DNA of 64,000 bases from Elusimicrobiota bacterium (GTDB lineage: Bacteria; Elusimicrobiota; Elusimicrobia; UBA1565; UBA9628), in the NCBI GenBank assembly GCA_016207605.1, contig JACQPJ010000059.1, positions 1,238 to 65,237 of the forward strand, read 5' to 3'. A program made the position numbers and the translations under genes. The notes below the pieces were generated by a model. That model saw only the letters and a program-made list of their open reading frames with translations. It was not told where the DNA came from and made no database searches. Positions within the stretch are counted from its first letter, which is position 1. Each line of letters starts with the position of its first letter. Below are positions 1 to 64,000 of this stretch, piece after piece.

Positions 1-95
1 TCTTGTCCAAGACGGACGTCGAGCTGGAAGCCGTCCGGGACCTCCCCGGCTACCGCGCCGCGGTCGCCGACGCCCGGCGCGTCGCGCGGCGCTGA
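1..95 (+). CDS. 3' end of an upstream gene (partial)
   Basis: Open frame from position 3 (LSKTDVELEAVRDLPGYRAAVADARRVARR) ending in TGA at 93-95; codon usage resembles the host genes. Confidence 0.5.
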   Translation, partial: LSKTDVELEAVRDLPGYRAAVADARRVARR

Positions 96-129
96 AGCGA
101 CGCAGGTCCTTAGTATATAATGGCGTCTC

Positions 130-837
130 ATGGCCTACTCGCGCCGCGAGGCCCCCAACTGCGACTGGTGCCCCTATCGTAGGAACTGCTTCTACGACCT
201 CCTGGGCACCAAGGAGGCCCGCAAGGCCTGGCGCGAGATGCGCCTGGCCAACTCCTTTCGCCGCGGCGAGGTCGTGCTCCAGGAAGGCGCCCTGCCCCAG
301 GGCGTCTACGTCGTCTGCACGGGCAAGGTCAAGGTGTACAAGTCGAGCCGCACGGGCCAGCAGCTGACCACCCGCATCGAGAGCCCCGGCGACCTGCTCG
401 GCCACGTGAGCTTGTTGGCCGCCGAGGGGCCCTATATGGCCACCTGCGAGACCCTCGAGCCCAGCGTCGTGTCGATGGTGGACGCGCGCACCTTCCGCGA
501 CTTCCTCGCCAAGTTCCCGCAGGCCTCCATGGCCCTCATCCGGGAGCTGGCGCGCGACGTGCGCCGGGGGGAGAACAAGGCCCGCGACATCGCCTTCAAG
601 TCCGCGCGCGGCCGCCTGGCCGACATCCTCCTGCGCATGATGCAGGGCGGCCGCCCCTGGCCCATCGTGGCCGGAATCCGGCGCCGCGACCTCGCCGAGC
701 TGGCGGGGCTCACCATCGAGACGACCGTGCGCCTGCTCAAGGAGTTCGAGGGCGACGGGATACTGCGCAAGCGCGGCAAGGACCTGCTCATCGTCGCCGC
801 CGAGCGCCTGCGCGCGGTCTCCGGAAACGCCGCCTAA
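130..837 (+). CDS. Crp/Fnr family transcriptional regulator with N-terminal Cys cluster
   Basis: cNMP-binding-like region (FRRGEVVLQEG...PGDLLG), C-terminal HTH (RRDLAELAGLTIETTVRLL), N-terminal C11-x2-C14-x5-C20. Confidence 0.92.
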   Translation: MAYSRREAPNCDWCPYRRNCFYDLLGTKEARKAWREMRLANSFRRGEVVLQEGALPQGVYVVCTGKVKVYKSSRTGQQLTTRIESPGDLLGHVSLLAAEGPYMATCETLEPSVVSMVDARTFRDFLAKFPQASMALIRELARDVRRGENKARDIAFKSARGRLADILLRMMQGGRPWPIVAGIRRRDLAELAGLTIETTVRLLKEFEGDGILRKRGKDLLIVAAERLRAVSGNAA

Positions 838-846
838 CGGCGGCCG

Positions 847-906
847 CTAGGCCGCGATCCTGCGGACGCGGCACAGATGCGTCGAGGAAAGGTTCATAGC
901 ATCTAG
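847..906. repeat. CTAG-bounded 56-bp double-hairpin repeat unit (copy A)
   Basis: CTAG at 847 and 903; near-identical reverse-complement copy at 24926-24985; related units at 15712-15884. Confidence 0.85.
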
Positions 907-1529
907 GTCCCGAAGAGGCGGTCCCCGGCGTCGCCCAGCCCCGGGACGATGAACCCGCGGCGGTCGAGCGCGGGATCGACGGCGGCGGTGTAAATGGGGA
1001 CGTCGGGATGCTCGCGGCGCACGCGCGCCACGCCCGGCCGGGCCGAGAGCAACGTCAGCAGGGAGACGCTGCGGGCTCCCGCCTCCTTGAGCACGCGCAG
1101 GGCCTCGCAGGCCGAGCCGCCGGTCGCCAGCATGGGATCGCAGAGCACGACGAAGCTCCGCGACAGGCGCGGGGGCAGGCGCAGGCAATAGCGCACGGGC
1201 CGGAGGGTCTCCTCGTCGCGATAGAGGCCGACGTGGCCGACCGCGGCCTCGGGCGCCAGCGCCAGCAGGCCGGGCAGCATGCCCAGGCCGGCCCGCAGGA
1301 CCGCGACGAAGACGAGCGGCTGGTCGAGCACGCGCGCAGGCGCGGATTGAAGCGGCGTGCGGACCTTTGCGGCGCGCGTGCGCGCGCCCCGCAGAATCTC
1401 CCCGCCGATGAGCGCCGCGACCTCCGCCGTCAGACGGCGGAAGCTCTCCGAGGACGTGGACTTGTCGCGCAGGCGCGCGAGCTTGTCCTGCACGAGGGGA
1501 TGAGCGCTGACGCGAAGACCGCCTTTCAT
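903..1529 (-). CDS. upp: uracil phosphoribosyltransferase
   Basis: MKGGLRVSAHPLVQDKLARLRD..., VLRAGLGM, PRPP motif LCDPMLATGGS, C-terminal VPGLGDAGDRLFGT; 208 aa from ATG at 1529. Confidence 0.97.
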   Translation of the reverse strand: MKGGLRVSAHPLVQDKLARLRDKSTSSESFRRLTAEVAALIGGEILRGARTRAAKVRTPLQSAPARVLDQPLVFVAVLRAGLGMLPGLLALAPEAAVGHVGLYRDEETLRPVRYCLRLPPRLSRSFVVLCDPMLATGGSACEALRVLKEAGARSVSLLTLLSARPGVARVRREHPDVPIYTAAVDPALDRRGFIVPGLGDAGDRLFGT

Positions 1530-1537
1530 GAAGTCTC

Positions 1538-2845
1538 CTATTTCACCACGCCTAAAATGACGCGGCCGCGGCGAGGGGGCTTGGGCCCGATCGACAGCGC
1601 CTCGCGAAAGGCCGCCTCGCCCGCATCGAGGCGCGCCGCGTCGGACGCGTACAGCACGGCCAGAGACCCACCCCGGCGCGCGCGTTCGCCGACCTTGGCG
1701 CGCAGGGCGATGCCCGCGCCGTGGTCGACGGCCTGCTCGCGGTCGGCGCGGCCCGCGCCCAGGAGCACGGCGGCCTCGCCGACGCGGCGCGCGTCGAGGC
1801 GCGCCACCCAGCCGTCGCGCGGGGCGGGCACGACGCGGGACAGCCTGGACGCGGGCAGGCGCCCGGGGTCGTCCACGACGGCCGGGTCGCCGCCCTGAGC
1901 CTTGACGACCTCCCGGAAGGCGCGCAGCGCGGAGCCGTCGCGCAGGCGCGCCGACGCCAGCTCCCGGCCCCGCGCCGGAGACGCGGCCTTGCCCGCCAGC
2001 GCCAGCATCCAGCCGGCGAGGGCGAGGAGGCACTCCAAATAGTCGGCGGGGGCCTCGCCCCCGCGCAGGACCTCGACGGCCTGGCGCACCTCCAAGGCGT
2101 CGCCCACGCAGCGGCCCAGCGGCTGGTCCATCGCGGTCAGCACCGCGACGGCGCGCATCCCCAGGCCGCGCGCGGTCTTGACCAGGGCCCGCGCCAGCGC
2201 CCGCGCGGAGGCCGCGTCGGAAAAAATCGCGCCGGAGCCGACCTTGACGTCCAGGACCAGGGCGTCGAGCTCCTCGGCCGCCTTCTTGGAGAGAATGCTC
2301 GACACGACCAAGCCGCGCGCCGGGACCGTCGCGGTCGCGTCGCGCAGGGCGTAGAGCGCGCGGTCGGCGGGCGCCAGCGTCTCGGTCTGGCCGAAGAAGC
2401 AGACGCCCAGACGCCGCATCTGCTCGCGCACGGCCGCGGGCGCCAAGCGCACGCGCAGGCCCGGGATCGCCTCCAGCTTGTCCAGCGTGCCGCCCGTGTG
2501 GCCGAGGCCCCGGCCGGACATCATGGGCACGGCCGCGCCGCAGGCCGCGACGAGCGGCGCCAGCGCCAGCGAGACGCCGTCGCCCACGCCGCCCGTGGAG
2601 TGCTTGTCGACCTTGGGCCGGTCCAGCCCGCCCAGGCCCAGGCGCTCGCCGGACCCGGCCATGGCCGCAGCCAGCGCCGCCGTCTCCGCGTCGTCGAGGC
2701 CGCGGCAGAGCGCGGCCATCAGCCACGCCGAGAGCTGGTAGTCCGGGACTAGGCCGCGCGCGGCCGCCTCCGCCACGAAAGCGAGCTCCTCGGGCGCGTG
2801 CCGCCCGCCGTCGCGCTTCTTGGCGATGAGGTCGAGGAAGCGCAT
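1538..2845 (-). CDS. pdp: pyrimidine-nucleoside (thymidine) phosphorylase
   Basis: MRFLDLIAKKRDG, DKHSTGGVGD, MSGRGLGHTGGTLDKLE, SILSKK, LDVKVGSG; start ATG at 2845. Confidence 0.96.
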   Translation of the reverse strand: MRFLDLIAKKRDGGRHAPEELAFVAEAAARGLVPDYQLSAWLMAALCRGLDDAETAALAAAMAGSGERLGLGGLDRPKVDKHSTGGVGDGVSLALAPLVAACGAAVPMMSGRGLGHTGGTLDKLEAIPGLRVRLAPAAVREQMRRLGVCFFGQTETLAPADRALYALRDATATVPARGLVVSSILSKKAAEELDALVLDVKVGSGAIFSDAASARALARALVKTARGLGMRAVAVLTAMDQPLGRCVGDALEVRQAVEVLRGGEAPADYLECLLALAGWMLALAGKAASPARGRELASARLRDGSALRAFREVVKAQGGDPAVVDDPGRLPASRLSRVVPAPRDGWVARLDARRVGEAAVLLGAGRADREQAVDHGAGIALRAKVGERARRGGSLAVLYASDAARLDAGEAAFREALSIGPKPPRRGRVILGVVK

Positions 2846-2853
2846 GGTCCGCG

Positions 2854-3684
2854 TCAGAGCGCGCGCAGAAAATCGGAGAGAACGCCGCGCAAATTCCTTG
2901 AGACGCGTCCGCCTAACGCCAGGACCTCGGCATGGTCCTGCGTCGAGCCGGGCAGGCCTGCGGCCATGTTGGAGACCCACGCCAGGGCCGCGGCCCGCAC
3001 GCCCATCTGGCGCGCGGGGATCACCTCCGGCGCCACCGACATGCCTACGACGTCGGCGCCGAGGCGGCGCAGCGCGCGGATCTCGGCGGGCGTCTCGTAG
3101 GAGGGACCGCTCAACGCGGCATAGACGCCCTCGCGCGCCGGCGCACCCGCTCGGCGGCACGCGGCCAGCAGGGCCCGGCGCAGGGCCGGATCGTAGGCAT
3201 TCAATAGGCTCGGGAACATGGTCCCATATTTTTTTTGATGGAAACCCCGCAAGGGGTTGGCGCCCATCAAGTTGATGTGGTCCGAAACGACGACAAAATG
3301 TCCCGGCTTGGCCTCCTTTCGCAGCGAGCCGACCGCCGCCGTGACGATCAAGGTCTCTAGGCCGAGCGCGCGAAGCGCGCGCAGAGGCAGGGCGATGTCC
3401 TCCATCGCGTGGCCCTCGTAGTAATGGAAGCGGCCCTGAAGGACAGCGACGCCGCGGCCGACCGCTCGGCCCAGGATCAGCCGGCCCTCGTGGCCCGGCA
3501 CCGTGGGTCGGGGGAAACCGGGAATGCCGCGGTACGAGATCGCCGTCGTCTCGTCGAGAGAGGGGACCGCTCCGGCCAGGCCCGAGCCGAGAACGACGGC
3601 GACCTCCGGCCGGAACCCCGGCGCCTTTCTCCGGAGGGCGGCCGCCGCGGCGCGGACCCGCGCGGAATAATTCCCTTCGCTCAT
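2854..3684 (-). CDS. punA: purine-nucleoside phosphorylase (trimeric PNP type)
   Basis: VVLGSGL, QGRFHYYEG, GPSYETPAE, GADVVGMS, VSNMAAG. Confidence 0.95.
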   Translation of the reverse strand: MSEGNYSARVRAAAAALRRKAPGFRPEVAVVLGSGLAGAVPSLDETTAISYRGIPGFPRPTVPGHEGRLILGRAVGRGVAVLQGRFHYYEGHAMEDIALPLRALRALGLETLIVTAAVGSLRKEAKPGHFVVVSDHINLMGANPLRGFHQKKYGTMFPSLLNAYDPALRRALLAACRRAGAPAREGVYAALSGPSYETPAEIRALRRLGADVVGMSVAPEVIPARQMGVRAAALAWVSNMAAGLPGSTQDHAEVLALGGRVSRNLRGVLSDFLRAL

Positions 3685-3722
3685 CTGCCGAGAATTCTAC
3701 TTGTTTTTGGTAAAATGGGCCC

Positions 3723-4553
3723 ATGCCCACCGCGACCGCCGCCCCAACGGATCTTCGCGAGCTCATCCGCCGGATGAGGGTCGACATCATCCGCATGATC
3801 GAGGCGGCCGGCTCGGGGCATCCCGGCGGCTCCCTCTCCGTCATCGACCTGCTCGCCGTGCTCTACTGGAAGTTCCTCAAGCACGACCCGCGCCGTCCGA
3901 ATTGGCCGGAACGCGACCGCCTCATCCTCTCCAAGGGCCACGCCTGCCCCGCGCTCTACGCGGTCATGGCGCAGCGCGGCTACTTCCCCGCCGAGGAGCT
4001 GCCGAGCCTGCGCAAGCTGGACAGCCCGCTCCAGGGCCATCCCGACCGCCTGCGCCTGCCCGGCATCGAGTTCTCGTCGGGCTCGCTCGGCCAGGGCCTT
4101 TCCGTCGGCCTGGGCATGGCCCTGGCGGCCAAGCTGGACAAGGCCGCCTGGAAGACCTACGTCGTGCTCGGCGACGGCGAACTGCAGGAAGGCCAGGTCT
4201 GGGAGGCCTTCATGGCCGCGCCCAAGTTCAAGCTCGACAACCTGGTCGCGATCGTGGACCACAACAACGGCCAGATCGACGGCCCGGTCCAGCAGGTCAT
4301 GGACCTCGAGCCCCTGGCCGACAAACTGCGCGCCTTCAACTGGGACGTGCAGGCGATCGACGGCCACGACCTGGCCGCGGTGGAGAAGGCGCTCTCCGCG
4401 GCCTCGGCCGCCGGCGGCCGGCCGCGCGCGATCATCGCCAAGACCGTCAAGGGCAAGGGCGTCTCCTTCATGGAGCACAACATCGCCTGGCACGGCTCGG
4501 CGCCCAAGAAGGCCGACGCGGACAAGGCGGTCCAGGAGATCCTCGATGCCTAA
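3723..4553 (+). CDS. tkt: transketolase, N-terminal (TPP-binding) subunit
   Basis: GSGHPGGSLS, LSKGHACPALY, LQGHP, GSLGQGLS, GDGELQEG. Confidence 0.96.
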   Translation: MPTATAAPTDLRELIRRMRVDIIRMIEAAGSGHPGGSLSVIDLLAVLYWKFLKHDPRRPNWPERDRLILSKGHACPALYAVMAQRGYFPAEELPSLRKLDSPLQGHPDRLRLPGIEFSSGSLGQGLSVGLGMALAAKLDKAAWKTYVVLGDGELQEGQVWEAFMAAPKFKLDNLVAIVDHNNGQIDGPVQQVMDLEPLADKLRAFNWDVQAIDGHDLAAVEKALSAASAAGGRPRAIIAKTVKGKGVSFMEHNIAWHGSAPKKADADKAVQEILDA

Positions 4554-5487
4554 GGCCACGCGCGAATCCTTCGGCGAGGCGCTCCTGGCGATCGCCGAGA
4601 AGAACCCCGACGTGGTCGTGCTGGACGCGGACCTCTCCAAGTCCACGATGACCCAGCCCTTCCTGAAGAAGTTCCCCGAGCGCCACTTCGAGCTGGGCAT
4701 CGCCGAGCAGAACATGGTCGGCGCGGCCGCGGGCCTGGCGCTGTCCGGCAAGATCCCGGTCCTGACCTCCTTCGCCTGCTTCGTGACCGGCCGCCTGGAG
4801 ACCATCCGGATCTCGGCCGCCTACAACCGGACCAACGTCAAGATCGTGGGCACCCACGCGGGCATCGGCATCGGCGAGGACGGCACCTCGCAGATGGGCC
4901 TGGAGGACGTCGCGGCCATGCGCGCCCTGCCGCACATGACCGTGCTCCAGCCCGCCGACGACGCCGAGACCCGGCAGGCCGTCGCTTGGATGATCGAGCA
5001 CGAGGGCCCCGTCTACCTGCGCCTGACCCGCCAGAAGATGCCCGACGTCCACGGGCCCGGCTACCGGTGGGAGCTCAACAAGATCGACGCGGTCTTCGAG
5101 CCGGCCAAGAAGCCCGCCAAGCACCAAGCCACCATCATCGCCTCCGGCGGTCCCGTGCCCTGCGCCGTCGAGGCCGCCAAGAGCCTGGAGGCCAAGGGCT
5201 TCGCCGTGCGCGTGGCCAACGCCTCGACCCTCCAGCCTTTCGACGGCGAGGCCGTCGCGCGCTTCGCCGCGGACTCCCAGCGCCTGGTGACCGTCGAGGA
5301 CCACAACGTCCACGGCGGCCTGGGTTCGGCGGTCTGCGAGGCCGCCGCCGAGCGCGGCCTCGCCGTCCCCGTCGTGCGCGTCGGCCTGCGCGACTTCGGC
5401 GAGTCCGCCTCTCCCGATGAACTCTACGAGAAGTACGGCCTAGCCGCGCCCGCGATCGCCGAGGCCTGTCTTAAAAATCTGGGCTGA
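4546..5487 (+). CDS. tkt: transketolase, C-terminal subunit
   Basis: ATRESFGEAL, DADLSKST, GIAEQNM, GEDGTSQ, VTVEDHNVHGGLG; overlaps the N-terminal subunit gene. Confidence 0.95.
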   Translation: MPKATRESFGEALLAIAEKNPDVVVLDADLSKSTMTQPFLKKFPERHFELGIAEQNMVGAAAGLALSGKIPVLTSFACFVTGRLETIRISAAYNRTNVKIVGTHAGIGIGEDGTSQMGLEDVAAMRALPHMTVLQPADDAETRQAVAWMIEHEGPVYLRLTRQKMPDVHGPGYRWELNKIDAVFEPAKKPAKHQATIIASGGPVPCAVEAAKSLEAKGFAVRVANASTLQPFDGEAVARFAADSQRLVTVEDHNVHGGLGSAVCEAAAERGLAVPVVRVGLRDFGESASPDELYEKYGLAAPAIAEACLKNLG

Positions 5488-5502
5488 GGCGGCGCGCCGG
5501 CC

Positions 5503-5655
5503 GACGAGCTTCGTCTCGACTGGACGCGGGAACTGCCGTTCTATATGGCGGCGGCGGCCGCGCACGCGGCGCTGCTTTTCCTCAACCCGACGATCCAATG
5601 GAGGGCGACGCGGTCATGCCGGCAAGGGGCGTGCGTATTGCGCTATTTTGCATAG
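5503..5655 (+). pseudogene. relic 5' fragment of a tonB-like gene
   Basis: Translates DELRLDWTRELPFYMAAAAAHAALLFLNPTIQWR, 21/33 identical to the N-terminus of the intact TonB-like protein at 6292; no start codon after the tkt stop; frame then ends at TAG. Confidence 0.75.
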
Positions 5656-5668
5656 TGTATTACACTAT
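5652..5668. promoter_or_regulatory. palindromic operator upstream of the toxin-antitoxin pair
   Basis: ATAGTGTA-T-TACACTAT perfect 8-bp inverted repeat overlapping a TACACT -10-like box, 9 nt before the toxin ATG. Confidence 0.65.
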
Positions 5669-5676
5669 ACAGAGCA

Positions 5677-6021
5677 ATGGCGAAGTTTAAGTTCGTCGAA
5701 TGGCTGTTCCTGTGGCTGCAAGAAACTTCGCGCTTTGAGTTCAATTGGGACGATGGAAACCGGACAAAAAGCACGACGAAGCACTCGGTCACAACGACGG
5801 AAGCAGAAGAGGTCTTCTTGTTGGGCCAGGCAGCACCTTTAGGAGTGCAAATAAGTCCGGAGGCTCCCGAGGAACGGCTGGGCATCGTGGGAACGACATC
5901 CGGGGGACGCAGCCTGCATGTGGTCTTTACCTTGAGGGAAGGCAAGGTTCGACCGATCAGCGCGCGGCCTGCCCACAAAAAGGAGAGAGAATTCTATGAA
6001 GCATACCTACGTGAAGTCTGA
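5677..6021 (+). CDS. brnT: BrnT-family (DUF497-like) type II toxin
   Basis: FEFNWDDGNRTKSTTKHSV...EAEEVF...EERLGIVG...LHVVFTLREGKVRPISARPAHKKEREFY. Confidence 0.85.
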   Translation: MAKFKFVEWLFLWLQETSRFEFNWDDGNRTKSTTKHSVTTTEAEEVFLLGQAAPLGVQISPEAPEERLGIVGTTSGGRSLHVVFTLREGKVRPISARPAHKKEREFYEAYLREV

Positions 6022-6244
6022 AGGCGCGTATGACGTCGTGTCTGGATTCGAAAAAAAGAAAATCCTTGCGGCTGCCCGGCGCCTCAAGAAAACGCGCAAG
6101 CTCCCCACGAGCGTGGCTCTGGAGGAAAGGACAATCAGGGAATTGAAGGCCATAGCGGAATGGCGCGGAATGCCTTATCAGGTTCTCATGCGAATGTTCA
6201 TCCTCGACGGCTTGCATAAATCCCAGCCGGCGAACGCGCACTGA
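5996..6244 (+). CDS. BrnA/CopG-like ribbon-helix-helix antitoxin
   Basis: 82 aa, overlaps toxin 3' end; TSVALEERTIRELKAIAEWRGMPYQVLMRMFI is an RHH-type motif. Confidence 0.8.
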   Translation: MKHTYVKSEGAYDVVSGFEKKKILAAARRLKKTRKLPTSVALEERTIRELKAIAEWRGMPYQVLMRMFILDGLHKSQPANAH

Positions 6245-6291
6245 CCGCGCCCTTCTTACGGCCAAGATTAACCGGCGCTATTCTAGCGGCA

Positions 6292-7245
6292 ATGTCGTTC
6301 GTGGATGAACCCAACGTCGAGTGGCGGAGCGATATCCCGTTCTATCTCATCGCGGCGGCGGCGCACAGCGCGCTGCTGATGCTCAACCCGACGATCCAGT
6401 GGAAGACCCCTCGACGCGCGATTGCGGCGTCGGTGCCCGTCGAGTTCGTGGCCCGGCTTCCCGCGCCGCCCGCGCCGTCGCCGCGCCTGGCGCCCGCGCC
6501 GCCGCCCTCCAAGGAGATCGGCCGCGGCGGCTCCCCGCGCCGCGCCGTCCAACGCCGATGGACCGCCAAGCCGAGCCCCGCCGCCGAGGCCGCCCGCCAA
6601 CGCCGCGCCGCGCGGGCCGCCTCCCAGGCCGCGGCCCGAGCGGCCGCGCAGGCCGCCGCGCGCAAGCGCCGGCGGGAGCGCGCCCTGGCCGTCGCCGCGG
6701 CCGCGGCCCAGCAGCGGGAGACCACAGCCAAACGCGCCGCAGCGCTGGCCGCGGAGCGGGAGGCCCGGGCGCGCAGGAAAATCCTGCTGGCGCAGGCCCT
6801 GGCGCAGGCCGGCGGACCCGCGGAGGCGGCGGGAGCCGCTGAAGCGGGCGCGCTGCCGGGAGCAGAGGCCGCGACGGTCCTGGCGGAATCCCCCGAGCCG
6901 GGCGACGGGACCGACGGGGCGGCGGACGGACGCGGGACGGCCGGCGGCGGAGAAGGGGTCTCCTGGGCGGTGGAAGGCCCTACGGGAAGCCGCCGCGCCC
7001 TGCGGCGCGAAGCGCCGATCAGCCCGGCCTGGGTGGGCGAACGGGGTCTCGACCTCACGGTCGCGGTGCGCTTCCAGGTTCTCGCCGACGGTTCGATCAA
7101 GGGCGGGGCCGTGATTCGGAAGACCTCGGGCTATCCCGAGCTCGACCGCCGCGCGCTCGCGGCGCTGTCGCACTGGCGCTTCGAGCCCGCGGCCGCGGGC
7201 GGCCCGCCCGTCTGGGGACGCGCCTCCTTCCGCTTCGCGCGATGA
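6292..7245 (+). CDS. TonB-family energy transducer (TonB_C domain)
   Basis: N-terminal TM with His (AAAAHSALLML), Pro/Ala-rich linker, C-terminal VAVRFQVLADGSI...KTSGYPELDRRALAALSHWRFEP. Confidence 0.85.
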   Translation: MSFVDEPNVEWRSDIPFYLIAAAAHSALLMLNPTIQWKTPRRAIAASVPVEFVARLPAPPAPSPRLAPAPPPSKEIGRGGSPRRAVQRRWTAKPSPAAEAARQRRAARAASQAAARAAAQAAARKRRRERALAVAAAAAQQRETTAKRAAALAAEREARARRKILLAQALAQAGGPAEAAGAAEAGALPGAEAATVLAESPEPGDGTDGAADGRGTAGGGEGVSWAVEGPTGSRRALRREAPISPAWVGERGLDLTVAVRFQVLADGSIKGGAVIRKTSGYPELDRRALAALSHWRFEPAAAGGPPVWGRASFRFAR

Positions 7246-9116
7246 GGCGAGCGTCGAAGGCGGCCCTGCTCGCGGCCGCGCTGGCCGCGGCCGCGAACGC
7301 GCCGGCGCGGGCCGCGGCGCCGGCGGCGGACGCGCCCTACGTGCCCGCCCTGCCCGCGGCCACGCCCGAGGAGGGCTTGAGCCGGCTGCGCGAGGCCGTC
7401 GCGCGGCGGCAGGAGGACGCCGCGCTGGGCGAGGTCTACGACTTCCTCAAGCGCTACCCCGCGCGCGAGGAGGGCGGCGAGCTGCGCCTGGCCGCCGGCG
7501 CCCTGCACTTGCGCCGCGGGGAGTTCGGGCGCGCGGCGGAGTTTCTGCGCCCCCTGGCGCAAGACGCCGGCTCGCCCCTGAGCGGCCGCGCGACGCACCT
7601 GCTGGGCGCGGCCCTGCTCGCGCTCGACGACGACGCCGGCGTGCTGGAGGCGGTGCCGGCCGCGGACCCGACCGCGGGCGCGGACCCCTGGCTGGCGCGC
7701 GCGCAGGTCTGGCGCGCCGCCGCCGAACGAAACCAAGGCCGCGTCGAGGACGCCGCTCGGCGCGATCAGGCCCTGGCGGAGGCGGGGATCGAGTCGCCGG
7801 TCCGCGCCTACGCGGCGGCGGCCGCGGCCGCTGACGAGGACCGCCGCGGACGGCCCGAACGGGCGCGCGGCGCGCTCGCGCGCGCCGAGGCCGACGCCGC
7901 GCGCTGGGGCCTGGCGCGGCTGCGCGAGGTCCTCAAGCTCTCCCGGGCGGGACTGGACGCCCGGAATGGACGCCTGGCGGAGGCGGCCGAGGGCTACGCC
8001 CGCTTCGCCGCGGAACACCCCAAAAGCCCTCTGCTGGCCCAGGCGCTCTACGAACGCGGCCTCGCGCTCAAGGGCCTGGACCGCCGCGCGGACGCGGCCG
8101 AGGTTTTTGGCTCCCTGCTCCGGCGCGTCCCCGGCTCGGTCTACGGCGCCGACGCCCACCTTCAGCTTGGGCTGATCGCCGCCGAGCAGGGGCGCGCGGA
8201 GCAGGCCGCCGCCGAATACCGGAGCATGGCCGAAGCCGCGGGAACGCCGGAGGCCGGTCGCGAGGCGCTTCTCCTGACGGCCCGGGCGTACTACAACGCC
8301 AAGCGCTGGGCCGAGGCCGTTCCGTTGTACCGGCGCGCCTTGGAGGGCGCGGCGGACGTTCCCCGAACGCGCGAGGTGAGGGGACTGCTCTTCGTCGCGC
8401 TGTGGGAATCCGACCGCGCCGACCCCGAGCTCACGGCCCTCGCCGAGGCGCTGCCCCAGCACCCGCTCGCGCCCCGTGTCCGCTGGGAGCTGGCCGCCGC
8501 GGCCTACCGGCGCGGCGGCTGGGCCGAGGCCGCGGACCGCTTCGGCCGCGAGCTCGCGGTCGACCCGAAGGGGCCCCGCGCGGCCGACGCGGCCTTCCAC
8601 CGCGCCGAGGCCCTGCGCCAGCTCGGGCGCGGCGCCGAGGCCGCGAACGCCTATCGGGACTTCCTGCGCGCCCATCCCCGCCACCCGCGGGCCAAGGACG
8701 CCGCGGCGCGCCTGGACGCCGAGGACGCGGACGCCGCGCGCGCCCGCGCGCAGGCCCTGGGCGAGAGCGGGGCCGCTGCCGCGGCCTGGGAGGCATTCGG
8801 CCGACGCTGGCCGCGCCATCCCAAGGCCGCCTGGGCCTGGTGGCAAGCGGGACGCCTGCGCGAGAGACAGGGCCGGACCGCGCAGGCCAGGTCCGCCTAC
8901 GCCCAGCTGCGGGACGCCGCGCCTGCCGATGACCCCGCCCGAGTCTCCGGCCTCCTGCGCCTGGGGCTCCTGCTCGAGCTCGACGACCGGCCGCGCCAGG
9001 CCGCCCCGCTCTACGTCGAGATCCTCCGCCGCGCCGGCCGGCGCAGCCCGGCCTTCGAGACCGCGCGCCGGCGCCTGCAGGCGCTCACCGGCGACAAGTC
9101 CCTGCTGAAGCGCTGA
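7242..9116 (+). CDS. secreted tetratricopeptide-repeat protein (BamD/CpoB-like repeats)
   Basis: Signal peptide; repeated F...HPKSPL..QALY / YGADAHLQLG / HPRHPRAKDA helical motifs; ATGA overlap with tonB. Confidence 0.8.
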   Translation: MRRASKAALLAAALAAAANAPARAAAPAADAPYVPALPAATPEEGLSRLREAVARRQEDAALGEVYDFLKRYPAREEGGELRLAAGALHLRRGEFGRAAEFLRPLAQDAGSPLSGRATHLLGAALLALDDDAGVLEAVPAADPTAGADPWLARAQVWRAAAERNQGRVEDAARRDQALAEAGIESPVRAYAAAAAAADEDRRGRPERARGALARAEADAARWGLARLREVLKLSRAGLDARNGRLAEAAEGYARFAAEHPKSPLLAQALYERGLALKGLDRRADAAEVFGSLLRRVPGSVYGADAHLQLGLIAAEQGRAEQAAAEYRSMAEAAGTPEAGREALLLTARAYYNAKRWAEAVPLYRRALEGAADVPRTREVRGLLFVALWESDRADPELTALAEALPQHPLAPRVRWELAAAAYRRGGWAEAADRFGRELAVDPKGPRAADAAFHRAEALRQLGRGAEAANAYRDFLRAHPRHPRAKDAAARLDAEDADAARARAQALGESGAAAAAWEAFGRRWPRHPKAAWAWWQAGRLRERQGRTAQARSAYAQLRDAAPADDPARVSGLLRLGLLLELDDRPRQAAPLYVEILRRAGRRSPAFETARRRLQALTGDKSLLKR

Positions 9117-9141
9117 CCCCTTTTTATCTAGAATCCCCCCC

Positions 9142-10449
9142 ATGAAACCGATGAAGACGGAGTGGATCGTCTCCTTGAGCCTGGTCATCCTGGCCGGCCT
9201 GCTGGGACTCTGCGTGTCCGCGGCGCCGCCGATCGTCGTGGGCGGGCCGATCTCGACCGGCGACACGGCCTGGATGCTGACGGCCACGGGCCTGGTCCTG
9301 CTGATGACCCCCGGCCTGTCCTTCTTCTACGGCGGCATGGTCCAGCGCAAGAACGTCATCTCGACCATGCTGCAGAGCTTCATCTCGATGGGCGTGCTGA
9401 GCCTGGTCTGGGTCCTGGTCGGCTTCTCGCTCTCCTTCGGGGAAAGCTGGGGGGGCCTCATCGGCGACCCGCGCACCTATCTCCTCTTCCGCGGCGTCGG
9501 CGGAGCGACGCATCCGCTGCTCGCGCCTACCATCCCCCTGGCGCTCTTCGCCATGTTCCAGCTCAAGTTCGCGATCATCACGCCCGCCCTGATCACGGGC
9601 TCCTTCGCCGAGCGCGTGCGCTTCTCGAGCTACCTGCTGTTCATCACGCTCTTCTCGCTCTTCATCTACTGCCCGCTGGCCCACTGGACCTGGCATCCGG
9701 ACGGCTTCCTGCGCCGCTGGGGGGTCCTGGACTTCGCCGGCGGCACGGTCGTGCACATGTCCGCGGGCTTCGCCGCCCTGGCGGGGGCGATGTACCTGGG
9801 CCGCCGCAAGGTCCACCTCGCCCACGAGTCGCACGCCCCGGCCAACATCCCCTTCGTGCTCCTGGGCACGGGGATGCTCTGGTTCGGCTGGTTCGGCTTC
9901 AACGCGGGCTCGGCCCTGGCCGCCAACGACGTCGCGGTCCTGGCCTTCATCAACACCAACACCGCCTCCGCGGCGGCCATGCTGGCCTGGGTCTTCTTCG
10001 ACGCGGTGCGCGGGCGCCGCCCCTCGGCGCTGGGCGCCTCGGTCGGCGCGGTGGTGGGCCTGGTGGCCATCACGCCCGCCGCCGGCTACGTGCCCGTCGG
10101 GGCGTCGATCGCCATCGGGGCCGTCTCCAGCATCGTCTCGAACCTGGCCGCTCATTGGAAGTCGAAGTCCACGCTGGACGACACGCTGGACGTCTTCCCC
10201 TGCCACGGAGTCGGCGGCATCCTGGGCATGATCGCCACCGGCGCGCTCGCCGACAAGGTGGGTCTGATCCACGGCGACGCGACCGTGTTCCTGCGCCACA
10301 TGGCCGCGATCGCGATCGTGGGCGTGTTCTCCTTCGGCGGCTCCTGGCTCCTCTACAAGATCACGGACATGGCCATCACGCTGCGCGTCCGAGCGGAGCA
10401 GGAGGAGGCCGGCTTGGACTTGAGCCAGCACGCCGAGAGCCTCAGTTGA
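9142..10449 (+). CDS. amtB: ammonium transporter
   Basis: GDTAWML, LMTPGLSFFYGG, DFAGGTVVHMSAG, WFGWFGFNAGS, FPCHG (twin His), E..GLD C-terminus. Confidence 0.97.
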   Translation: MKPMKTEWIVSLSLVILAGLLGLCVSAAPPIVVGGPISTGDTAWMLTATGLVLLMTPGLSFFYGGMVQRKNVISTMLQSFISMGVLSLVWVLVGFSLSFGESWGGLIGDPRTYLLFRGVGGATHPLLAPTIPLALFAMFQLKFAIITPALITGSFAERVRFSSYLLFITLFSLFIYCPLAHWTWHPDGFLRRWGVLDFAGGTVVHMSAGFAALAGAMYLGRRKVHLAHESHAPANIPFVLLGTGMLWFGWFGFNAGSALAANDVAVLAFINTNTASAAAMLAWVFFDAVRGRRPSALGASVGAVVGLVAITPAAGYVPVGASIAIGAVSSIVSNLAAHWKSKSTLDDTLDVFPCHGVGGILGMIATGALADKVGLIHGDATVFLRHMAAIAIVGVFSFGGSWLLYKITDMAITLRVRAEQEEAGLDLSQHAESLS

Positions 10450-10459
10450 CGGCCCCGCG

Positions 10460-11071
10460 ATGACCCTCGGCCAGGCCCTGCGCGCGGGCGCGGCGATGCC
10501 GCTCCTGCTTCTTCTCTCGCTGGCGGTCCTGGCCCAGGCGCTGGAGAGGGCCTTCGCCTACGCCCGCCTGCGCCTGCCCTCGGACCTCTGGGAGCGGATG
10601 CGCCAGCGGCTGGCGTCGGGGGACCGGCTCGGGGCGCTGGCGCTGGCGCGGCGCGACGCGAGCCCGGTGGGCGCGGCGCTGGCCGCGCTCCTGGCCCTGG
10701 AGACCGCGGACGCCGAGCGCCTGGTCGAGGCCTTCCAGGTGCACCGCCAGCGCCTGAGCCTGGCGCTCAACCGGCGCGTCGGCCTCTTCGGCACGGCCAG
10801 CTTCATCGCGCCCCTGGTCGGCCTGCTGGGCACCGTGCTCGGCATCATGCGCGCCTTTCACGATCTCGCCGCGGCCGGCTCCGGCGGCCCCGCCGTCGTG
10901 GCCGCGGGGATCTCCGAAGCCCTGGTCTCGAAGGCCTTCGTCATCGGCGTGGCCGTGGCCGCCGCCTTCCTCTACAACTGCTTCACGCTGGCCTCCCGGC
11001 AGCGGCTGGGCACCGCGGACCTCTGGGTCCTGGAGCTGGCCGAACTCCTAGGCTCCAAGCGCGGCCTTTGA
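10460..11071 (+). CDS. exbB: MotA/TolQ/ExbB proton-channel protein
   Basis: APLVGLLGTVLGIMRAF...VAAGISEAL. Confidence 0.9.
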   Translation: MTLGQALRAGAAMPLLLLLSLAVLAQALERAFAYARLRLPSDLWERMRQRLASGDRLGALALARRDASPVGAALAALLALETADAERLVEAFQVHRQRLSLALNRRVGLFGTASFIAPLVGLLGTVLGIMRAFHDLAAAGSGGPAVVAAGISEALVSKAFVIGVAVAAAFLYNCFTLASRQRLGTADLWVLELAELLGSKRGL

Positions 11072-11523
11072 CGACGACGCCTAACCCCTGGGGCCGGGAG
11101 GAGGACCCCGCCCCCATCGCCGACGTCAACGTCGTGCCGCTGGCCGACGTGTCCCTGGTCCTGCTCATCCTCCTGCTGGTGCTGGCGCCCATGACCTCTC
11201 AGTCCATGCTGCGCGTGCAGTCGTCCGGGGCACGGGCCCCCGCCGCCGGCGAGACCACGTCCGCGCCCGGGGCCGGGGAGCCCGCGCTGATCCTCCTCCT
11301 GTCGCGGGCCGGCTGGGCCGCCGAAGACGGACCCATCGGCGACGACGCCGCCCTGAGGGCCTGGCTGGCGCCGCGGCTGGCGCGGCGCGGCGACAAGCGA
11401 GTCTTTCTCGCTCCGGAGCCGGACGTCCCCAACGGGCGCCTCGTCTCCGGCGTCGAGGCGCTCCAGGACTGCGGCGCCGCCGTCGCCCTGGTCCAGGCGC
11501 GCGACGAGCCGCAGGCCCGCTGA
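11068..11523 (+). CDS. exbD: ExbD/TolR family protein (copy 1)
   Basis: DVNVVPLADVSLVLLILLLV with conserved TM Asp; TTG start overlapping exbB stop. Confidence 0.85.
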   Translation: MTTTPNPWGREEDPAPIADVNVVPLADVSLVLLILLLVLAPMTSQSMLRVQSSGARAPAAGETTSAPGAGEPALILLLSRAGWAAEDGPIGDDAALRAWLAPRLARRGDKRVFLAPEPDVPNGRLVSGVEALQDCGAAVALVQARDEPQAR

Positions 11524-11948
11524 TGGCGCGCTACGCCCTGGCGCGCCTGGGCGCGCAGACGCCGCGGCCCGAGCCGGTGACCGAGGTCAGCGTCGTGCCC
11601 GTCATCGATATCTCCCTCGTGCTCCTCGTGATCCTGTTCGTGACCGCGCCCCTGCTGTCCGATCCCGGCCTGCCCGTGGCCCTGCCCGCCGCGCGCCGGG
11701 CCGCGGACCCCGGCGACGCGCTCGCCGTCACCTGCACGGCCGACGGGCGCCTCTCGGTGCTGGCCGCGCCTTCGTCCTGGCCGGCGCTGGCCGCGGACCT
11801 CCAGAGGGAGCTCGCGCGCCGGCCCGGCGCGGAGGTGCTCCTGCGCGCGGACGCGGACGCTCCCTACCGACTCGTCTCGCGCCTGCTGGCCGCGGCCAAG
11901 GCCGCGGGCGCGGAGCGCATCGCTTTGGCGACGGCCCCCGTGAAATGA
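11523..11948 (+). CDS. exbD: ExbD/TolR family protein (copy 2)
   Basis: EVSVVPVIDISLVLLVILFVTAP, VLLRADADAPY..V..LL.AAKAAG...IAL. Confidence 0.9.
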   Translation: MARYALARLGAQTPRPEPVTEVSVVPVIDISLVLLVILFVTAPLLSDPGLPVALPAARRAADPGDALAVTCTADGRLSVLAAPSSWPALAADLQRELARRPGAEVLLRADADAPYRLVSRLLAAAKAAGAERIALATAPVK

Positions 11949-12850
11949 ACGCCTCGCTCCTTTTAGCGGCCGCCGCGCTCGCCGCCGCGGCCGGCGCGAG
12001 CCGCGAGGCCGCCGCGCCCCAGGACGCCTCGATCCAGGCCCGCTCCCCAGGCCCGGGGCTGGCGGTCCCGCCGCCCGAGCCTGCCCCGGCCGTGGTGGAC
12101 GAGGTCCTGGACTCCCTGCTTCTCGGCCGCGGACGCGGCGGGCCCGCGCCCGCGCGGGTGGGGGTGACTCCCGAGCCGGCGCGCGCCCCGCGTCCCTTTC
12201 CCGAGCCGCCCTACCTGGCGCTCTCGCCCGCCAACATCGAGGCCCTCTACGACGCCTGGATTTTCGAAGTGTTCGACGGCCTGGAATTGGTGTTCCGGTC
12301 GGAGGGCATCGGGCTGCTGCAGGAGCCTTTGGAGTGGGCGGGGGAAGGCTCGGACGGACGGACGGCCGCCGTCGCGGGGCGCGGCTACCGCTATCGCTTC
12401 ACCGGGCGCAGAGGCTCGCGCTCCTTCCTCATCGACAGCGAGCCCGTCCGACTCGACTCGCTCTCGCGCCCCGAGTTCTCGGGCGCGACGCGCCTGGAGG
12501 CCGCGGCCTCGGCCCTGTTTAAGGAGGGGCAAGCGGAGTTCGCGGACTCGGCCAAGCTCCTGCTCGACGCCCTCGTCGAGCGACTGCGCCCGCCCGAGGC
12601 CCGCCCCGGCGGCGTCTGCCGCCTGGCCTTTTACGCCTTCAAGCCGCGATCCGCCGCGGCCAAGGCCCGCGCCGAGGCCCTGTCCGGCTTTCTCACGTCC
12701 GCCCTGCGCCTCAAACCCTCCCAAGTGGAGGTCTCCGTCCTGCCCGCCGAGAGCGGCGAAATCCTCGCCGTCGTCATGCCGCCGTCCTCAGGTCCGATTT
12801 TTCAGCTCGACCAGCCGAACCACCCCGATCGAGAGCGCGTAGAGCCCTAG
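11945..12850 (+). CDS. secreted hypothetical protein with FlgD-Ig-like and degenerate OmpA-like regions
   Basis: Signal peptide; W.G.GSDG....G.GY.YRF motif; LF..G.A pattern typical of the OmpA domain start; ATGA-coupled to exbD. Confidence 0.55.
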   Translation: MNASLLLAAAALAAAAGASREAAAPQDASIQARSPGPGLAVPPPEPAPAVVDEVLDSLLLGRGRGGPAPARVGVTPEPARAPRPFPEPPYLALSPANIEALYDAWIFEVFDGLELVFRSEGIGLLQEPLEWAGEGSDGRTAAVAGRGYRYRFTGRRGSRSFLIDSEPVRLDSLSRPEFSGATRLEAAASALFKEGQAEFADSAKLLLDALVERLRPPEARPGGVCRLAFYAFKPRSAAAKARAEALSGFLTSALRLKPSQVEVSVLPAESGEILAVVMPPSSGPIFQLDQPNHPDRERVEP

Positions 12851-13576
12851 GAGCACGACGCCGAAAAGAGCGCTCGTGGCGATCACGTCTCCGGGAGTGA
12901 GGAAGGCGGCGGCAAGCAGAATGGCGACGGCCGCCTCGCGCCAGCGGCGGAGCATGGCGCGAGAGCCGATCAGCTCGAAGCGGGCCAGGAAGTAGAACAA
13001 GACGGGCGCCTCGAAGCAGGCTCCCACGCCCGCCACCGTATAAAGGAGAAGATCGAGATACTCGGCCGGGCGCAGGCTGGGACGCAGGCCCGCGGCGAAC
13101 GCCTCGTCCAGGAGCAGGTCGCACAAGAGGGGGAAGGCCAGGACGTAAGCGAAGGCCGCGCCCGCGGCGAAACAGACGCTGGTCGCGGCGACAAAGCGCG
13201 TCGCCAGGACGCGGTCGCGCGGCCGCAGGGCGGGACGCACGAAGGCCCAGACCTGGTAGAACAGATAGGGCGAGACAAGCAAGACCGCGGCCCAGAAGGA
13301 CAGGCGCATGAAGGAAAAGAAGGGTTCGGCCAAGCCGGTGTAGGCGAACGGGGCCAGCTCGGCGGCGTCCGCCCGGCGCGAGGCCAGCGCGGCCAGCAGG
13401 GGGCGCTTGGCCAGGGCCCAGAGGCGCAGGCGCAGAACGTAGCACGCCGCGGTCCCCGCCAAGAGGGCCAAGGCCGCGGCGACGAGGCGCACGCGCAGCT
13501 CGCCCACGTGGGACCAGAAGGGCAGGGGACGGTCCTCGTCGAGGCCCGGCAGGGCGCGGGGGACCAGCGCGCTCAC
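12788..13576 (-). CDS. tatC: twin-arginine translocase subunit TatC
   Basis: PFWSHVGELRVRL, EPFFSFMR, YQVWAFVRPAL, FEAPV, AAFLTPGD; probable GTG start overlapping yraN stop. Confidence 0.93.
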   Translation of the reverse strand: MSALVPRALPGLDEDRPLPFWSHVGELRVRLVAAALALLAGTAACYVLRLRLWALAKRPLLAALASRRADAAELAPFAYTGLAEPFFSFMRLSFWAAVLLVSPYLFYQVWAFVRPALRPRDRVLATRFVAATSVCFAAGAAFAYVLAFPLLCDLLLDEAFAAGLRPSLRPAEYLDLLLYTVAGVGACFEAPVLFYFLARFELIGSRAMLRRWREAAVAILLAAAFLTPGDVIATSALFGVVLLGLYALSIGVVRLVELKNRT

Positions 13577-13932
13577 GAGCCCGCCTCGAAGGCCGCGGGG
13601 ATGTGCTCCAGCCGTCCCGCCTCCAGCGCCACGACGTCGAAGCGGCAGGGACCCTCCCAGCGGCGCGCGGCCAGCCACCGCCGGGCCGCGCGCGCGATCC
13701 GCGCGCGCTTGGCCCGGTCCACCGAGGCCGCCGCGCCGCCGAAGCCCGCGCCGGCGCGGGAGCGGACCTCCACGAAGACCACCTCCTCGCCGTCGCGCGC
13801 GACCAGATCGATCTCGCCCGCCTTGGTCCGGAAGTTGCGCTCAAGGACCGCCATCCCGCGGGAGGCCAGGTACGCGGCGGCGCGCTCCTCGGCGTCGCGC
13901 CCGGCCGCGGCGCGTCCCGCGGGGAGCGTCAT
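13573..13932 (-). CDS. yraN: YraN family endonuclease
   Basis: GRDAEERAAAYL, ERNFRTKAGEIDLVA, VFVEVRSR, CRFDVVA; ATG at 13932. Confidence 0.93.
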   Translation of the reverse strand: MTLPAGRAAAGRDAEERAAAYLASRGMAVLERNFRTKAGEIDLVARDGEEVVFVEVRSRAGAGFGGAAASVDRAKRARIARAARRWLAARRWEGPCRFDVVALEAGRLEHIPAAFEAGS

Positions 13933-14555
13933 CGGAGCGCCTCGGCGACCGGAGCGAAGGAGCGGCGGTGCGCGGCGCAGGGGCCCAGGCGCTTGAGCGC
14001 GGCGGCGTGCGCGGAGGTGCCGTAGCCCTTGTGGCGGGCGAAGCCGTAGCCGGGATAGCGCCGCTCCAGGCGCGCCATCCAGCGGTCGCGCACGACCTTG
14101 GCGACGATGCCGGCGGCCGCCGCGCACAGGGACTTGGCGTCGCCGTCCACGACGGCCTCCTGGGAGAGTTCCAGGCCCGGGACCCGGCGGGGGCCGTCCA
14201 CGATCGCATGCGCGGGACCGCCCGCCTTGGCGGCCGCGCGGCGCGCGGCGCGCCCCATCGCCGCGAGCGTGGCGCGCAGGATGTTGTCGCGATCCACCGC
14301 GGCGGGATGCGCCCAGGCAAGGGATACGGCGACGGCCTCGCGGCGCACGAGGCCGTAAAAGCGCTCCCGCGCCCGCGGGGTCAGGGTCTTGGAGTCGCGC
14401 GCGGCCGCCAGCCCCGCGGACGGCCGCTCCGGCAGAACGACGGCCGCCACCACGACCGGGCCCGCCAGCGGACCCCGCCCGGCCTCGTCCACGCCGACCA
14501 GCCGCGCGGCGCCCGCGCGGATCCTGGCCGCTGCGTCGAAGCGACGGCCGTCCAA
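13929..14555 (-). CDS. rnhB: ribonuclease HII
   Basis: GVDEAGRGPLAGPV, DSK, GDAKS, GFARHKGYGT, HRRSF. Confidence 0.96.
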   Translation of the reverse strand: MDGRRFDAAARIRAGAARLVGVDEAGRGPLAGPVVVAAVVLPERPSAGLAAARDSKTLTPRARERFYGLVRREAVAVSLAWAHPAAVDRDNILRATLAAMGRAARRAAAKAGGPAHAIVDGPRRVPGLELSQEAVVDGDAKSLCAAAAGIVAKVVRDRWMARLERRYPGYGFARHKGYGTSAHAAALKRLGPCAAHRRSFAPVAEALR

Positions 14556-14560
14556 TCGCG

Positions 14561-15016
14561 CTACTGGGCGACGGGCCTGGGCTGAGGCTGGGGCCGGGAC
14601 GCGGGCTTGAGCTTGGACTCCGCCTTCGGCGCGGGCTTGGCCTCGGGCTTGAGTTCCAGCTTGGGCTCGGGCGGCTTGGCGGCCTCGGACTCCGCGCGCT
14701 CGTCGAGCCGCGCGGAACGGCCCGTCAGGCCCCGCAGGTAATAGAGGCGGGCGCGCCGCGCGCGGCCGGCGCGCACGAGCTCCACCTTGTCGATGTGCGG
14801 CGAAGCCAAAGGAAACGTCCGCTCCACGCCCACGCCGAAGGAGACCTTGCGGACCGTGAAGGTCTCTCCCGGTCCGCGGCCGCGCCGCGAAATCACCACG
14901 CCCTCGAAGACCTGGACGCGCTCGCTGTCGCCTTCCCGGACCTTCATGTGCACCCGGACGGTGTCGCCGGGACGGAACATCGGCACGACCTGCTTGTCCT
15001 CCATTGCAACCATCAT
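14561..15016 (-). CDS. rplS: 50S ribosomal protein L19
   Basis: [10 protein letters not shown]...[11 protein letters not shown]...[17 protein letters not shown]...RRARLYYLR; AGGAG upstream; ATGA overlap with trmD. Confidence 0.97.
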
Positions 15017-15711
15017 GCGCTTTCTCCTGACGTCCTGGTTCGCCCCGCCGCTATAAGATCGGGACGCTTGCGCCGCGTCGAGGCCAGGGCGGCTTGGCGC
15101 CGCCAGGCCCGGATCTTGGCATGGTCCCCGGAAAACAGCACCTCGGGGGCCTTGCGGCCGCGCCAAACGCGCGGCCGCGTGTACTGCGGAAAATCGAGCA
15201 GGCCGGACGCGAACGACTCGTCGGCCGCGGCCTCGTCCTTCTTGAGCACGCCCGGAATCTTGCGGACCACGGCGTCGGCCACGACCAGGGCGGGCAGCTC
15301 CCCGCCGGTGAGGACGTAGTCGCCGATGGAGAGCTCCTCGTCGAACAAGCGCAGCGCGCGCTCGTCGACCCCCTCGTAGCGCCCGCAGACGAGCACCAGG
15401 CGCTCCCGCTGGGAGAGCCGGACCGCGGCGGCGTCGTCGAAGGTCACGCCCTGCGGCGATAGGAAGATCACCGCCGCGTCCTTGGTCCTCACGCGGCGCA
15501 CGGCGCGAGCCAGGGGCTCGGCCATGAGCACCATGCCGGCCCCACCGCCGAAGGGGCGGTCGTCGACGCGGCGGCGCTTGTCCGCGGAAAAATCGCGCGG
15601 GTTGACGCAGCCCCAGGACAGCAGCCCCTTGTCCCGGGCGCGGCCCAGGATGCCGGCGTCCATCACCGGGGGGAACAGCTCCGGGAACAGCGTGACGAAG
15701 TCGATGCGCAT
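15013..15711 (-). CDS. trmD: tRNA (guanine-N1)-methyltransferase
   Basis: [48 protein letters not shown]. Confidence 0.98.
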
Positions 15712-15884
15712 CTAGGCCTCGACCCGTTGGGCTCGGCACAGGTGTGCTGAGGAAAGGTTCATAACACCTAGGCCTCGACCCGTTGGGCTCGGCACAGGTG
15801 TGCTGAGGAAAGGTTCATAACACCTAGGCCTCGACCCTTCGGGCTCGGCACAGATGCGGCCGGGGAGAGCCTGGTCGCATCTAG
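15712..15884. repeat. three tandem CTAG-bounded double-hairpin units (56, 56, 57 bp)
   Basis: CTAG at 15712, 15768, 15824, 15881; units 1 and 2 identical, unit 3 has a variant second hairpin. Confidence 0.92.
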
Positions 15885-16108
15885 TCGATCTCCACGACCG
15901 CGTGCCGGCCGGCCTTCTGCGCCGCCACGCCCACCAGGGCGCGGATCGCCTTGATCACCTTGCCCTGGCGGCCGATGATCTTGCCCTTGTCCGCCTCGTC
16001 GACGATGAGCTTGAGGACGGAGGCGTCGCCGTCCCGGCTCTCCTCGACGCGCACCGCGTCGGGCCTGTCGGCCAGGCGGGAGACGACGTAGAGCGCGAGC
16101 TCCTTCAT
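15881..16108 (-). CDS. khpA: KH-domain RNA-binding protein
   Basis: MKELALYVVSRLADRPDAV...DKGKIIGRQGKVIKAIR; 75 aa between rpsP and trmD. Confidence 0.93.
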   Translation of the reverse strand: MKELALYVVSRLADRPDAVRVEESRDGDASVLKLIVDEADKGKIIGRQGKVIKAIRALVGVAAQKAGRHAVVEID

Positions 16109-16112
16109 CGGC

Positions 16113-16373
16113 TCACTTCGGCGCGGCGGCCTTGCGCGCCGCCTTGACCAGAGCCTCGACGGTCTCGGACGGCCTGGCGCCGACCTTGATCCAATGCTCG
16201 TAGCGCTCGTTCTTGAGCGCGATCTTGCGCCCGGCGGATTCCTCGCGCGGGTTGTAGGTGCCCAGCACCTCCACGGGCTTGCCCGCGGCCGCGCGCGCCT
16301 TCTCGATGGCGACGACGCGATAGTAGGGCTGGTGCGGCTTGCCCGTGCGCTGCAGTCTGATGACGACGGCCAT
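16113..16373 (-). CDS. rpsP: 30S ribosomal protein S16
   Basis: MAVVIRLQRTGKPHQPYYRVVA...EVLGTYNP...W...GARPSETV. Confidence 0.97.
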   Translation of the reverse strand: MAVVIRLQRTGKPHQPYYRVVAIEKARAAAGKPVEVLGTYNPREESAGRKIALKNERYEHWIKVGARPSETVEALVKAARKAAAPK

Positions 16374-16391
16374 GTGTTTCCTCCGTTGCTT

Positions 16392-17078
16392 CTAAGTCTG
16401 CGAAGCCTTGGCCGCGAACGCGGCCCGGGCCCGGGCCTCGAGGGCGCGGAACGCCGCGGCGCAGTCCGGCGCGCCGAAGACGGCCGAGCCCGCGACCAGG
16501 CTGTCGGCGCCCGCGCCGGCCGCGGCCGCGATCGTGGACGCGCCCACGCCCCCGTCCACCTGGATCCAGCAGTCCAGGCCGCGGGCGTCGACGGCGGCGC
16601 GCAGGGCGGCCACCTTGGGCAGCATGTCCGCCATGAACGCCTGGCCCCCAAAGCCCGGCTCGACGGTCATGACCAGGGCGAGGTCGCAGGAGTCCAGCGC
16701 GGCCAGCAGCGGGGCGACGGGAGTGCCCGGCTTGACCGCCAGGCCCGCCCGCACGCCCAGGCCGCGCACGGCCGCCAGCGCCGCGGCCGCGTCCGCCACG
16801 GCCTCCTGGTGGATGGTGACGAGGTCGGCCCCGGCCCGCGCGAACCACGGCGCGGCCGCCAGCGGATTGGAGACCATGAGGTGGGCGTCCACGAAGAAGC
16901 CGCGGGACTTGGCCAGGCGCGCGAAATCGGGGCCGAAGCTGAGGTTGGGCACGAAGTGGCCGTCCATGACGTCCACCGAGACCCAGCCGCAGCCCGCCGC
17001 CCTGACCGCGTCGAGCTGGGCTCCGAGCCGGGCAAGGTCGCCGGCCAGCAGGGAGGGCACGACCTCCGGGGTCTTCAC
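16392..17078 (-). CDS. rpe: ribulose-phosphate 3-epimerase
   Basis: PSLLAGD, DVMDGHFVPN, DAHLMV, MTVEPGFGGQ, IQVDGG, LVAGSAVF; GTG start overlapping PASTA gene stop. Confidence 0.93.
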   Translation of the reverse strand: MKTPEVVPSLLAGDLARLGAQLDAVRAAGCGWVSVDVMDGHFVPNLSFGPDFARLAKSRGFFVDAHLMVSNPLAAAPWFARAGADLVTIHQEAVADAAAALAAVRGLGVRAGLAVKPGTPVAPLLAALDSCDLALVMTVEPGFGGQAFMADMLPKVAALRAAVDARGLDCWIQVDGGVGASTIAAAAGAGADSLVAGSAVFGAPDCAAAFRALEARARAAFAAKASQT

Positions 17079-18031
17079 AGGTCCCGCTCCTCGACCAGGA
17101 CGTCGTTGACGTAGATCTTGACCCGGCCGCCGCCCGAGGACTCGACCGGGACCTCGACCTTGGCGCCGGGCCCGCGCAGGCCGTTGAAGAGCTCCCTCTC
17201 GCCGTACCTGTCCGCCAGCAGGATGCGCACCTGGCTGTCCGAGCCCCCCGGCCCCAACTGGTAGCGGAAGGTCCGGACCGCGCCCTGGACCGCGCTCGGG
17301 CGCCCGCTGGCCGTCACCAAGATCGCGGCGTCGGGGGACAGGGCGGCGTCGGGCGCCGGGCTTTGGGTCAGCACCGTGCCGGCGGGAAACGGGGAGGACG
17401 CATCGACGCGCACGTCCACGCGCATGCCCGCGCCCGCGGCCCAGGCCTGGACGGCGCCGACGGTCTTGCGCTGGAAGTCGGGCATCAGCGTCACGCCCGC
17501 GGGCGGCGGGCCGCCGGACAAGACGAGGCTGACCAAGGTCCCCTTCTCCACGCCCGCCTCGGAGCGCGGGTCCTGGGAGAGCACCAGTCCCTTGTCCATC
17601 TTGAGCGAATAGGCCTCGCCCACCTCGCCCAGGGCGAGCTGGGACTGGCGCAGGAGCATCTCGGCGTTGCGCAGGGGCAGGCCCGCGAGGGAGGGCGTCA
17701 GCACGGCTTGCCCGCCCTGGCTGACGACGACGCGCACGGTCTTGCCTTCCCGCACCACGGTCCCGGCGGCGGGCTCCTGGCGCAGGACCGCGGCGATGGG
17801 CGCCGAGGCGTCGAACTCCGCGCCGGTCTTGCGCAGCCCGAGGTTCAAGGAGGAGAGCAGGTCCAGGGCGTTGGCGATCGAACGGCCCTTCAGATCGGGC
17901 ACGACCTGGGTCCGTCGGCTGTGCACCAATCCCTCCAGACTCCAATTGACGGCCCAGGCGGCGAACGCGCAGACGACGGCCGCCGTCGCCGCCGTCTCCA
18001 TCCACGTCGCCCTCGCGCTTTTCGTCGTCAA
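17075..18031 (-). CDS. membrane-anchored PASTA-domain protein (three PASTA repeats, no kinase)
   Basis: N-terminal TM; VVPDLKG, TPSLAG, MPDFQ repeat starts with VLRQEP/VLSQDP/VLTQSP motifs; alternative ATG start at 18001. Confidence 0.88.
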   Translation of the reverse strand: MTTKSARATWMETAATAAVVCAFAAWAVNWSLEGLVHSRRTQVVPDLKGRSIANALDLLSSLNLGLRKTGAEFDASAPIAAVLRQEPAAGTVVREGKTVRVVVSQGGQAVLTPSLAGLPLRNAEMLLRQSQLALGEVGEAYSLKMDKGLVLSQDPRSEAGVEKGTLVSLVLSGGPPPAGVTLMPDFQRKTVGAVQAWAAGAGMRVDVRVDASSPFPAGTVLTQSPAPDAALSPDAAILVTASGRPSAVQGAVRTFRYQLGPGGSDSQVRILLADRYGERELFNGLRGPGAKVEVPVESSGGGRVKIYVNDVLVEERDL

Positions 18032-18981
18032 GCCTCGCTCCCGGAAACGGGCAAAAAATCGCCCTCGGCCAAACGCAGGCCGTTGGCGAATTCCGCAGCG
18101 TTCAGCGTCTTTTTTCCCTCAGGTTGCACGTCGAGGAGCCACAGACGACTGCGGGACGCGCATTCTACCAAAATCCCGCGGCCTCGTTCAACGCGCAGAA
18201 CGCGCCCCGGGCGGCCGGTCCCGGGCGGATCCTCGGGCCCCGGCAGCGCCGCGCGCAGGACCCGCAGGGAGCCGCCGCCCCGCCGCTCCAGCCAGGCGCG
18301 CGGCCAGGCTCGGAACGCGCGCACGCGGTCGTGGAGCTCCCGCGCTGGACGCGACAGGTCCAGGCGCGCGTCCTCCCTCCGGATCAGCGGCGCCGGGCTC
18401 GCCTCCCCGGACTGCGGCCGACGGACCGCGCGCCCCGCCGCGAGCTCGGCCAGGGCCTCGTCGAGCAGGCCCACGCCGAGCGGCGTCAGGCGCTCGAGCA
18501 GGGCCGGCGCGTCCTCGTCGAGCCCGATGGCCGCCTCGCGGACGGACTGGACGGGCCCGGTGTCGAGGCCCTCGTCCAGCCAGAAGAGAGTGACGCCGGT
18601 GCGCGCCTCCCCGCGGGCCAGGGCCCACTGCACCGGCGCGGCGCCGCGGTATTGGGGCAGGACGGAGAAATGAACGTTGAGAAAACCCAGGCGCGCGGTC
18701 CTCAACACGTCGGACGCGAGCAGGCGGCCGTAGGCGACGACGACGGCCAGATCGGGGGCCAGGGCCTTGAGTTCGTCGACGGCGTCCGCCGGGCGCTCGG
18801 GCTGCAGCACGCGCAGGCCCAGCCCGACCGCCGCCGCCTTGACCGGCGTCGGCGCCAGCGCCAGGCCCCGGCCCGCGGGCCGGTCCGGCTGCGAGACGAC
18901 GGCGAGCACTTCGGTCCTTGCCGCCAGGAGGCGCAAAAAGGGAACGGCCGTCTTGGGCGTGCCGAAGAAGACGGTGCGCAT
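18028..18981 (-). CDS. fmt: methionyl-tRNA formyltransferase
   Basis: VFFGTP, SQPDRPAGRG, VVVAYG, NVHFSVLPQYRGAAP, GLDTGP. Confidence 0.96.
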   Translation of the reverse strand: MRTVFFGTPKTAVPFLRLLAARTEVLAVVSQPDRPAGRGLALAPTPVKAAAVGLGLRVLQPERPADAVDELKALAPDLAVVVAYGRLLASDVLRTARLGFLNVHFSVLPQYRGAAPVQWALARGEARTGVTLFWLDEGLDTGPVQSVREAAIGLDEDAPALLERLTPLGVGLLDEALAELAAGRAVRRPQSGEASPAPLIRREDARLDLSRPARELHDRVRAFRAWPRAWLERRGGGSLRVLRAALPGPEDPPGTGRPGRVLRVERGRGILVECASRSRLWLLDVQPEGKKTLNAAEFANGLRLAEGDFLPVSGSEA

Positions 18982-19021
18982 CACCGCTTGCTCCGGAACA
19001 AGCCGCGGCGCCGGCACATCG

Positions 19022-19534
19022 TTAAGCCCAGCCCGGCTTGACGCGCTTGACCACGTCGAGGACCTTCAGGCGCTCCTCGAAAGGCAGGCGATCCACGTAG
19101 AGCTTGCCGTCGAGGTGGTCGATCTCGTGCTGGAGGGCCCGCGCCAGCAGGCCCTCGGCCGCCAGCTCGAAAGGCCTCCCGCGCTCATCGAGCGCGCGAG
19201 CGCGCACGCGCGCGGCGCGCGCCAGCGGGGCGTAGACGCCCGGCAGGGACAGGCAGCCCTCCTCCTCCCTCTGCTCGCCCTCGGCCCAGACGAGCTCGGG
19301 GTTGACGAGCACCAGCCGCCGCGAGCGGCCCTCGGGCCTGACGTCGACGACGGCCAGGCGCAGCGAGAGGCCCACCTGCGGCGCGGCCAAGCCCACGCCG
19401 CGCGCCGCCTCCATCGTGGCCCATAGATCGCGCAGGAGCGCGGGCAGCCGCGGGGCCAGCGCCGCGAAGTCGACGGGCGGACAGGGCGTCTTCAGGACCC
19501 GCTCGCCGTGCTTGACGACGCGGCGGATCGGCAT
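19022..19534 (-). CDS. def: peptide deformylase
   Basis: GVGLAAPQVG, EGCLS, QHEIDHLDG. Confidence 0.97.
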   Translation of the reverse strand: MPIRRVVKHGERVLKTPCPPVDFAALAPRLPALLRDLWATMEAARGVGLAAPQVGLSLRLAVVDVRPEGRSRRLVLVNPELVWAEGEQREEEGCLSLPGVYAPLARAARVRARALDERGRPFELAAEGLLARALQHEIDHLDGKLYVDRLPFEERLKVLDVVKRVKPGWA

Positions 19535-19538
19535 GGGT

Positions 19539-19991
19539 CTAGTCCCGCGCGCGCAGGAGCGCCAACGCGGCGGCCGGGTCCGGGGCGGCGGCCAGGAGCT
19601 CCAGGAGCGCGGGCGTGAACAGGGCCGCGGCGTCGCGCAGGAACTGAAGATGCCGGGGCAAGTCCTCCGGCCGGTCGGGGGAAAAGAACAGGAAGACGGC
19701 GCGGACGGGACGGCCCGCGTCGCGCGCGGGCGTCTTGAAGACGCTCAGGCCGGCCAGGAAGGCGGTCAGCCCGCCCACGCGCGCGTGCGGCAGGCTCAGG
19801 CCCGTGTCCAGGATCGTCGAGATCCCGCGCTCGCGCTCCCGGACCTTGGCCAAAAGCGCGGCCGCGTCGGCGACGCCCGCCCGACGGCAGATCGCGCCGG
19901 CCAGGGCCTCCAGGGCGGCGTCCTTGCCGGCGTCCGCCGGCGCAAAGAGCACCACGTCCTCGCTGAGCAGGTCGGAGATGCGCTCGATCAT
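19539..19991 (-). CDS. PTS EIIA (fructose/Ntr-type) domain protein
   Basis: RERERGISTILDTGLSLPHAR (phospho-His motif), HLQFL. Confidence 0.85.
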   Translation of the reverse strand: MIERISDLLSEDVVLFAPADAGKDAALEALAGAICRRAGVADAAALLAKVRERERGISTILDTGLSLPHARVGGLTAFLAGLSVFKTPARDAGRPVRAVFLFFSPDRPEDLPRHLQFLRDAAALFTPALLELLAAAPDPAAALALLRARD

Positions 19992-20092
19992 GAGGGAGGA
20001 ATTTTACAATACCTCCCCCGATGGATAGAATGCCCCCATGACCGAGCATAGGCGAGGAAATGGTTGCTCCAAGCGGAGCGAGTAAAGCAACC

Positions 20093-20860
20093 ATGCGCAA
20101 TTCACTCGCCGGGAAAACGGTGATCGTGACGCGGCCGGAGGACCGCGCCGGGGGATTGGCCGCCGCCTTGCGGCGCCGCGGCGCGCGCGTCGTTCTCGCG
20201 CCGCTGATCCGGACGCGGCCCCCGCGGTCCTGGAGGCGCCTCGACGCCGCCCTGCGGGGCCTCGCCCGCTTCGACGCGGTCGTCTTCGCCAGCGCCGCCG
20301 GCGTGGAGGCTTTTTTCGCCCGCGCCCGGAGGCTCGCGGTCCGCACGCCGCCGCCGGCCGCGGCCGCGGCGGTGGGACCGGCCACGGCGCGGGCCCTGGC
20401 CGCGCGCGGCTGGCGCGCGTCGGTCGTGCCCGAGGAGAGCCGCGCCGAGGGTTTGGCGGCCGCCCTGCGCCAGGCGCGGGGGCGCCGCGCGCTCCTGCCG
20501 CGCGCGGAGCGCGGGCGCGAGGCGCTGCCCCGCCTGCTGCGCGCGGCGGGCTGGCGCGTGCGCGTCGCGGCGGCCTACCGCACCGCCGGCGACCCCGCGG
20601 GCCGGCGCGCCCTGCGCCGGGCCCTGGCCGCCGGCGCCGACGCCGTGTGCTTCGCCTCCGGCTCGGCCGTGGACTCGGCCGCGGCCGCGCTCGGCGGCGC
20701 GAGGCTGCGCCGGGCCCTGCGCGGCTGCGCCGCGGTCGCCATCGGCCCGGTCACGGCCGCGGCCCTGCGCGGACGCGGCATCCCGGCCGCGGCCGTGGCG
20801 GCGCGCGCCGACGGCAACGCCCTCGCCGCGGCCGTCGCCCGCGCCTTGAGGACGAAGTGA
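20093..20860 (+). CDS. hemD: uroporphyrinogen-III synthase
   Basis: VIVTRP, VVFASAAGV, AVGPATA, AAYRT, FASGSAV, AIGPVTA; ORF extends upstream to 20060. Confidence 0.88.
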   Translation: MRNSLAGKTVIVTRPEDRAGGLAAALRRRGARVVLAPLIRTRPPRSWRRLDAALRGLARFDAVVFASAAGVEAFFARARRLAVRTPPPAAAAAVGPATARALAARGWRASVVPEESRAEGLAAALRQARGRRALLPRAERGREALPRLLRAAGWRVRVAAAYRTAGDPAGRRALRRALAAGADAVCFASGSAVDSAAAALGGARLRRALRGCAAVAIGPVTAAALRGRGIPAAAVAARADGNALAAAVARALRTK

Positions 20861-21642
20861 CCCGGCGCGAATCGCTCGCCGACGTCATGCGCCGCGCCGG
20901 GCGCGTGCTCTCCCGGCTCTTCGGCAGGGTTGGCTACCGCCGGAAGCGCCGCGCCGACCTGGTCACGGCCGCGGACCTGGAGAGCCAGCGTGAGATCCTC
21001 GGCGTCGTCCGCCGCGCCTTTCCCGGAGACGACTACCGGGCCGAGGAGGACGCGGTCAAGGACGCGGGCGCCGAGCACCTCTGGCTCATTGACCCGCTCG
21101 ACGGCACCACCAACTACGCCCACGGCTACCCCGCTGCCTGCGTCTCCGTCGGCGTCCTGCGCCGCGGGCGCCCGCTGCTGGGCGGCGTGCTCGATCCGTT
21201 CCGCGGGGAACTCTTTCTCGCGGAGCAAGGCAAGGGCGCAACCCTCAACAGCCGATCCATCCGCGTGACCAAGACAAATCACGTCTCCGACGCCCTGCTG
21301 ATCACGGGATTCGCCTACGACCGCGCGGAGCGCGCCGACTTCTACCTCGCCCGCTTCAAGGCCTTCATGACCCGCTGCCACGACGTGCGCCGCTCCGGCT
21401 CGGCCGCGCTGGACCTGGCCTGGGTCGCGGCGGGCCGCGCCGACGGCTTCTGGGAGTACGGCCTGAGTCCCTGGGACGTGGCCGCGGGCTGGCTCCTCGT
21501 CGGCGAGGCGGGGGGCAAGGTCAGCGACTTCTCCGGCCGCCCCTGGCGCGACGTCAAAAGCCTCGGCGCCGAGACGCTCGCGACCAACGGCCGCGTCCAC
21601 GCCGGGATGCTCGCCGTTCTCAGAAACGAACGGCGAACGTGA
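20857..21642 (+). CDS. suhB: inositol monophosphatase family protein
   Basis: DLVTAAD, WLIDPLDGTTNY, RRSGSAALDL, WDVAAG; GTG start overlapping hemD stop. Confidence 0.94.
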   Translation: MTRRESLADVMRRAGRVLSRLFGRVGYRRKRRADLVTAADLESQREILGVVRRAFPGDDYRAEEDAVKDAGAEHLWLIDPLDGTTNYAHGYPAACVSVGVLRRGRPLLGGVLDPFRGELFLAEQGKGATLNSRSIRVTKTNHVSDALLITGFAYDRAERADFYLARFKAFMTRCHDVRRSGSAALDLAWVAAGRADGFWEYGLSPWDVAAGWLLVGEAGGKVSDFSGRPWRDVKSLGAETLATNGRVHAGMLAVLRNERRT

Positions 21643-22444
21643 GGCGGTGGGAGTCGCCCACGTCCCCGAAGGGGACCCAGGCGTAGTCCACGCGCAAGGC
21701 GGCGAAATCCAGGCCCAGGCCGAAGGACCCGCCGGAAAAGCCCTCGATGCCGGTGGAGCGCGCGGAGTCGTAGCCGGCGCGCAGGGCCGCGGTCCAGGGC
21801 AGGACCGAGCCGGCCGGGCCGACGAGGAAGCGCCGCTCGACGCCGACGGCGACATAGGCGGCGTCGTCGACCGGGAAGACCGCGTCCAGGGCCGCCTCGA
21901 AGGATGGGGACGCGCGCCAGGAGAGGCCCGCGCGGGCGCTCAGCGGCAGGGGATCGGCGGCGGAGCCGAGCTTGAGCCGGGGGCCGAGGTTCAGCAGCGC
22001 GGCGCCGAAGTCCACCGGGGCGCCGGCCAGGTCCGAGGCGTCCGGCGCGACGACGCCCAAGTCGACGGCGGCCCCGTCGGCGCGACGGTCGCTGAGCGCG
22101 GAGTGAATGAGCTTGAAGGCGGCGCCGACGTCCCAGGCGCCGACGCGGCGCGCCAGACCCGCTCCCGCGGCCAGATCGAGCGGCGTGAAGCGGCCCGCCG
22201 CGTTGCCCTGCGAGTCGTAGGCGGTCTGGGGAGACTGCGAGGCGTAGACGAGACCCACGCCCAGGGCGCCCTGCTCGCCCAGCGGCCGCGCGTAGGCCAT
22301 CGAGCCCTGGTAGGCCGTCTCAAGCAGCGCGTCGTAGCCCAGGGCGGCCTCGGCGGGCGAGCCGGGCCTGAAGCGCGCCAGCGCCGCGGGGTTCTGGAAG
22401 AGGGCTTCCGCCCCTTGCGCCGACGCGGCGACGGCGCCGCCCAT
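21620..22444 (-). CDS. PorV/PorQ-family outer-membrane beta-barrel protein (start probably further upstream, near 22600)
   Basis: In-frame upstream FLLAAAALAL signal and GTTGASFLK.P.GARAAAMG motif; FQNPAALA; C-terminal YAWVPFGDVGDSHRLTFAVRF. Confidence 0.8.
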   Translation of the reverse strand: MGGAVAASAQGAEALFQNPAALARFRPGSPAEAALGYDALLETAYQGSMAYARPLGEQGALGVGLVYASQSPQTAYDSQGNAAGRFTPLDLAAGAGLARRVGAWDVGAAFKLIHSALSDRRADGAAVDLGVVAPDASDLAGAPVDFGAALLNLGPRLKLGSAADPLPLSARAGLSWRASPSFEAALDAVFPVDDAAYVAVGVERRFLVGPAGSVLPWTAALRAGYDSARSTGIEGFSGGSFGLGLDFAALRVDYAWVPFGDVGDSHRLTFAVRF

Positions 22445-22587
22445 GGCGGCGGCGCGCGCGCCGAAGGGATTCTTGAGGAAGGAGGCCCCCGTGGTGCCGA
22501 CGGCCGACGAGGAAAACGCGCCGGGAGGAAGCAGGCCGGCGCGGACGACGGAGGGCAGGGCCAGGGCCGCGGCGGCGAGGAGAAACG

Positions 22588-23190
22588 TCAGACCGGCCAG
22601 ACGGGCCCCCGGCGGGGCGGCGTCGCCTCGGCGGGCGCGTCCACGGACGCCGGGGGAGAGGCGACCTCGACGGACGCCTCGGCCGGGACGGCCAGCGGCA
22701 ATTCCACGGCGGGCTCCGGCGCCGGGGCAGGCTCGAGCCGGCGGACTCTCCTGGGGGCGGCCTCGGCCGCGGGCGCCTGGAGCTTCTCGACGCTGCGGGC
22801 GAGCGCGTCCAGGCGCTCGATGAGGAACTCGTCGCGTCCCGTCAAGGACTCCAGCCGCCCCGCCACGCCCCGAATCTCGCCGCGCAGGCTCTCCAACGCG
22901 ATCTGGAGCTCACGGAGGGCCGCCGCGGATGCCTGCTCCGGACCGCCCTCCGGGGCCAGCGACGCGACCGCGGGCGGAGCTTCCTCCGCCTCGAACACGG
23001 GACTCGCCGCGGGCTCCGGGACGGACCCGGACTCGAGCTCAGACTCGGCGTCCGGCTCGCGGCGGTCGGCCGCCTCCGCCGCGGCGCGATATTGGCTCAG
23101 GAGGAAGAAGAACAAGCGGCCGCTCACCAGCAGGCCCGCCGCCGAGACGTAGAACCAGCCGTCCGTCAGAAGCCCCGCCATGTTTTCCAT
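22588..23190 (-). CDS. hypothetical membrane-anchored protein with coiled-coil
   Basis: N-terminal TM (WFYVSAAGLLVSGRLFFFLL), acidic/Pro-rich linker, LRELQIALESLRGEI heptads; TACCAT box 9 nt before ATG. Confidence 0.6.
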   Translation of the reverse strand: MENMAGLLTDGWFYVSAAGLLVSGRLFFFLLSQYRAAAEAADRREPDAESELESGSVPEPAASPVFEAEEAPPAVASLAPEGGPEQASAAALRELQIALESLRGEIRGVAGRLESLTGRDEFLIERLDALARSVEKLQAPAAEAAPRRVRRLEPAPAPEPAVELPLAVPAEASVEVASPPASVDAPAEATPPRRGPVWPV

Positions 23191-23280
23191 ATCCTGGCAA
23201 TGGTACCCGCGCGCGGGGCAAGGTGTCAAGCGCGCCGCACTCGTGCTAAGATACGAACTCGCCGTTCGCCCCCGACTTCC

Positions 23281-24912
23281 GTGAAACGAATCCTCAACGC
23301 CCGCCGGGCCGCCGCGGCCGTCCTCGCCGCGGGATTCCTGTTGACGGCGGCGCGCCCGCGCGCCGCGACCTTCGGCCTGCCCCGCTTCCCGGCCATGACC
23401 CAGACCCTGGCGCTGGAGGCCCTCGCCGACTTCCTGCAAAGCTCAGACGCGGCGCCGACGCAGGCCGTCCTGAACGCATGCGCCTTCCTGGGCGATCTTG
23501 ACTCCGCCGATGTCCCGGCCGCCGGAAACGCCCTTGGGGCCGCGACGGCGATCTCCGCTTTTCGGACGGCCGCGGCCGCGATCCCTCGGCTGACGTCCCG
23601 AGCCGAAGCGCGGGCCAACCCGGCGGCGGCCGCCAAATCGGTCATCCTCCATCGCCTGCGGCGCGTCCTGCCGCTCGACGCCAGGGAGCGAGCCAAGCTC
23701 GCGGCCAACCTCCGGCTCGTCCCGCCAGCCGCGCGCGCCGAGCTGGCGGCGCCGTTTGGGACCGCCCAAGCCATGCGGCACGCGCGGCAAATCGCGGAGG
23801 CGCTCCCAATCGATAAGATCGACGCTCAGCCCGACACGGCCGCGGGACCGCGAACCGGCTGGCGGCCCGAGCAGACGCTCCGGAATATGTCCGCGATCCT
23901 GGAGGCATACCGGAACGACCCCGGACAACGCGCCTTCATTGCGCGCGGTCTCGAAGCTGCCGGCATCGAGCTCGATCCGAACCACGGCAGCTCCGGCGAG
24001 CAGCCTCGCACGCTGCGGTACGTGAGCCTCCGCGATCCGCGGCTGATCCAGCTCGTCAAGGACATGATCGAGGACGGGCTGCTGCGGGCGCTGCTCGACT
24101 CCTGGGGCATCGAGGAGAAGCTGCGGCTCATCCTGTTCGGCGGCGAAGTGACCCTGGACGTCTTCAGAGCCCGGGACCAAGGCGGACCCCTGGCCGCGAC
24201 GATCTGGAGGTACGCCAACGGTCAAGGCGAAGAATATCCTGTTCCGCTGCAGCCCAACGGCGAAAACGACGCCAGCATCGTGACGTCCATCCAGGAACAT
24301 TTCCTGCGCGAGCACGCGCTTGCGAAAATCAACGCTCTTCGCCCCGGGGTCGGCCGGCTGCTGGAAACCAGCTGGTTCGACCCGCTCGGCGACGACTATT
24401 ACGACGCCTACTTCATGCTCCTGGCCCTGGGCTACGACGTGGACGTGGCGGCCGCCGGCGAGGACTACATGCGCCGGGTAGACGACGCCCGCGCGGCGCG
24501 ATCGTTCCGCCGCGAGGTCCGGCGGGATCCCGGCTTCTTCGCGTCGCAGGCGCCCGCGGGCGACGCCGCGCTGGACGCGCTCGCCGAACAGGCAAGAAAA
24601 GCCTATCTCCAAATTGTGACCGCGCTGGGCGTGCTCGCCCGGCACCCGGACCGCCGCCTCGTGAGCCACAACGCGCGCTCGAGCCAGGACCACAGCCGGG
24701 GACCGGTCGGGGTGATCACCGAGGAAGAGTTCCAACGGCACTATGCGAGAAGAGGCTACCGGCTGGTCGTGGGAAAAGCCAAGCCCTCGGCGCTGCTCGA
24801 CGGCGTGCTGGTGCGGCCGGAGTTCCTAGACTTGCTCCGCTTCGTCCAAGGCGAGTTGGGCTACCGTTATGACGCGGCACAGGCGGCCTGGCTCCCCGCG
24901 GACGTCCCCTGA
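23281..24912 (+). CDS. secreted hypothetical protein (paralog 1)
   Basis: GTG start, signal peptide (RRAAAAVLAAGFLLTAA), 543 aa; C-terminal similarity to 25058-26734. Confidence 0.7.
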   Translation: MKRILNARRAAAAVLAAGFLLTAARPRAATFGLPRFPAMTQTLALEALADFLQSSDAAPTQAVLNACAFLGDLDSADVPAAGNALGAATAISAFRTAAAAIPRLTSRAEARANPAAAAKSVILHRLRRVLPLDARERAKLAANLRLVPPAARAELAAPFGTAQAMRHARQIAEALPIDKIDAQPDTAAGPRTGWRPEQTLRNMSAILEAYRNDPGQRAFIARGLEAAGIELDPNHGSSGEQPRTLRYVSLRDPRLIQLVKDMIEDGLLRALLDSWGIEEKLRLILFGGEVTLDVFRARDQGGPLAATIWRYANGQGEEYPVPLQPNGENDASIVTSIQEHFLREHALAKINALRPGVGRLLETSWFDPLGDDYYDAYFMLLALGYDVDVAAAGEDYMRRVDDARAARSFRREVRRDPGFFASQAPAGDAALDALAEQARKAYLQIVTALGVLARHPDRRLVSHNARSSQDHSRGPVGVITEEEFQRHYARRGYRLVVGKAKPSALLDGVLVRPEFLDLLRFVQGELGYRYDAAQAAWLPADVP

Positions 24913-24925
24913 CCGAACGGAGGTC

Positions 24926-24985
24926 CTAGATGCTATGAGCCTTTCCTCGGCGCATCTGTGCCGCGTCCGAAGGATCGCGGCCTAG
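24926..24985. repeat. CTAG-bounded 56-bp double-hairpin repeat unit (inverted copy)
   Basis: Reverse complement of 847-906 with 3 mismatches. Confidence 0.88.
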
Positions 24986-25057
24986 GCCCAGGTCCTAGTC
25001 AAGGTAGGACCAAAGGCTCATGCGGCCCTGCCGGAGCTTTCGGTAGAATAAAAGGCC

Positions 25058-26734
25058 TTGACGAAGCATCGAGACGCGATAAGCCTTTCCTCAGCCCTGG
25101 CCGCCTGCCTCCTCCTTGCCGCGCCGGCGGCGCGGGCGGCCGTCCCGATGGAGGGAAGGGCGGAACAGCCTTCCATCGCGGACGCGCCGAGCCTGGAAAG
25201 CCCGACGCCCCCGGCGGAAGAGCTCTCGCCCCTGATCGCGCTGAACGTGCTGACCTTCGCCCTTCGCGGCGACCTCAATAATATGCCCGAACTCGCGCGG
25301 GCCACGGCGCGCCTGCGCGCGTTGGACGCGGACCAGATCGGAGCGTTGGCTCGGTATACGGGCCTCGTGGACGCTTACCGCAGCGCCGTCGAGGAGGTGC
25401 TGGAGAAATCCGACGCGGCGCAGGCCGCGACGCGCCTCGCGGCGGCGCCACACCTCGCGCCGGAAACCGCGCTCGCGTCGAGCCGCAAGCTCGCCCTGCT
25501 GAGTCACCTGCCCGCCGCCCTCGCCCTTTTGAGCCGAGAGACGCACCAAGACGGGCGGGTCCGAGCGTTTTGGAACGCGCTCCCCGAACCCGCCAAACAA
25601 CGGCTTGAGCGGGACCTGACTGCGCGCGGCATCCCCGCAGCGAACCGGTGGCGGGATGGCCTGACGGCGGACGCACTGAGAAAAATCGGAGAGGCCGCGC
25701 CGTGGGGCAAGGCAACCCCGGCGGGCAAGACCGCAAGCCCGGGGTCGGCGCGGCCGGTCAAGGCCGCGCCCATCCAGCCTGCGGGGTTGGGGGAACTGAT
25801 GGGGCTGGCGCGCAATTATGCTCAAGCCGACGAGCGGGAAGCGGGCCGCATCGAACAGCTCATCCAAGACGCCGGGGCCGCCGTCCGCTTGGACGGCGAC
25901 GCCCGCCACGACGATCTGGACGAAGCCCACGAGTCCCTGGTCCCCGACGGGTTGATCCATCTGACGATCTCTCGACCCGCCGCGATCGAGGACGTCAAGA
26001 CGAAGCTGCAGCAGGGCTCGCTTCTGCGTCTTCTGCGCCAGGGGGGCGTCTACCGGCTCACGCTGGATATCGGCGACGGCGCGCGCCTCACGCTCCTGCC
26101 CATGCGGGATGGCCGCGCCCGGCAGGACGTGTTTGGGATACGGCGGCTGGATCGGGACGGCGAAATGGAGTACCAGGACCTTGCGCAGGCCAGAGCCGCC
26201 GACGGCCCCTGGAAGATCGTCTCCCTGATTGACGAGCTGATCCAGCAGCGCCATGGCTCGGCCATGCTGGCGGGTCTGGGCTACAAGAATCTCTCCGCGC
26301 TCCTCGAGGCCTTCAGGAACGCCGGCCAGCTCGGGAACGCCGATTCGCACATTCGGGCCATGCTTCTCGCCAAGAACCTGATCGCGGACCTCTCGGCGCG
26401 CGAGACGAATTACCTGCGCCTTATGCGCTCGGGCGAGGCGGCCGACGCATTCAAGCGCGAGACGAGGAGCCGGCTTCTGTCCGCGTATTCCCGCCCGGAG
26501 GGAGAAGCCTCGACTGAGCAGGACGCCGCCTCCGCGATCCGCGCGATCTACCTCAAAATCCTGGGAGCCCTGGGCATCTTGAGCGAGATCGAGGGGTTCA
26601 TGCCGCGATCCTACGACGGCGCCTCCGTCGTGGACGGCTTAGCGGTGCCCGCCGCCTTCGCCTTCGCCGTTTGGCACGTCCAGCAGGAGCTGGGCTACTC
26701 CTACGGCCCGGCCGGCTGGCGCAGGCCGAAGTGA
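25058..26734 (+). CDS. secreted hypothetical protein (paralog 2)
   Basis: TTG start 8 nt after TAGAAT; signal peptide (ALAACLLLAAPAARA); shares YL.I..ALG.L and VQ.ELGY.Y motifs with paralog 1. Confidence 0.7.
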   Translation: MTKHRDAISLSSALAACLLLAAPAARAAVPMEGRAEQPSIADAPSLESPTPPAEELSPLIALNVLTFALRGDLNNMPELARATARLRALDADQIGALARYTGLVDAYRSAVEEVLEKSDAAQAATRLAAAPHLAPETALASSRKLALLSHLPAALALLSRETHQDGRVRAFWNALPEPAKQRLERDLTARGIPAANRWRDGLTADALRKIGEAAPWGKATPAGKTASPGSARPVKAAPIQPAGLGELMGLARNYAQADEREAGRIEQLIQDAGAAVRLDGDARHDDLDEAHESLVPDGLIHLTISRPAAIEDVKTKLQQGSLLRLLRQGGVYRLTLDIGDGARLTLLPMRDGRARQDVFGIRRLDRDGEMEYQDLAQARAADGPWKIVSLIDELIQQRHGSAMLAGLGYKNLSALLEAFRNAGQLGNADSHIRAMLLAKNLIADLSARETNYLRLMRSGEAADAFKRETRSRLLSAYSRPEGEASTEQDAASAIRAIYLKILGALGILSEIEGFMPRSYDGASVVDGLAVPAAFAFAVWHVQQELGYSYGPAGWRRPK

Positions 26735-26774
26735 GCCCGACATAGTATAATGGCGGGTCGAGGGAGGCCCGATC

Positions 26775-28373
26775 ATGGCGGATAAGGACGCCGTCAAGGA
26801 CGTTAAGACGCCGCGGCCCGCGGCCGCGAGCGTGCAGAGGCTGCGCAAGGCCGTGGAGAAGGCCCGGGGCGGGGGCGGCGCGGCCCGGGTCGAGGCGCAG
26901 AAGGCGCGGGGCAAGTTCACGGCGCGCGAGCGCGTCCAATACCTGCTCGACGAGGGCAGCTTCCAGGAGCTCGACCTGCTCGTGTCCACGCGGGCGACGG
27001 CCTTCGGCCTGCAGGACCGGGAGATCCCCGGCGACGGCGTCGTCGCGGGCTTCGGCCAAGTCAACGGGCGGGAGGTCTGCGTGTACGCGCAGGACTTCAC
27101 CGTGCTGGGGGGCTCGCTGGGCCTGGCCCACGCGCAGAAGATCTGCAAGGTCATGGACCTGGCGCGCGACAACCGCGTGCCCGTGATCGGCCTGCTCGAC
27201 TCGGGCGGGGCGCGCATCCAGGAGGGCGTGGACAGCCTGGACGGGTACGCGGAGATATTCCTGAGAAACGTCCAGGCTTCGGGCGTGATCCCGCAGATCT
27301 CGGTGATCCTGGGGCCCTGCGCGGGGGGAGCGGTCTATTCGCCGGCGCTCACCGACTTCGTCTTCATGGTCGAGGGCATCAGCCACATGTTCGTGACCGG
27401 ACCGGACGTGGTCAAGGCCGCCACCGGCGAGGAGGTGAGCTTCGACGCGCTCGGCGGCTGCGAGGCGCACTCCGCCAAGTCGGGGGTGTGCCACTTCGTG
27501 GCCAAGTCCGAGCCCGACTGCTTCCGCCAGGTGCGCGAGCTGCTGAGCTACCTGCCGCAGAGCCGCGAGGAGAAGCCCCCGCGCGTGGCCAACCCGGACC
27601 CGGTGCGCCGCGCCGTGCCCCTGCTCGAGAAAATGTGCGACCTGGACCCGCGCAAGCCCTACCGCGTCCACCACGTGATCTGGCAGATCGCCGACGAGCA
27701 CAAGTTCTTCGAGGTGCAGGCCCCCTACGCCAAGAACCTCGTGACCGGCTTCTGCCGCCTGGGCGGCGAGACCGTGGGCATCGTGGCCAACAACCCGGCG
27801 CACCTGGCCGGGGCGCTCGACATCAACGCCTCGGACAAGGCCGCGCGCTTCATTCGCTTCCTCAACGCCTTCAACATCCCCATCCTCACCCTCGCGGACG
27901 TGCCCGGCTACTGGCCCGGGGTCCAGCAGGAGCACGGCGGCATCATCCGCCACGGCGCCAAAATCCTCCACGCCTACGCCGAGGCCACGGTGCCCAAGAT
28001 CACCGTGGTCCTGCGCAAGGCCTACGGCGGCGCCTACATCGCGATGAGCTCCAAGCACATGCGCGGCGACTTCAACTTCGCCCTGCCCTGCGCCGAGATC
28101 GCGGTCATGGGCCCCGCCGGCGCCGTGGAGATCCTCTACTCGCGCGACCTGGCCGCGTGCCGAAGCGAAGCCGAGCGGGCCGCGCTCAAGACCAGGCTCA
28201 CCGCCGAGTACGCGGCCAAGTTCGCCTCGCCCTACCAGACCGCGTCGGCGGGCTCCCTGGACGAGGTGATCGAGCCGGCCCAGCTGCGCCACAAGGTCAT
28301 CCGCGCCCTGCGTTTCCTCAAGGACAAGCGGACCCCCGGAACGCACGAGAACCGCGGCAACATCCCGCTGTGA
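26775..28373 (+). CDS. pccB: acyl-CoA carboxylase carboxyltransferase (beta) subunit
   Basis: GKFTARER, PGDGVV, QDFTVLGGS, DSGGARIQEG, GPCAGGAVYSPA, LRKAYGGA; TATAAT and GGAGG upstream. Confidence 0.93.
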   Translation: MADKDAVKDVKTPRPAAASVQRLRKAVEKARGGGGAARVEAQKARGKFTARERVQYLLDEGSFQELDLLVSTRATAFGLQDREIPGDGVVAGFGQVNGREVCVYAQDFTVLGGSLGLAHAQKICKVMDLARDNRVPVIGLLDSGGARIQEGVDSLDGYAEIFLRNVQASGVIPQISVILGPCAGGAVYSPALTDFVFMVEGISHMFVTGPDVVKAATGEEVSFDALGGCEAHSAKSGVCHFVAKSEPDCFRQVRELLSYLPQSREEKPPRVANPDPVRRAVPLLEKMCDLDPRKPYRVHHVIWQIADEHKFFEVQAPYAKNLVTGFCRLGGETVGIVANNPAHLAGALDINASDKAARFIRFLNAFNIPILTLADVPGYWPGVQQEHGGIIRHGAKILHAYAEATVPKITVVLRKAYGGAYIAMSSKHMRGDFNFALPCAEIAVMGPAGAVEILYSRDLAACRSEAERAALKTRLTAEYAAKFASPYQTASAGSLDEVIEPAQLRHKVIRALRFLKDKRTPGTHENRGNIPL

Positions 28374-29062
28374 TCATCAAGGCGCGAATTCTCGTGGTCG
28401 AGGACCAGGCTCCCACCGCGAACCTGATCCTGGACGTGCTTCAGGCGGAGGGCTACGGCGCCCAGGCCGTCTCCTCGCTGGCCCAGGCGCGCGAGCGGCT
28501 GCGCAAGGCCCCGCCGGAGCTCGTCATCCTGGACCGCACCCTGCCCGACGGCGACGGCGCCGACCTCCTCGCCGAGATCCGCCGCGACGAGGCGCTCGCG
28601 CGCCTGCCCGTGCTCATCCTCACGGCCCGCAAGGACCCCGCTGACAGGGTCGCCGGCCTGCGCGGCGGCGCCGACGACTACGTGGCCAAGCCCTTCCACG
28701 TCGAGGAGCTGGCCGCGCGCGTCGGGGCCCTGCTGCGCCGGTCCGGCCGCGCCGAGGAGGAGCCCTCCGCGCTCGAGGCCGCGGGGCTCAAGCTCGACCG
28801 CGCGGCGCGCACGGCATGGACGCAGGGCCGCAACGCCGGGCTCACCGCCCGGGAGTTCGACCTGCTCTGGCTGCTGGTCCGGCGCCGGGGCAGCGTGCTG
28901 ACGCGCGACTTCCTGCTCCAGCACATCTGGGGCTACGACCAGGGCGCGGAGCTCACCACCAAGGTGATCGACGTCACGCTCTCGCATCTGCGCCGCAAGA
29001 TCGGCGCGCCCGCCGACAAGATCGCCGCGGTTCGCGGCTTCGGCTACCGCTTCGACGGCTGA
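28370..29062 (+). CDS. OmpR-family response regulator
   Basis: ILVVED, VILDRTLPDGDG, GADDYVAKPF, LTAREFDLL, IDVTLSHLRRK, VRGFGYRF; GTGA overlap. Confidence 0.94.
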   Translation: MIIKARILVVEDQAPTANLILDVLQAEGYGAQAVSSLAQARERLRKAPPELVILDRTLPDGDGADLLAEIRRDEALARLPVLILTARKDPADRVAGLRGGADDYVAKPFHVEELAARVGALLRRSGRAEEEPSALEAAGLKLDRAARTAWTQGRNAGLTAREFDLLWLLVRRRGSVLTRDFLLQHIWGYDQGAELTTKVIDVTLSHLRRKIGAPADKIAAVRGFGYRFDG

Positions 29063-29068
29063 GCCGGC

Positions 29069-29731
29069 ATGCTGCAGGACATAACCCACCCCTATACGAG
29101 GGTCGAATCGTTTGTTTATGACAAAATGATGGCTCCCGCGGTCGCATCCGTCGCAGAGCAGCGGGCAGGACCATTGATCAACGCCGTTCCGGAGAACGGC
29201 GCGATTCTCGACGTCGGCTGCGGCGGAGGACAGATGATCTGCGTCATCAAGAAACTGCGGCCTGATCTCCGCGCCTGGGGCATCGATCTCTCAAAACAAC
29301 AAGTCATAAGAGCCCGAAAGCGAACCAAATCCCTTGGGGATGCGGTCGATATCAAGGAAGGCTCGGCGCTGCAGATGCCTTACGACAGCGGTTGTTTCGA
29401 TCTCGTCGTCTCCATCGCATCCATCAAGCACTGGCCCGACAGGGCGCGCGGCCTGCGGGAATGCGTCAGGGTCTTGAAGCCGGGCGGAAGGCTTTTCGTC
29501 TCCGAGGTCGATAAGGAGTTCGATCGCGCGGCGGGGATGGAGTTTGTCGGCAACTGGCGGATTCCCTTTTTTCTAAGACCCGTGGCGCTGCGCTTTTTCA
29601 CACGATATGTGGCCGATCCCTCACTTGGACTCGACGAAGCTAAAATGCTCGCAGCGCAGCTGCCGGCAACGGAGGCGACCGCGTCAAAAACCGATGGGCT
29701 GCCGGTCTGGGAAATCCGCGTCACAAAATAA
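29069..29731 (+). CDS. class I SAM-dependent methyltransferase
   Basis: ILDVGCGGG, GIDLS, FDLVVS, LKPGG; lower GC than neighbours. Confidence 0.88.
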   Translation: MLQDITHPYTRVESFVYDKMMAPAVASVAEQRAGPLINAVPENGAILDVGCGGGQMICVIKKLRPDLRAWGIDLSKQQVIRARKRTKSLGDAVDIKEGSALQMPYDSGCFDLVVSIASIKHWPDRARGLRECVRVLKPGGRLFVSEVDKEFDRAAGMEFVGNWRIPFFLRPVALRFFTRYVADPSLGLDEAKMLAAQLPATEATASKTDGLPVWEIRVTK

Positions 29732-29765
29732 TTCGCGCCTTATCGCGCAGGAACACAACTCGGAT

Positions 29766-30101
29766 TCACGACGCGAACCGAACCGCCGGCTCCACCCGTA
29801 AACGAAGCTTGGACGCGACCATCACCCGGACGATGCTCTTCCAGTCCGGGTTTCCGCGCTTGGAAAACATCTTGTTAAGGCTCACCCGATCCTTGCGCGC
29901 GTGAGCGCCGTCTTTCGCGTCTTCGGAGGAAGGCGACGGCGTCCGCACGGCGTCAAAGCCAAAGGCGCCGAACAGGCTCTGCAAGGTTGTCCAGCGCGCG
30001 TCGCCGCCGCGCTCGAGCCGAGCAATGACGGCTTGGTCAATGCCCGCTGTCTCGGCGAGATGGCGCTGAGAAATGCCGCGGAAACAGCGCAGCGCGTGCA
30101 A
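29766..30101 (-). pseudogene. chimeric HTH remnant (XRE-type N-part plus addiction-module-antidote-type C-part)
   Basis: SQRHLAETAGIDQAVIARLERG (XRE HTH) followed by RVSLNKMFSKRGNPDWKSIVRVM (second HTH tail). Confidence 0.55.
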
Positions 30102-30238
30102 TTGCTCGCGCGGAGAGGCCCGACATCAAGCGCCGGGGATTGAATCGGCAGCGCGGAAGACCCGATCCAAAGTTTCCTGAAGTTCCACCCTCTATATACG
30201 CGCCGGGGGGTCTAAAAGCTTCCGTCAAAAACGGCCTC

Positions 30239-30709
30239 TCAGCGGTCAGGGATCGGAACGGAAAAGCGCAGGGCGTCGCCTTCCTTGAGTTTATGGCGCG
30301 CGGCGGCGCCGGAGGGGAGCTCCAGGACGTACTGGCCGAGGCCGCTGGCGCGCGCGACCCGGTCTTCGGGAGTATCGAGGCGGGAAGCGGGAAGACGGGA
30401 ATGGACCGCGGTCACGCGCTTGTCCGCGCCGATCCAGAGGAGGTCGAGCGGCACGAAGGTGTTCTTCATCCAGAACTGCAGGCTCATCTCGCGGGGGAAG
30501 ACGAAGAGCATGCCGTAGTCCTTGGGCAGCTTGGTCCGGCACATCAGCCCGATCTCCCGAGTCGCCGGAGCGTCCACGACGTCCACGCGCAAGGTCCGGC
30601 CCGAGGGCAGCGTCAGGACGGCGTGCTTGGCGGCGGTCTGCGGCCGGCAGGCTGGCGCGGCCGCGGCGGCGGGCGGCGCCAAGGCCGCAAGCAGGATGAA
30701 AATCATCAT
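30239..30709 (-). CDS. DUF192 family secreted protein
   Basis: Signal peptide; VDVVDAPATREIGLM, GMLFVF, FWMKNTFVPLDLLW, YVLELPSG. Confidence 0.9.
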   Translation of the reverse strand: MMIFILLAALAPPAAAAAPACRPQTAAKHAVLTLPSGRTLRVDVVDAPATREIGLMCRTKLPKDYGMLFVFPREMSLQFWMKNTFVPLDLLWIGADKRVTAVHSRLPASRLDTPEDRVARASGLGQYVLELPSGAAARHKLKEGDALRFSVPIPDR

Positions 30710-30773
30710 TGAGCCGGATCATATGATATACTGCGCCGTTCGAGAATCTCGTCGAGAAGCGGAGGCAATCCCG

Positions 30774-31007
30774 ATGGTGACCGGACTGGTGCTGGTGCGT
30801 CTGATGGCGGGCCAGGAGAAGAAGGCCCTGACCCGGATCAAGGAACTCAAGGGCGTCTCGCACGTGACCGCGGTGTTCGGGCGGTGGGACCTGGTCCTGG
30901 ACATCGAGACCGAGGACGTGGGCACGCTCTCCAACGTGGTCGTGCGCGACATCCGCGCCACCCCCGGCGTGCTCTCCACCGAAAGCCTGGTCACGACCTC
31001 GATCTAG
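30774..31007 (+). CDS. stand-alone Lrp/AsnC ligand-binding domain protein
   Basis: 77 aa, GVSHVTAVFGRWDLV, IRATPGVLSTES; GGAGG upstream. Confidence 0.85.
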   Translation: MVTGLVLVRLMAGQEKKALTRIKELKGVSHVTAVFGRWDLVLDIETEDVGTLSNVVVRDIRATPGVLSTESLVTTSI

Positions 31008-31013
31008 GACCTC

Positions 31014-31991
31014 GTGGAGCCCGTCCTCTCGGTCCGCGGCCTGCGCGCGCATTTCGTGACGCCGGAGCGGACGGTGAAGGCCGTCGACGGCATCAGCTAC
31101 GACCTGCACGCGGGCAAGACCCTCGCCGTCGTCGGGGAGTCGGGCTCGGGCAAGAGCGTCCACGCGCTGTCCATCCTGGGCCTGCTCCCCTCGCCGCCCG
31201 CCAAGGTCGTCGGGGGAGAGATTCTCTTCGGCGGACGGGACCTGCTCCGGGCGACCCCCGCGCAGATGCGCGCCGTCCGCGGCAACCGCATCGGGATGAT
31301 CTTCCAGGAGCCCATGACCAGCCTCAACCCCGTCCTGCGCGTGGGCGAGCAGATCGCCGAGGCCGTGCGACTCCACCGGAAGGCCTCCCCGGCCGCGGCC
31401 TGGGCCAAGGCCGTGGAGCTCCTGCGCAAGGTCGGCATCCCCAATCCCGAAGAGAGAGCGCGCGACTTCCCGCACCAATTCTCCGGGGGCATGCGCCAGC
31501 GCGCGATGATCGCCATCGCCCTGTCCTGCGAGCCCGACGTGCTCATCGCCGACGAGCCCACCACCGCGCTCGACGTCACCATCCAGGCGCAGATCCTGGA
31601 GCTGATGCGGGAGCTCCAGAGGGAGTACAAGACCGCCTTGGTGCTCATCACGCACAACATCGGCGTGGTCGCGCGCATGGCCGACGAGGTCGTGGTCATG
31701 TACGCCGGGCGCGCGGTCGAGCGCGCGCCGGTCGACGCCTTGTTCAAGACCCCGGCGCATCCCTACACGCGGGGCCTGCTGGCCTCGGCCCCGTCCCTCT
31801 ACGAGCGCCGCGAGCGCCTCGACGCCATCCCGGGCCAGCCGCCGGACCTGGGCGGGGAGCTGGCGGGCTGCCCCTTCGCGCCGCGCTGTCCCCAGGTCAT
31901 GGACCGCTGCCGCATCGAGGATCCGCCCTTCTTCCGCCTGACCGGCGGGCGCCGTTCGAACTGCTGGAAGAGCGAGGCCGCGGCGGCATGA
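31014..31991 (+). CDS. oppD: oligopeptide ABC transporter ATP-binding protein
   Basis: [41 protein letters not shown]. Confidence 0.95.
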
Positions 31992-33007
31992 GCGCGCCTC
32001 TGCTCGAGCTGCGCGGCGTGCGCAAGCGCTTCGCCGCGCGCCAGGGCCTTTTCGGCGGGACGGCGTCGGTGCGCGCGGTGGACGGCGTGTCCCTGGCGAT
32101 CGCGCCCCGGGAAAGCTTCGCGGTGGTCGGCGAGTCGGGCTGCGGCAAGACCACGCTCGGCCGCCTGGCCCTCGCGCTGGAGGCCCCCAGCGAGGGGCAG
32201 GTCCTCTTCGAAGGCCAGGACCTCGCGGCTCTCTCCGGCGCGCGGCTGCGGCGCGTGCGCCGCAGCCTCCAGGTGATCTTCCAGGACCCCTACGCCAGCC
32301 TCAACCCGCGCATGACCGTCGAGCGCATCATCGCCGAGCCCTGGGACATCCACGGCCTGCACAAGAGCCCGGCGGAGCGCGCCCGGCGGCTCGACAAGCT
32401 CCTCGACGACTGCGGCATCGCCCGCGGCCTGCGCGCGCGCCATCCCCATGAGCTCTCGGGCGGCCAGCGCCAGCGCGTGGGCATCGCGCGCGCGCTGGCC
32501 CTGGAGCCCAAGCTCGTCGTCGCCGACGAGCCGGTCTCGGCCCTCGACCTCTCCGTCCAGGCGCAGATTCTCAATCTGCTCAAGGACCTGCAGGCCGAGC
32601 ACCAGCTCGCCTACCTCTTCATCTCCCACGACTTCTCCGTGGTGCGCCACCTCTGCACCCGCATCGCGGTGATGTACCTGGGCCGGATCGTGGAAACGGC
32701 CGACTCCGAGAGCCTCCTGCGCGACCCCCAGCACCCCTACACCGAGGCCCTCCTCTCCGCCGTCCCCGTCCCCGACCCCGAGGCGGAGAGGCTCCGTCGG
32801 CGCGTGATCCTGTCGGGCGACGTGCCCAGCCCCTTGAGGCCGCCGCCCGGCTGCCGCTTCCACCCCCGCTGCCGCTACGCCGTCGCCGCCTGCCGCACCG
32901 AGGACCCGGCGCTGGCCGAGGCCAAGCCCGCTCACCTCGCCGCCTGTCCCGTCCTGCCGTTCCGGGCCCGGCCCAGCGAGGCGGCCCTGACCGCCCCCGG
33001 ACATTGA
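31988..33007 (+). CDS. oppF: oligopeptide ABC transporter ATP-binding protein
   Basis: [48 protein letters not shown]. Confidence 0.95.
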
Positions 33008-33017
33008 GGAGAAATCC

Positions 33018-35159
33018 ATGAGCCACGCGCCCGCCGAAACCGCGACCGCGCCGCCGCCGGCCTACGTCCCGGCCCAGTCCCGCGTCCCCGAATTCACCAT
33101 CCAAGCCGTGATCCTGGGCTTCGTCCTCTCCATCGTCTTCAACGCGGCCAACGCCTACCTGGGCCTCAAGATCGGCCTGACGGTCTCCGCCTCGATCCCC
33201 TCGGCCATCATCTCGATGGGCGTGCTGCGCATGCTCTTGCCCCGGCTGATCGGGCGCGGCGGCACCGTCCTCGAGAACATGGTCGTGCACTCCATCGCCT
33301 CCAACGGCGAGGCGCTGGCCGCGGCCGTGATCTTCACCGTGCCCGCGCTCCTCTTCATGGGCCAGGGCCTGTCCAATTCGCGCGTCTTCCTGCTCGGCGC
33401 CGTGGGCGGCGTGCTCGGCATCCTCATCATGATTCCGCTGCGCCGCTCGATGGTCGTCCAGGAGCACGGCCGCCTGCCCTTCCCGGAGGGGACCGCCTGC
33501 GCGCAGGTCCTCATCGCCGGCGACAAGGGCGGCGCCAGCGCCAAGCCCGTGTTCATGGGCATCCTGGCCGGCGGCTTGTTCCGCTTCGCGATGTCGGGGC
33601 TCAACCTGTTCAAGGACATCCTCTTTTGGTCCTCCCCGCGACTGAACATGGCCGGCTTCGGCTACGAGGTCTCGCCGCTGCTCGTGGGCGTGGGCTACTT
33701 GGTGGGCCTGCGCATCACGGCCATGATGCTGGCCGGCGGCCTGCTCGGCTACTGGGTCCTCATCCCGCTCATCCACGCCTTCGGCGGCCACAACGTCGTC
33801 GCCCCGGGCGCGATCCCCATCGACGAGATGAGCACCGGCGCCCTGCGCGCCACCTACGTGCGCTACATCGGCGCGGGAGGCGTGGCCTTCGGCGGGCTGG
33901 TGAGCCTGCTCAAGTCCCTGCCCGATATCCTCTCCTCGATCCGGGAGAGCCTGGCCACCCTGGCCGCGGCGGGCGGCGCGCGGGGAGGGGGAGAAAAGGC
34001 GGAGACGGACCGCGAGCACCGGGCCGTCGTTTTCGGCGGCGGGCTTCTCGGCTTCCTGGTCGGCGCCTTCGTCGGCGACCACGACTCGGCCTCCGCGATG
34101 GCCCTGCAGGTGGTCCTGGGCGGCGGCGCGGGCGCGCTCGTCGGCGCGGGGCTCTTCCACTGGCTGGCGCGCGGCGCCGTGCGCTGCGGCGCGGGCGCGG
34201 CGCGCACCGACCACGACCTGCCCCTGCCCTTCGTGGGCCTGGGCATCGCCGCGATGTTCGCGGCCCTCTGGCTGACGCCCGCCTTCGGGCTGAGCTTCCT
34301 GGAGACGCTCATCGTCGTGGTCTTCTGCGTCTTTTTCGTCGCCGTGTCGGCGCGCATGGTGGGGCTCATCGGCACGACCAACCAGCCCGTCTCAGGCATG
34401 ACGATCACGGCCCTGCTGGCGCTCACGCTGCTCTTCGTGGCCCTCGGCCACGACGCGGGGAGCGTGCAGACCGCGGCGATCATGGGCGGCGCCGTGGTGT
34501 GCATCGCCATTTCCCTTTCGGGGGACTTGTCCCAGGACCTCAAGACCGCGATGCTGGTGGGCGCCACGCCGTGGAAGATCCAGCTCACCCACGTCATGGG
34601 GACCCTGGTCTCGGCCGTGCGCTCGGGCTTCATCCTGCTCATCCTGTACAAGGCCTACGGCTTCGGCGCGCCCACGCTCGAGCACCCGCATCCGCTGGAG
34701 GCCCCGCAGGCCCGCTTGATGGCCGACTTGGTCCACGGCGCGACCGGAGGGAACCTGCCCTGGACTTTGCTCCTGCTCGGCGCGGGGATCGGTCTGATCG
34801 CGGAGCTCTGCGGGCTCTCGGCGCTGGCCCTGGCCATCGGTCTCTACTTGCCGCTGACGAACTGGCCGATGATGGCGCTGGGCGGCCTGCTGGCCTGGGT
34901 CATGGCCCGGCGCCACGGCGGCCATGAGCGCGAGGACAACCCCGGCTCCCTCTTCAGCTCCGGCCTCATCGCGGGCGACGCCCTGATGGGCATCGGCCTG
35001 GCCCTGATCACCGTGCTGGGCAAGGCCGCCTTCCTCAATATGCGCCCGGGCCTGCCCGAGGCGAGCACGGCCGCGGAGACCCTGCTCTCCACCGCGCTCT
35101 ACGCCGGCGTCGTGCTCCTGCTCTGGCGCTGGGCCTCGGGCCGCCGGCGCCATGCGTAG
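33018..35159 (+). CDS. OPT-family oligopeptide transporter
   Basis: ANAYLGLKIGLTVSASIP, LPFPEGTACA, NQPVSGMTI, QDLKT, APQA, SGLIAGDAL. Confidence 0.94.
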   Translation: MSHAPAETATAPPPAYVPAQSRVPEFTIQAVILGFVLSIVFNAANAYLGLKIGLTVSASIPSAIISMGVLRMLLPRLIGRGGTVLENMVVHSIASNGEALAAAVIFTVPALLFMGQGLSNSRVFLLGAVGGVLGILIMIPLRRSMVVQEHGRLPFPEGTACAQVLIAGDKGGASAKPVFMGILAGGLFRFAMSGLNLFKDILFWSSPRLNMAGFGYEVSPLLVGVGYLVGLRITAMMLAGGLLGYWVLIPLIHAFGGHNVVAPGAIPIDEMSTGALRATYVRYIGAGGVAFGGLVSLLKSLPDILSSIRESLATLAAAGGARGGGEKAETDREHRAVVFGGGLLGFLVGAFVGDHDSASAMALQVVLGGGAGALVGAGLFHWLARGAVRCGAGAARTDHDLPLPFVGLGIAAMFAALWLTPAFGLSFLETLIVVVFCVFFVAVSARMVGLIGTTNQPVSGMTITALLALTLLFVALGHDAGSVQTAAIMGGAVVCIAISLSGDLSQDLKTAMLVGATPWKIQLTHVMGTLVSAVRSGFILLILYKAYGFGAPTLEHPHPLEAPQARLMADLVHGATGGNLPWTLLLLGAGIGLIAELCGLSALALAIGLYLPLTNWPMMALGGLLAWVMARRHGGHEREDNPGSLFSSGLIAGDALMGIGLALITVLGKAAFLNMRPGLPEASTAAETLLSTALYAGVVLLLWRWASGRRRHA

Positions 35160-36897
35160 CCGCGCCCTGGCCGCGGCCGCGCTGCTGGCGGCCGCGGGAG
35201 CCGCGTCGCCGGCGTCCGCGGACAACCCCGGCACACTGGTCTACGACCTAGCGGCCGACGTGGACACGCTCGACCCCGCCTGGGCCTACGACTCGACCTC
35301 CCTGTTCGTCATCTCCCAGATGTACGAGGGTCTGGTGGCCTTCGACGGCCCGGCCCTCGACCGCTTCCAGCCCCGCCTGGCCTCGGTCGTGCCCACGCGC
35401 GAGAACGGCTTCCTCTCCGCCGACGGCCTGACCTACGCCTTCCCCCTGCGGCGCGGAGTCACGTTTCATGACGGGAGCGCCGTGACGCCGGCGGACGTGA
35501 AGTATTCCCTGATGCGCTTCCTGCTCACCGACCGCGACGGGGGACCCTCCGCCCTCCTGCTCGAGCCCTTGATCGGCCGCCGCCGCGCGGCGGGCCCCGA
35601 CGGCCGCCCCGACCCCGCCGTCTTTGACGCCGCGGACAAGGCCGTCTCGATCGAGGGCGGGGCGCTGGTCCTGCGCCTCAAAAAACCGTTCGCGCCGCTC
35701 TTGTCCGTGCTCGCGGGCTTCGCGCCCGCGATCTCGCGGGCCGACGTCGCCGCCCACGGCGGCTGGGACGGGACCAAGCAGGCCTGGCCCGCGCACTGGA
35801 ACCCGCCCAAGACCGCGGCCGCCCTCCACGGCCGCGCCGACGGCACCGGACCCTTCAAGCTCGCGGCCTGGGACCGGGCCGGCCGGGTCCTCCTGCTGGC
35901 GCGCCACGACGGCTACTGGCGCCGGCCCGCGGCCCTGGCCGCGGCGCGCCTGGAGACGGTCCCGGACGACCGCGAGCGCCGCCGGCGCCTCCTGCGCGGC
36001 GACGCCGACGTCATCCAGGCCGATCCGGTCCTGGCGGCCTCGCTGGCCTCCAGCACGGGCGTGACCGTGGAGGCCAACCTGCCCGCGCTCGAGGTGCCCG
36101 GCGTCGTTCTCTTCAACTTCTCGGCCGCGGCCCAAGACAACCCCTGGCTCGGCTCCGGCCGCCTGGACGGCGACGGCGTGCCGCCGGACTTCTTCGCCGA
36201 CCGAGCCGTGCGCAAGGCCTTCGCGCTCGCCTTCGACGGCGACGCCTACATTCGGGAGAGCTGGCGCGGCCTGGCCCGGCGCGCCGCGGGGCCCATACCG
36301 CCGGGCTTGCCCGGGTACACGCCGACCCTGGCGGGCTGGACGCGCTCGCTCGAGCTTGCCGCGCAGTCCCTGCGGTCGGCGCGCGGGGGGGCGATCTGGG
36401 CTGCGGGCTTCCGCCTGCCCGTCGCCTACGTGGAGGGCCGCGGCGAGAGTCTGGCCGTCTGCCGCCGCCTCCGGGCCGACCTCGCCGCTCTCGACCCGAA
36501 GTTCCGCGTGGAGTGCCGCGGCCTGCCCCAGCCCGCCCTGCTGGGCGAACTGCGCGCCCGCCGCCCGGCCTGCCTGATCCACCGCTGGATCCTGGACTAC
36601 CCGGACTCCCACAACGCCGCGGAGCCCTTCCTCGGCGCCCACGGCGTCTTCGCCGAACCGCTGGGCTACGCCAATCCCAAGGCCAACGCGCTCGTCGAGC
36701 AGGCCGCCGCGGAGTTGGACCCCAACCAGCGCAAGCCGCTCTATGCGGAGCTCCAGGCCCTGGCCGTCTACGACGCCCCCCAGCTCTACACCGTCAACAC
36801 CTACGGCGCGCTGGCCCGCCGCGCGAAGGTGCTCAACTGGACCTACAACCCCGTCCAACCCCACGGAAACTTATATGAGGTCTCGAAACTCCCATGA
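35152..36897 (+). CDS. oppA: peptide ABC transporter substrate-binding protein (family 5), paralog 1
   Basis: Signal peptide; TLDPAWAYD, FHDG...T..DVKYS, GTGPFKL, DYPD. Confidence 0.88.
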   Translation: MRSRALAAAALLAAAGAASPASADNPGTLVYDLAADVDTLDPAWAYDSTSLFVISQMYEGLVAFDGPALDRFQPRLASVVPTRENGFLSADGLTYAFPLRRGVTFHDGSAVTPADVKYSLMRFLLTDRDGGPSALLLEPLIGRRRAAGPDGRPDPAVFDAADKAVSIEGGALVLRLKKPFAPLLSVLAGFAPAISRADVAAHGGWDGTKQAWPAHWNPPKTAAALHGRADGTGPFKLAAWDRAGRVLLLARHDGYWRRPAALAAARLETVPDDRERRRRLLRGDADVIQADPVLAASLASSTGVTVEANLPALEVPGVVLFNFSAAAQDNPWLGSGRLDGDGVPPDFFADRAVRKAFALAFDGDAYIRESWRGLARRAAGPIPPGLPGYTPTLAGWTRSLELAAQSLRSARGGAIWAAGFRLPVAYVEGRGESLAVCRRLRADLAALDPKFRVECRGLPQPALLGELRARRPACLIHRWILDYPDSHNAAEPFLGAHGVFAEPLGYANPKANALVEQAAAELDPNQRKPLYAELQALAVYDAPQLYTVNTYGALARRAKVLNWTYNPVQPHGNLYEVSKLP

Positions 36898-38648
36898 ACT
36901 GCATGCAAAACGCCATCGTCCTGGCCATCCTCGCCGTCCCAGCCGGCGCGGCCGTCAAGAATCCCGACACCTACACCTACCTGACCATCGGCGACGTGGA
37001 CAACCTCGACCCGGCCTGGGCCTACGACACGTCCAGCCAGCATGTCATCCAGAACGTCTACGAGCACCTCCTCTCCTTTCCGGGGACGGGCCTGCGCGCC
37101 GAGGACCTCGCGCCACGGATCGCAACCCGGGTTCCCAGCCGCGCCAACGGCCTGATCTCCGCCGACGGACTGACCTACCGCTTCCCCATCCGGCAGGGCG
37201 TGAAGTTCCACGACGGCTCGGCGCTGACGCCGCAGGACGTGCGCTACTCGCTCCTGCGCTTCATGCTCCTCGATCGCGCCGGCGGCCCGTCGTCGCTGCT
37301 CCTGGAGCCGATCCTGGGCGCCGTCTCCACTCGCCGGAACGGCGCGCTCTCCCCCGACATCGCGGCACAGGCTTTCGCCGCCGTGACCGTCGAAGGGGGC
37401 ACGGTCGTCGTGCGGCTGGATCGCCCGTTCACGCCTTTCCTGTCCGTACTGGCAAGCTTCGGCGCGGTGATGTCCCAATCCTGGTGCACGGCCAACGGAC
37501 AGTGGGACGGCCGCCCTGAAACCGCGGCCCGCTTCAACGACCCGCGCCGCGAGGGCACTTTAGGCGCGCGCATGAACGGCACCGGCCCTTTCCGGCTCGA
37601 CCGCCTGGACCCCGTCCTCAAGCAGATCACGCTGAAACGCCACGACGCATACTGGCGCGGGCCCGCGCGGCTCAAAACCATCCTCGTCAAAACCGTGGAT
37701 GAGTTCGCCACCCGCAAGCTCATGCTCGAGGCTGGGGACGCGGACTCGATTTACGAGCGGCAGAGCAACTTCTCCCAGCTCCAGGGACTGCCGGAGGTGC
37801 GGATCATCGACGACTTGCACGGGTTGGAGCGCATGGAGGTGCTGTTCTTCACCTTCAAGATCAACCCCTCCGCCAACGGCAACATTGGCTCCGGCCGATT
37901 GGACGGCCACGGCATCCCGCCGGATTTCTTCTCCGACAGGGACGCGCGCGAGGCGTTCGCCGCCTCCATCGACTACGAGGGCTTCTCGCGCGACGTCGGC
38001 CGCGGCCGGACCAGCCAGTCGGCCGGCTTCCTCCCGCCGGGGCTGACGGGCTACGATCCGGCGCGGTGCCCGCGGCACCGCTTCGACCTGGCTGAGGCCA
38101 AGACGCGCTTACAAAAGGCCTGGGGCGGCAAGGTGTGGGACAAGGGTTTTCACGCCGCGCTCGTCTTCAACGCGGGCTCGATCGAAGCCCAAGCTCTCTG
38201 CCAGATGCTCAAGAAGAACATCGAGTCGCTCAACCCCAAGTTCCGCCTGGACGTGCGCATGCTGCAGTGGTCGAGCTATGTGGAACAGTCGCGCCAGCGC
38301 AAGCTCCCCATCTTCCTCGGGGCCTGGCAGGCCGATTATCCCGACGCGCACAACTTCGCCTTTCCGTTCCTGCATTCCGCCGGCTACTTCCCGACCAAAC
38401 AGGGCTTCTCCGACCCGGCCGCGGACCGGCTCATCGAGGAGGCCGTCGCGACGCTCGATGAGACCCGGCGCGCCGCGCTCTACGGCCGACTGGAAGACCT
38501 CGCCGCCGAGCAGACGCCCTTCGTCCCCGTCTTCGACGGCACGCGCTACCGCGCCCAGCGCTCCTGGGTGAAGGGTTTCGTTTTCAAGCCCACCTTCCCG
38601 GCGATGCCCTACGCCAGCGACTATTACGACCTATACAAAGCCGAGTAA
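36894..38648 (+). CDS. oppA: peptide ABC transporter substrate-binding protein (family 5), paralog 2
   Basis: NLDPAWAYD, VKFHDG, NGTGPF, WQADYPD. Confidence 0.9.
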   Translation: MNCMQNAIVLAILAVPAGAAVKNPDTYTYLTIGDVDNLDPAWAYDTSSQHVIQNVYEHLLSFPGTGLRAEDLAPRIATRVPSRANGLISADGLTYRFPIRQGVKFHDGSALTPQDVRYSLLRFMLLDRAGGPSSLLLEPILGAVSTRRNGALSPDIAAQAFAAVTVEGGTVVVRLDRPFTPFLSVLASFGAVMSQSWCTANGQWDGRPETAARFNDPRREGTLGARMNGTGPFRLDRLDPVLKQITLKRHDAYWRGPARLKTILVKTVDEFATRKLMLEAGDADSIYERQSNFSQLQGLPEVRIIDDLHGLERMEVLFFTFKINPSANGNIGSGRLDGHGIPPDFFSDRDAREAFAASIDYEGFSRDVGRGRTSQSAGFLPPGLTGYDPARCPRHRFDLAEAKTRLQKAWGGKVWDKGFHAALVFNAGSIEAQALCQMLKKNIESLNPKFRLDVRMLQWSSYVEQSRQRKLPIFLGAWQADYPDAHNFAFPFLHSAGYFPTKQGFSDPAADRLIEEAVATLDETRRAALYGRLEDLAAEQTPFVPVFDGTRYRAQRSWVKGFVFKPTFPAMPYASDYYDLYKAE

Positions 38649-38667
38649 ACTCGGCTAGAATGGGGCC

Positions 38668-40431
38668 ATGAAACGACGATCGCTCCTCCCTGTTGTCGTC
38701 CTAAGCCTATCCTTGGGAGTTGGCGGCGCGGCGGCCGAGACCGTCAAACACCCCGACACCTACACCTACCTAACCATCTCCGACGCCGACAGCCTGGACC
38801 CGGCCTGGTCCTACGACGTGGGCAGTCATCTCGTCGTCCTCAACATCTACGAGCCCCTGTTCCAGTTCGACGGCTCCTCGACCGAACGCCTGCTCCCGCT
38901 CAGCGCGGCCAAGGTCCCCTCGCGCGCCAACGGCCTGATCTCCGCCGACGGGCTCGTCTACACCATCCCCATCCGCCAGGGCGTCAAGTTCCACGACGGC
39001 GCGCCCATGACCGCCGAGGACGCGCGCTATTCCATCCTCCGCTTCATGCTCCAGGATCGGGCCGCCGGCCCCTCGTCTTTGCTCCTGGAGCCCCTGCTTG
39101 GCTATGCGGGCACGCGCGGACCGGATGGCAAGACTCTCCCCAACGTCTGGGAGGACGCCAATCGCGCCGTGACGATCTCGGGCGACAACTTGGTCCTGCG
39201 CCTGCCCAAGCCCTACGCGCCGCTGGTGGGCATACTCGCCTCCTGGGCGCCCGTCCTGTCCAAGGACTGGGCAACCAAGAACGGCGACTGGGACGGAACC
39301 GAGGCGACGTGGGCCAAATACAACAACCCGCAAAAATCCGCCTCGCCCTTCTTCGAGCGCGCCAACGGCACCGGCCCCTTCAAGCTGGAGCGCTGGGACC
39401 GCAAGACCAAGGAGTTCATCCTGACGCGCAACGACGGCTACTGGCGCGCGCCCGCCCAGCTCAAGACCGTGGTGATCAAGGCCGTCGACGAGTTCGGCAC
39501 GCGCAAGCTCATGCTTCAGGCCGGCGACGCCGACAACATCCGCGCCGATTTGCCCATGCTGTCCCAGCTTCAGAACCTGCCGGGCGTGCAGATCGTCGAC
39601 AACCTACCCACGATGAACATGGACCCGACCGTGTTCTTCACCTACAAGATCACCGCGGCGGGAAACTCCTTCCTCGGCTCCGGCCGCTTGGACGGAAGCG
39701 GCATTCCGCCGGACTTCTTCTCCGACGCGGACGTGCGCAAGGGCTTCGCCTACGCCATGGACTACCAGGGCTTCATCGCCGACGTCCAGCGCGGCAAGAG
39801 CACCCAGGCCACGGGCGCCATCCCCAAAAGCCTGCCCGGCCACAACCCCAAGGGACGCCAATACCGCCTGGACTTGGCCAAAGCGAAAGAACACTTCCGG
39901 AAAGCCTGGGGAGGCAAGGTCTGGGAGCAAGGCTTCAAGTTCACGATCGCCTACAACACGGGGAATATCCCGCGTCAGACCCTTTGTCAAATCCTCAAGG
40001 GCAACGTGGAGCGCCTCAACCCCAAGTTCCGGATCGACGTGCGCGCCGTGGACTGGCCGACCTTCCTGGACGCCTACAAGGCCTCCAAACTGCCCATCTT
40101 CGTGATGGGCTGGAACGCGGATTTCCCGGATCCGCACACCTTCGCCTTTCCCATGCTGCACTCACAGGGTGACTACCCGGCCACGCAAAAATTCGGCCGG
40201 CCGGACTTCGACCAGCTCATCGAGCAGGCCAAGTTCGAGTTGGATCCGGCCAAGCGCAAGGCCCTGTACTACAAGCTTCAGGACCTGGCTTTCGATGAGT
40301 GTCCCCAGCTCTACATCAACGACGACGTGCGCTATCGGGCCCAGCGCAGTTGGGTGAAAGGCTGGACCCCCAATCCGGTCTTTCCGGACCCTCCGTGGGG
40401 CAGCTACTACTACCCCATCTCCAAGCGATAG
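38668..40431 (+). CDS. oppA: peptide ABC transporter substrate-binding protein (family 5), paralog 3
   Basis: SLDPAWSYD, VKFHDG, NGTGPFKL, WNADFPD; own TAGAAT box 6 nt before ATG. Confidence 0.92.
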   Translation: MKRRSLLPVVVLSLSLGVGGAAAETVKHPDTYTYLTISDADSLDPAWSYDVGSHLVVLNIYEPLFQFDGSSTERLLPLSAAKVPSRANGLISADGLVYTIPIRQGVKFHDGAPMTAEDARYSILRFMLQDRAAGPSSLLLEPLLGYAGTRGPDGKTLPNVWEDANRAVTISGDNLVLRLPKPYAPLVGILASWAPVLSKDWATKNGDWDGTEATWAKYNNPQKSASPFFERANGTGPFKLERWDRKTKEFILTRNDGYWRAPAQLKTVVIKAVDEFGTRKLMLQAGDADNIRADLPMLSQLQNLPGVQIVDNLPTMNMDPTVFFTYKITAAGNSFLGSGRLDGSGIPPDFFSDADVRKGFAYAMDYQGFIADVQRGKSTQATGAIPKSLPGHNPKGRQYRLDLAKAKEHFRKAWGGKVWEQGFKFTIAYNTGNIPRQTLCQILKGNVERLNPKFRIDVRAVDWPTFLDAYKASKLPIFVMGWNADFPDPHTFAFPMLHSQGDYPATQKFGRPDFDQLIEQAKFELDPAKRKALYYKLQDLAFDECPQLYINDDVRYRAQRSWVKGWTPNPVFPDPPWGSYYYPISKR

Positions 40432-40432
40432 C

Positions 40433-41461
40433 GTGCTGAAATACGTCCTCAAGCGCCTGGCCTTCCTGCCGCTGGTGATGGCGGGGGTCACGCTCCTGCT
40501 GTTCGCCTGCCTGCAGTTCCTCTCGCCGGAGATGCGCGCCTCGCTCTACGTCCGGGACCCGCGCCAGCTCAACCAGATGGAGGCGATCATCGAGAAGTAC
40601 GGCCTGCGCAAGCCCATGCCCGTGCAGTACGGGCGCTGGCTCAAGCAGGTGGCGCGCGGCGACCTGGGCTACTCGGAGACGGCCAAGATGCCCGTGTCCG
40701 AGGCCATCGGCGCCTTCTTCCCCGCGACCTTCGAGCTGACGCTCGTGACCTTCTTCCCGATCCTGGCCGTGGGCGTGGCGCTGGGCGTGCTCTCGGCCGT
40801 GTACAAGGACCGCTTCCTGGACCACGCCTCGCGCTTCATCGCGGTCACGGGCTACTCCCTGCCCAGCTTCGTGCTCGGCCTGGCCCTGCTCATGGTCTTC
40901 TACGGCCGCCTGCACTGGTTCCCGCCGGGGCGCTACGGCCTGGAGACCGACCTTCTCGTGCACGGCGCAGGCTTCCGGCATTGGACCGGCCTGCTCACCC
41001 TGGACTGCCTGCTCAACGGGCGCTGGTCCGCTTTCGCGGACGTCGTCAAGCACTTGGTCCTGCCGGCCTGCACTCTGCTCTACATCTCGGTCGCCCTGCT
41101 CCTGCGCATCACCCGCTCCTCGATGCTCGAGGAGCTCTCCAAGGACTACGTGCGCACGGCCCGCGCCAAGGGCCTGCCCGAGCGCGCCGTCATCTTGAAG
41201 CACGCCCTGCGCAACGCCCTCATCCCCCTGGTCACGCTCTCCAGCCGGCTCTCCATCGGCCTGCTCGGCGGCGACGTCATCACCGAGACCATCTTCGACT
41301 TCCCCGGCATCGGCCGCTGGGGCGTGCAGGCCGCCCAGCAGCTCGACATCCCCGGCGTGCTGGGCTCGACTTTGCTCGCCGCCGGCCTCTTCGTGCTGGC
41401 GAACCTGGTCGCCGACCTGCTCTACGCGGTCGTGGACCCGCGCATCCGCGTGGGGAGCTGA
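40433..41461 (+). CDS. oppB: oligopeptide ABC transporter permease
   Basis: YVLKRL, GDLGYS, PATFEL, EELSKDYVRTARAKGL, HALRNA. Confidence 0.95.
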   Translation: MLKYVLKRLAFLPLVMAGVTLLLFACLQFLSPEMRASLYVRDPRQLNQMEAIIEKYGLRKPMPVQYGRWLKQVARGDLGYSETAKMPVSEAIGAFFPATFELTLVTFFPILAVGVALGVLSAVYKDRFLDHASRFIAVTGYSLPSFVLGLALLMVFYGRLHWFPPGRYGLETDLLVHGAGFRHWTGLLTLDCLLNGRWSAFADVVKHLVLPACTLLYISVALLLRITRSSMLEELSKDYVRTARAKGLPERAVILKHALRNALIPLVTLSSRLSIGLLGGDVITETIFDFPGIGRWGVQAAQQLDIPGVLGSTLLAAGLFVLANLVADLLYAVVDPRIRVGS

Positions 41462-41465
41462 TCCG

Positions 41466-42347
41466 GTGGAGCGCTTGAAGGGAATCTGGAAGGTCCTGAG
41501 GCGCAGGCCCATGTCCCTGCTCGGCTGCGCCCTGGTCGGCTTCTTCCTCCTCGTCGCCGTCGCCGCGCCCCGGCTGGCGCCGCCGCCGGCGGGCAGCCGC
41601 GACCCCTACCTCATGCCGCAGAGCGGCTACAGCCCCGATCCCGTGCTCCCGTCCCAGGAGCACCGGTTCGGGACCACCGAGCAGCAGTACGACCTCTACT
41701 ACGGCATGGTCTGGGGCGCGCGCACCGCCTTCAAGGTCGCGCTCTCGGTCGTGGGCTCCGCGGCGCTGGTGGGCATCCTCCTGGGCGGCGTGGCCGGCTA
41801 CCGCGGGGGCTGGACCGACGAGCTGGTCATGCGCCTGACCGACGTGATCCTGGCCTTCCCCGACATCGTGCTGGCCGTCGTGATCGTGGCGGTCTGGGGC
41901 CCCAGCCTCCTGCACGTCATGGGGGCCGTGGCCTTCACGGCCTGGCCCTCCTACGCCCGCCTCATGCGCGGCGACGTGCTCTCGGTCAAGGAGCGCGACT
42001 TCGTGACCGCGGCGCGCGCGCTGGGCGCCTCGGACGCGCGCATCCTCCTGCGCCACATCATCCCCAACGCCATCTACCCCGTGCTGATCGTGGCTTCGCT
42101 GTCGATGGGCCGGACCGTGATCACGGCCGCGGCGCTCTCTTTCCTCGGTCTGGGCGAGCCCGCGGGCTACGCCGACTGGGGCCAGCTCATCTCGCTCTCG
42201 CGCAACTGGATCATGGGCTCCGCGGGCGACCCCTTCGCCTACTGGCACACCGTCTTCATCCCCGGAGCGGCCATCTTTCTTTTCGTGCTGGGCTGGAACC
42301 TGCTCGGCGACGCCGCCCGCGACATCCTGGATCCGCGGCAGAAATAA
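41466..42347 (+). CDS. oppC: oligopeptide ABC transporter permease
   Basis: HRFGT, RLTDVILAFP, KERDFVTAARALGA, LSFLGLG, WNLLGDAARDILDP. Confidence 0.95.
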   Translation: MERLKGIWKVLRRRPMSLLGCALVGFFLLVAVAAPRLAPPPAGSRDPYLMPQSGYSPDPVLPSQEHRFGTTEQQYDLYYGMVWGARTAFKVALSVVGSAALVGILLGGVAGYRGGWTDELVMRLTDVILAFPDIVLAVVIVAVWGPSLLHVMGAVAFTAWPSYARLMRGDVLSVKERDFVTAARALGASDARILLRHIIPNAIYPVLIVASLSMGRTVITAAALSFLGLGEPAGYADWGQLISLSRNWIMGSAGDPFAYWHTVFIPGAAIFLFVLGWNLLGDAARDILDPRQK

Positions 42348-42438
42348 ATATCTCGGCGCTTTCCCGTACGACCGCGCGTATGCGTCTCTTGCGTGAATAA
42401 TGCTTTACATTTGAGAGCGGATATGCCATCCTCCGACC

Positions 42439-43824
42439 ATGGACGCTCCGCTCTCCGTCCTGGTCGTTGAAGACGACGCGCTGGCGCGCAAGGTCCTAGC
42501 GGCGCACCTGGCCCCGCACCGGGCGGACCCCGCGCCCGACGCCGAGACGGCCCGCCGCAAGCTCGCCTCGGGCCGCTACGACATCGCCTTCATCGACCTT
42601 CAGCTCGACGCAAGCGGCGGCTACGCCGGCCTGGAGCTCATCAAGCCCGCCTCCGCCAAGGGCATCTACACCGTGGTCATGTCCGGCCACGACTCCGAGA
42701 AGTGCGTCGAGCGCGCCTACGAGCTCGGCTGCGACGACTTCTACGCCAAGGGCAACGAGCAGGACAACGTCGGCCGGGTGCTGGCGCGCTTCCTGGAGAG
42801 CCGCGACGGCGCCCGCAGGGAGCGTTTGTTCACCGAGCGCTTCGTCACCGGGGACGCCGACACCCGCGCCGCCGTCCTGGCCGCGCTGGAGTACGCCCCC
42901 TCCGAGCTGCCCATCCTCCTCCTGGGCCCCTCGGGCACCGGCAAGACCAGCCTGGCCCGCGTCATCCACGACCACTCCGGCCGCAAGGGGGGGTTCGTCG
43001 CCATCAACTGCTCGGCCTACACCGAGGACCTATTAGAAGCGGAGCTCTTCGGCTACCGCAAGGGTGCTTTCACCGGCGCCGGCGAGAGCCGCAAGGGCAA
43101 GCTGCTTCTGGCCGACCAGGGGACCCTGTTCCTAGACGAGATCGGCGCCATGAGCCTCAAGATGCAGACCAAGCTGCTCAAGGCCATTGAGGAGCGCTCC
43201 TTCTACCCGCTGGGCTGCGACCGGCCCGAGACCTCGCAGTTCCGCCTCGTCAGCGCGACCCTTGAGGACCTGCACGGCCTGATCAAGGGAGGCAGGCTGC
43301 GCTTCGACTTCTTCCAGCGCATCCACGGCTTCACCCTCAAGCTCAAGCCCCTGGCCCAGCGGCCCTGCGACATCCTCCCTCTCGTCGCCTTCTTCACCAA
43401 GGGGGCGCGGCGGCTGTCGTTCTCGGCCGAGGCCAAGGCCAGGCTGCTGGCCTGCCCCTGGCCGGGCAACATCCGCGAGCTCAAGAAGTTCGTGGACCTC
43501 TTGGAGGCCGGCCACGAGGGCCGCGTGGGCCCCGAAGCCGTCGAGCGGCTCCTGGCGGCCCTGCGCGTGGAGCAGGGCCCCGAGGGCTTTGCGAGCGACG
43601 AGCAGTACCGCTTCGCCCTGAGCCGGGGCCTCAACGAGGCGGTCGACCGCTTCATCGACGTCCTCATCCAGCGGAGTCTATCCGACAACGGGGGCAAGAA
43701 GACCAAGGTCCTCGACGACATGAAGATCTGCACCCGGCTGCTCTACACGTCCCTGGCCCGCAGCGGACGTCCGCCCCAGCCCAAAGAGGCCAAGGATGAG
43801 CGCGAGCTCGAAGAAGTCGCTTGA
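42439..43824 (+). CDS. sigma54-dependent response regulator (NtrC family)
   Basis: REC (VLVVEDD, FIDLQL), AAA+ (GPSGTGKT, GAFTGA, LFLDEIG, WPGNIREL), C-terminal Fis-like HTH. Confidence 0.95.
   Translation: MDAPLSVLVVEDDALARKVLAAHLAPHRADPAPDAETARRKLASGRYDIAFIDLQLDASGGYAGLELIKPASAKGIYTVVMSGHDSEKCVERAYELGCDDFYAKGNEQDNVGRVLARFLESRDGARRERLFTERFVTGDADTRAAVLAALEYAPSELPILLLGPSGTGKTSLARVIHDHSGRKGGFVAINCSAYTEDLLEAELFGYRKGAFTGAGESRKGKLLLADQGTLFLDEIGAMSLKMQTKLLKAIEERSFYPLGCDRPETSQFRLVSATLEDLHGLIKGGRLRFDFFQRIHGFTLKLKPLAQRPCDILPLVAFFTKGARRLSFSAEAKARLLACPWPGNIRELKKFVDLLEAGHEGRVGPEAVERLLAALRVEQGPEGFASDEQYRFALSRGLNEAVDRFIDVLIQRSLSDNGGKKTKVLDDMKICTRLLYTSLARSGRPPQPKEAKDERELEEVA
43724..43809 (+). repeat. 86-bp direct repeat, copy 1 (3' end of the NtrC gene)
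   Basis: Matches 49414-49499 with one mismatch. Confidence 0.95.
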
Positions 43825-44011
43825 GAGCCTGATCCACGACGTCGGCTCGAAGTGCGCTTCCCTCAAGAGCGCCGCCGCTCTGTTGAAATCCGCCTCACCG
43901 CAGGAAACCAAGGAATTGTTGGCGTTGATGGCCCAGCAGGCTAAAAGCCTTGCCGAGACGATTCAGAACTTTAGGATGCAATCAGAACATGAGCGGCGGG
44001 CTTTTCACTAA
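43796..44011 (+). CDS. small protein with a histidine-kinase H-box-like (DHp) motif
   Basis: 71 aa; LIHDVGSKCASLKSAAALL resembles HisKA H-box helices; overlaps NtrC 3' end. Confidence 0.6.
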   Translation: MSASSKKSLESLIHDVGSKCASLKSAAALLKSASPQETKELLALMAQQAKSLAETIQNFRMQSEHERRAFH

Positions 44012-45095
44012 TCATATGGGCACAAACTGGTTGCAGGACTCCATCATTGGCGGCCTTCTCAAATTCACGGGCAGCCAGAAATTTCTGACGGCACAACTTA
44101 ACATAACAAACGCCTGCAATCTAAGTTGCGTCCACTGCTATCACGCACACCATTCCAACGCAGGTGCTTTAGATTTCCAAGGATGGCGAAGCATTCTTGA
44201 TCAGTATGAACGACTTGCAAAGAAGCTCTACTTAAAGCCCTTTTTTGTTATTTGTGGAGGGGAACCAACTATCAGCTCCCTGTTCATACCCATGCTCAAG
44301 GAATTAAACTCAAGATGGCCTGGTGTGAGGGTAGACGTTCTTACTAATGGGACACGACTTGCTAGAGGATTTACGGAGTCCCTTAGACAGTTCAATCTAG
44401 GCATTCAGATTTCTCTGGACGGTCCTGATAGAGAAAGACATGATCTTATTCGCGGGCATGGAAGCTTCGATCAGACTCTCAGCGGGCTCAACAATCTGCA
44501 AGAGGCGGGATTAAACGCATGGTTTCTTGCAACGTTATCCCATCGGACTTCATTGTGGATCGAAGACTTCTTTAAGATGGCAGCAATATCCGAAGTAGAG
44601 GGAATGAATTTTACGCGATTTATTCCTGAGGGAACTGGACGCCTGCTAGAAGAAAGTCATGCGGATCGACCGCTCTCAGGAGTTGATCTGCGGGATACTT
44701 ATGCAGCTATTCTTAAATCTTCCAAGGGAACGGGGGTCGCTACCAATACAAATGGCCCATTGTTTCACCTCATTGATTCCAATCTTGGAGCCAATGGTAA
44801 AGCTGGATTCCAAGGGTTGATTATTGACTATAAGGGAAACTTAAAGTTTTCAAGTCGTGTCGATTTCAAGCTCGGCAATATCTTGGAGGAAGGTTTAGAG
44901 AATTTATTTCTTGGCCATCCTCTCATGCGGGCTCTGCGGAACAGAGAGATTGAGGGATGCGGCACGTGTGTTCACTACGAACATTGCGGAGGCGACAGAA
45001 ATGCCTCTTTTGTCGCTACTGGAAGCTTTCTTAAGAAGGACCCTGGTTGTTGGTTGGACACCGCGCCTCAGGAGGTTGTATGCCGAAAAAAATGA
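43989..45095 (+). CDS. radical SAM protein with SPASM-type C-terminal domain
   Basis: CNLSCVHC (Cx3Cx2C), CGGEP, VLTNG, ISLDG, C-terminal CGTCVHYEHCGGDRNA...DPGCW; start uncertain (43950/43989/44015). Confidence 0.93.
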   Translation: MSGGLFTNHMGTNWLQDSIIGGLLKFTGSQKFLTAQLNITNACNLSCVHCYHAHHSNAGALDFQGWRSILDQYERLAKKLYLKPFFVICGGEPTISSLFIPMLKELNSRWPGVRVDVLTNGTRLARGFTESLRQFNLGIQISLDGPDRERHDLIRGHGSFDQTLSGLNNLQEAGLNAWFLATLSHRTSLWIEDFFKMAAISEVEGMNFTRFIPEGTGRLLEESHADRPLSGVDLRDTYAAILKSSKGTGVATNTNGPLFHLIDSNLGANGKAGFQGLIIDYKGNLKFSSRVDFKLGNILEEGLENLFLGHPLMRALRNREIEGCGTCVHYEHCGGDRNASFVATGSFLKKDPGCWLDTAPQEVVCRKK

Positions 45096-45238
45096 AACGT
45101 TGCGGATTGTTGCTGTTGGCGATGATGCCGATTGCATCAGTTGCGTTTGCGGCCAAGGCAGCGCTTAGTATCGCGCAGCTTGGAAAAAAAGGCGTCACGG
45201 ACATTGAATTATATTCATGTTCGTACGACAGTAAATAA
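45080..45238 (+). CDS. 52-aa secreted peptide (candidate precursor/signal)
   Basis: AGGAGG at 45070-45075; MPKKMKRCGLLLLAMMPIASVAFA|AKAALSIAQLGKKGVTDIELYSCSYDSK; overlaps rSAM stop. Confidence 0.65.
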   Translation: MPKKMKRCGLLLLAMMPIASVAFAAKAALSIAQLGKKGVTDIELYSCSYDSK

Positions 45239-45353
45239 AACAATCGGGCGTTTTGTTTGCGAAGGAGCCCCTCCGCCGTCATTTCTGCTCATATTACGGC
45301 GGAGGGGCCTCTTAGACTATAGGGCTTCGTGTTGAATGTAGGATTGGAATTTA

Positions 45354-46925
45354 TTGAAAGCACAAGAATATTTTTTCAATTTTCGGGGCAAGTGGTTGCT
45401 CCTACTTGTCTTCGGTGTAATTTTTATTGCCGGCAAACTATTGATAGAGAGGCATCATGTGGTAACTACGACTAAGACTTTGCTCGTTGGAATCCCGGGC
45501 TATTGGGGAACGGTTGTGCCTCCATTGCAACATTCCGCTTATGGTTCCGCTGTATTGGATAACCAATTCGAACCTTTGGTCCGACGCGGACAGAATGGAT
45601 TAATCGAACCCTTGGCTGCCATATCCTGGGAAGTCAGCCCAGATAATTGCGTATTTCGATTTAAGATCGACACAAAACGACGATTTTCCGATGGTTCAAG
45701 CTTAAGCGCTACAGACTTTAAGAGATCTTGGGAAAACGGGCTTCGCATGCAAGCTAAATCCAACAATAAGGCTGTGGAAGATGCTCTTTACACCGTTAAA
45801 GGCTTCGCAGCATTCGCCGAGAAAGGGACAATTGAAGGAGTCCGGGTTCATGGGCATGACTTATTGGAGATTGAGTTTGACAAACCTGTACGTGTCGCGT
45901 TGGAGTATTTGGCCGGTGTTCGCTATGCCGCCTATAAATTTGTCGGGAATCGCCCAATTGGTACCGGTCCCTACGTCATGGAGGAGAAGGACAATGAGTT
46001 GTTTTTAACTCCCAATACATACTACACAGGGAATGAACCGCGATTCGATAAAATCAAAATTGTAGTAGCAGCTCCAGAGACTGTTGAAAAGAAACTTCAA
46101 TCAGAAGAGATTGATGTGCTGATCTTTGCGGAGCGGACACATATGCCGGGATGTCTTGATGAGTCAGCGGGCAAAATTCGATGCGCTTTCAGCCAGGAAG
46201 CCTCTCATGTTTCTATTGACATCAATGGCTTGCGCGGACGGATTTTCTCCAATCGCAAGTATCGGCTGGCCCTGCAGGCCCTGGTCCACAAGAAACTGGA
46301 AGAGATCGGCTTGCCCAAAGAACTTCAAGCAGGCCATTTTACTTCAGACTCCCAAAGCTTCTTGAAATTTCAATCGGGCAGGCTGTCAGATACTGAGGTA
46401 GGAGAAATCATACGACTCGGGCGCAAATACATTCCTGAGCTTGTAGAGGCTTCGCTGAGGACTCCTGTTTATTTGGTTTCTGCAGATGAATGCCGGTGGC
46501 TGATCACCATTTTGCACGATGAAGGAGTGAAAATTGCCGAGAACTCGGGAAGGACCGAATTCTCCAAAATGCTCGAAATGGAATATAAAACTTACGAACC
46601 GGATATTATCCTGGGCAGTTTCTCTGTTTACAACGGTGATCCTGATGGACTCTATCATTTGCTTGGGAAACATGGGTCCATCTTTTCTCCTATGATGGAT
46701 AGAGAAGGCATAGGAGACTTGTTAGACGCAGGGCGTGAGATCATGGATCGAAATTCATTGGCTCCTCACTATGAGAAATTAGCCCGAGTCATCTTAAAGG
46801 AAGTCCCCTATGTTCATCTAGGCTATACCGCTAGAGTGATCGCTTACAATTCAGATAAAATTCGCGTCAATGATAATTTCATCAGTAGGGACTACCGTCG
46901 ACTAACGATATTAGAGCCCCGATGA
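45354..46925 (+). CDS. family-5 solute-binding protein without a permease partner (probable sensory receptor)
   Basis: N-terminal TM anchor, FEPLV, RFSDGSSLSATDFKRS, IGTGPY, DPDG; TTG start; ATGA-coupled to the kinase. Confidence 0.85.
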   Translation: MKAQEYFFNFRGKWLLLLVFGVIFIAGKLLIERHHVVTTTKTLLVGIPGYWGTVVPPLQHSAYGSAVLDNQFEPLVRRGQNGLIEPLAAISWEVSPDNCVFRFKIDTKRRFSDGSSLSATDFKRSWENGLRMQAKSNNKAVEDALYTVKGFAAFAEKGTIEGVRVHGHDLLEIEFDKPVRVALEYLAGVRYAAYKFVGNRPIGTGPYVMEEKDNELFLTPNTYYTGNEPRFDKIKIVVAAPETVEKKLQSEEIDVLIFAERTHMPGCLDESAGKIRCAFSQEASHVSIDINGLRGRIFSNRKYRLALQALVHKKLEEIGLPKELQAGHFTSDSQSFLKFQSGRLSDTEVGEIIRLGRKYIPELVEASLRTPVYLVSADECRWLITILHDEGVKIAENSGRTEFSKMLEMEYKTYEPDIILGSFSVYNGDPDGLYHLLGKHGSIFSPMMDREGIGDLLDAGREIMDRNSLAPHYEKLARVILKEVPYVHLGYTARVIAYNSDKIRVNDNFISRDYRRLTILEPR

Positions 46926-48985
46926 TCGATCTGAAAGCCTGGATCAATAGTAACGCAAAACAACCACTTATATGCGCAATCAGCGCCGCCATTTGCCTGC
47001 AAGCAGGGTATCTCGTCCATCTAGCTCATGATCATTACTCGGCTCAAATCCACCGTATCGAGCGTGTAGTCCAGACCGCAAGCCTTGGAGTCCAACAGGC
47101 TAATAGGCCACTTGTTGAGTCGGCTCTCATTGCGAGCTTGCATAATTCAGATGCCGTTCAAGTGGCTTTATGCCAGGGAACCAAAGCGGACTTAAGGTAC
47201 CCACTCTCAAACAACGATCCATGTCAGACCGCACCCAAAGGAATTTTTCATTGGACAATTCGAATCCCGGCAATTGGAGTGGCAGGGCATGATTTCGTCT
47301 TCGTGGTCAATAGACTGGATATCTTTGCCTCATTAATGGTGTTGGTCGCCATAACCGCGCTGCTATCCCTGACTATGGTTTTGATTCTTATCCACATGCG
47401 TAGGAAGTTCGAATCGGAAGTCCTCGAGCCGCTTTATCATGGGCTCGATCAGGAGAAGCCGTTGGAGATATCCGAATTAGATGATATTAGGCTCAAAATC
47501 CATGAGCATCATGCGCTAAATCAAAAGCGAGCTGTCTCTGAAGCTCTCTTCGAAATGAGCGCTCAAGTCGCGCATGACATTCGCTCTCCCCTAGCCGCCC
47601 TGGAAACGGTAGTCAAGGATGTTTCCTCATTGCCTGAGAATCACCGGATCATCGTGCGCAGCGCCGTCAGCCGTATACGAGACATTGCCAACAGCTTGCT
47701 TGATAGACGCCGAGAGGCGTCTGGTTCGCAAGTTGCTCAGGTTCAATCTGCTATTGCAGAACCTGTAGCAGCCTGCTTGCTTTCAGGTCTCCTTGACCCG
47801 CTAGTTACTGAAAAGCGCTTGCAATTCCGTTCCCGCATTAATGTCGAGATAGACTTGCGTATGGATGAATTTTTCTGCGGCCTCTTCGCCAAGGTTCAAC
47901 CTGTCGAGTTTCAACGAGCTGTTTCCAATCTAATCAACAATGCGGTCGAGGCGCTGAAAGAGAAAGGAACTGTTACAGTTAATTTAAAGTCTTCGGATAA
48001 TGAGATTCTTATAGAAGTCAGCGATAACGGCGAAGGCATCCCACCTGAAATACTGGCTAATCTGGGCCAAAGAGGCGAAACCCACGGTAAGACCGGGGGC
48101 TCGGGCCTTGGACTTCACCACGCAAGAAGTTTCGCTGAATCTTGGGGCGGGCGGCTTGAGCTTGCGTCCCAAGTCGATAAGGGCACTACTGCTACCATAG
48201 TCTTGCCGCAAGCTTCCGCGCCGGAATGGTTTATATCGCAGCTCTTATTTGAACCGGGGCAGACTGTCGTGATCCTGGATGACGACACCAGCATCCACCA
48301 AGTGTGGCAAGGGCGGCTGGATTCCTTGTGCTCCGCTGGTACCATTCAGGCCATTCATTTCTCGACACCCCAGGAACTTATTAAATGGGTAGGGGAAGAC
48401 AGGGTCAGGGCGCAGGCTGCCTTATACTTGCTCGACTATGAACTTCTGGGCTACAAGGAAACAGGCTTAAAACTTTCCGAGACGCTTGGACTTGGCAAGC
48501 AAACGATCCTCGTGACAAGCCGCTATCAAGAATCTGGCATTCTGGAATGCTGTCGTAAGCTCAAAGTTCGGATGATCCCAAAGGGGCTGGCGGGGCTGGT
48601 GCCTATCCGAATGCGCTGGGTCACGGGACAAGATAATTCAGACAAAATTGATGCCGTTCTCGTTGACGATGACCCATTAGTCCGTGCGACATGGGCTTTA
48701 ACGGCAACCAAGGCGGGGAAGCAGTTGGCGGTATTTTCTTCAGCCGCAGAGTTTTGGGGCGCAATGGCTCGTATTGGTCGCTCCACTCCGATCTATTTAG
48801 ACCAGGAGCTTGGCGACATCGTAAAAGGGGAGAAGCTTGCAGCGCAGTTAAACGGGCTGGGGTTTGCTGAAATCTACTTGGCAACTGGACATAAACTTAC
48901 CCTTGTAAAAACGCCCAATTACATAAAAGGGATTGTCGGCAAGGAGCCGCCTTGGGTGGTTGAAGAAATAGGTGCAACAACTTGA
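46922..48985 (+). CDS. membrane hybrid sensor histidine kinase with two REC-like domains
   Basis: Two TM segments; H box AQVAHDIRSPL; N box NLINNAVEA; G1 DNGEG; G2 GSGLGL; REC-like VVILDDD..LLDYEL and VLVDDD..YLDQEL. Confidence 0.92.
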   Translation: MIDLKAWINSNAKQPLICAISAAICLQAGYLVHLAHDHYSAQIHRIERVVQTASLGVQQANRPLVESALIASLHNSDAVQVALCQGTKADLRYPLSNNDPCQTAPKGIFHWTIRIPAIGVAGHDFVFVVNRLDIFASLMVLVAITALLSLTMVLILIHMRRKFESEVLEPLYHGLDQEKPLEISELDDIRLKIHEHHALNQKRAVSEALFEMSAQVAHDIRSPLAALETVVKDVSSLPENHRIIVRSAVSRIRDIANSLLDRRREASGSQVAQVQSAIAEPVAACLLSGLLDPLVTEKRLQFRSRINVEIDLRMDEFFCGLFAKVQPVEFQRAVSNLINNAVEALKEKGTVTVNLKSSDNEILIEVSDNGEGIPPEILANLGQRGETHGKTGGSGLGLHHARSFAESWGGRLELASQVDKGTTATIVLPQASAPEWFISQLLFEPGQTVVILDDDTSIHQVWQGRLDSLCSAGTIQAIHFSTPQELIKWVGEDRVRAQAALYLLDYELLGYKETGLKLSETLGLGKQTILVTSRYQESGILECCRKLKVRMIPKGLAGLVPIRMRWVTGQDNSDKIDAVLVDDDPLVRATWALTATKAGKQLAVFSSAAEFWGAMARIGRSTPIYLDQELGDIVKGEKLAAQLNGLGFAEIYLATGHKLTLVKTPNYIKGIVGKEPPWVVEEIGATT

Positions 48986-49090
48986 GGAAAATTGTCTGGA
49001 GTCGAGTTCGTTGGCTACAACCTGAAGTATATTCTCTGTTTTGAAAATCTCCTCGGAGAAGCTTACCACCTGTAAGACGCTCAGTTGTTT

Positions 49091-49413
49091 GGCTCATGAC
49101 AGATTTTTGTGAACATGGACCCAGCCCCACGGGGAAAACACGCCCATCCATGGGGTGCAGACTTGGATGATTTTCAGCCGCATGTACTCATCGTCCCGGA
49201 AGCCATAGGCCCGGCGAATGAGATTCTTGGCCTTGAGATTGGTCGCTTCGATGTATCCCAACGATACCCGTTTGTCGCAGCAGGCAAGGATGCCGTCGAA
49301 GTGAGAGTCCACCATGCGGGCGAACTTGTGGTAGGGCTTGAGCCGGCTCCACTTGAGCTGATCGACCCAGGCGTTGAAGAAGCGCCACGCGCAGGTCTTG
49401 GATTTGTAGGTCC
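49091..49413 (-). mobile_element. ISL3-family transposase 3' remnant with terminal end
   Basis: W...LKWSRLKPYHKFARMVDSHFDGIL...LGYIEATNLKAKNLIRRAYGFRDDEY is ISL3-type C-terminus; GGCTC end at 49091; 5' part replaced by the direct repeat. Confidence 0.82.
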
Positions 49414-49499
49414 AGATCTGCACCCGGCTGCTCTACACGTCCCTGTCCCGCAGCGGACGTCCGCCCCAGCCCAAAGAGGCCAAGGATGAGCGCGAGCTC
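49414..49499 (+). repeat. 86-bp direct repeat, copy 2
   Basis: Matches 43724-43809 with one mismatch; followed by truncated mini-gene start (MSASSRE then stops). Confidence 0.95.
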
Positions 49500-49537
49500 T
49501 CGCGAGTGATAAGGCAAGGAGCCCCCGTGGGGAGAAA

Positions 49538-50122
49538 GTGCGATTAGCTGAGCGCCAGACCGTCCATCGTTTTGGCGGAAACCAGTGGTTGTATCATCAG
49601 ATTCCAGATGTCTTCGCCGGTGAGGTTCTATATCCCCTTAATCAATTGGTTGAGATTGCTCCGGAGGTCGCCAAGGTGGCGAAACGAAAATATGAGGGGC
49701 GAGAACATCTGATGAATGTGAGGCTTCCGCTTTTGAACTGCCTGTGGAACGACGTCTTGCATCTTAGTCCGATCCATCCTTCGAGGATCCGAGACGCGCT
49801 CATGGAGACCGGCTGTCTGCGGCAAGCGGATATTAAACCCCGACGTTTTTTTGTCATCGCTCCTGAAGGGTTAGAGCCCAGGCAAACGCTCTATTTCCAA
49901 AACTCTCATGATACCGGCTATAAGTATGATTTTCTGGAGAGCGACTTCGCTTTCTTCGACTTCCAACGCTATCGTGAATTGGCAGCGGTTCCTGACGAAC
50001 AATTTGGATACTTCATTCAAATGAAGGACGCGCAGAAAACTCCATTGCTTTGGGCGCGCACGCCCCATGTGTTTTATCGCGGGGCCATCCGCATGGCAGG
50101 TCTAGAGATCATCGATTGGTAG
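49538..50122 (+). CDS. conserved hypothetical protein
   Basis: GTG start with GGGAG upstream; LYPLNQL..KYEGRE..LNCLWNDVLHLSPIHP looks like a conserved family motif; low GC. Confidence 0.7.
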   Translation: MRLAERQTVHRFGGNQWLYHQIPDVFAGEVLYPLNQLVEIAPEVAKVAKRKYEGREHLMNVRLPLLNCLWNDVLHLSPIHPSRIRDALMETGCLRQADIKPRRFFVIAPEGLEPRQTLYFQNSHDTGYKYDFLESDFAFFDFQRYRELAAVPDEQFGYFIQMKDAQKTPLLWARTPHVFYRGAIRMAGLEIIDW

Positions 50123-50138
50123 GCAAGGAAAACGAATC

Positions 50139-50543
50139 ATGAGAAAACTCAAACCTGCGAAGGAAAATAAAAAATCGCGCATGATGGATCGTCTTTACGG
50201 GACCGGTTATTCGGAGGAAGTATTTCAACAACTGGAAAAACTCGATCCGGCATTCAACGATATTGTTCAACAATTCGCCTATGGCGAGATATGGGCGCGT
50301 AGCGGTCTAAGCATTCGCGATAAGAGTTTGGTGACCATTGCGGCTTTGATCGCGCTGGGTAAAGAAGAACAAACCAAGATCCATATACGTGGATTTTTGC
50401 GCTCAGGCGGTACTGTTGCGGAACTTAAAAGCGTGCTGATCCATCTTGTCGTTTATTGCGGATTCCCTGCGGCAATGAACGGATTCTCCGCTTTGCAAAT
50501 CGTTTTGGAGCGGATGCGCAATGAACATTATGAACGGCAATAA
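50139..50543 (+). CDS. carboxymuconolactone decarboxylase (CMD/AhpD-like) family protein
   Basis: FAYGEIWARSGLSIRDKSLVTIAALIALG...IHIRG...YCGFPAA. Confidence 0.9.
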   Translation: MRKLKPAKENKKSRMMDRLYGTGYSEEVFQQLEKLDPAFNDIVQQFAYGEIWARSGLSIRDKSLVTIAALIALGKEEQTKIHIRGFLRSGGTVAELKSVLIHLVVYCGFPAAMNGFSALQIVLERMRNEHYERQ

Positions 50544-50641
50544 GCGCCAGATGAAGGACTTCGCGGGCTAAACATGAGGGGGGACCAGGAATCCTTGCGG
50601 ATTTGCGAGTTGGCGTCTTGGCGTCTCGGCGGTTCATCGTT

Positions 50642-52246
50642 GTGACGTTGAACGGCCTTCTCGACCGGGCCGCCCAGGAGGGGGGAGAGCGGACGGCGCT
50701 GATCGCGGGAGAGCGCGAGGTCTCCTTCGCGGACCTGCGCCGCGAGGTCCTCTCGCTGGCCGAGGGCCTGCGCCGCGCCGGCGCCGCCAAGGGCGCCCGG
50801 CTCGCGATCGTCCACCGCAACGCGCCCGAGTTCGTCGCCGCCTATTTCGCCGCCCTGCGCCTGGGCGCCATTGCCGTGCCGCTCAACTTCCTGATCCACA
50901 AGCCCGACGAATTGGCTTATCTTCTCAACGACTGCGGCGCCTTCGGCGTCGTGACCCAGGCCGAGTTCCTGCCCGGCCTGAAGGCGGCGGCCGCGCGCTG
51001 TCCGGCCCTGCGCGCCCTCTGGGTCACGGACCGCGCGCGCCATCACGAGGGGGACGAATTGGTCAAGCCGTTCGCCGATCTGCGCGGGCCGGCCGCCGAG
51101 GAATTTAATGCCGACGCCGCGTCGGCCGAGGACGTCGCCGCCGTCCTCTACACCTCCGGCACGACCGGGCGCCCCAAGGGCGCCATGCTCACCCACCGCA
51201 ACCTCGTCTCCAACTGCGCAAGCTCCCTGCGGCGCATGGGGCTGACGCGCCGCGACGTCTCGGTCTGCATCCTGCCCATGTTCCACAGCTTCGCCTGGAC
51301 CGGGCTGGTGCTCGTCTCGCTGCGCCTGGCCATCCCATGCGTGATCGCCCACGCCGTGGCGCCGGCCAAGCCCTGGCTCCAAGCCATGGGGCGGCACGGC
51401 GTGACCCTTATTGCCGCCGTGCCCCAGGTTTACGCGGCCCTGGCCCGCGAGGCCAAGAGCTTCGAGGTCCGCTGGTTCCTGCGCCTGTGGGCCTTCCGCC
51501 GCGTGCGCGTGGCCGTCTCCGGCGCCGCGCCCCTGCCCGCGGCCACGGCCCGCGCCTTCGAGGCGGCCGTGGGCGTCCCCATCCTGGAGGGCTGGGGCCT
51601 CACCGAGACCAGCCCCGTGGCGACCGTCAACCCGCCCGGCCGCGCCAAGCCCGGCAGCGTGGGCCCTGCCATCGACGGCGTGCGCTTGAAGGTCGTGGAC
51701 GAGGAGGAGCGCGAGCTGCCCGTCGGCCAGGACGGCGAGATCTGCGTGCAGGGCGAGAACGTCATGAAGGGCTACTGGGGCCTGCCCGAGGACACCGCCG
51801 CGGCCTTTACGAAAGATGGGTGGTTTAAAACGGGCGACATCGGCGCGCTCGACGCGGACGACTACCTCGCCATTCACGACCGCAAGAAGGACATGGTCAT
51901 CGTCAAGGGCCTCAAGGTCTTCCCCGCGCAGGTGGAGGCGGTGATCGCCGAGCACCCCGACGTCGCCGAGTCGGCCGTCATCGGCGTGCCCGATTCCCTG
52001 GGCGACGAGACCCTCAAGGCCTTCGTCGTGCCCAAGAGCGGGCACGCGCCGGAGAAGGCGGAGCTCCTGCGCTTCTTCAAGGAGCGCCTCGACCACTACA
52101 AGCGCCCGCGCGACGTGGAGCTCGTCGCGGAGCTGCCCAAGAACGCCCTGCACAAGGTGCTCAAGCGCGTCCTGCGCGAACGCGAGCTCCAGAAGCGCGG
52201 CATCAAAAGCGTGAACCACGAAGACGCAAAGAATGTGGGGAACTGA
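50642..52246 (+). CDS. long-chain fatty-acid--CoA ligase (AMP-binding family)
   Basis: LYTSGTTGRPKG, EGWGLTET, FKTGDIG, DRKKDM, P.NALHKV; start uncertain (ORF from 50603). Confidence 0.93.
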   Translation: MTLNGLLDRAAQEGGERTALIAGEREVSFADLRREVLSLAEGLRRAGAAKGARLAIVHRNAPEFVAAYFAALRLGAIAVPLNFLIHKPDELAYLLNDCGAFGVVTQAEFLPGLKAAAARCPALRALWVTDRARHHEGDELVKPFADLRGPAAEEFNADAASAEDVAAVLYTSGTTGRPKGAMLTHRNLVSNCASSLRRMGLTRRDVSVCILPMFHSFAWTGLVLVSLRLAIPCVIAHAVAPAKPWLQAMGRHGVTLIAAVPQVYAALAREAKSFEVRWFLRLWAFRRVRVAVSGAAPLPAATARAFEAAVGVPILEGWGLTETSPVATVNPPGRAKPGSVGPAIDGVRLKVVDEEERELPVGQDGEICVQGENVMKGYWGLPEDTAAAFTKDGWFKTGDIGALDADDYLAIHDRKKDMVIVKGLKVFPAQVEAVIAEHPDVAESAVIGVPDSLGDETLKAFVVPKSGHAPEKAELLRFFKERLDHYKRPRDVELVAELPKNALHKVLKRVLRERELQKRGIKSVNHEDAKNVGN

Positions 52247-52304
52247 TGAAAAATTCCGCTGATTTTTGGCAAAATTTTACTGGCGCCGGCGCCGGTCTTT
52301 TTCT

Positions 52305-53780
52305 ATGCGCCTGACGGCGGAGGCGGTCGCCGCCCTGCGCCGTTTATCGGCTCTGCGCCCGGAGCCCGTCTGGCTCGTCGGCGGCGCCATCCGCGACGCC
52401 GCCCTCGACCGCCCCGTGGCCGACTTGGACGTCGCCTCCCGCGGCGCCAAAGCCTTGGCTCAAGCCGCGGCGCGCGCTTTCGGCGGAAGCTTCGTGATCC
52501 TCGACGCGGAGAATAAGGTCTACCGCGTCGCCCTGAGGCCGCGGCCGCGAAGCGCGCTGCGCCAAATTGACGTCGCGGAGATCCAAGGCAAGGACATCGC
52601 CGAGGACCTGGCCCGCCGCGACTTCACGGTCAATGCCGTTGCTCTTTGGCTTCCCATCGCCTCGACCGCGATCCCGCCCGCGGCATTTCTCGATCCGCGC
52701 CGGGGACTGGCGGATTTGAAACGCCGCGTGCTACGCTGCGAATCCGGACGTTTATTCACGGACGACCCGCTGCGCCTCCTGCGCGCCTTCCGCGTCGCGG
52801 CTCAGTGCGGCCTGACGATCGAGCCCAAGACGCTCGCCCTGATCCGCAAGCACTGCGGCCTGGCGCGCAAGCCCGCGGCCGAGCGCGTCCAGGCCGAGCT
52901 CATGGCCCTGCTCGCCGTCCCCGGCGCTCCCGCCTGGCTCAAGCTGATGGATGACGCCGGCCTGCTGACCGCGCTCCTGCCCGAGCTCGAGCCCGCGCGC
53001 GCCTGCGCCGAGGAGTACTACGGCGTCGGCGGCGTGCTCAAGCACTCCCTGACGGTCTGCGCCCGCCTGGACTTCCTGCTCGAAAACCTGCGCGCGGTCT
53101 ACCCCGACCTGGCCCGCTCCATGGCCGCCGCCCCGCGCGCGCCCCTCATGCTCGCCGCGCTCCTCCACGATATGTCCAAGCCCGAGACCGCGCGCCGCGA
53201 CGGCGACCGCCTGCGCTTCTTCGGCCACGACGAGCGCGGCGCCCAGCGCGCGGAAAAGATTCTGCGCGAGCTCCGCTTTTCCCGGGAGCACGTCCGGCTC
53301 GTCGCGGCGATCATACGCCACCACCTTCGCCCCGGCCACCTGGCCGGGGGGGAGACCATCACCGAGAAGGCCGCCTACCGCTTCTTTCGCGACCTCGGCG
53401 CCGACGCGCCCGGCCTGCTCGCGGTCGCCTGGGCCGACCATGCCTCCTACCTCCCCGCGCCGCGCCTCAAGCGCCTGCTCCCGCAGGCCTGCGCCCGCAA
53501 GCCCGGCCCCTTGGCGCGCATCCGCCCGGCCGAGGCGCGCAAGACCGTCCGCCACCTGCGCCTGGTCTCCTGGCTCCTGCGCCGCTTTTTCAAACACGAC
53601 CAGGCGCCCGTCCCGGTCCGCCTCCTCGATGGCCGCGACGTCATGAAGGCCCTGAAAATCTCGCCCGGCCCCCGCGTCGGCGAAATCCTGGAGCTTCTAC
53701 GCGAGGCCCAGGCTGAGGGCCGCGTTCAAGACCGCGCTCAAGCGCTGGCCTTCGTTTCCCGCCTAGGCCTCGACCCATAA
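52305..53780 (+). CDS. class II tRNA nucleotidyltransferase with HD domain
   Basis: VGGAIRD..L...DLDV, DLARRDFTVNA, DDPLRLLRAFR, LLHDMSKP, GPRVGEIL; ORF extends to 52266. Confidence 0.92.
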   Translation: MRLTAEAVAALRRLSALRPEPVWLVGGAIRDAALDRPVADLDVASRGAKALAQAAARAFGGSFVILDAENKVYRVALRPRPRSALRQIDVAEIQGKDIAEDLARRDFTVNAVALWLPIASTAIPPAAFLDPRRGLADLKRRVLRCESGRLFTDDPLRLLRAFRVAAQCGLTIEPKTLALIRKHCGLARKPAAERVQAELMALLAVPGAPAWLKLMDDAGLLTALLPELEPARACAEEYYGVGGVLKHSLTVCARLDFLLENLRAVYPDLARSMAAAPRAPLMLAALLHDMSKPETARRDGDRLRFFGHDERGAQRAEKILRELRFSREHVRLVAAIIRHHLRPGHLAGGETITEKAAYRFFRDLGADAPGLLAVAWADHASYLPAPRLKRLLPQACARKPGPLARIRPAEARKTVRHLRLVSWLLRRFFKHDQAPVPVRLLDGRDVMKALKISPGPRVGEILELLREAQAEGRVQDRAQALAFVSRLGLDP

Positions 53781-53787
53781 CATCTAG
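53763..53787. repeat. internally deleted CTAG-repeat unit
   Basis: CTAGGCCTCGACCC (start of the 15712 unit) joined to ATAACATCTAG (end of a unit). Confidence 0.75.
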
Positions 53788-53791
53788 CCTG

Positions 53792-53834
53792 TTGATTTTT
53801 TATAGTTTTTAGTTTATACTAAACTATAAACTAT
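53792..53834 (+). promoter_or_regulatory. sigma70-like promoter overlapped by a 15-bp inverted-repeat operator
   Basis: TTGATT(53792)-17 nt-TATACT(53815); ATAGTTTTTAGTTTA-TAC-TAAACTATAAACTAT (53802-53834, one mismatch) covers the -10 and the ATG. Confidence 0.7.
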
Positions 53835-54612
53835 GAAGACTGAGAGTAGATCGAAAATACTCAAAATCATCAATCAAGGCGCCGGGGCAAGACCCATTGA
53901 GCTGGTGAGAAGTCTGGGGATCTCCGCCCAGGCCATCCACCGTCACTTGAAGGCTCTCATGTCGGCCGGCGTCCTCGAGTCTCGCGGCCGCGGACCCTTG
54001 ACTCGCTATTTCATCGCCGGAGCGGCCGAAGTCGGCAAGGCCCGCCGATGGTACTCTTCGACCGGCGCCCCAATCGAAAGCCCGAGCGAGTTCCTCTGCG
54101 GGACGCGCGACGTCTTTTCAGCGCGCCTTGGCCGCCTGAGCTCTCTGCCGAGAGCGGGGCTCAAGGAGCAGGACCTGCCGCTGGTTCTCTCCGTCATCGG
54201 CGAGGTCGGCAACAACAGCTTCGATCACAACCTCGGGAAGTGGCGGGACGACCCCGGCTGCTGGCTCGAAACGCAGATCACGGGAGGGCGCTTGTGGATA
54301 TGCCTCGCCGACCGCGGGCAGGGGGTGCTTCGTTCGCTGTCCCGGGTGGACCCGGCGCTTCAGGACGAGCACGCGGCTCTCACGGCCGCGTTCGAGAGAA
54401 CGCTCTCCGGCCGGGCCCCGGAAAAAAGGGGGAACGGCTTGAAGTTTGTCCGGCGCATCGTCACCGGCAGCGGGGGGCGCGGGCTCGCCTGTCGGTCCGG
54501 AGCCGCGCTGGTGGCCTACGGCGAGCTCGGAGGGATTTGCCGCGAGGAATTGGCCCGTTTTTCCTCTCAGGCCGGCGGAACGGCGACGCTGATCGCATGG
54601 GATTTGAAATGA
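53833..54612 (+). CDS. winged-HTH plus HATPase-like (GHKL) fusion protein
   Basis: N-terminal HTH (LVRSLGISAQAIHRHLKAL); N box EVGNNSFDH, G1 LADRGQG, G2 RGNGLKF; no H box. Confidence 0.8.
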   Translation: MKTESRSKILKIINQGAGARPIELVRSLGISAQAIHRHLKALMSAGVLESRGRGPLTRYFIAGAAEVGKARRWYSSTGAPIESPSEFLCGTRDVFSARLGRLSSLPRAGLKEQDLPLVLSVIGEVGNNSFDHNLGKWRDDPGCWLETQITGGRLWICLADRGQGVLRSLSRVDPALQDEHAALTAAFERTLSGRAPEKRGNGLKFVRRIVTGSGGRGLACRSGAALVAYGELGGICREELARFSSQAGGTATLIAWDLK

Positions 54613-54881
54613 AAATCAAGCTGAGACGTTTCGGGGACATTTTGACGTCGAGGCCCGCCGGCCGCGAGGCGGCGCTGGCCATGAAGGCCTACCAAAGACC
54701 GCCCGCCGATGAAAACGTCGAGCTGGATTTCGAGGGAGTCCTGTCGGTCGGCCCCTCCTGGCTCGATGAAGTCTTGAGCGAGCTGCGCGACGAATTTGGA
54801 CGGGACCGCGTCGTATGCCTGCCGACCAAGAACCCCTCCGTGATCGAGTCCTTGAAGGTGATTGATTCAGCGGACGAATAG
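54609..54881 (+). CDS. STAS-like domain protein (DUF4325-like)
   Basis: FGDILTSRPAGRE...VELDFEGVLSVGPSWLDE; ATGA-coupled; 90 aa. Confidence 0.82.
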   Translation: MKIKLRRFGDILTSRPAGREAALAMKAYQRPPADENVELDFEGVLSVGPSWLDEVLSELRDEFGRDRVVCLPTKNPSVIESLKVIDSADE

Positions 54882-54922
54882 CGCCAAGACCGCGCCCCGG
54901 CCCTCGCCTTCCTCTCCCGTCT

Positions 54923-54948
54923 GAAACAGCGGTTTTCGCCGCTGTTTC
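54923..54948 (+). terminator. hairpin downstream of the STAS gene
   Basis: GAAACAGCGG-TTTTCG-CCGCTGTTTC perfect 10-bp stem; no clear U-tract. Confidence 0.4.
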
Positions 54949-55013
54949 GGCCGTGTTACAAAGCCGCGAAGTCGTCTGGAATTTCGCCGTTTCCCCGTCT
55001 ATCCTTATACCGC

Positions 55014-58000
55014 GTGAACTCCATCTCCGCCCCGGCGTGCAAGCGCTCTCAAGGGATCGCCGTCCTGCTGTCGGCGCTCTTGACGCTGGGCCCTGCCGCG
55101 CCGGGACTCTGTGCCTCCGCGGACGATTACGCGCTGGCCCAGCTCACCGGCGACATCAGGAATCAAAACACGACCTTCTGCGGTCATTTTCGCGCGGGGA
55201 ACTGGCTCGAGGCCGACAAGGATTCCTTCCGTCTCCGCAAAGCAAGGGATGAGGGCAGGAAAAAGCCCGCGCGGATCGCGCAGACCATCGACTACATGTA
55301 TGGGCAGCTGAAGCTCGACGAAAAGCTGACCGCGTACGGCTACCTCACCCAGGCCATCACGCCGGACGCCCAATCCCAGGCGGCGGCCGCGAACGCGAAG
55401 ACACTGGAACGGTTCAACCGCGACCGCAAGACATACATCGACCGGGCCGTCCACGCCTTGGATGATCTGTTCGCGGCAGACGAGTGCCCCCGAACGGACG
55501 TGGGACCCATCGTGGACAATCTCCAGGGCTGGTACAAGAAGCGGATCGAGCAGCCCTTGGCCGCCGCCTTGCGGGCGAAACGCGACGTCGAGGAGAAAAA
55601 CCGCCGGGCGCATCGCTTCATTCGGCAGGAAGCGGCGAAGCTGGGGGTCCCCGCAAACGCGACGAGCGCTCCGCCCGCTCCAACGCAACCCTCCGCCCGC
55701 CGCGCTCCGGACTTGGGCGTCTACCGCACGGACATCGTGGACGGCGAGCTGCGCCAATGCCTCAAGATCACGAGACTCTGCGGCGAGACGACGGTCAGCC
55801 AGTTGAAGCGCATCGTCGAGGCCTACGATCAGACCTGGAGCGCCGAGGACCGCCGGCTCCATCCGGAAGTGCGGCCGTTCGTCGAACGCGCCAGACACTA
55901 CGTGCGGCTCCATCAAGCATTTTTGCGGCTGGTCGAAAGCCGCAGCGGCCGATTCCAGGAACTGGGCCCCATCCTGAGAGCCCTGGGTCCTTGGATGGGC
56001 CCGCAATTTCCCGACCCCGGCGAGCTGTACAAGGGATACGCCGCGCTCGCCAAATCCCTGGTCGGCTCCGCGGTCAACGAGACTCGCGCGCAAGCGGTGG
56101 GCGCGATCCTGGCGCACGGCGGCTTCCTCGTGAAGGTCCCCGGCGTGAAAGGCAGGCCGGGCGGCTGGGGAGTGGATCTGCGCGGACTCGCCGCCGTGCG
56201 GGGCCTGGAGCGCAAGGCCGCCGCCGAGCAGTACGCGGCGGCCGTCCTGCGGGCGCTCGGCAAGACGGGAGAGAGCCGGCGCCTCAAGCCCATCGCGGCC
56301 CTGCTCCTCGACAACCTGGGCCGCATGAACGCGGTCGCGGTCACGGCGGACGGCCAAATGAGCGTGATGCTGCGCGGCGCGCGCGGCTTTGCGCCCGCAA
56401 TGGCGGCCTTTGAGCAGGCGACCTCGCTCCCGGGCACGCCCGGCGGGCAGGCGCTGGTGGTGCGCTCTCTCGACGGCCGGCGCGTCCGAGAATACCTGTC
56501 GGACGGGACGCGGCTGGAATGGTGGGACGGCCGGACGCACCAAAGCGACGGCGTGCTCCCCTGGGAGGCGAGCCGGCGGTCGCGCGGCGTCAATATCACC
56601 CATCAAAGGCGCTTCGGCTCGGGAGCGGAAGAGAAGAGCTGGATCTCCGTCAACGGCCGCGGCAGCACGTTCGCGATCGAGACGCTGAAGACGGACATCC
56701 CGGGCAGCTCCCCGATGGACCGCTGGATGGGAACCTATTACCAGCCCTTGGTCGAGAAGCTCGGCCGCGTGCCGGCGCTGGGCGACGCGGTTCAGTTCCT
56801 CGGCTGGGTGGGGGACTTCGGCTACGCCGGCATCGTCGGCGGCTTCCAAAGTGCCATCGGCGGGGTCACGAACACCGGCTACAACCGTTTGGAGGGACTC
56901 TCCAGCGTTTTGAAGGCCTATCAAGCCTATCTCGGCGTCGATCTGGCCGCCGACTTCGAGAATTCCCTCCAGATCGACAGGGTCGGCAAAACGCTCCAAG
57001 CGCGGGTCGAGGGAACGCCGAAAATCATGGGCGTGATCGCGGCCCTCCAGGCCGAGGGCCCGGAAGCGCTCCAGGAATTGAAGCTCAAGATTTTCCAGAT
57101 GCGCGCCGTCAAACTTCAAGAGGCGGGCCTGACCCCGAACAGGCTGGGCGGCAAGCGCTTCGCCGCCCTGCAGTTCCGCCCCGTGACCAACGAGGAACTC
57201 GCCTACGGCCTGATCAGCTATTTCGGCGTGGGGACTTACGGAGCCCGCGTCAGCCAGGAGTACGGCGGCGTGGCGGGCGGCCTCATGAGCTTCCTCGAGG
57301 AGCAGGGGCGGGGACTGCCGACCCTTCTGGCCTTCTGGGGGCTGGGCAAGCTCGGCCGCCTGGCGGCCGTCCCGAAAACGGGAGCCGCCCTCCCTTTCGA
57401 AAAGGCGGTCCCCATCGTGACCACGTCCCGAGCGGGAACGGCCGCCGTGACCGCGACGCGCGTGGCCTCCAATGCGGCCCATTTCCCGTTCTCGCACTAT
57501 ATGACCCTGCAGTGGGCCTCCGGCATCCCCGCCAACATGACGGGGGTCATCTCGGCCCTGGGGAACGGAAACGGACACGAGTTCACGCAGCGCCTGGCGC
57601 AGCTGACCTTCGACGTCACGATGACCCGCGCCGGCCTCAAGGAGGCGCGGGAAAATCGGCGGCGGCTGATCGGCGACCTGACCACCCTGCGCGACGGCCT
57701 GCTCGGCTACCTGCGCGTCAATCCCGGCGAGCAGGTCTACGAGCGGGCCCTCTCCCAGATCAATGCCGCGTTGTCCCGCCTGGGCTCATACGAAGATGTC
57801 GTCGGCCGCAGTCGAGCGGGGAACCCCGTCCCTGAGGCACCACCGCCTCCGACCGCTCCCTCCGGGACGACGGCGCAAACACCACCTCCCGCGGACTCCG
57901 AGGCGGCTCCACCCGCGGCCGTCGTCGCGACGATGCCGTCGGCTGCGCCGCGCGCAGAACAGCCTGCGGCGGCCCGGCCTCCCTCGGAGCCGGCCCTCGC

Positions 58001-60749
58001 TCTCGAGCCGGCGAGCGCCCGGAATCCCGCCGCCGCGGATCGCAGGATCTCCGCGGCCGACAGGCGCGCCATCGAGCGCAGGAATGCCTTGCTGGCCGAT
58101 TTGAAATCCCTGAAGAGTCACCAAGACAAAATTCGGCGCCTGACGCGCTATCTTGATGAACTGCAGGCCGAAAATCCAGACGGCTTCAACGATGACACGA
58201 TCGTGCGCACCTACCTCCTGGCGTTCGGCACTCAGCTCAACCCCGGCGACTTGCTCTTGTTGAAACGCCAGATGCGGGAGGCCCGCGTGGAGATGGGCGC
58301 GGCCCCGGCGCCGGAGACCGCGCCGCGCGTCCCCGCGGCTCCGCCCAGCCCGACCGTCCGCGCCCAGGAGGATTTCCTGTCCCGACTCAGGGAGGCAAAG
58401 GCAAGGGGGGCAAGCCGCCAGGAACAAATCGATCTCCTCGCGGACCACTTCAGGCAGCTGCTCGCCCTGCGCAGCGGCGTCGGCGAACAAAGGGTCCGCG
58501 ACGGATTCATCACGTTCCTCGGGTTCGGCCATCCCCTCCGCGGCGAGGTGGAATACATCCTAGCCCAGCTCCACCAACCCGCTCCCCGGACAACGCGGAC
58601 GCCGGCCCGGCCGCTGGCGCGCATTCAGGATTCCCTCCAGGCAACGGGGGACTGGCGGACGGCGCGCAATGCGCTGAACCAACTGCTTGAGGCGCACCCG
58701 GAACTCCAAAACACCGCCCCGGCTCTCGACCTCTCTTTGGCGATCAGCGCCGCGCAGGCCAAGCCGCGTCGGATCGAGCTCTTCGGCCGCGGCCGGACGC
58801 AGGCTCCAGCCCCGACCCGTTCCGCCAAACCCGCGGAACCATCGGCAGCGACGTCGCACGAGGTGCCGTTTAGCTTGACTGGGGAAAAAGGCCAACGGCG
58901 TTTCGTGCTCAAGGACGGGCACCCAGCCGCAGCCCGCCCGGCGGACCCAGCTCCTTCTCGAAGGCCGGCACCGTCGCGGGTTCTTACGCTCGCCCGGGAG
59001 CCGAAACCTGCAGGAGATAACGGAACCGTGCGCACCCAGGCAACCGAAGCGCCCGCTCACCGGCTTGCAAGCGGACGGCCCGGCGCGGCCGAGAAGTCGC
59101 CGCGCAGGGGAAGCCTGGAAGCAATTCCCGACGACCATGCGGGCGACAAGAGGCCCGGGGCAGCGGCAGACGAACGCGATTTCCCGCTGCCTCTCGGAAA
59201 AAAAATCACGTTCACGATCGGCATGGGGCCGGGCGCCGCCACGGTCTCGATCACGCGCGTCAGCGATCCGGCAGGGACGAAGCTGGTGATCAAAAGCCCC
59301 GAGGGCACGCGCAAAGTCGCCGCCGGCGCGCTGCCGCGCTCCGGGATCGCGCTGCCCGGACTGACGCTGGTCGGATTCGACGCGGAGTCGGGCACGGTGC
59401 GGCTCAAGAACACGAGCGAGAAGCCGACGCGGGTCCGCGAGCCGGGGGAAGACTTGAGAGTGCCGTTCTCCATCGGCGGCCGCGACGTTCCGGGCGCCGC
59501 CGAGCCCCAGGCCCGTCCCCCTAAGCCGCCGCCGCCGGCCTCTTCGCCCGCCGATCCGCACCGGCTCGCCGACTTCGAGCGATTTTTAAAAAGCCGCGGC
59601 CTTGATCCAGAGAAGGATCCGTCCCCGGACGCGTTCGAGTCCTACTGGAAGCAGGAAGGATTCACGCCCGATCAGGCTCGGGCGCAGTTGGACGCTGGCT
59701 ATGTTGCCAAGTGGCCGAGCACTTTCCGTCTTTCCGGCCGCGCGAAATCCGAGGCCGAGAAGGTCCTGAACCGTTATGCGCGAACCTGGCTGGAGAGCCA
59801 GCCGGCCAAGCCTTTGGAGAACAACCGCATGGCCCCGATGGGCTTGACTCAGAAATACAATTTCCCCGCCGGTTCCGAGGTCCACTTTTTTGAGAAATCC
59901 CAGCGGGTCACGATCAAGGCCTTGGACGACGGCGGCGTGGAGGTCGTCTCGCGGGAGGGACGCGGACGCCATCATCCGGTCAACGGCGCAATCGAGATCA
60001 TCCTTAAAATTGGCGACGACAATAAGCTGACCACCGATGGTTATGGAGGAGTCGTGATGACAATCACTATCGCCAACGGCGAACTCTCGGCCAGAATGTC
60101 CGCGTCCAACCCGCGCGAAGTTCATGCTCTGGCCAACCCGGCGTTCCCTCTCGCCGAAGGTCCCGGACTCACGGGACGCACGTTTGCCACTTATCCCGGC
60201 CGCGATGAGACCCTGCTCGTCAATCCGGAAAGCCCTCCGCTCAAGCAGGCCTTCCAAGAATTCCTCGCTTTTGCGCAAAGGAGACTGCCCCGCCACCAAG
60301 ACGCCGGCAAAGGGCCCGCCTATGCTCAAGCGCAGCTCCTCAGCGACGTCGTCAAATGGATCCACGATAATGTTTCCTACGATCTCGAGCACACCGATTC
60401 CATAAAAGCCAAGCATCTCGACCCTGTTGACCTCGGCGAATTCTTCGCCGGGCCCAGGAAGGCCATCTGCCGCCAGATGGGGGCCCTGGCCGGTTACTTC
60501 GTCGAAGCGCTCCAGGTGCAAGGACTCATTCCCAAAGACGCCCAGGTCTACCTCATCGGCGGCTACAGCCACGCATGGGCCGTCGTGAAGCTGGGCTCCA
60601 AGACCTACGTCCTGGACCCCGCGCAAAGAACCCAGGCCGTGCAGCAGCGCGACCGTAGGCACTCGGGCAGTTTTGGCGGGCGCTATATGTACGAAATCAG
60701 CTTCGATGCCCGGCAACAAGACACCAACCACCACGATCCGAATCGATAA
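55014..60749 (+). CDS. 1911-aa secreted protein with C-terminal transglutaminase/papain-like domain
   Basis: Signal peptide; Pro/Ala linkers; C-terminal WIHDNVSYD...AICRQMG...SHAWAVV...VLDP (Cys-His-Asp). Confidence 0.8.
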   Translation: MNSISAPACKRSQGIAVLLSALLTLGPAAPGLCASADDYALAQLTGDIRNQNTTFCGHFRAGNWLEADKDSFRLRKARDEGRKKPARIAQTIDYMYGQLKLDEKLTAYGYLTQAITPDAQSQAAAANAKTLERFNRDRKTYIDRAVHALDDLFAADECPRTDVGPIVDNLQGWYKKRIEQPLAAALRAKRDVEEKNRRAHRFIRQEAAKLGVPANATSAPPAPTQPSARRAPDLGVYRTDIVDGELRQCLKITRLCGETTVSQLKRIVEAYDQTWSAEDRRLHPEVRPFVERARHYVRLHQAFLRLVESRSGRFQELGPILRALGPWMGPQFPDPGELYKGYAALAKSLVGSAVNETRAQAVGAILAHGGFLVKVPGVKGRPGGWGVDLRGLAAVRGLERKAAAEQYAAAVLRALGKTGESRRLKPIAALLLDNLGRMNAVAVTADGQMSVMLRGARGFAPAMAAFEQATSLPGTPGGQALVVRSLDGRRVREYLSDGTRLEWWDGRTHQSDGVLPWEASRRSRGVNITHQRRFGSGAEEKSWISVNGRGSTFAIETLKTDIPGSSPMDRWMGTYYQPLVEKLGRVPALGDAVQFLGWVGDFGYAGIVGGFQSAIGGVTNTGYNRLEGLSSVLKAYQAYLGVDLAADFENSLQIDRVGKTLQARVEGTPKIMGVIAALQAEGPEALQELKLKIFQMRAVKLQEAGLTPNRLGGKRFAALQFRPVTNEELAYGLISYFGVGTYGARVSQEYGGVAGGLMSFLEEQGRGLPTLLAFWGLGKLGRLAAVPKTGAALPFEKAVPIVTTSRAGTAAVTATRVASNAAHFPFSHYMTLQWASGIPANMTGVISALGNGNGHEFTQRLAQLTFDVTMTRAGLKEARENRRRLIGDLTTLRDGLLGYLRVNPGEQVYERALSQINAALSRLGSYEDVVGRSRAGNPVPEAPPPPTAPSGTTAQTPPPADSEAAPPAAVVATMPSAAPRAEQPAAARPPSEPALALEPASARNPAAADRRISAADRRAIERRNALLADLKSLKSHQDKIRRLTRYLDELQAENPDGFNDDTIVRTYLLAFGTQLNPGDLLLLKRQMREARVEMGAAPAPETAPRVPAAPPSPTVRAQEDFLSRLREAKARGASRQEQIDLLADHFRQLLALRSGVGEQRVRDGFITFLGFGHPLRGEVEYILAQLHQPAPRTTRTPARPLARIQDSLQATGDWRTARNALNQLLEAHPELQNTAPALDLSLAISAAQAKPRRIELFGRGRTQAPAPTRSAKPAEPSAATSHEVPFSLTGEKGQRRFVLKDGHPAAARPADPAPSRRPAPSRVLTLAREPKPAGDNGTVRTQATEAPAHRLASGRPGAAEKSPRRGSLEAIPDDHAGDKRPGAAADERDFPLPLGKKITFTIGMGPGAATVSITRVSDPAGTKLVIKSPEGTRKVAAGALPRSGIALPGLTLVGFDAESGTVRLKNTSEKPTRVREPGEDLRVPFSIGGRDVPGAAEPQARPPKPPPPASSPADPHRLADFERFLKSRGLDPEKDPSPDAFESYWKQEGFTPDQARAQLDAGYVAKWPSTFRLSGRAKSEAEKVLNRYARTWLESQPAKPLENNRMAPMGLTQKYNFPAGSEVHFFEKSQRVTIKALDDGGVEVVSREGRGRHHPVNGAIEIILKIGDDNKLTTDGYGGVVMTITIANGELSARMSASNPREVHALANPAFPLAEGPGLTGRTFATYPGRDETLLVNPESPPLKQAFQEFLAFAQRRLPRHQDAGKGPAYAQAQLLSDVVKWIHDNVSYDLEHTDSIKAKHLDPVDLGEFFAGPRKAICRQMGALAGYFVEALQVQGLIPKDAQVYLIGGYSHAWAVVKLGSKTYVLDPAQRTQAVQQRDRRHSGSFGGRYMYEISFDARQQDTNHHDPNR

Positions 60750-60765
60750 TATTGCGTGTAATAGA

Positions 60766-62196
60766 TCAGCCGATTGAAGCTGGGGCGAACTCCGCGGCCA
60801 GGGGGGACCGGCCCGACGAAAGGTGATCGGCAAGGCCATCGCGCAGGCTGCGCATGGGGTCGAGCGATCTTAAGTGCAGGGTCTGGAATACGGACATCAT
60901 GGCGGCCTGAACGCGAGCTCCGCGCCGGGAGCGATTGCAGTACGAGTTCTTGCGGATGATGACCGCCGGCCGAATCTGCCTCTCGGCGTGGTTGTTGTTG
61001 GAGGGGACGCCGGGCAGGTCAAGAAAGGTAAGAAGCTCCTGCCTGAAGCGGCGAAGCCTGCGCGGCAGCCTGCGGGCGTGTTTGGTTTGAAGATCGGCGG
61101 TATCGCCCAGGAGGACGAGGCGGTCATCGAGCAGGCTTCTCCGGCGATCGAACGAGTCGCTGGGAAGGGCGCTCCTATTGCGCCCAAGCCTGCGCGCGTC
61201 GCCGATCCAGCGACTGAGCCTTTTGCGGAAAGTCTTCCAAGCCAATGAGTCGTCCACCAGGTCCACCTTATCGAGTTCACGGTCGAGATGGACCAGGCAG
61301 CGCTGGCGAAACGCCGGACTCACGGCGTTGTAGGCGGCATAGAAATCCGTCACCAACGTCCCGTCGAATTTCCTGCCCAGCACTTTCCTGACCACGGGAG
61401 ACCCCCGGCTGCGCGCGATGGTGTAATAGGCCAGCCGATCCTGGGTAAAGCACCACAGCCAGTGCGTCTTGCCGCTCAGACGCCAACCCGTTTCATCGGC
61501 GTGCAGGACGGGACTATGCTTGGCTATTTTCCGAAGCTGCTTGTAGTCGATCTCCAGATGATCGGCCAGCCTTTGCCAGGCCTGGATGAGCCCTCCAGCG
61601 GTGACCTTGAAATGGCAGGCCACGTTGAGCATGGTGACGACCTTGTCGACGGTGACGCCCATGCCGTAATGGAGCCAACAGGAAAAAGCGACCAGGTTGT
61701 TTCCCAGAACGCAGCCCGGGAAGGCCTGGGTCACCTTTGGCTCCACGAGCTTGCGGCAGGCGCGGCACCAATAGCGAGGGATGACGTGCTGGGTGACGCG
61801 GGGTCGGGTGGGAGGGATGTCCTCGATATAGCGCGAGCGTGTTTCAACCGGGGCCGCTAAAGGGCCGCGGCAATGGGGGCAATCGGAGAGGGCATGCTCC
61901 TCAACGAGGTCTATCTTGTCGGGCGCCGGTCTGCAATGCCCCTGGTGACCCTCCTTGGCGCCCGGCCGCCGGCTTCGCTTGGAGGGCTCCGGCTTGGCGT
62001 AGACGGGCTGCATGCCGGAGGGCGTTTCGGGGTGATGCTTGGCCAGCGCCAATTGTCCCTTGAGCTTGTTGCTTTCGGCCTCCAGAGTCCGGATGCGCTG
62101 GGCTTGGCGGCGTATGGTCAAGGCTTGGGCCATGAGGACGATGACGGTCGGTCGTCGGCCGCAGCGGTAGAGGGCTACGGCTTCCTGTTTGGTCAT
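60766..62196 (-). CDS. tnpC: IS66-family transposase
   Basis: Coiled-coil, KPGAKEGH-like linker, CPHC/CRAC zinc ribbon, HADETGW, VTDFYAAY, CLVH, NNHAERQIR. Confidence 0.95.
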   Translation of the reverse strand: MTKQEAVALYRCGRRPTVIVLMAQALTIRRQAQRIRTLEAESNKLKGQLALAKHHPETPSGMQPVYAKPEPSKRSRRPGAKEGHQGHCRPAPDKIDLVEEHALSDCPHCRGPLAAPVETRSRYIEDIPPTRPRVTQHVIPRYWCRACRKLVEPKVTQAFPGCVLGNNLVAFSCWLHYGMGVTVDKVVTMLNVACHFKVTAGGLIQAWQRLADHLEIDYKQLRKIAKHSPVLHADETGWRLSGKTHWLWCFTQDRLAYYTIARSRGSPVVRKVLGRKFDGTLVTDFYAAYNAVSPAFRQRCLVHLDRELDKVDLVDDSLAWKTFRKRLSRWIGDARRLGRNRSALPSDSFDRRRSLLDDRLVLLGDTADLQTKHARRLPRRLRRFRQELLTFLDLPGVPSNNNHAERQIRPAVIIRKNSYCNRSRRGARVQAAMMSVFQTLHLRSLDPMRSLRDGLADHLSSGRSPLAAEFAPASIG

Positions 62197-62241
62197 TGCC
62201 TTTCGCGCGACCTATCAGTATAATACTGATAGTAGTACAAT

Positions 62242-62586
62242 ATGTCAATCGGGAAATCATCCGACGTCGGCCTGCGTTACGACCGCCTGCGCCGTTCCTT
62301 GGCGCGGATCGGCTTTGTCTGCAAGGGCAGCATGATCAAGCGCCATATGCCCTGTGGCCGCTCGGGATGCAGATGCGTGGCGGGCCCCAGCCATTGGCAT
62401 GGCCCCTACTTCCAGTGGACTTGGAAGGTTAAGGGCAAGACCGTTTCGGTCCGGCTTACGGCGCAGCAGGCCAAGCTGATGAGCGGCTATGTTCTCAACG
62501 ATCGCCGGCTTCGCCGCGTCGTGGACGAAATGCGGGACCTTTCACTCAAGGTCGTTCAGGAAAAGCTCAAGGCTACCGTTTTGTAG
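62242..62586 (+). CDS. small Cys/His-rich IS-associated protein (DUF6788-like)
   Basis: GSMIKRHMPCGRSGCRC...HGPYFQWT...GKTVSV; inside the IS ends, divergent from tnpC. Confidence 0.75.
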   Translation: MSIGKSSDVGLRYDRLRRSLARIGFVCKGSMIKRHMPCGRSGCRCVAGPSHWHGPYFQWTWKVKGKTVSVRLTAQQAKLMSGYVLNDRRLRRVVDEMRDLSLKVVQEKLKATVL

Positions 62587-62743
62587 CTCAAGGCAGACCC
62601 CCTCGCCCCTGGCCGCGGAGTTCGCCCCAGCTTCAATCCGCTGATCTATTACCATTGCGTTCTACGGATGGGTCCTTCGACCTAGACGGGCCTAGGACTT
62701 TAGGCCCTGGCCTATGCGGCCCCCTGGCGGTACACTCTTGGGG

Positions 62744-62908
62744 ATGCGCATGACGACGCCGCGGATCACCGGGCTGCTTGGCCTGCTCCTCCTGCCGGGA
62801 GCGGGTTTGGCCCAGCCCGTCCCGAAGCTGCACCGGGCCCAGCAAGAATTCTCGTCGAGAACCGCCCCCCAGCGGGTGTACAATATGTGGAGAGGTATAA
62901 GCCCATGA
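62744..62908 (+). CDS. short signal-peptide-bearing ORF
   Basis: TACACT box 7 nt before ATG 62744; MRMTTPRITGLLGLLLLPGAGLA|QPVP...; ATGA overlap with the next gene. Confidence 0.4.
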   Translation: MRMTTPRITGLLGLLLLPGAGLAQPVPKLHRAQQEFSSRTAPQRVYNMWRGISP

Positions 62909-64000
62909 TGCGAACAACCTGCCTGCTCAGCCTGATCGCCCTTTTGCCCGGCTGGGCCCTCGCCCTCAGAAACGACGCCCCCGCCGGAGACGCGAGCGTG
63001 CGCGAGCAGCTACGGTCCGCCGACCGGGCGTTGTACAGCCATTTCACCCAGATCGAGATCTTGGATCAAAACAGCTGCTACCTGCGCGAGGATTTTGAAC
63101 TCTACCGGACCGCTCCGCAGCCGAACGACGAGGAGGGAGAACGGCTGTCCTACGCCTTTGCGCAGCGGAATCTGGATCTCTGCGTGCGATTGTTCGAACA
63201 ACTACAGAAGGGGTCTGCGGAGAGCATTCCCGGCATCGTCAACGCGATGGTCGACTCCTTCAAGCGTTATCCTCCATCCGCCGACGCGCGCGTGCATCTT
63301 CTCGACGCCAACGACCTGATCCGCCGCTACACCGATTCGATCGCCCAGCGAAGGCTGGCCCAGGAAGCGCGGGCCAGGGAAGAGCGTAAGGTGCGCGCAG
63401 TCAAGCTGCAAGGGCACAATCTGACCGACCTGATCCCAAAGACCACGGACGGCAATCAGAGCCGCTTTTATCAGACGCGAGAGGCCGGCCGGCTCGTGTG
63501 GACCAATCCGCATCCTGCGCCGTACGCGCACACGAGCCCTGACGGGACCGTGACGGATGGGAAACAAGAGCAGTTCGAGCGGAGCCATGCGGGCGACGCC
63601 TCGAATCCATATGGGTGGAAGGTCATGCCGGACGGCCGGGTTTGGGGCACCGACGGAAACCGTTATCCCACCGCTGGCAGGCTGCCCTCCAGCAACGTCG
63701 CCCCCATGCTCCGCGTCACCCGGAACGCGGACGGTAGCCGCACTTACACCGTGATCGGAAATCCGGCCGCGCCGACCGCGCCGCTCGCGGCGCCGTCGGC
63801 GCCCAAGGCTCCGCTGGCGGGCGATCCGACAGACATGGACGACAGCGCCCGCCAGCAGTTGGTGTGGGGTAATTGCCACGGCAGCCTCCTGCGCAAAATC
63901 TGGCCCTCGGTGCGCGCGTTCCGGAACTGGAGCCCCGCCGAGCAGGAGCAGTCGGGGTTCAAGGACCGCATGGAGCGGCTGGACCGCTACGTCGCCCTGT
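62905..64000 (+). CDS. secreted hypothetical protein (runs off the window end)
   Basis: MMRTTCLLSLIALLPGWALA signal peptide; frame read open to position 64000; absent from the ORF track because it has no stop. Confidence 0.75.
   Translation, partial: MMRTTCLLSLIALLPGWALALRNDAPAGDASVREQLRSADRALYSHFTQIEILDQNSCYLREDFELYRTAPQPNDEEGERLSYAFAQRNLDLCVRLFEQLQKGSAESIPGIVNAMVDSFKRYPPSADARVHLLDANDLIRRYTDSIAQRRLAQEARAREERKVRAVKLQGHNLTDLIPKTTDGNQSRFYQTREAGRLVWTNPHPAPYAHTSPDGTVTDGKQEQFERSHAGDASNPYGWKVMPDGRVWGTDGNRYPTAGRLPSSNVAPMLRVTRNADGSRTYTVIGNPAAPTAPLAAPSAPKAPLAGDPTDMDDSARQQLVWGNCHGSLLRKIWPSVRAFRNWSPAEQEQSGFKDRMERLDRYVAL

Follow-up and report, generated by a model that had tools for sequence, protein, structure and literature searches.

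The window analyzed here, a 64,000-nt stretch of Elusimicrobiota DNA, contains a small ORF that begins inside the end of a radical SAM (rSAM) gene and encodes a 52-aa product (MPKKMKRCGLLLLAMMPIASVAFAAKAALSIAQLGKKGVTDIELYSCSYDSK). The question it raises is whether this ORF is a gene at all and, if so, what such a peptide does beside such an enzyme. The answer favored below is that the small exported peptide is a dedicated fourth member of a cassette that otherwise comprises the rSAM enzyme, a membrane-anchored OppA-like solute-binding protein (SBP) and a hybrid histidine kinase (Table 1). This cassette is probably a hitherto undescribed peptide-signaling unit, in which the rSAM enzyme would modify the peptide, the Sec pathway would export it and the SBP-kinase pair would sense it. 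We give this chain a probability of roughly two in five, the chemistry and the sensing being the steps that we infer.

Table 1. Features of the rSAM-peptide-SBP-kinase cassette and its surroundings, in window coordinates.
Feature	Position	Strand	Support or remark
Sigma-54-dependent response regulator (REC + AAA+ activator)	42439..43824	+	Pfam Response_reg + Sigma54_activat, E 2.4e-52
86-nt direct repeat, copy 1 (regulator 3' end + mini-gene start)	43724..43809		
71-aa mini-protein, H-box-like HDxG motif, candidate phosphotransfer protein	43796..44011	+	weak HisKA, E 0.0065
Radical SAM enzyme, 368 aa, truncated SPASM-like C-terminal domain	43989..45095	+	PF04055, E 9.3e-21
Shine-Dalgarno AGGAGG	45070..45075	+	4 nt ahead of precursor ATG
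52-aa precursor gene (small ORF under study)	45080..45238	+	ATG 45080, TAA 45236-45238
Predicted Sec-type signal peptide, residues 1-24, carrying the family motif	45080..45151	+	position counts, 58 representatives
Predicted 28-aa mature peptide AKAALSIAQLGKKGVTDIELYSCSYDSK	45152..45235	+	ungapped column counts, 26 subfamily members
Codons D50-S51, only conserved tail residues, candidate modification site	45227..45232	+	column counts
GC-rich hairpin separating peptide and SBP genes (21-nt arms around a 10-nt loop)	45262..45313	+	-46.1 kcal/mol, z -4.4
Membrane-anchored family-5 SBP, 523 aa	45354..46925	+	PF00496, E 1.8e-26
Hybrid sensor histidine kinase, 687 aa	46922..48985	+	HATPase_c, E 1.3e-23; weak HisKA and REC matches
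86-nt direct repeat, copy 2, 99% identical	49414..49499		abuts ISL3-like transposase fragment

With 102 ORFs of at least 40 aa in the surrounding 14 kb, the precursor ORF is by itself not significant. It can be regarded as more than a chance ORF because homologous small ORFs sharing its N-terminal motif occur at related rSAM loci. Indeed, a comparable small ORF is present in all readable related rSAM neighborhoods (about 30 loci, from Elusimicrobiota as well as Bdellovibrionota), such that the companion sought by the earlier note beside close rSAM homologs is consistently there. The frame is kept across loci whose rSAM identity is only 39-73% and whose GC content runs from 45% to 60%, and a GGAGG, GAGG or GGGG-like motif precedes the ATG in about 16 of the 19 homologous small ORFs. 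The strong AGGAGG originally reported for the window's ORF agrees with the coordinates at the sequence level, as does the overlap with the rSAM stop: the rSAM frame ends in a TGA at 45093-45095 and the two genes therefore share 16 nt. Given this conservation, the precursor gene is almost certainly real, translated and coupled to the rSAM gene.

A profile search of 1.84 billion proteins recovers 57 cluster representatives of the peptide family at E <= 1e-3. Queried with the 52-aa peptide, a word-indexed protein search returns only this sequence and one relative; a contig scan with the single rSAM sequence gives no match, while an alignment-based scan did retrieve relatives, and a metagenome scan with the rSAM enzyme contributes only four further true relatives. 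The family representatives are without a match in Pfam and NCBIfam, and the window peptide is without one in Pfam. Against the rSAM-peptide systems of NCBIfam 20.0 (ACGX, GeoRSP, mycofactocin, SCIFF and others), none of the 11 tested peptides reaches a curated cutoff; ten have no match of any kind, and the eleventh (P0144) shows only chance-level matches to unrelated models (E 0.006-0.11). The cassette is present in 9 of 401 genomes of the phylum and absent from 24 genomes of the same genus.

Gene order ties the peptide to particular partners. The rSAM gene, the small ORF, the SBP_bac_5 gene and the kinase gene are found together in every sufficiently long locus, and one locus (L193) reproduces the six-gene order of the window exactly. 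Peptide-rSAM adjacency is nearly universal, with the two genes overlapping or no more than 10 nt apart in five loci (the window, L001, L002, L185 and the P0005 contig, where the spacing is taken from gene calls only), and the kinase gene follows the SBP gene in all loci long enough to tell. The exception to both patterns is a permuted second cassette in one genome (G413), with the order peptide-SBP-rSAM-kinase, in which the SBP gene separates the peptide from the rSAM gene and the latter lies between the SBP and kinase genes. Further, the peptide members found by the profile alone all (4/4) lie beside cassette genes: three adjoin the rSAM gene, two of these also SBP_bac_5, and the fourth adjoins SBP_bac_5 and the kinase behind an incomplete upstream gene. 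The co-location pattern of RiPP precursors, i.e., a short gene beside a maturase across genomes, is thus found here, and the tie between the ORF and the rSAM enzyme that had been proposed from the window sequence is borne out in related loci. A sigma-54 activator gene is adjacent in many of the loci, and, in line with the earlier note's remark on a missing exporter and protease, neither the window's cassette nor those of its relatives includes an ABC exporter or protease.

The enzyme belongs to the radical SAM superfamily: the motif C43-x3-C47-x2-C50 is invariant in 25 homologs, and the AF2 model (pLDDT 86) has a barrel-like core. Four further cysteines (C324, C327, C333 and C354) are also invariant. 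The SPASM match scores 14.6 bits against a 21.5-bit cutoff, falling short of the seven-Cys, two-cluster pattern of PF13186, and the alignment to anSMEcpe pairs none of the three upstream cluster-I Cys with a Cys, while a different residue takes the place of C330. Presuming the assignment of cysteines to auxiliary clusters in the anSME structure, the window protein is, as predicted from its sequence, an rSAM enzyme without auxiliary cluster I in which cluster II is retained, and the loss of the former disfavors a simple anSME-like oxidation. No RRE domain is discernible in the enzyme by AF2 model or Foldseek. The top Foldseek match is anSMEcpe (4k37, TM 0.69), anSME is the sole full-length PDB sequence match, and the other fold matches (SuiB, SkfB, ChlB, TigE and CteB) modify peptides or proteins. 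Nevertheless, the anSME model TIGR03942 scores 50.3 bits where its cutoff requires 349.45, and the best NCBIfam rSAM score is 112 bits versus 400 (ACGX), with no equivalog reached. Membership in the mycofactocin, ACGX and GeoRSP-type groups was considered and rejected, their cutoffs being missed.

Residues 1-24 of the precursor show all the rule-based features of a Sec (SPase I) signal, namely a positive n-region, a hydrophobic stretch 10-15 residues long and small side chains at -3 and -1. The n-region carries four positive charges (K3, K4, K6, R7), the h-region spans C8-V21 with a mean Kyte-Doolittle value of 2.21, and A22-F23-A24|A25 satisfies the -3/-1 rule and leaves a mature remainder of 28 aa, in keeping with the basic N-terminus, hydrophobic core and AFA|A site described before. 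Of the family representatives, 56/58 carry Ser or Ala at -3 and 54/58 carry Ala at -1, and the segment would very probably act as a Sec signal cut after AFA. A Tat signal was rejected, since S/T-R-R-x-F-L-K needs twin arginines where the window has K6-R7 and the family positions -19 and -18 hold a K/R mixture (27/27 and 20/28); a lipoprotein (SPase II) signal was likewise rejected on account of the missing lipobox Cys, +1 being Ala in 57/58.

Conservation of the signal region far exceeds the requirement of export. In addition to A-1, the positions L-15 (57/57), L-12 (55/57), P-8 (57/58) and F-2 (54/58) are close to invariant among the 58 representatives, and the best-conserved stretch of the family comprises the signal region together with the first mature residues: [KR][KR]..L..L...P[ILV].[SA][VI][SA]FA|A..AL. 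ORFs recovered through the rSAM gene alone give the same pattern. The signal region may hence double as a family-specific recognition surface made up of L-15, L-12, P-8, F-2, A-1, A+1, A+4 and L+5. The view that a Sec signal stands here in place of a classical RiPP leader is supported; the accompanying description of this arrangement as unusual holds only with qualification, as the bufferins provide a precedent of RiPP precursors with Sec signals, and anSMEs are rSAM enzymes acting on signal-peptide-bearing sulfatases.

In the mature region, the 26 members of the window's subfamily conserve A+1, A+4, L+5, Q9, I/L10, D17, L20, D/E26 and S27. Position 27 (S51 of the precursor) is Ser at a fixed, ungapped place in 24 of the 26 sequences, the exceptions being one Cys and one sequence shifted by a one-residue insertion, and 17 have an acidic residue, Glu or Asp, at position 26. 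The member with Cys in place of the Ser is P0137, and Ser/Cys interchange is known for anSME substrates. The claim of a fixed Ser is restricted to this subfamily: family-wide, a C-terminal Ser in 61 of 70 members is indistinguishable from the approximately 57 of 70 expected from composition. Mature regions beyond the subfamily are anywhere between 25 and about 100 aa long, and a Gibbs search of the mature regions reaches 6.75 bits versus 4.9-5.6 for shuffled sequences with a mixture of a VAQIR block and Gly-rich tails, yielding no single family-wide core motif.

The Tyr and Cys residues of the tail, which the earlier note had put forward as the modification sites, do not show comparable conservation. 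The residues that rSAM enzymes usually cross-link, Cys, Tyr and Trp, are not conserved in the mature region among the 70 family members; Cys occurs there in 8/70 and Tyr within the last ten residues in 5/70. Y45, C47 and Y49 of the window peptide sit in a variable linker (mature positions 21-25), and the tail YSCSYDSK is not conserved as such across the family. That note had itself named a failure of these residues to persist downstream of homologous rSAM genes as grounds for giving up the idea; they are not kept, and the conserved tail residue is instead S51. The anSME substrate motif C/S-x-P/A-x-R is also absent, the window tail reading D-S-K-stop, and the residues that follow the conserved Ser differ across the family. 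The corrected target for mutagenesis is therefore S51 rather than Tyr/Cys, and it joins the conserved leader motif as a set of testable mutants.

The most serious alternative, albeit an unlikely one, regards the peptide as a periplasmic accessory of the SBP-kinase pair, i.e., a CpxP-like inhibitor or co-receptor, with the rSAM enzyme instead making or altering another target (the SBP, the kinase or a small-molecule ligand). Such a role would sit well with the great variation of the mature regions, which reach about 100 aa and look helical in Bdellovibrionota, with the want of conserved Cys, Tyr and Trp, with an enzyme that has no RRE domain, and with a peptide-SBP-kinase linkage no less strict than the peptide-rSAM linkage. 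Against it stand the overlap or abutment of the peptide and rSAM genes in most loci, the nearest structural relatives of the enzyme, which are all peptide or protein modifiers, and the strongly conserved N-terminal motif, which looks like one that a partner in the cytoplasm would recognize. On the preferred reading, with the peptide as rSAM substrate, the enzyme would on balance act on the precursor in the cytoplasm, ahead of export. The best candidate site is then the fixed Asp/Glu-Ser pair (D50-S51), not Tyr/Cys, and the candidate chemistries are Ser oxidation as in formylglycine formation, epimerization or a cross-link.

The genes downstream of the peptide have the appearance of a sensor. 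The SBP model (AF2, pLDDT 87) has an N-terminal helix at residues 2-38, and its homologs all possess a hydrophobic N-terminal anchor; Foldseek matches to MppA, OppA and DppA at TM 0.77-0.80 place it in cluster C/family 5. The cassette encodes no permease or ATPase for it, and the start of the kinase gene overlaps the SBP stop (ATGA). On the other flank, the sigma-54 regulator is 55-58% identical to regulators adjoining related cassettes. An ORF of 64-76 aa occupies the mini-protein position in L001, L002 and L193 (compare FYHDIGTARTIV of L193 with LIHDVGSKCASL of the window), and in L179 a tblastn match to the window mini-protein adjoins the activator gene. In the window and some of its relatives, a sigma-54 activator and a DHp-like mini-protein are thus attached to the unit. 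Somewhat short of even odds, the anchored SBP could bind the mature peptide, with its conserved AKxAL N-terminus, in the periplasm and signal via the kinase and the mini-protein to the sigma-54 activator. A 28-aa peptide crosses the outer membrane poorly, and cell-to-cell signaling is therefore doubtful.

As regards expression, sites of the sigma-54 promoter type TGGCAC-N5-TTGC do not occur consistently upstream of the rSAM genes and none is found in the window; isolated good matches at L001, L089 and L183 are insufficient for a claim of autoregulation. A strong hairpin of differing sequence lies at the position equivalent to that of the window's in 8/8 loci tested. As it has no T-run, it is not a canonical terminator; placed 3' of the peptide gene, it could cause rSAM-peptide transcripts to outnumber those of the receptor genes. 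An Rfam scan of the window found no riboswitch, with the hairpin attracting chance matches to miRNA models only. In the relatives, the Rfam scan recorded a 2dG-II aptamer.

Among the PDB relatives of the SBP are PrgZ, a pheromone binder, and OppA with a bound Phr peptide (PhrE), which lends some appeal to a second, quite improbable alternative: that the signal peptide or its C-terminal fragment PIASVAFA, set free by cleavage, is itself the signal, in the manner of the enterococcal sex pheromones and the iCF10-type inhibitor peptides read by PrgZ, while the mature part is a carrier. It would fit with the signal region being the most conserved part family-wide as the mature parts diverge, and with the L001 and L002 cassettes, which are probably on conjugative elements because they neighbor genes for type IV secretion and, in L001, an integrase as well. 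However, the rSAM enzyme would then have no role, the subfamily's mature part is well conserved too, over 27 positions, and conservation spans the cleavage site (A+1, A+4, L+5), a pattern better matched by a recognition element, or by conservation of the mature N-terminus, than by a hydrophobic fragment that is released.

In the window, the cassette stands out in base composition. The low-GC rSAM-peptide-SBP-kinase block is bracketed by the two 86-nt repeats, and the transposase fragment at 49094-49423 on the minus strand is one that we take from its translation to be ISL3. The regulator gene has a GC content of 69% (GC3 94%), and a sharp GC break falls within the mini-gene near 43900. As the rSAM-to-kinase block is foreign in base composition, sender and receptor genes would have arrived or been swapped together, and the break inside the mini-gene suggests an exchangeable sender-receptor specificity module. 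The sporadic, island-borne nature of the cassette (9/401 phylum genomes; 0/24 of the same genus) would suit a RiPP that acts outward, as an antimicrobial or in another way, or a bufferin-like periplasmic metallophore, for which the SBP and kinase would provide induction or self-protection rather than signal reception. Bufferins offer a Sec-signal RiPP precedent (PMC11626156), and SBP_bac_5 relatives include the nickel/metallophore binders NikA and CntA. Nonetheless, the mature region has no conserved His/Cys metal ligands and the cassette no conserved immunity, exporter or outer-membrane gene, and we assign this third alternative a small probability. Finally, the notion that the precursor ORF is a chance frame and no gene can appeal to the local abundance of short ORFs, but is refuted by the in-frame conservation, the common motif and the common ribosome-binding site, and its probability is negligible.

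The preferred reading, a modified, Sec-exported and SBP-sensed peptide, can be extended to a new kind of signaling in outer-membrane bacteria, in which the Sec signal serves as the rSAM leader, the Asp/Glu-Ser pair is altered, the readout runs from the OppA-like protein through the kinase and DHp protein to the sigma-54 activator, and the block as a whole is swappable; in this full form it is decidedly unlikely. If the chain holds, it would supply a natural signal peptide doubling as a maturase leader, a SPASM-type enzyme with auxiliary cluster II alone that acts on serine, and a peptide-sensing circuit, partly on mobile elements, in the little-studied Elusimicrobiota and the predatory Bdellovibrionota.

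The literature searched contains no description of a unit joining an rSAM peptide to an SBP-kinase sensor, and the known systems resemble the cassette in separate respects. An anSME modifies its sulfatase substrate, which bears an export signal, ahead of export. The anSMEs (anSMEcpe, PDB 4K36-4K39; AtsB) are like the window enzyme in fold, in giving the full-length sequence match and in having no RRE, and the candidate site here, a Ser, is occupied by Cys in one member of the family. They differ in the four auxiliary-cluster-I Cys that the window enzyme is missing and in their substrate, there being here no sulfatase and no C/S-x-P/A-x-R but a sensor-linked 28-aa peptide. Streptide (StrA/StrB-SuiB) and epipeptide (EpeX/EpeE, YydF/YydG) share with it a small peptide beside an rSAM/SPASM-type maturase and a regulatory circuit, and SuiB ranks among the best fold matches of the window enzyme. 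In contrast, those systems have classical leaders, an RRE (SuiB), dedicated proteases and ABC exporters, and their Lys-Trp cross-link or epimerization sites are not conserved in the window peptide family. Bufferins (precursor BufA, MNIO BufB and DUF2063 partner BufC) have Sec-signal precursors and a product that remains periplasmic, but they involve an MNIO enzyme, conversion of Cys to thiooxazole and copper binding, with no SBP or kinase (PMC11626156). As to the hallmarks of their precursors (DUF2282 or BUF_6/12Cys; MNIO DUF692), the peptide family has no conserved Cys and the cassette no MNIO gene.

On the receptor side, the Enterococcus cCF10/iCF10-PrgZ and Bacillus Phr-Opp systems combine small precursors exported by signal peptides with an OppA-family receptor, and such pheromone systems reside on conjugative elements, as the L001 and L002 cassettes probably do. 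However, they belong to monoderm hosts that import unmodified peptides to cytoplasmic receptors, with no rSAM enzyme or kinase. In the Vibrio LuxP-LuxQ-LuxU-LuxO relay and in CBP-ChiS, where CBP is a family-5 SBP, a periplasmic binding protein with no transporter controls a hybrid histidine kinase, and the Lux relay continues through a small His-phosphotransfer protein to a sigma-54 activator. Their ligands are small molecules that are not operon-encoded, as opposed to the gene-encoded peptide with its rSAM enzyme and anchored SBP here. Taken singly, both rSAM-modified peptides and SBP-kinase sensors are well known, and what would be new is their junction via a Sec-exported, gene-encoded peptide, which, if the chain holds, would add to the bufferin MNIOs a second enzyme class for RiPP-like products on the general Sec pathway.

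Pfam and NCBIfam scans delineate six co-oriented genes in the cassette region of the window (see table), including one for a 52-residue peptide, MPKKMKRCGLLLLAMMPIASVAFAAKAALSIAQLGKKGVTDIELYSCSYDSK, which matches no family in either database. Its reading frame overlaps the radical SAM (rSAM) gene, whose TGA lies at 45093-45095, by 16 nt. Four basic residues near the N-terminus of the product precede a hydrophobic run of 14 residues (mean Kyte-Doolittle 2.21), and A22-F23-A24|A25 conforms to the -3/-1 rule, giving a predicted mature peptide of 28 residues. The AGGAGG, the overlap, the basic N-terminus, the hydrophobic core and the cleavage site with its 28-residue mature peptide had been read in an earlier note made from the sequence alone, and the window sequence agrees with them. 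However, the surrounding 14 kb hold 102 ORFs of at least 40 residues, so the ORF is uninformative by itself, and the case for a gene is therefore built on cross-genome comparison.

Features of the cassette region in the window and at related loci
Feature	Position	Strand	Basis
Sigma-54 activator with receiver domain	42439-43824	+	Pfam/NCBIfam scans
71-aa mini-protein ORF, weak HisKA-like match	43796-44011	+	Pfam/NCBIfam scans
Radical SAM enzyme	43989-45095	+	Pfam/NCBIfam scans
Shine-Dalgarno AGGAGG	45070-45075	+	sequence reading
Small peptide ORF, without family match	45080-45238 (ATG 45080, TAA 45236-45238)	+	Pfam/NCBIfam scans; sequence reading
GC-rich hairpin, 21-nt arms, 3' of peptide ORF	45262-45313	+	repeat scan and folding
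SBP_bac_5 protein	45354-46925	+	Pfam/NCBIfam scans
Hybrid histidine kinase	46922-48985	+	Pfam/NCBIfam scans
86-nt direct repeat, copies 1 and 2	43724-43809, 49414-49499		
76-aa mini-protein ORF of related locus L193	L193:2662-2892		
Permuted cassette L191	G413:C41:338000-342500	-	
RF03165 aptamers	L001:4878-4948, L002:4709-4779, L006:961-1031, L019:4856-4926		71-83 bits vs gathering score 60

A search with the rSAM protein gave 423 relatives at E <= 1e-3, 50-73% identical in many cases, and context look-ups and genome scans yielded about 30 distinct loci in Elusimicrobiota and Bdellovibrionota, with an additional one on a short Bacteroidia contig ending inside the rSAM gene. Wherever the locus sequence is long enough, and one permuted cassette apart, the rSAM gene is followed by a 200-500 nt gap, an SBP_bac_5 gene and a kinase gene; the comparable small ORF that the earlier note expected downstream of rSAM homologs, with a signal-like N-terminus, is present in every such gap, and about 16/19 of these ORFs have a Shine-Dalgarno-like sequence. 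The permuted cassette, the second in one Elusimicrobiales genome, runs peptide-SBP-rSAM-kinase with its own peptide gene (MVKKIILIALALLPISSVAFAAQSALTSNQEQVSGGVDTASDVSWSNGNNDNK), and thus the four genes remain together despite the changed order; the first cassette of that genome lies immediately 3' of NifU and NifS genes. In the reverse test, three of four peptide members found by profile only adjoin an rSAM gene, two of these also SBP_bac_5, while the fourth adjoins SBP_bac_5 and a kinase, its upstream gene being cut off. Locus L193 reproduces the order of all six genes of the window. On these grounds we regard the peptide gene as almost certainly real.

The rSAM enzyme reaches no NCBIfam equivalog (best 112 bits vs a cutoff of 400), and its Pfam SPASM match is below threshold. 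The best structural matches of its AF2 model (pLDDT 86), anSMEcpe (TM 0.69), SuiB, SkfB, ChlB, TigE and CteB, are all peptide- or protein-modifying rSAM enzymes, and its sole full-length PDB sequence match is an anaerobic sulfatase-maturating enzyme (anSME). Assignment as an anSME was rejected: TIGR03942 scores 50 bits vs a cutoff of 349, and no C/S-x-P/A-x-R motif is present. The homologs share the CxxxCxxC triad and C324, C327, C333 and C354 as invariant cysteines; in alignment with anSMEcpe, three upstream SPASM-region cysteines lack a Cys counterpart and the fourth Cys of Cx2Cx5Cx3C is replaced. From the anSME structure, we take the four missing cysteines to be the ligands of auxiliary cluster I and the four retained ones to hold cluster II; given this loss of cluster I, plain anSME-type oxidation is uncertain, and epimerization or another reaction is equally possible. 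We lean slightly towards the peptide as the putative substrate. The enzyme lacks an N-terminal RRE domain, and an alternative, which we consider unlikely, is that the peptide is a periplasmic accessory protein rather than a substrate.

The 26 peptide sequences of the window's subfamily have a mature part ungapped over 27 positions: A-[KQR]-S-A-L-x-[VI]-A-Q-[IL] is followed by D17 and L20, and a variable stretch of five residues precedes [ED/L]26-S27. Ser occupies position 27 in 24/26, the exceptions being one Ser displaced by a one-residue insertion and one Cys (P0137, L192:1101-1283, …KNDVFK-C-QTG…, whose adjoining rSAM gene is 61% identical). D50 and S51 of the window peptide occupy positions 26 and 27, and Y45, S46, C47, S48 and Y49 form the variable linker. 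The Tyr and Cys that the earlier note proposed as modification sites thus fail the conservation test, as they lie in this linker and are rarely kept (across 70 members of the whole family, Cys in 8 mature regions and Tyr within the last ten residues of 5), but the tail as the location may still be right. Gly is enriched in tails (22% vs 7% elsewhere); Ser near the C-terminus, outside the window's subfamily, does not exceed its composition-predicted frequency.

A family profile built from ten small ORFs retrieved 57 cluster representatives at E <= 1e-3 from 1.84 billion proteins, with no Pfam or NCBIfam family matched. Position counts over up to 58 sequences show conserved features, which the profile itself partly selects for: Lys/Arg at -19 and -18, Leu -15 (57/57) and Leu -12 (55/57), Pro -8 (57/58), Phe -2 and Ala -1 (54/58 each), Ala +1 (57/58), and Ala +4 and Leu +5 (50/58 each). 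The ORFs of L007-L018, found via the rSAM gene alone, have the same Leu, Leu, Pro pattern. This conservation far exceeds the needs of a generic Sec signal and we read it as a recognition element superimposed on the signal. Beyond +5 the family diverges, with mature lengths from 25 to about 100 residues. The N-terminal 35-55 residues of members P0124, P0144 and P0175 resemble Pfam DUF6520 below the gathering score (E 0.01-0.25), probably mere signal-peptide likeness. Export of the product is predicted with good confidence. That the signal peptide itself is the pheromone would place the function in this conserved region; the window's subfamily also conserves its mature part, and we hold this reading to be very unlikely.

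A long GC-rich stem occupies the spacer 3' of the small ORF at 8/8 loci, with unrelated stem sequences and folding z-scores of -2.0 to -5.0; the window's hairpin has no T-run, and we infer a partial terminator or stabilizer favoring rSAM-peptide transcripts. Four related cassettes carry a 2dG-II purine riboswitch aptamer immediately 5' of the rSAM gene, which is missing upstream of this gene in the window and L193 because there it abuts the mini-gene.

From about 43900 to about 50500, GC is 46-50%, down from 65-72%, and GC3 is 94% in the activator gene vs about 45-52% in the rSAM-to-kinase genes. Most of this block is flanked by the 86-nt repeat, which has one mismatch, starts exactly at AGATCT and ends exactly at GAGCTC; copy 2 contains an aborted mini-gene start (MSASSRE*) and adjoins a fragment (49094-49423, minus strand) which we take from its translation to be an ISL3-like transposase. 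The contig belongs to a 75%-complete MAG, and the block may reflect a genuine insertion or a loop created by the assembly. The rSAM gene occurs in 0/24 same-genus and 9/401 phylum genomes, and the block is therefore accessory. Beyond copy 2, 49538-50543 remains at 46-51% GC, encoding a 194-aa ORF without family match and a carboxymuconolactone-decarboxylase-family gene, and GC is high again from 50603. Immediately 5' of the activator, 36894-42347 has host-like high GC and holds two tandem SBP_bac_5-like and two Opp/Dpp-type permease-like genes, identified by translation alone. The closest relatives, L001 and L002, each have their own Sigma54_DBD-only gene and adjoin type IV secretion genes, with TraC and TrbC interleaved with single-domain receiver genes (L001:1-2003, 10167-11141; L002:1-1831); L001 also adjoins an integrase gene, and both copies are probably on integrative conjugative elements.

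On the receptor side, all SBP homologues have a hydrophobic N-terminal anchor, with neither cleavable signal nor lipobox at the N-terminus. The SBP model (pLDDT 87) combines a long helix at the N-terminus with a fold of the OppA/MppA/DppA type (TM 0.77-0.80), the protein's PDB relatives including PrgZ and OppA in complex with a Phr-derived peptide. The kinase gene start overlaps the SBP gene stop, and the neighborhoods of related loci contain no cassette-linked permease or ATPase. The mini-proteins between activator and rSAM genes in the window and L193 share an HDxG motif (LIHDVGSK vs FYHDIGTA); on this motif they may be free-standing DHp-like phosphotransfer proteins, which fits a step linking the hybrid kinase to the activator. 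Sensing of the exported peptide by the SBP-kinase pair is tentatively proposed, at somewhat under even odds.

Taken together, the rSAM enzyme would modify the peptide, Sec would export it, and the SBP-kinase pair would sense the mature product; loosely stated, we give this whole chain a probability of about 0.4, and its strict form, a new signaling class, is distinctly improbable. That the product is instead an antimicrobial or a metallophore we judge very unlikely too. A chance reading frame, given the recurrence of the ORF across loci, has negligible probability.

Among known systems, anSMEs oxidize Ser or Cys in sulfatases bearing export signals, and this is a useful functional analogy. In the literature searched, no paper describes a unit in which a radical SAM enzyme and a signal-peptide precursor are combined with an SBP and a kinase. 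RiPP precursors with Sec signals have been called rare, the bufferins being the worked example (PMC11626156).
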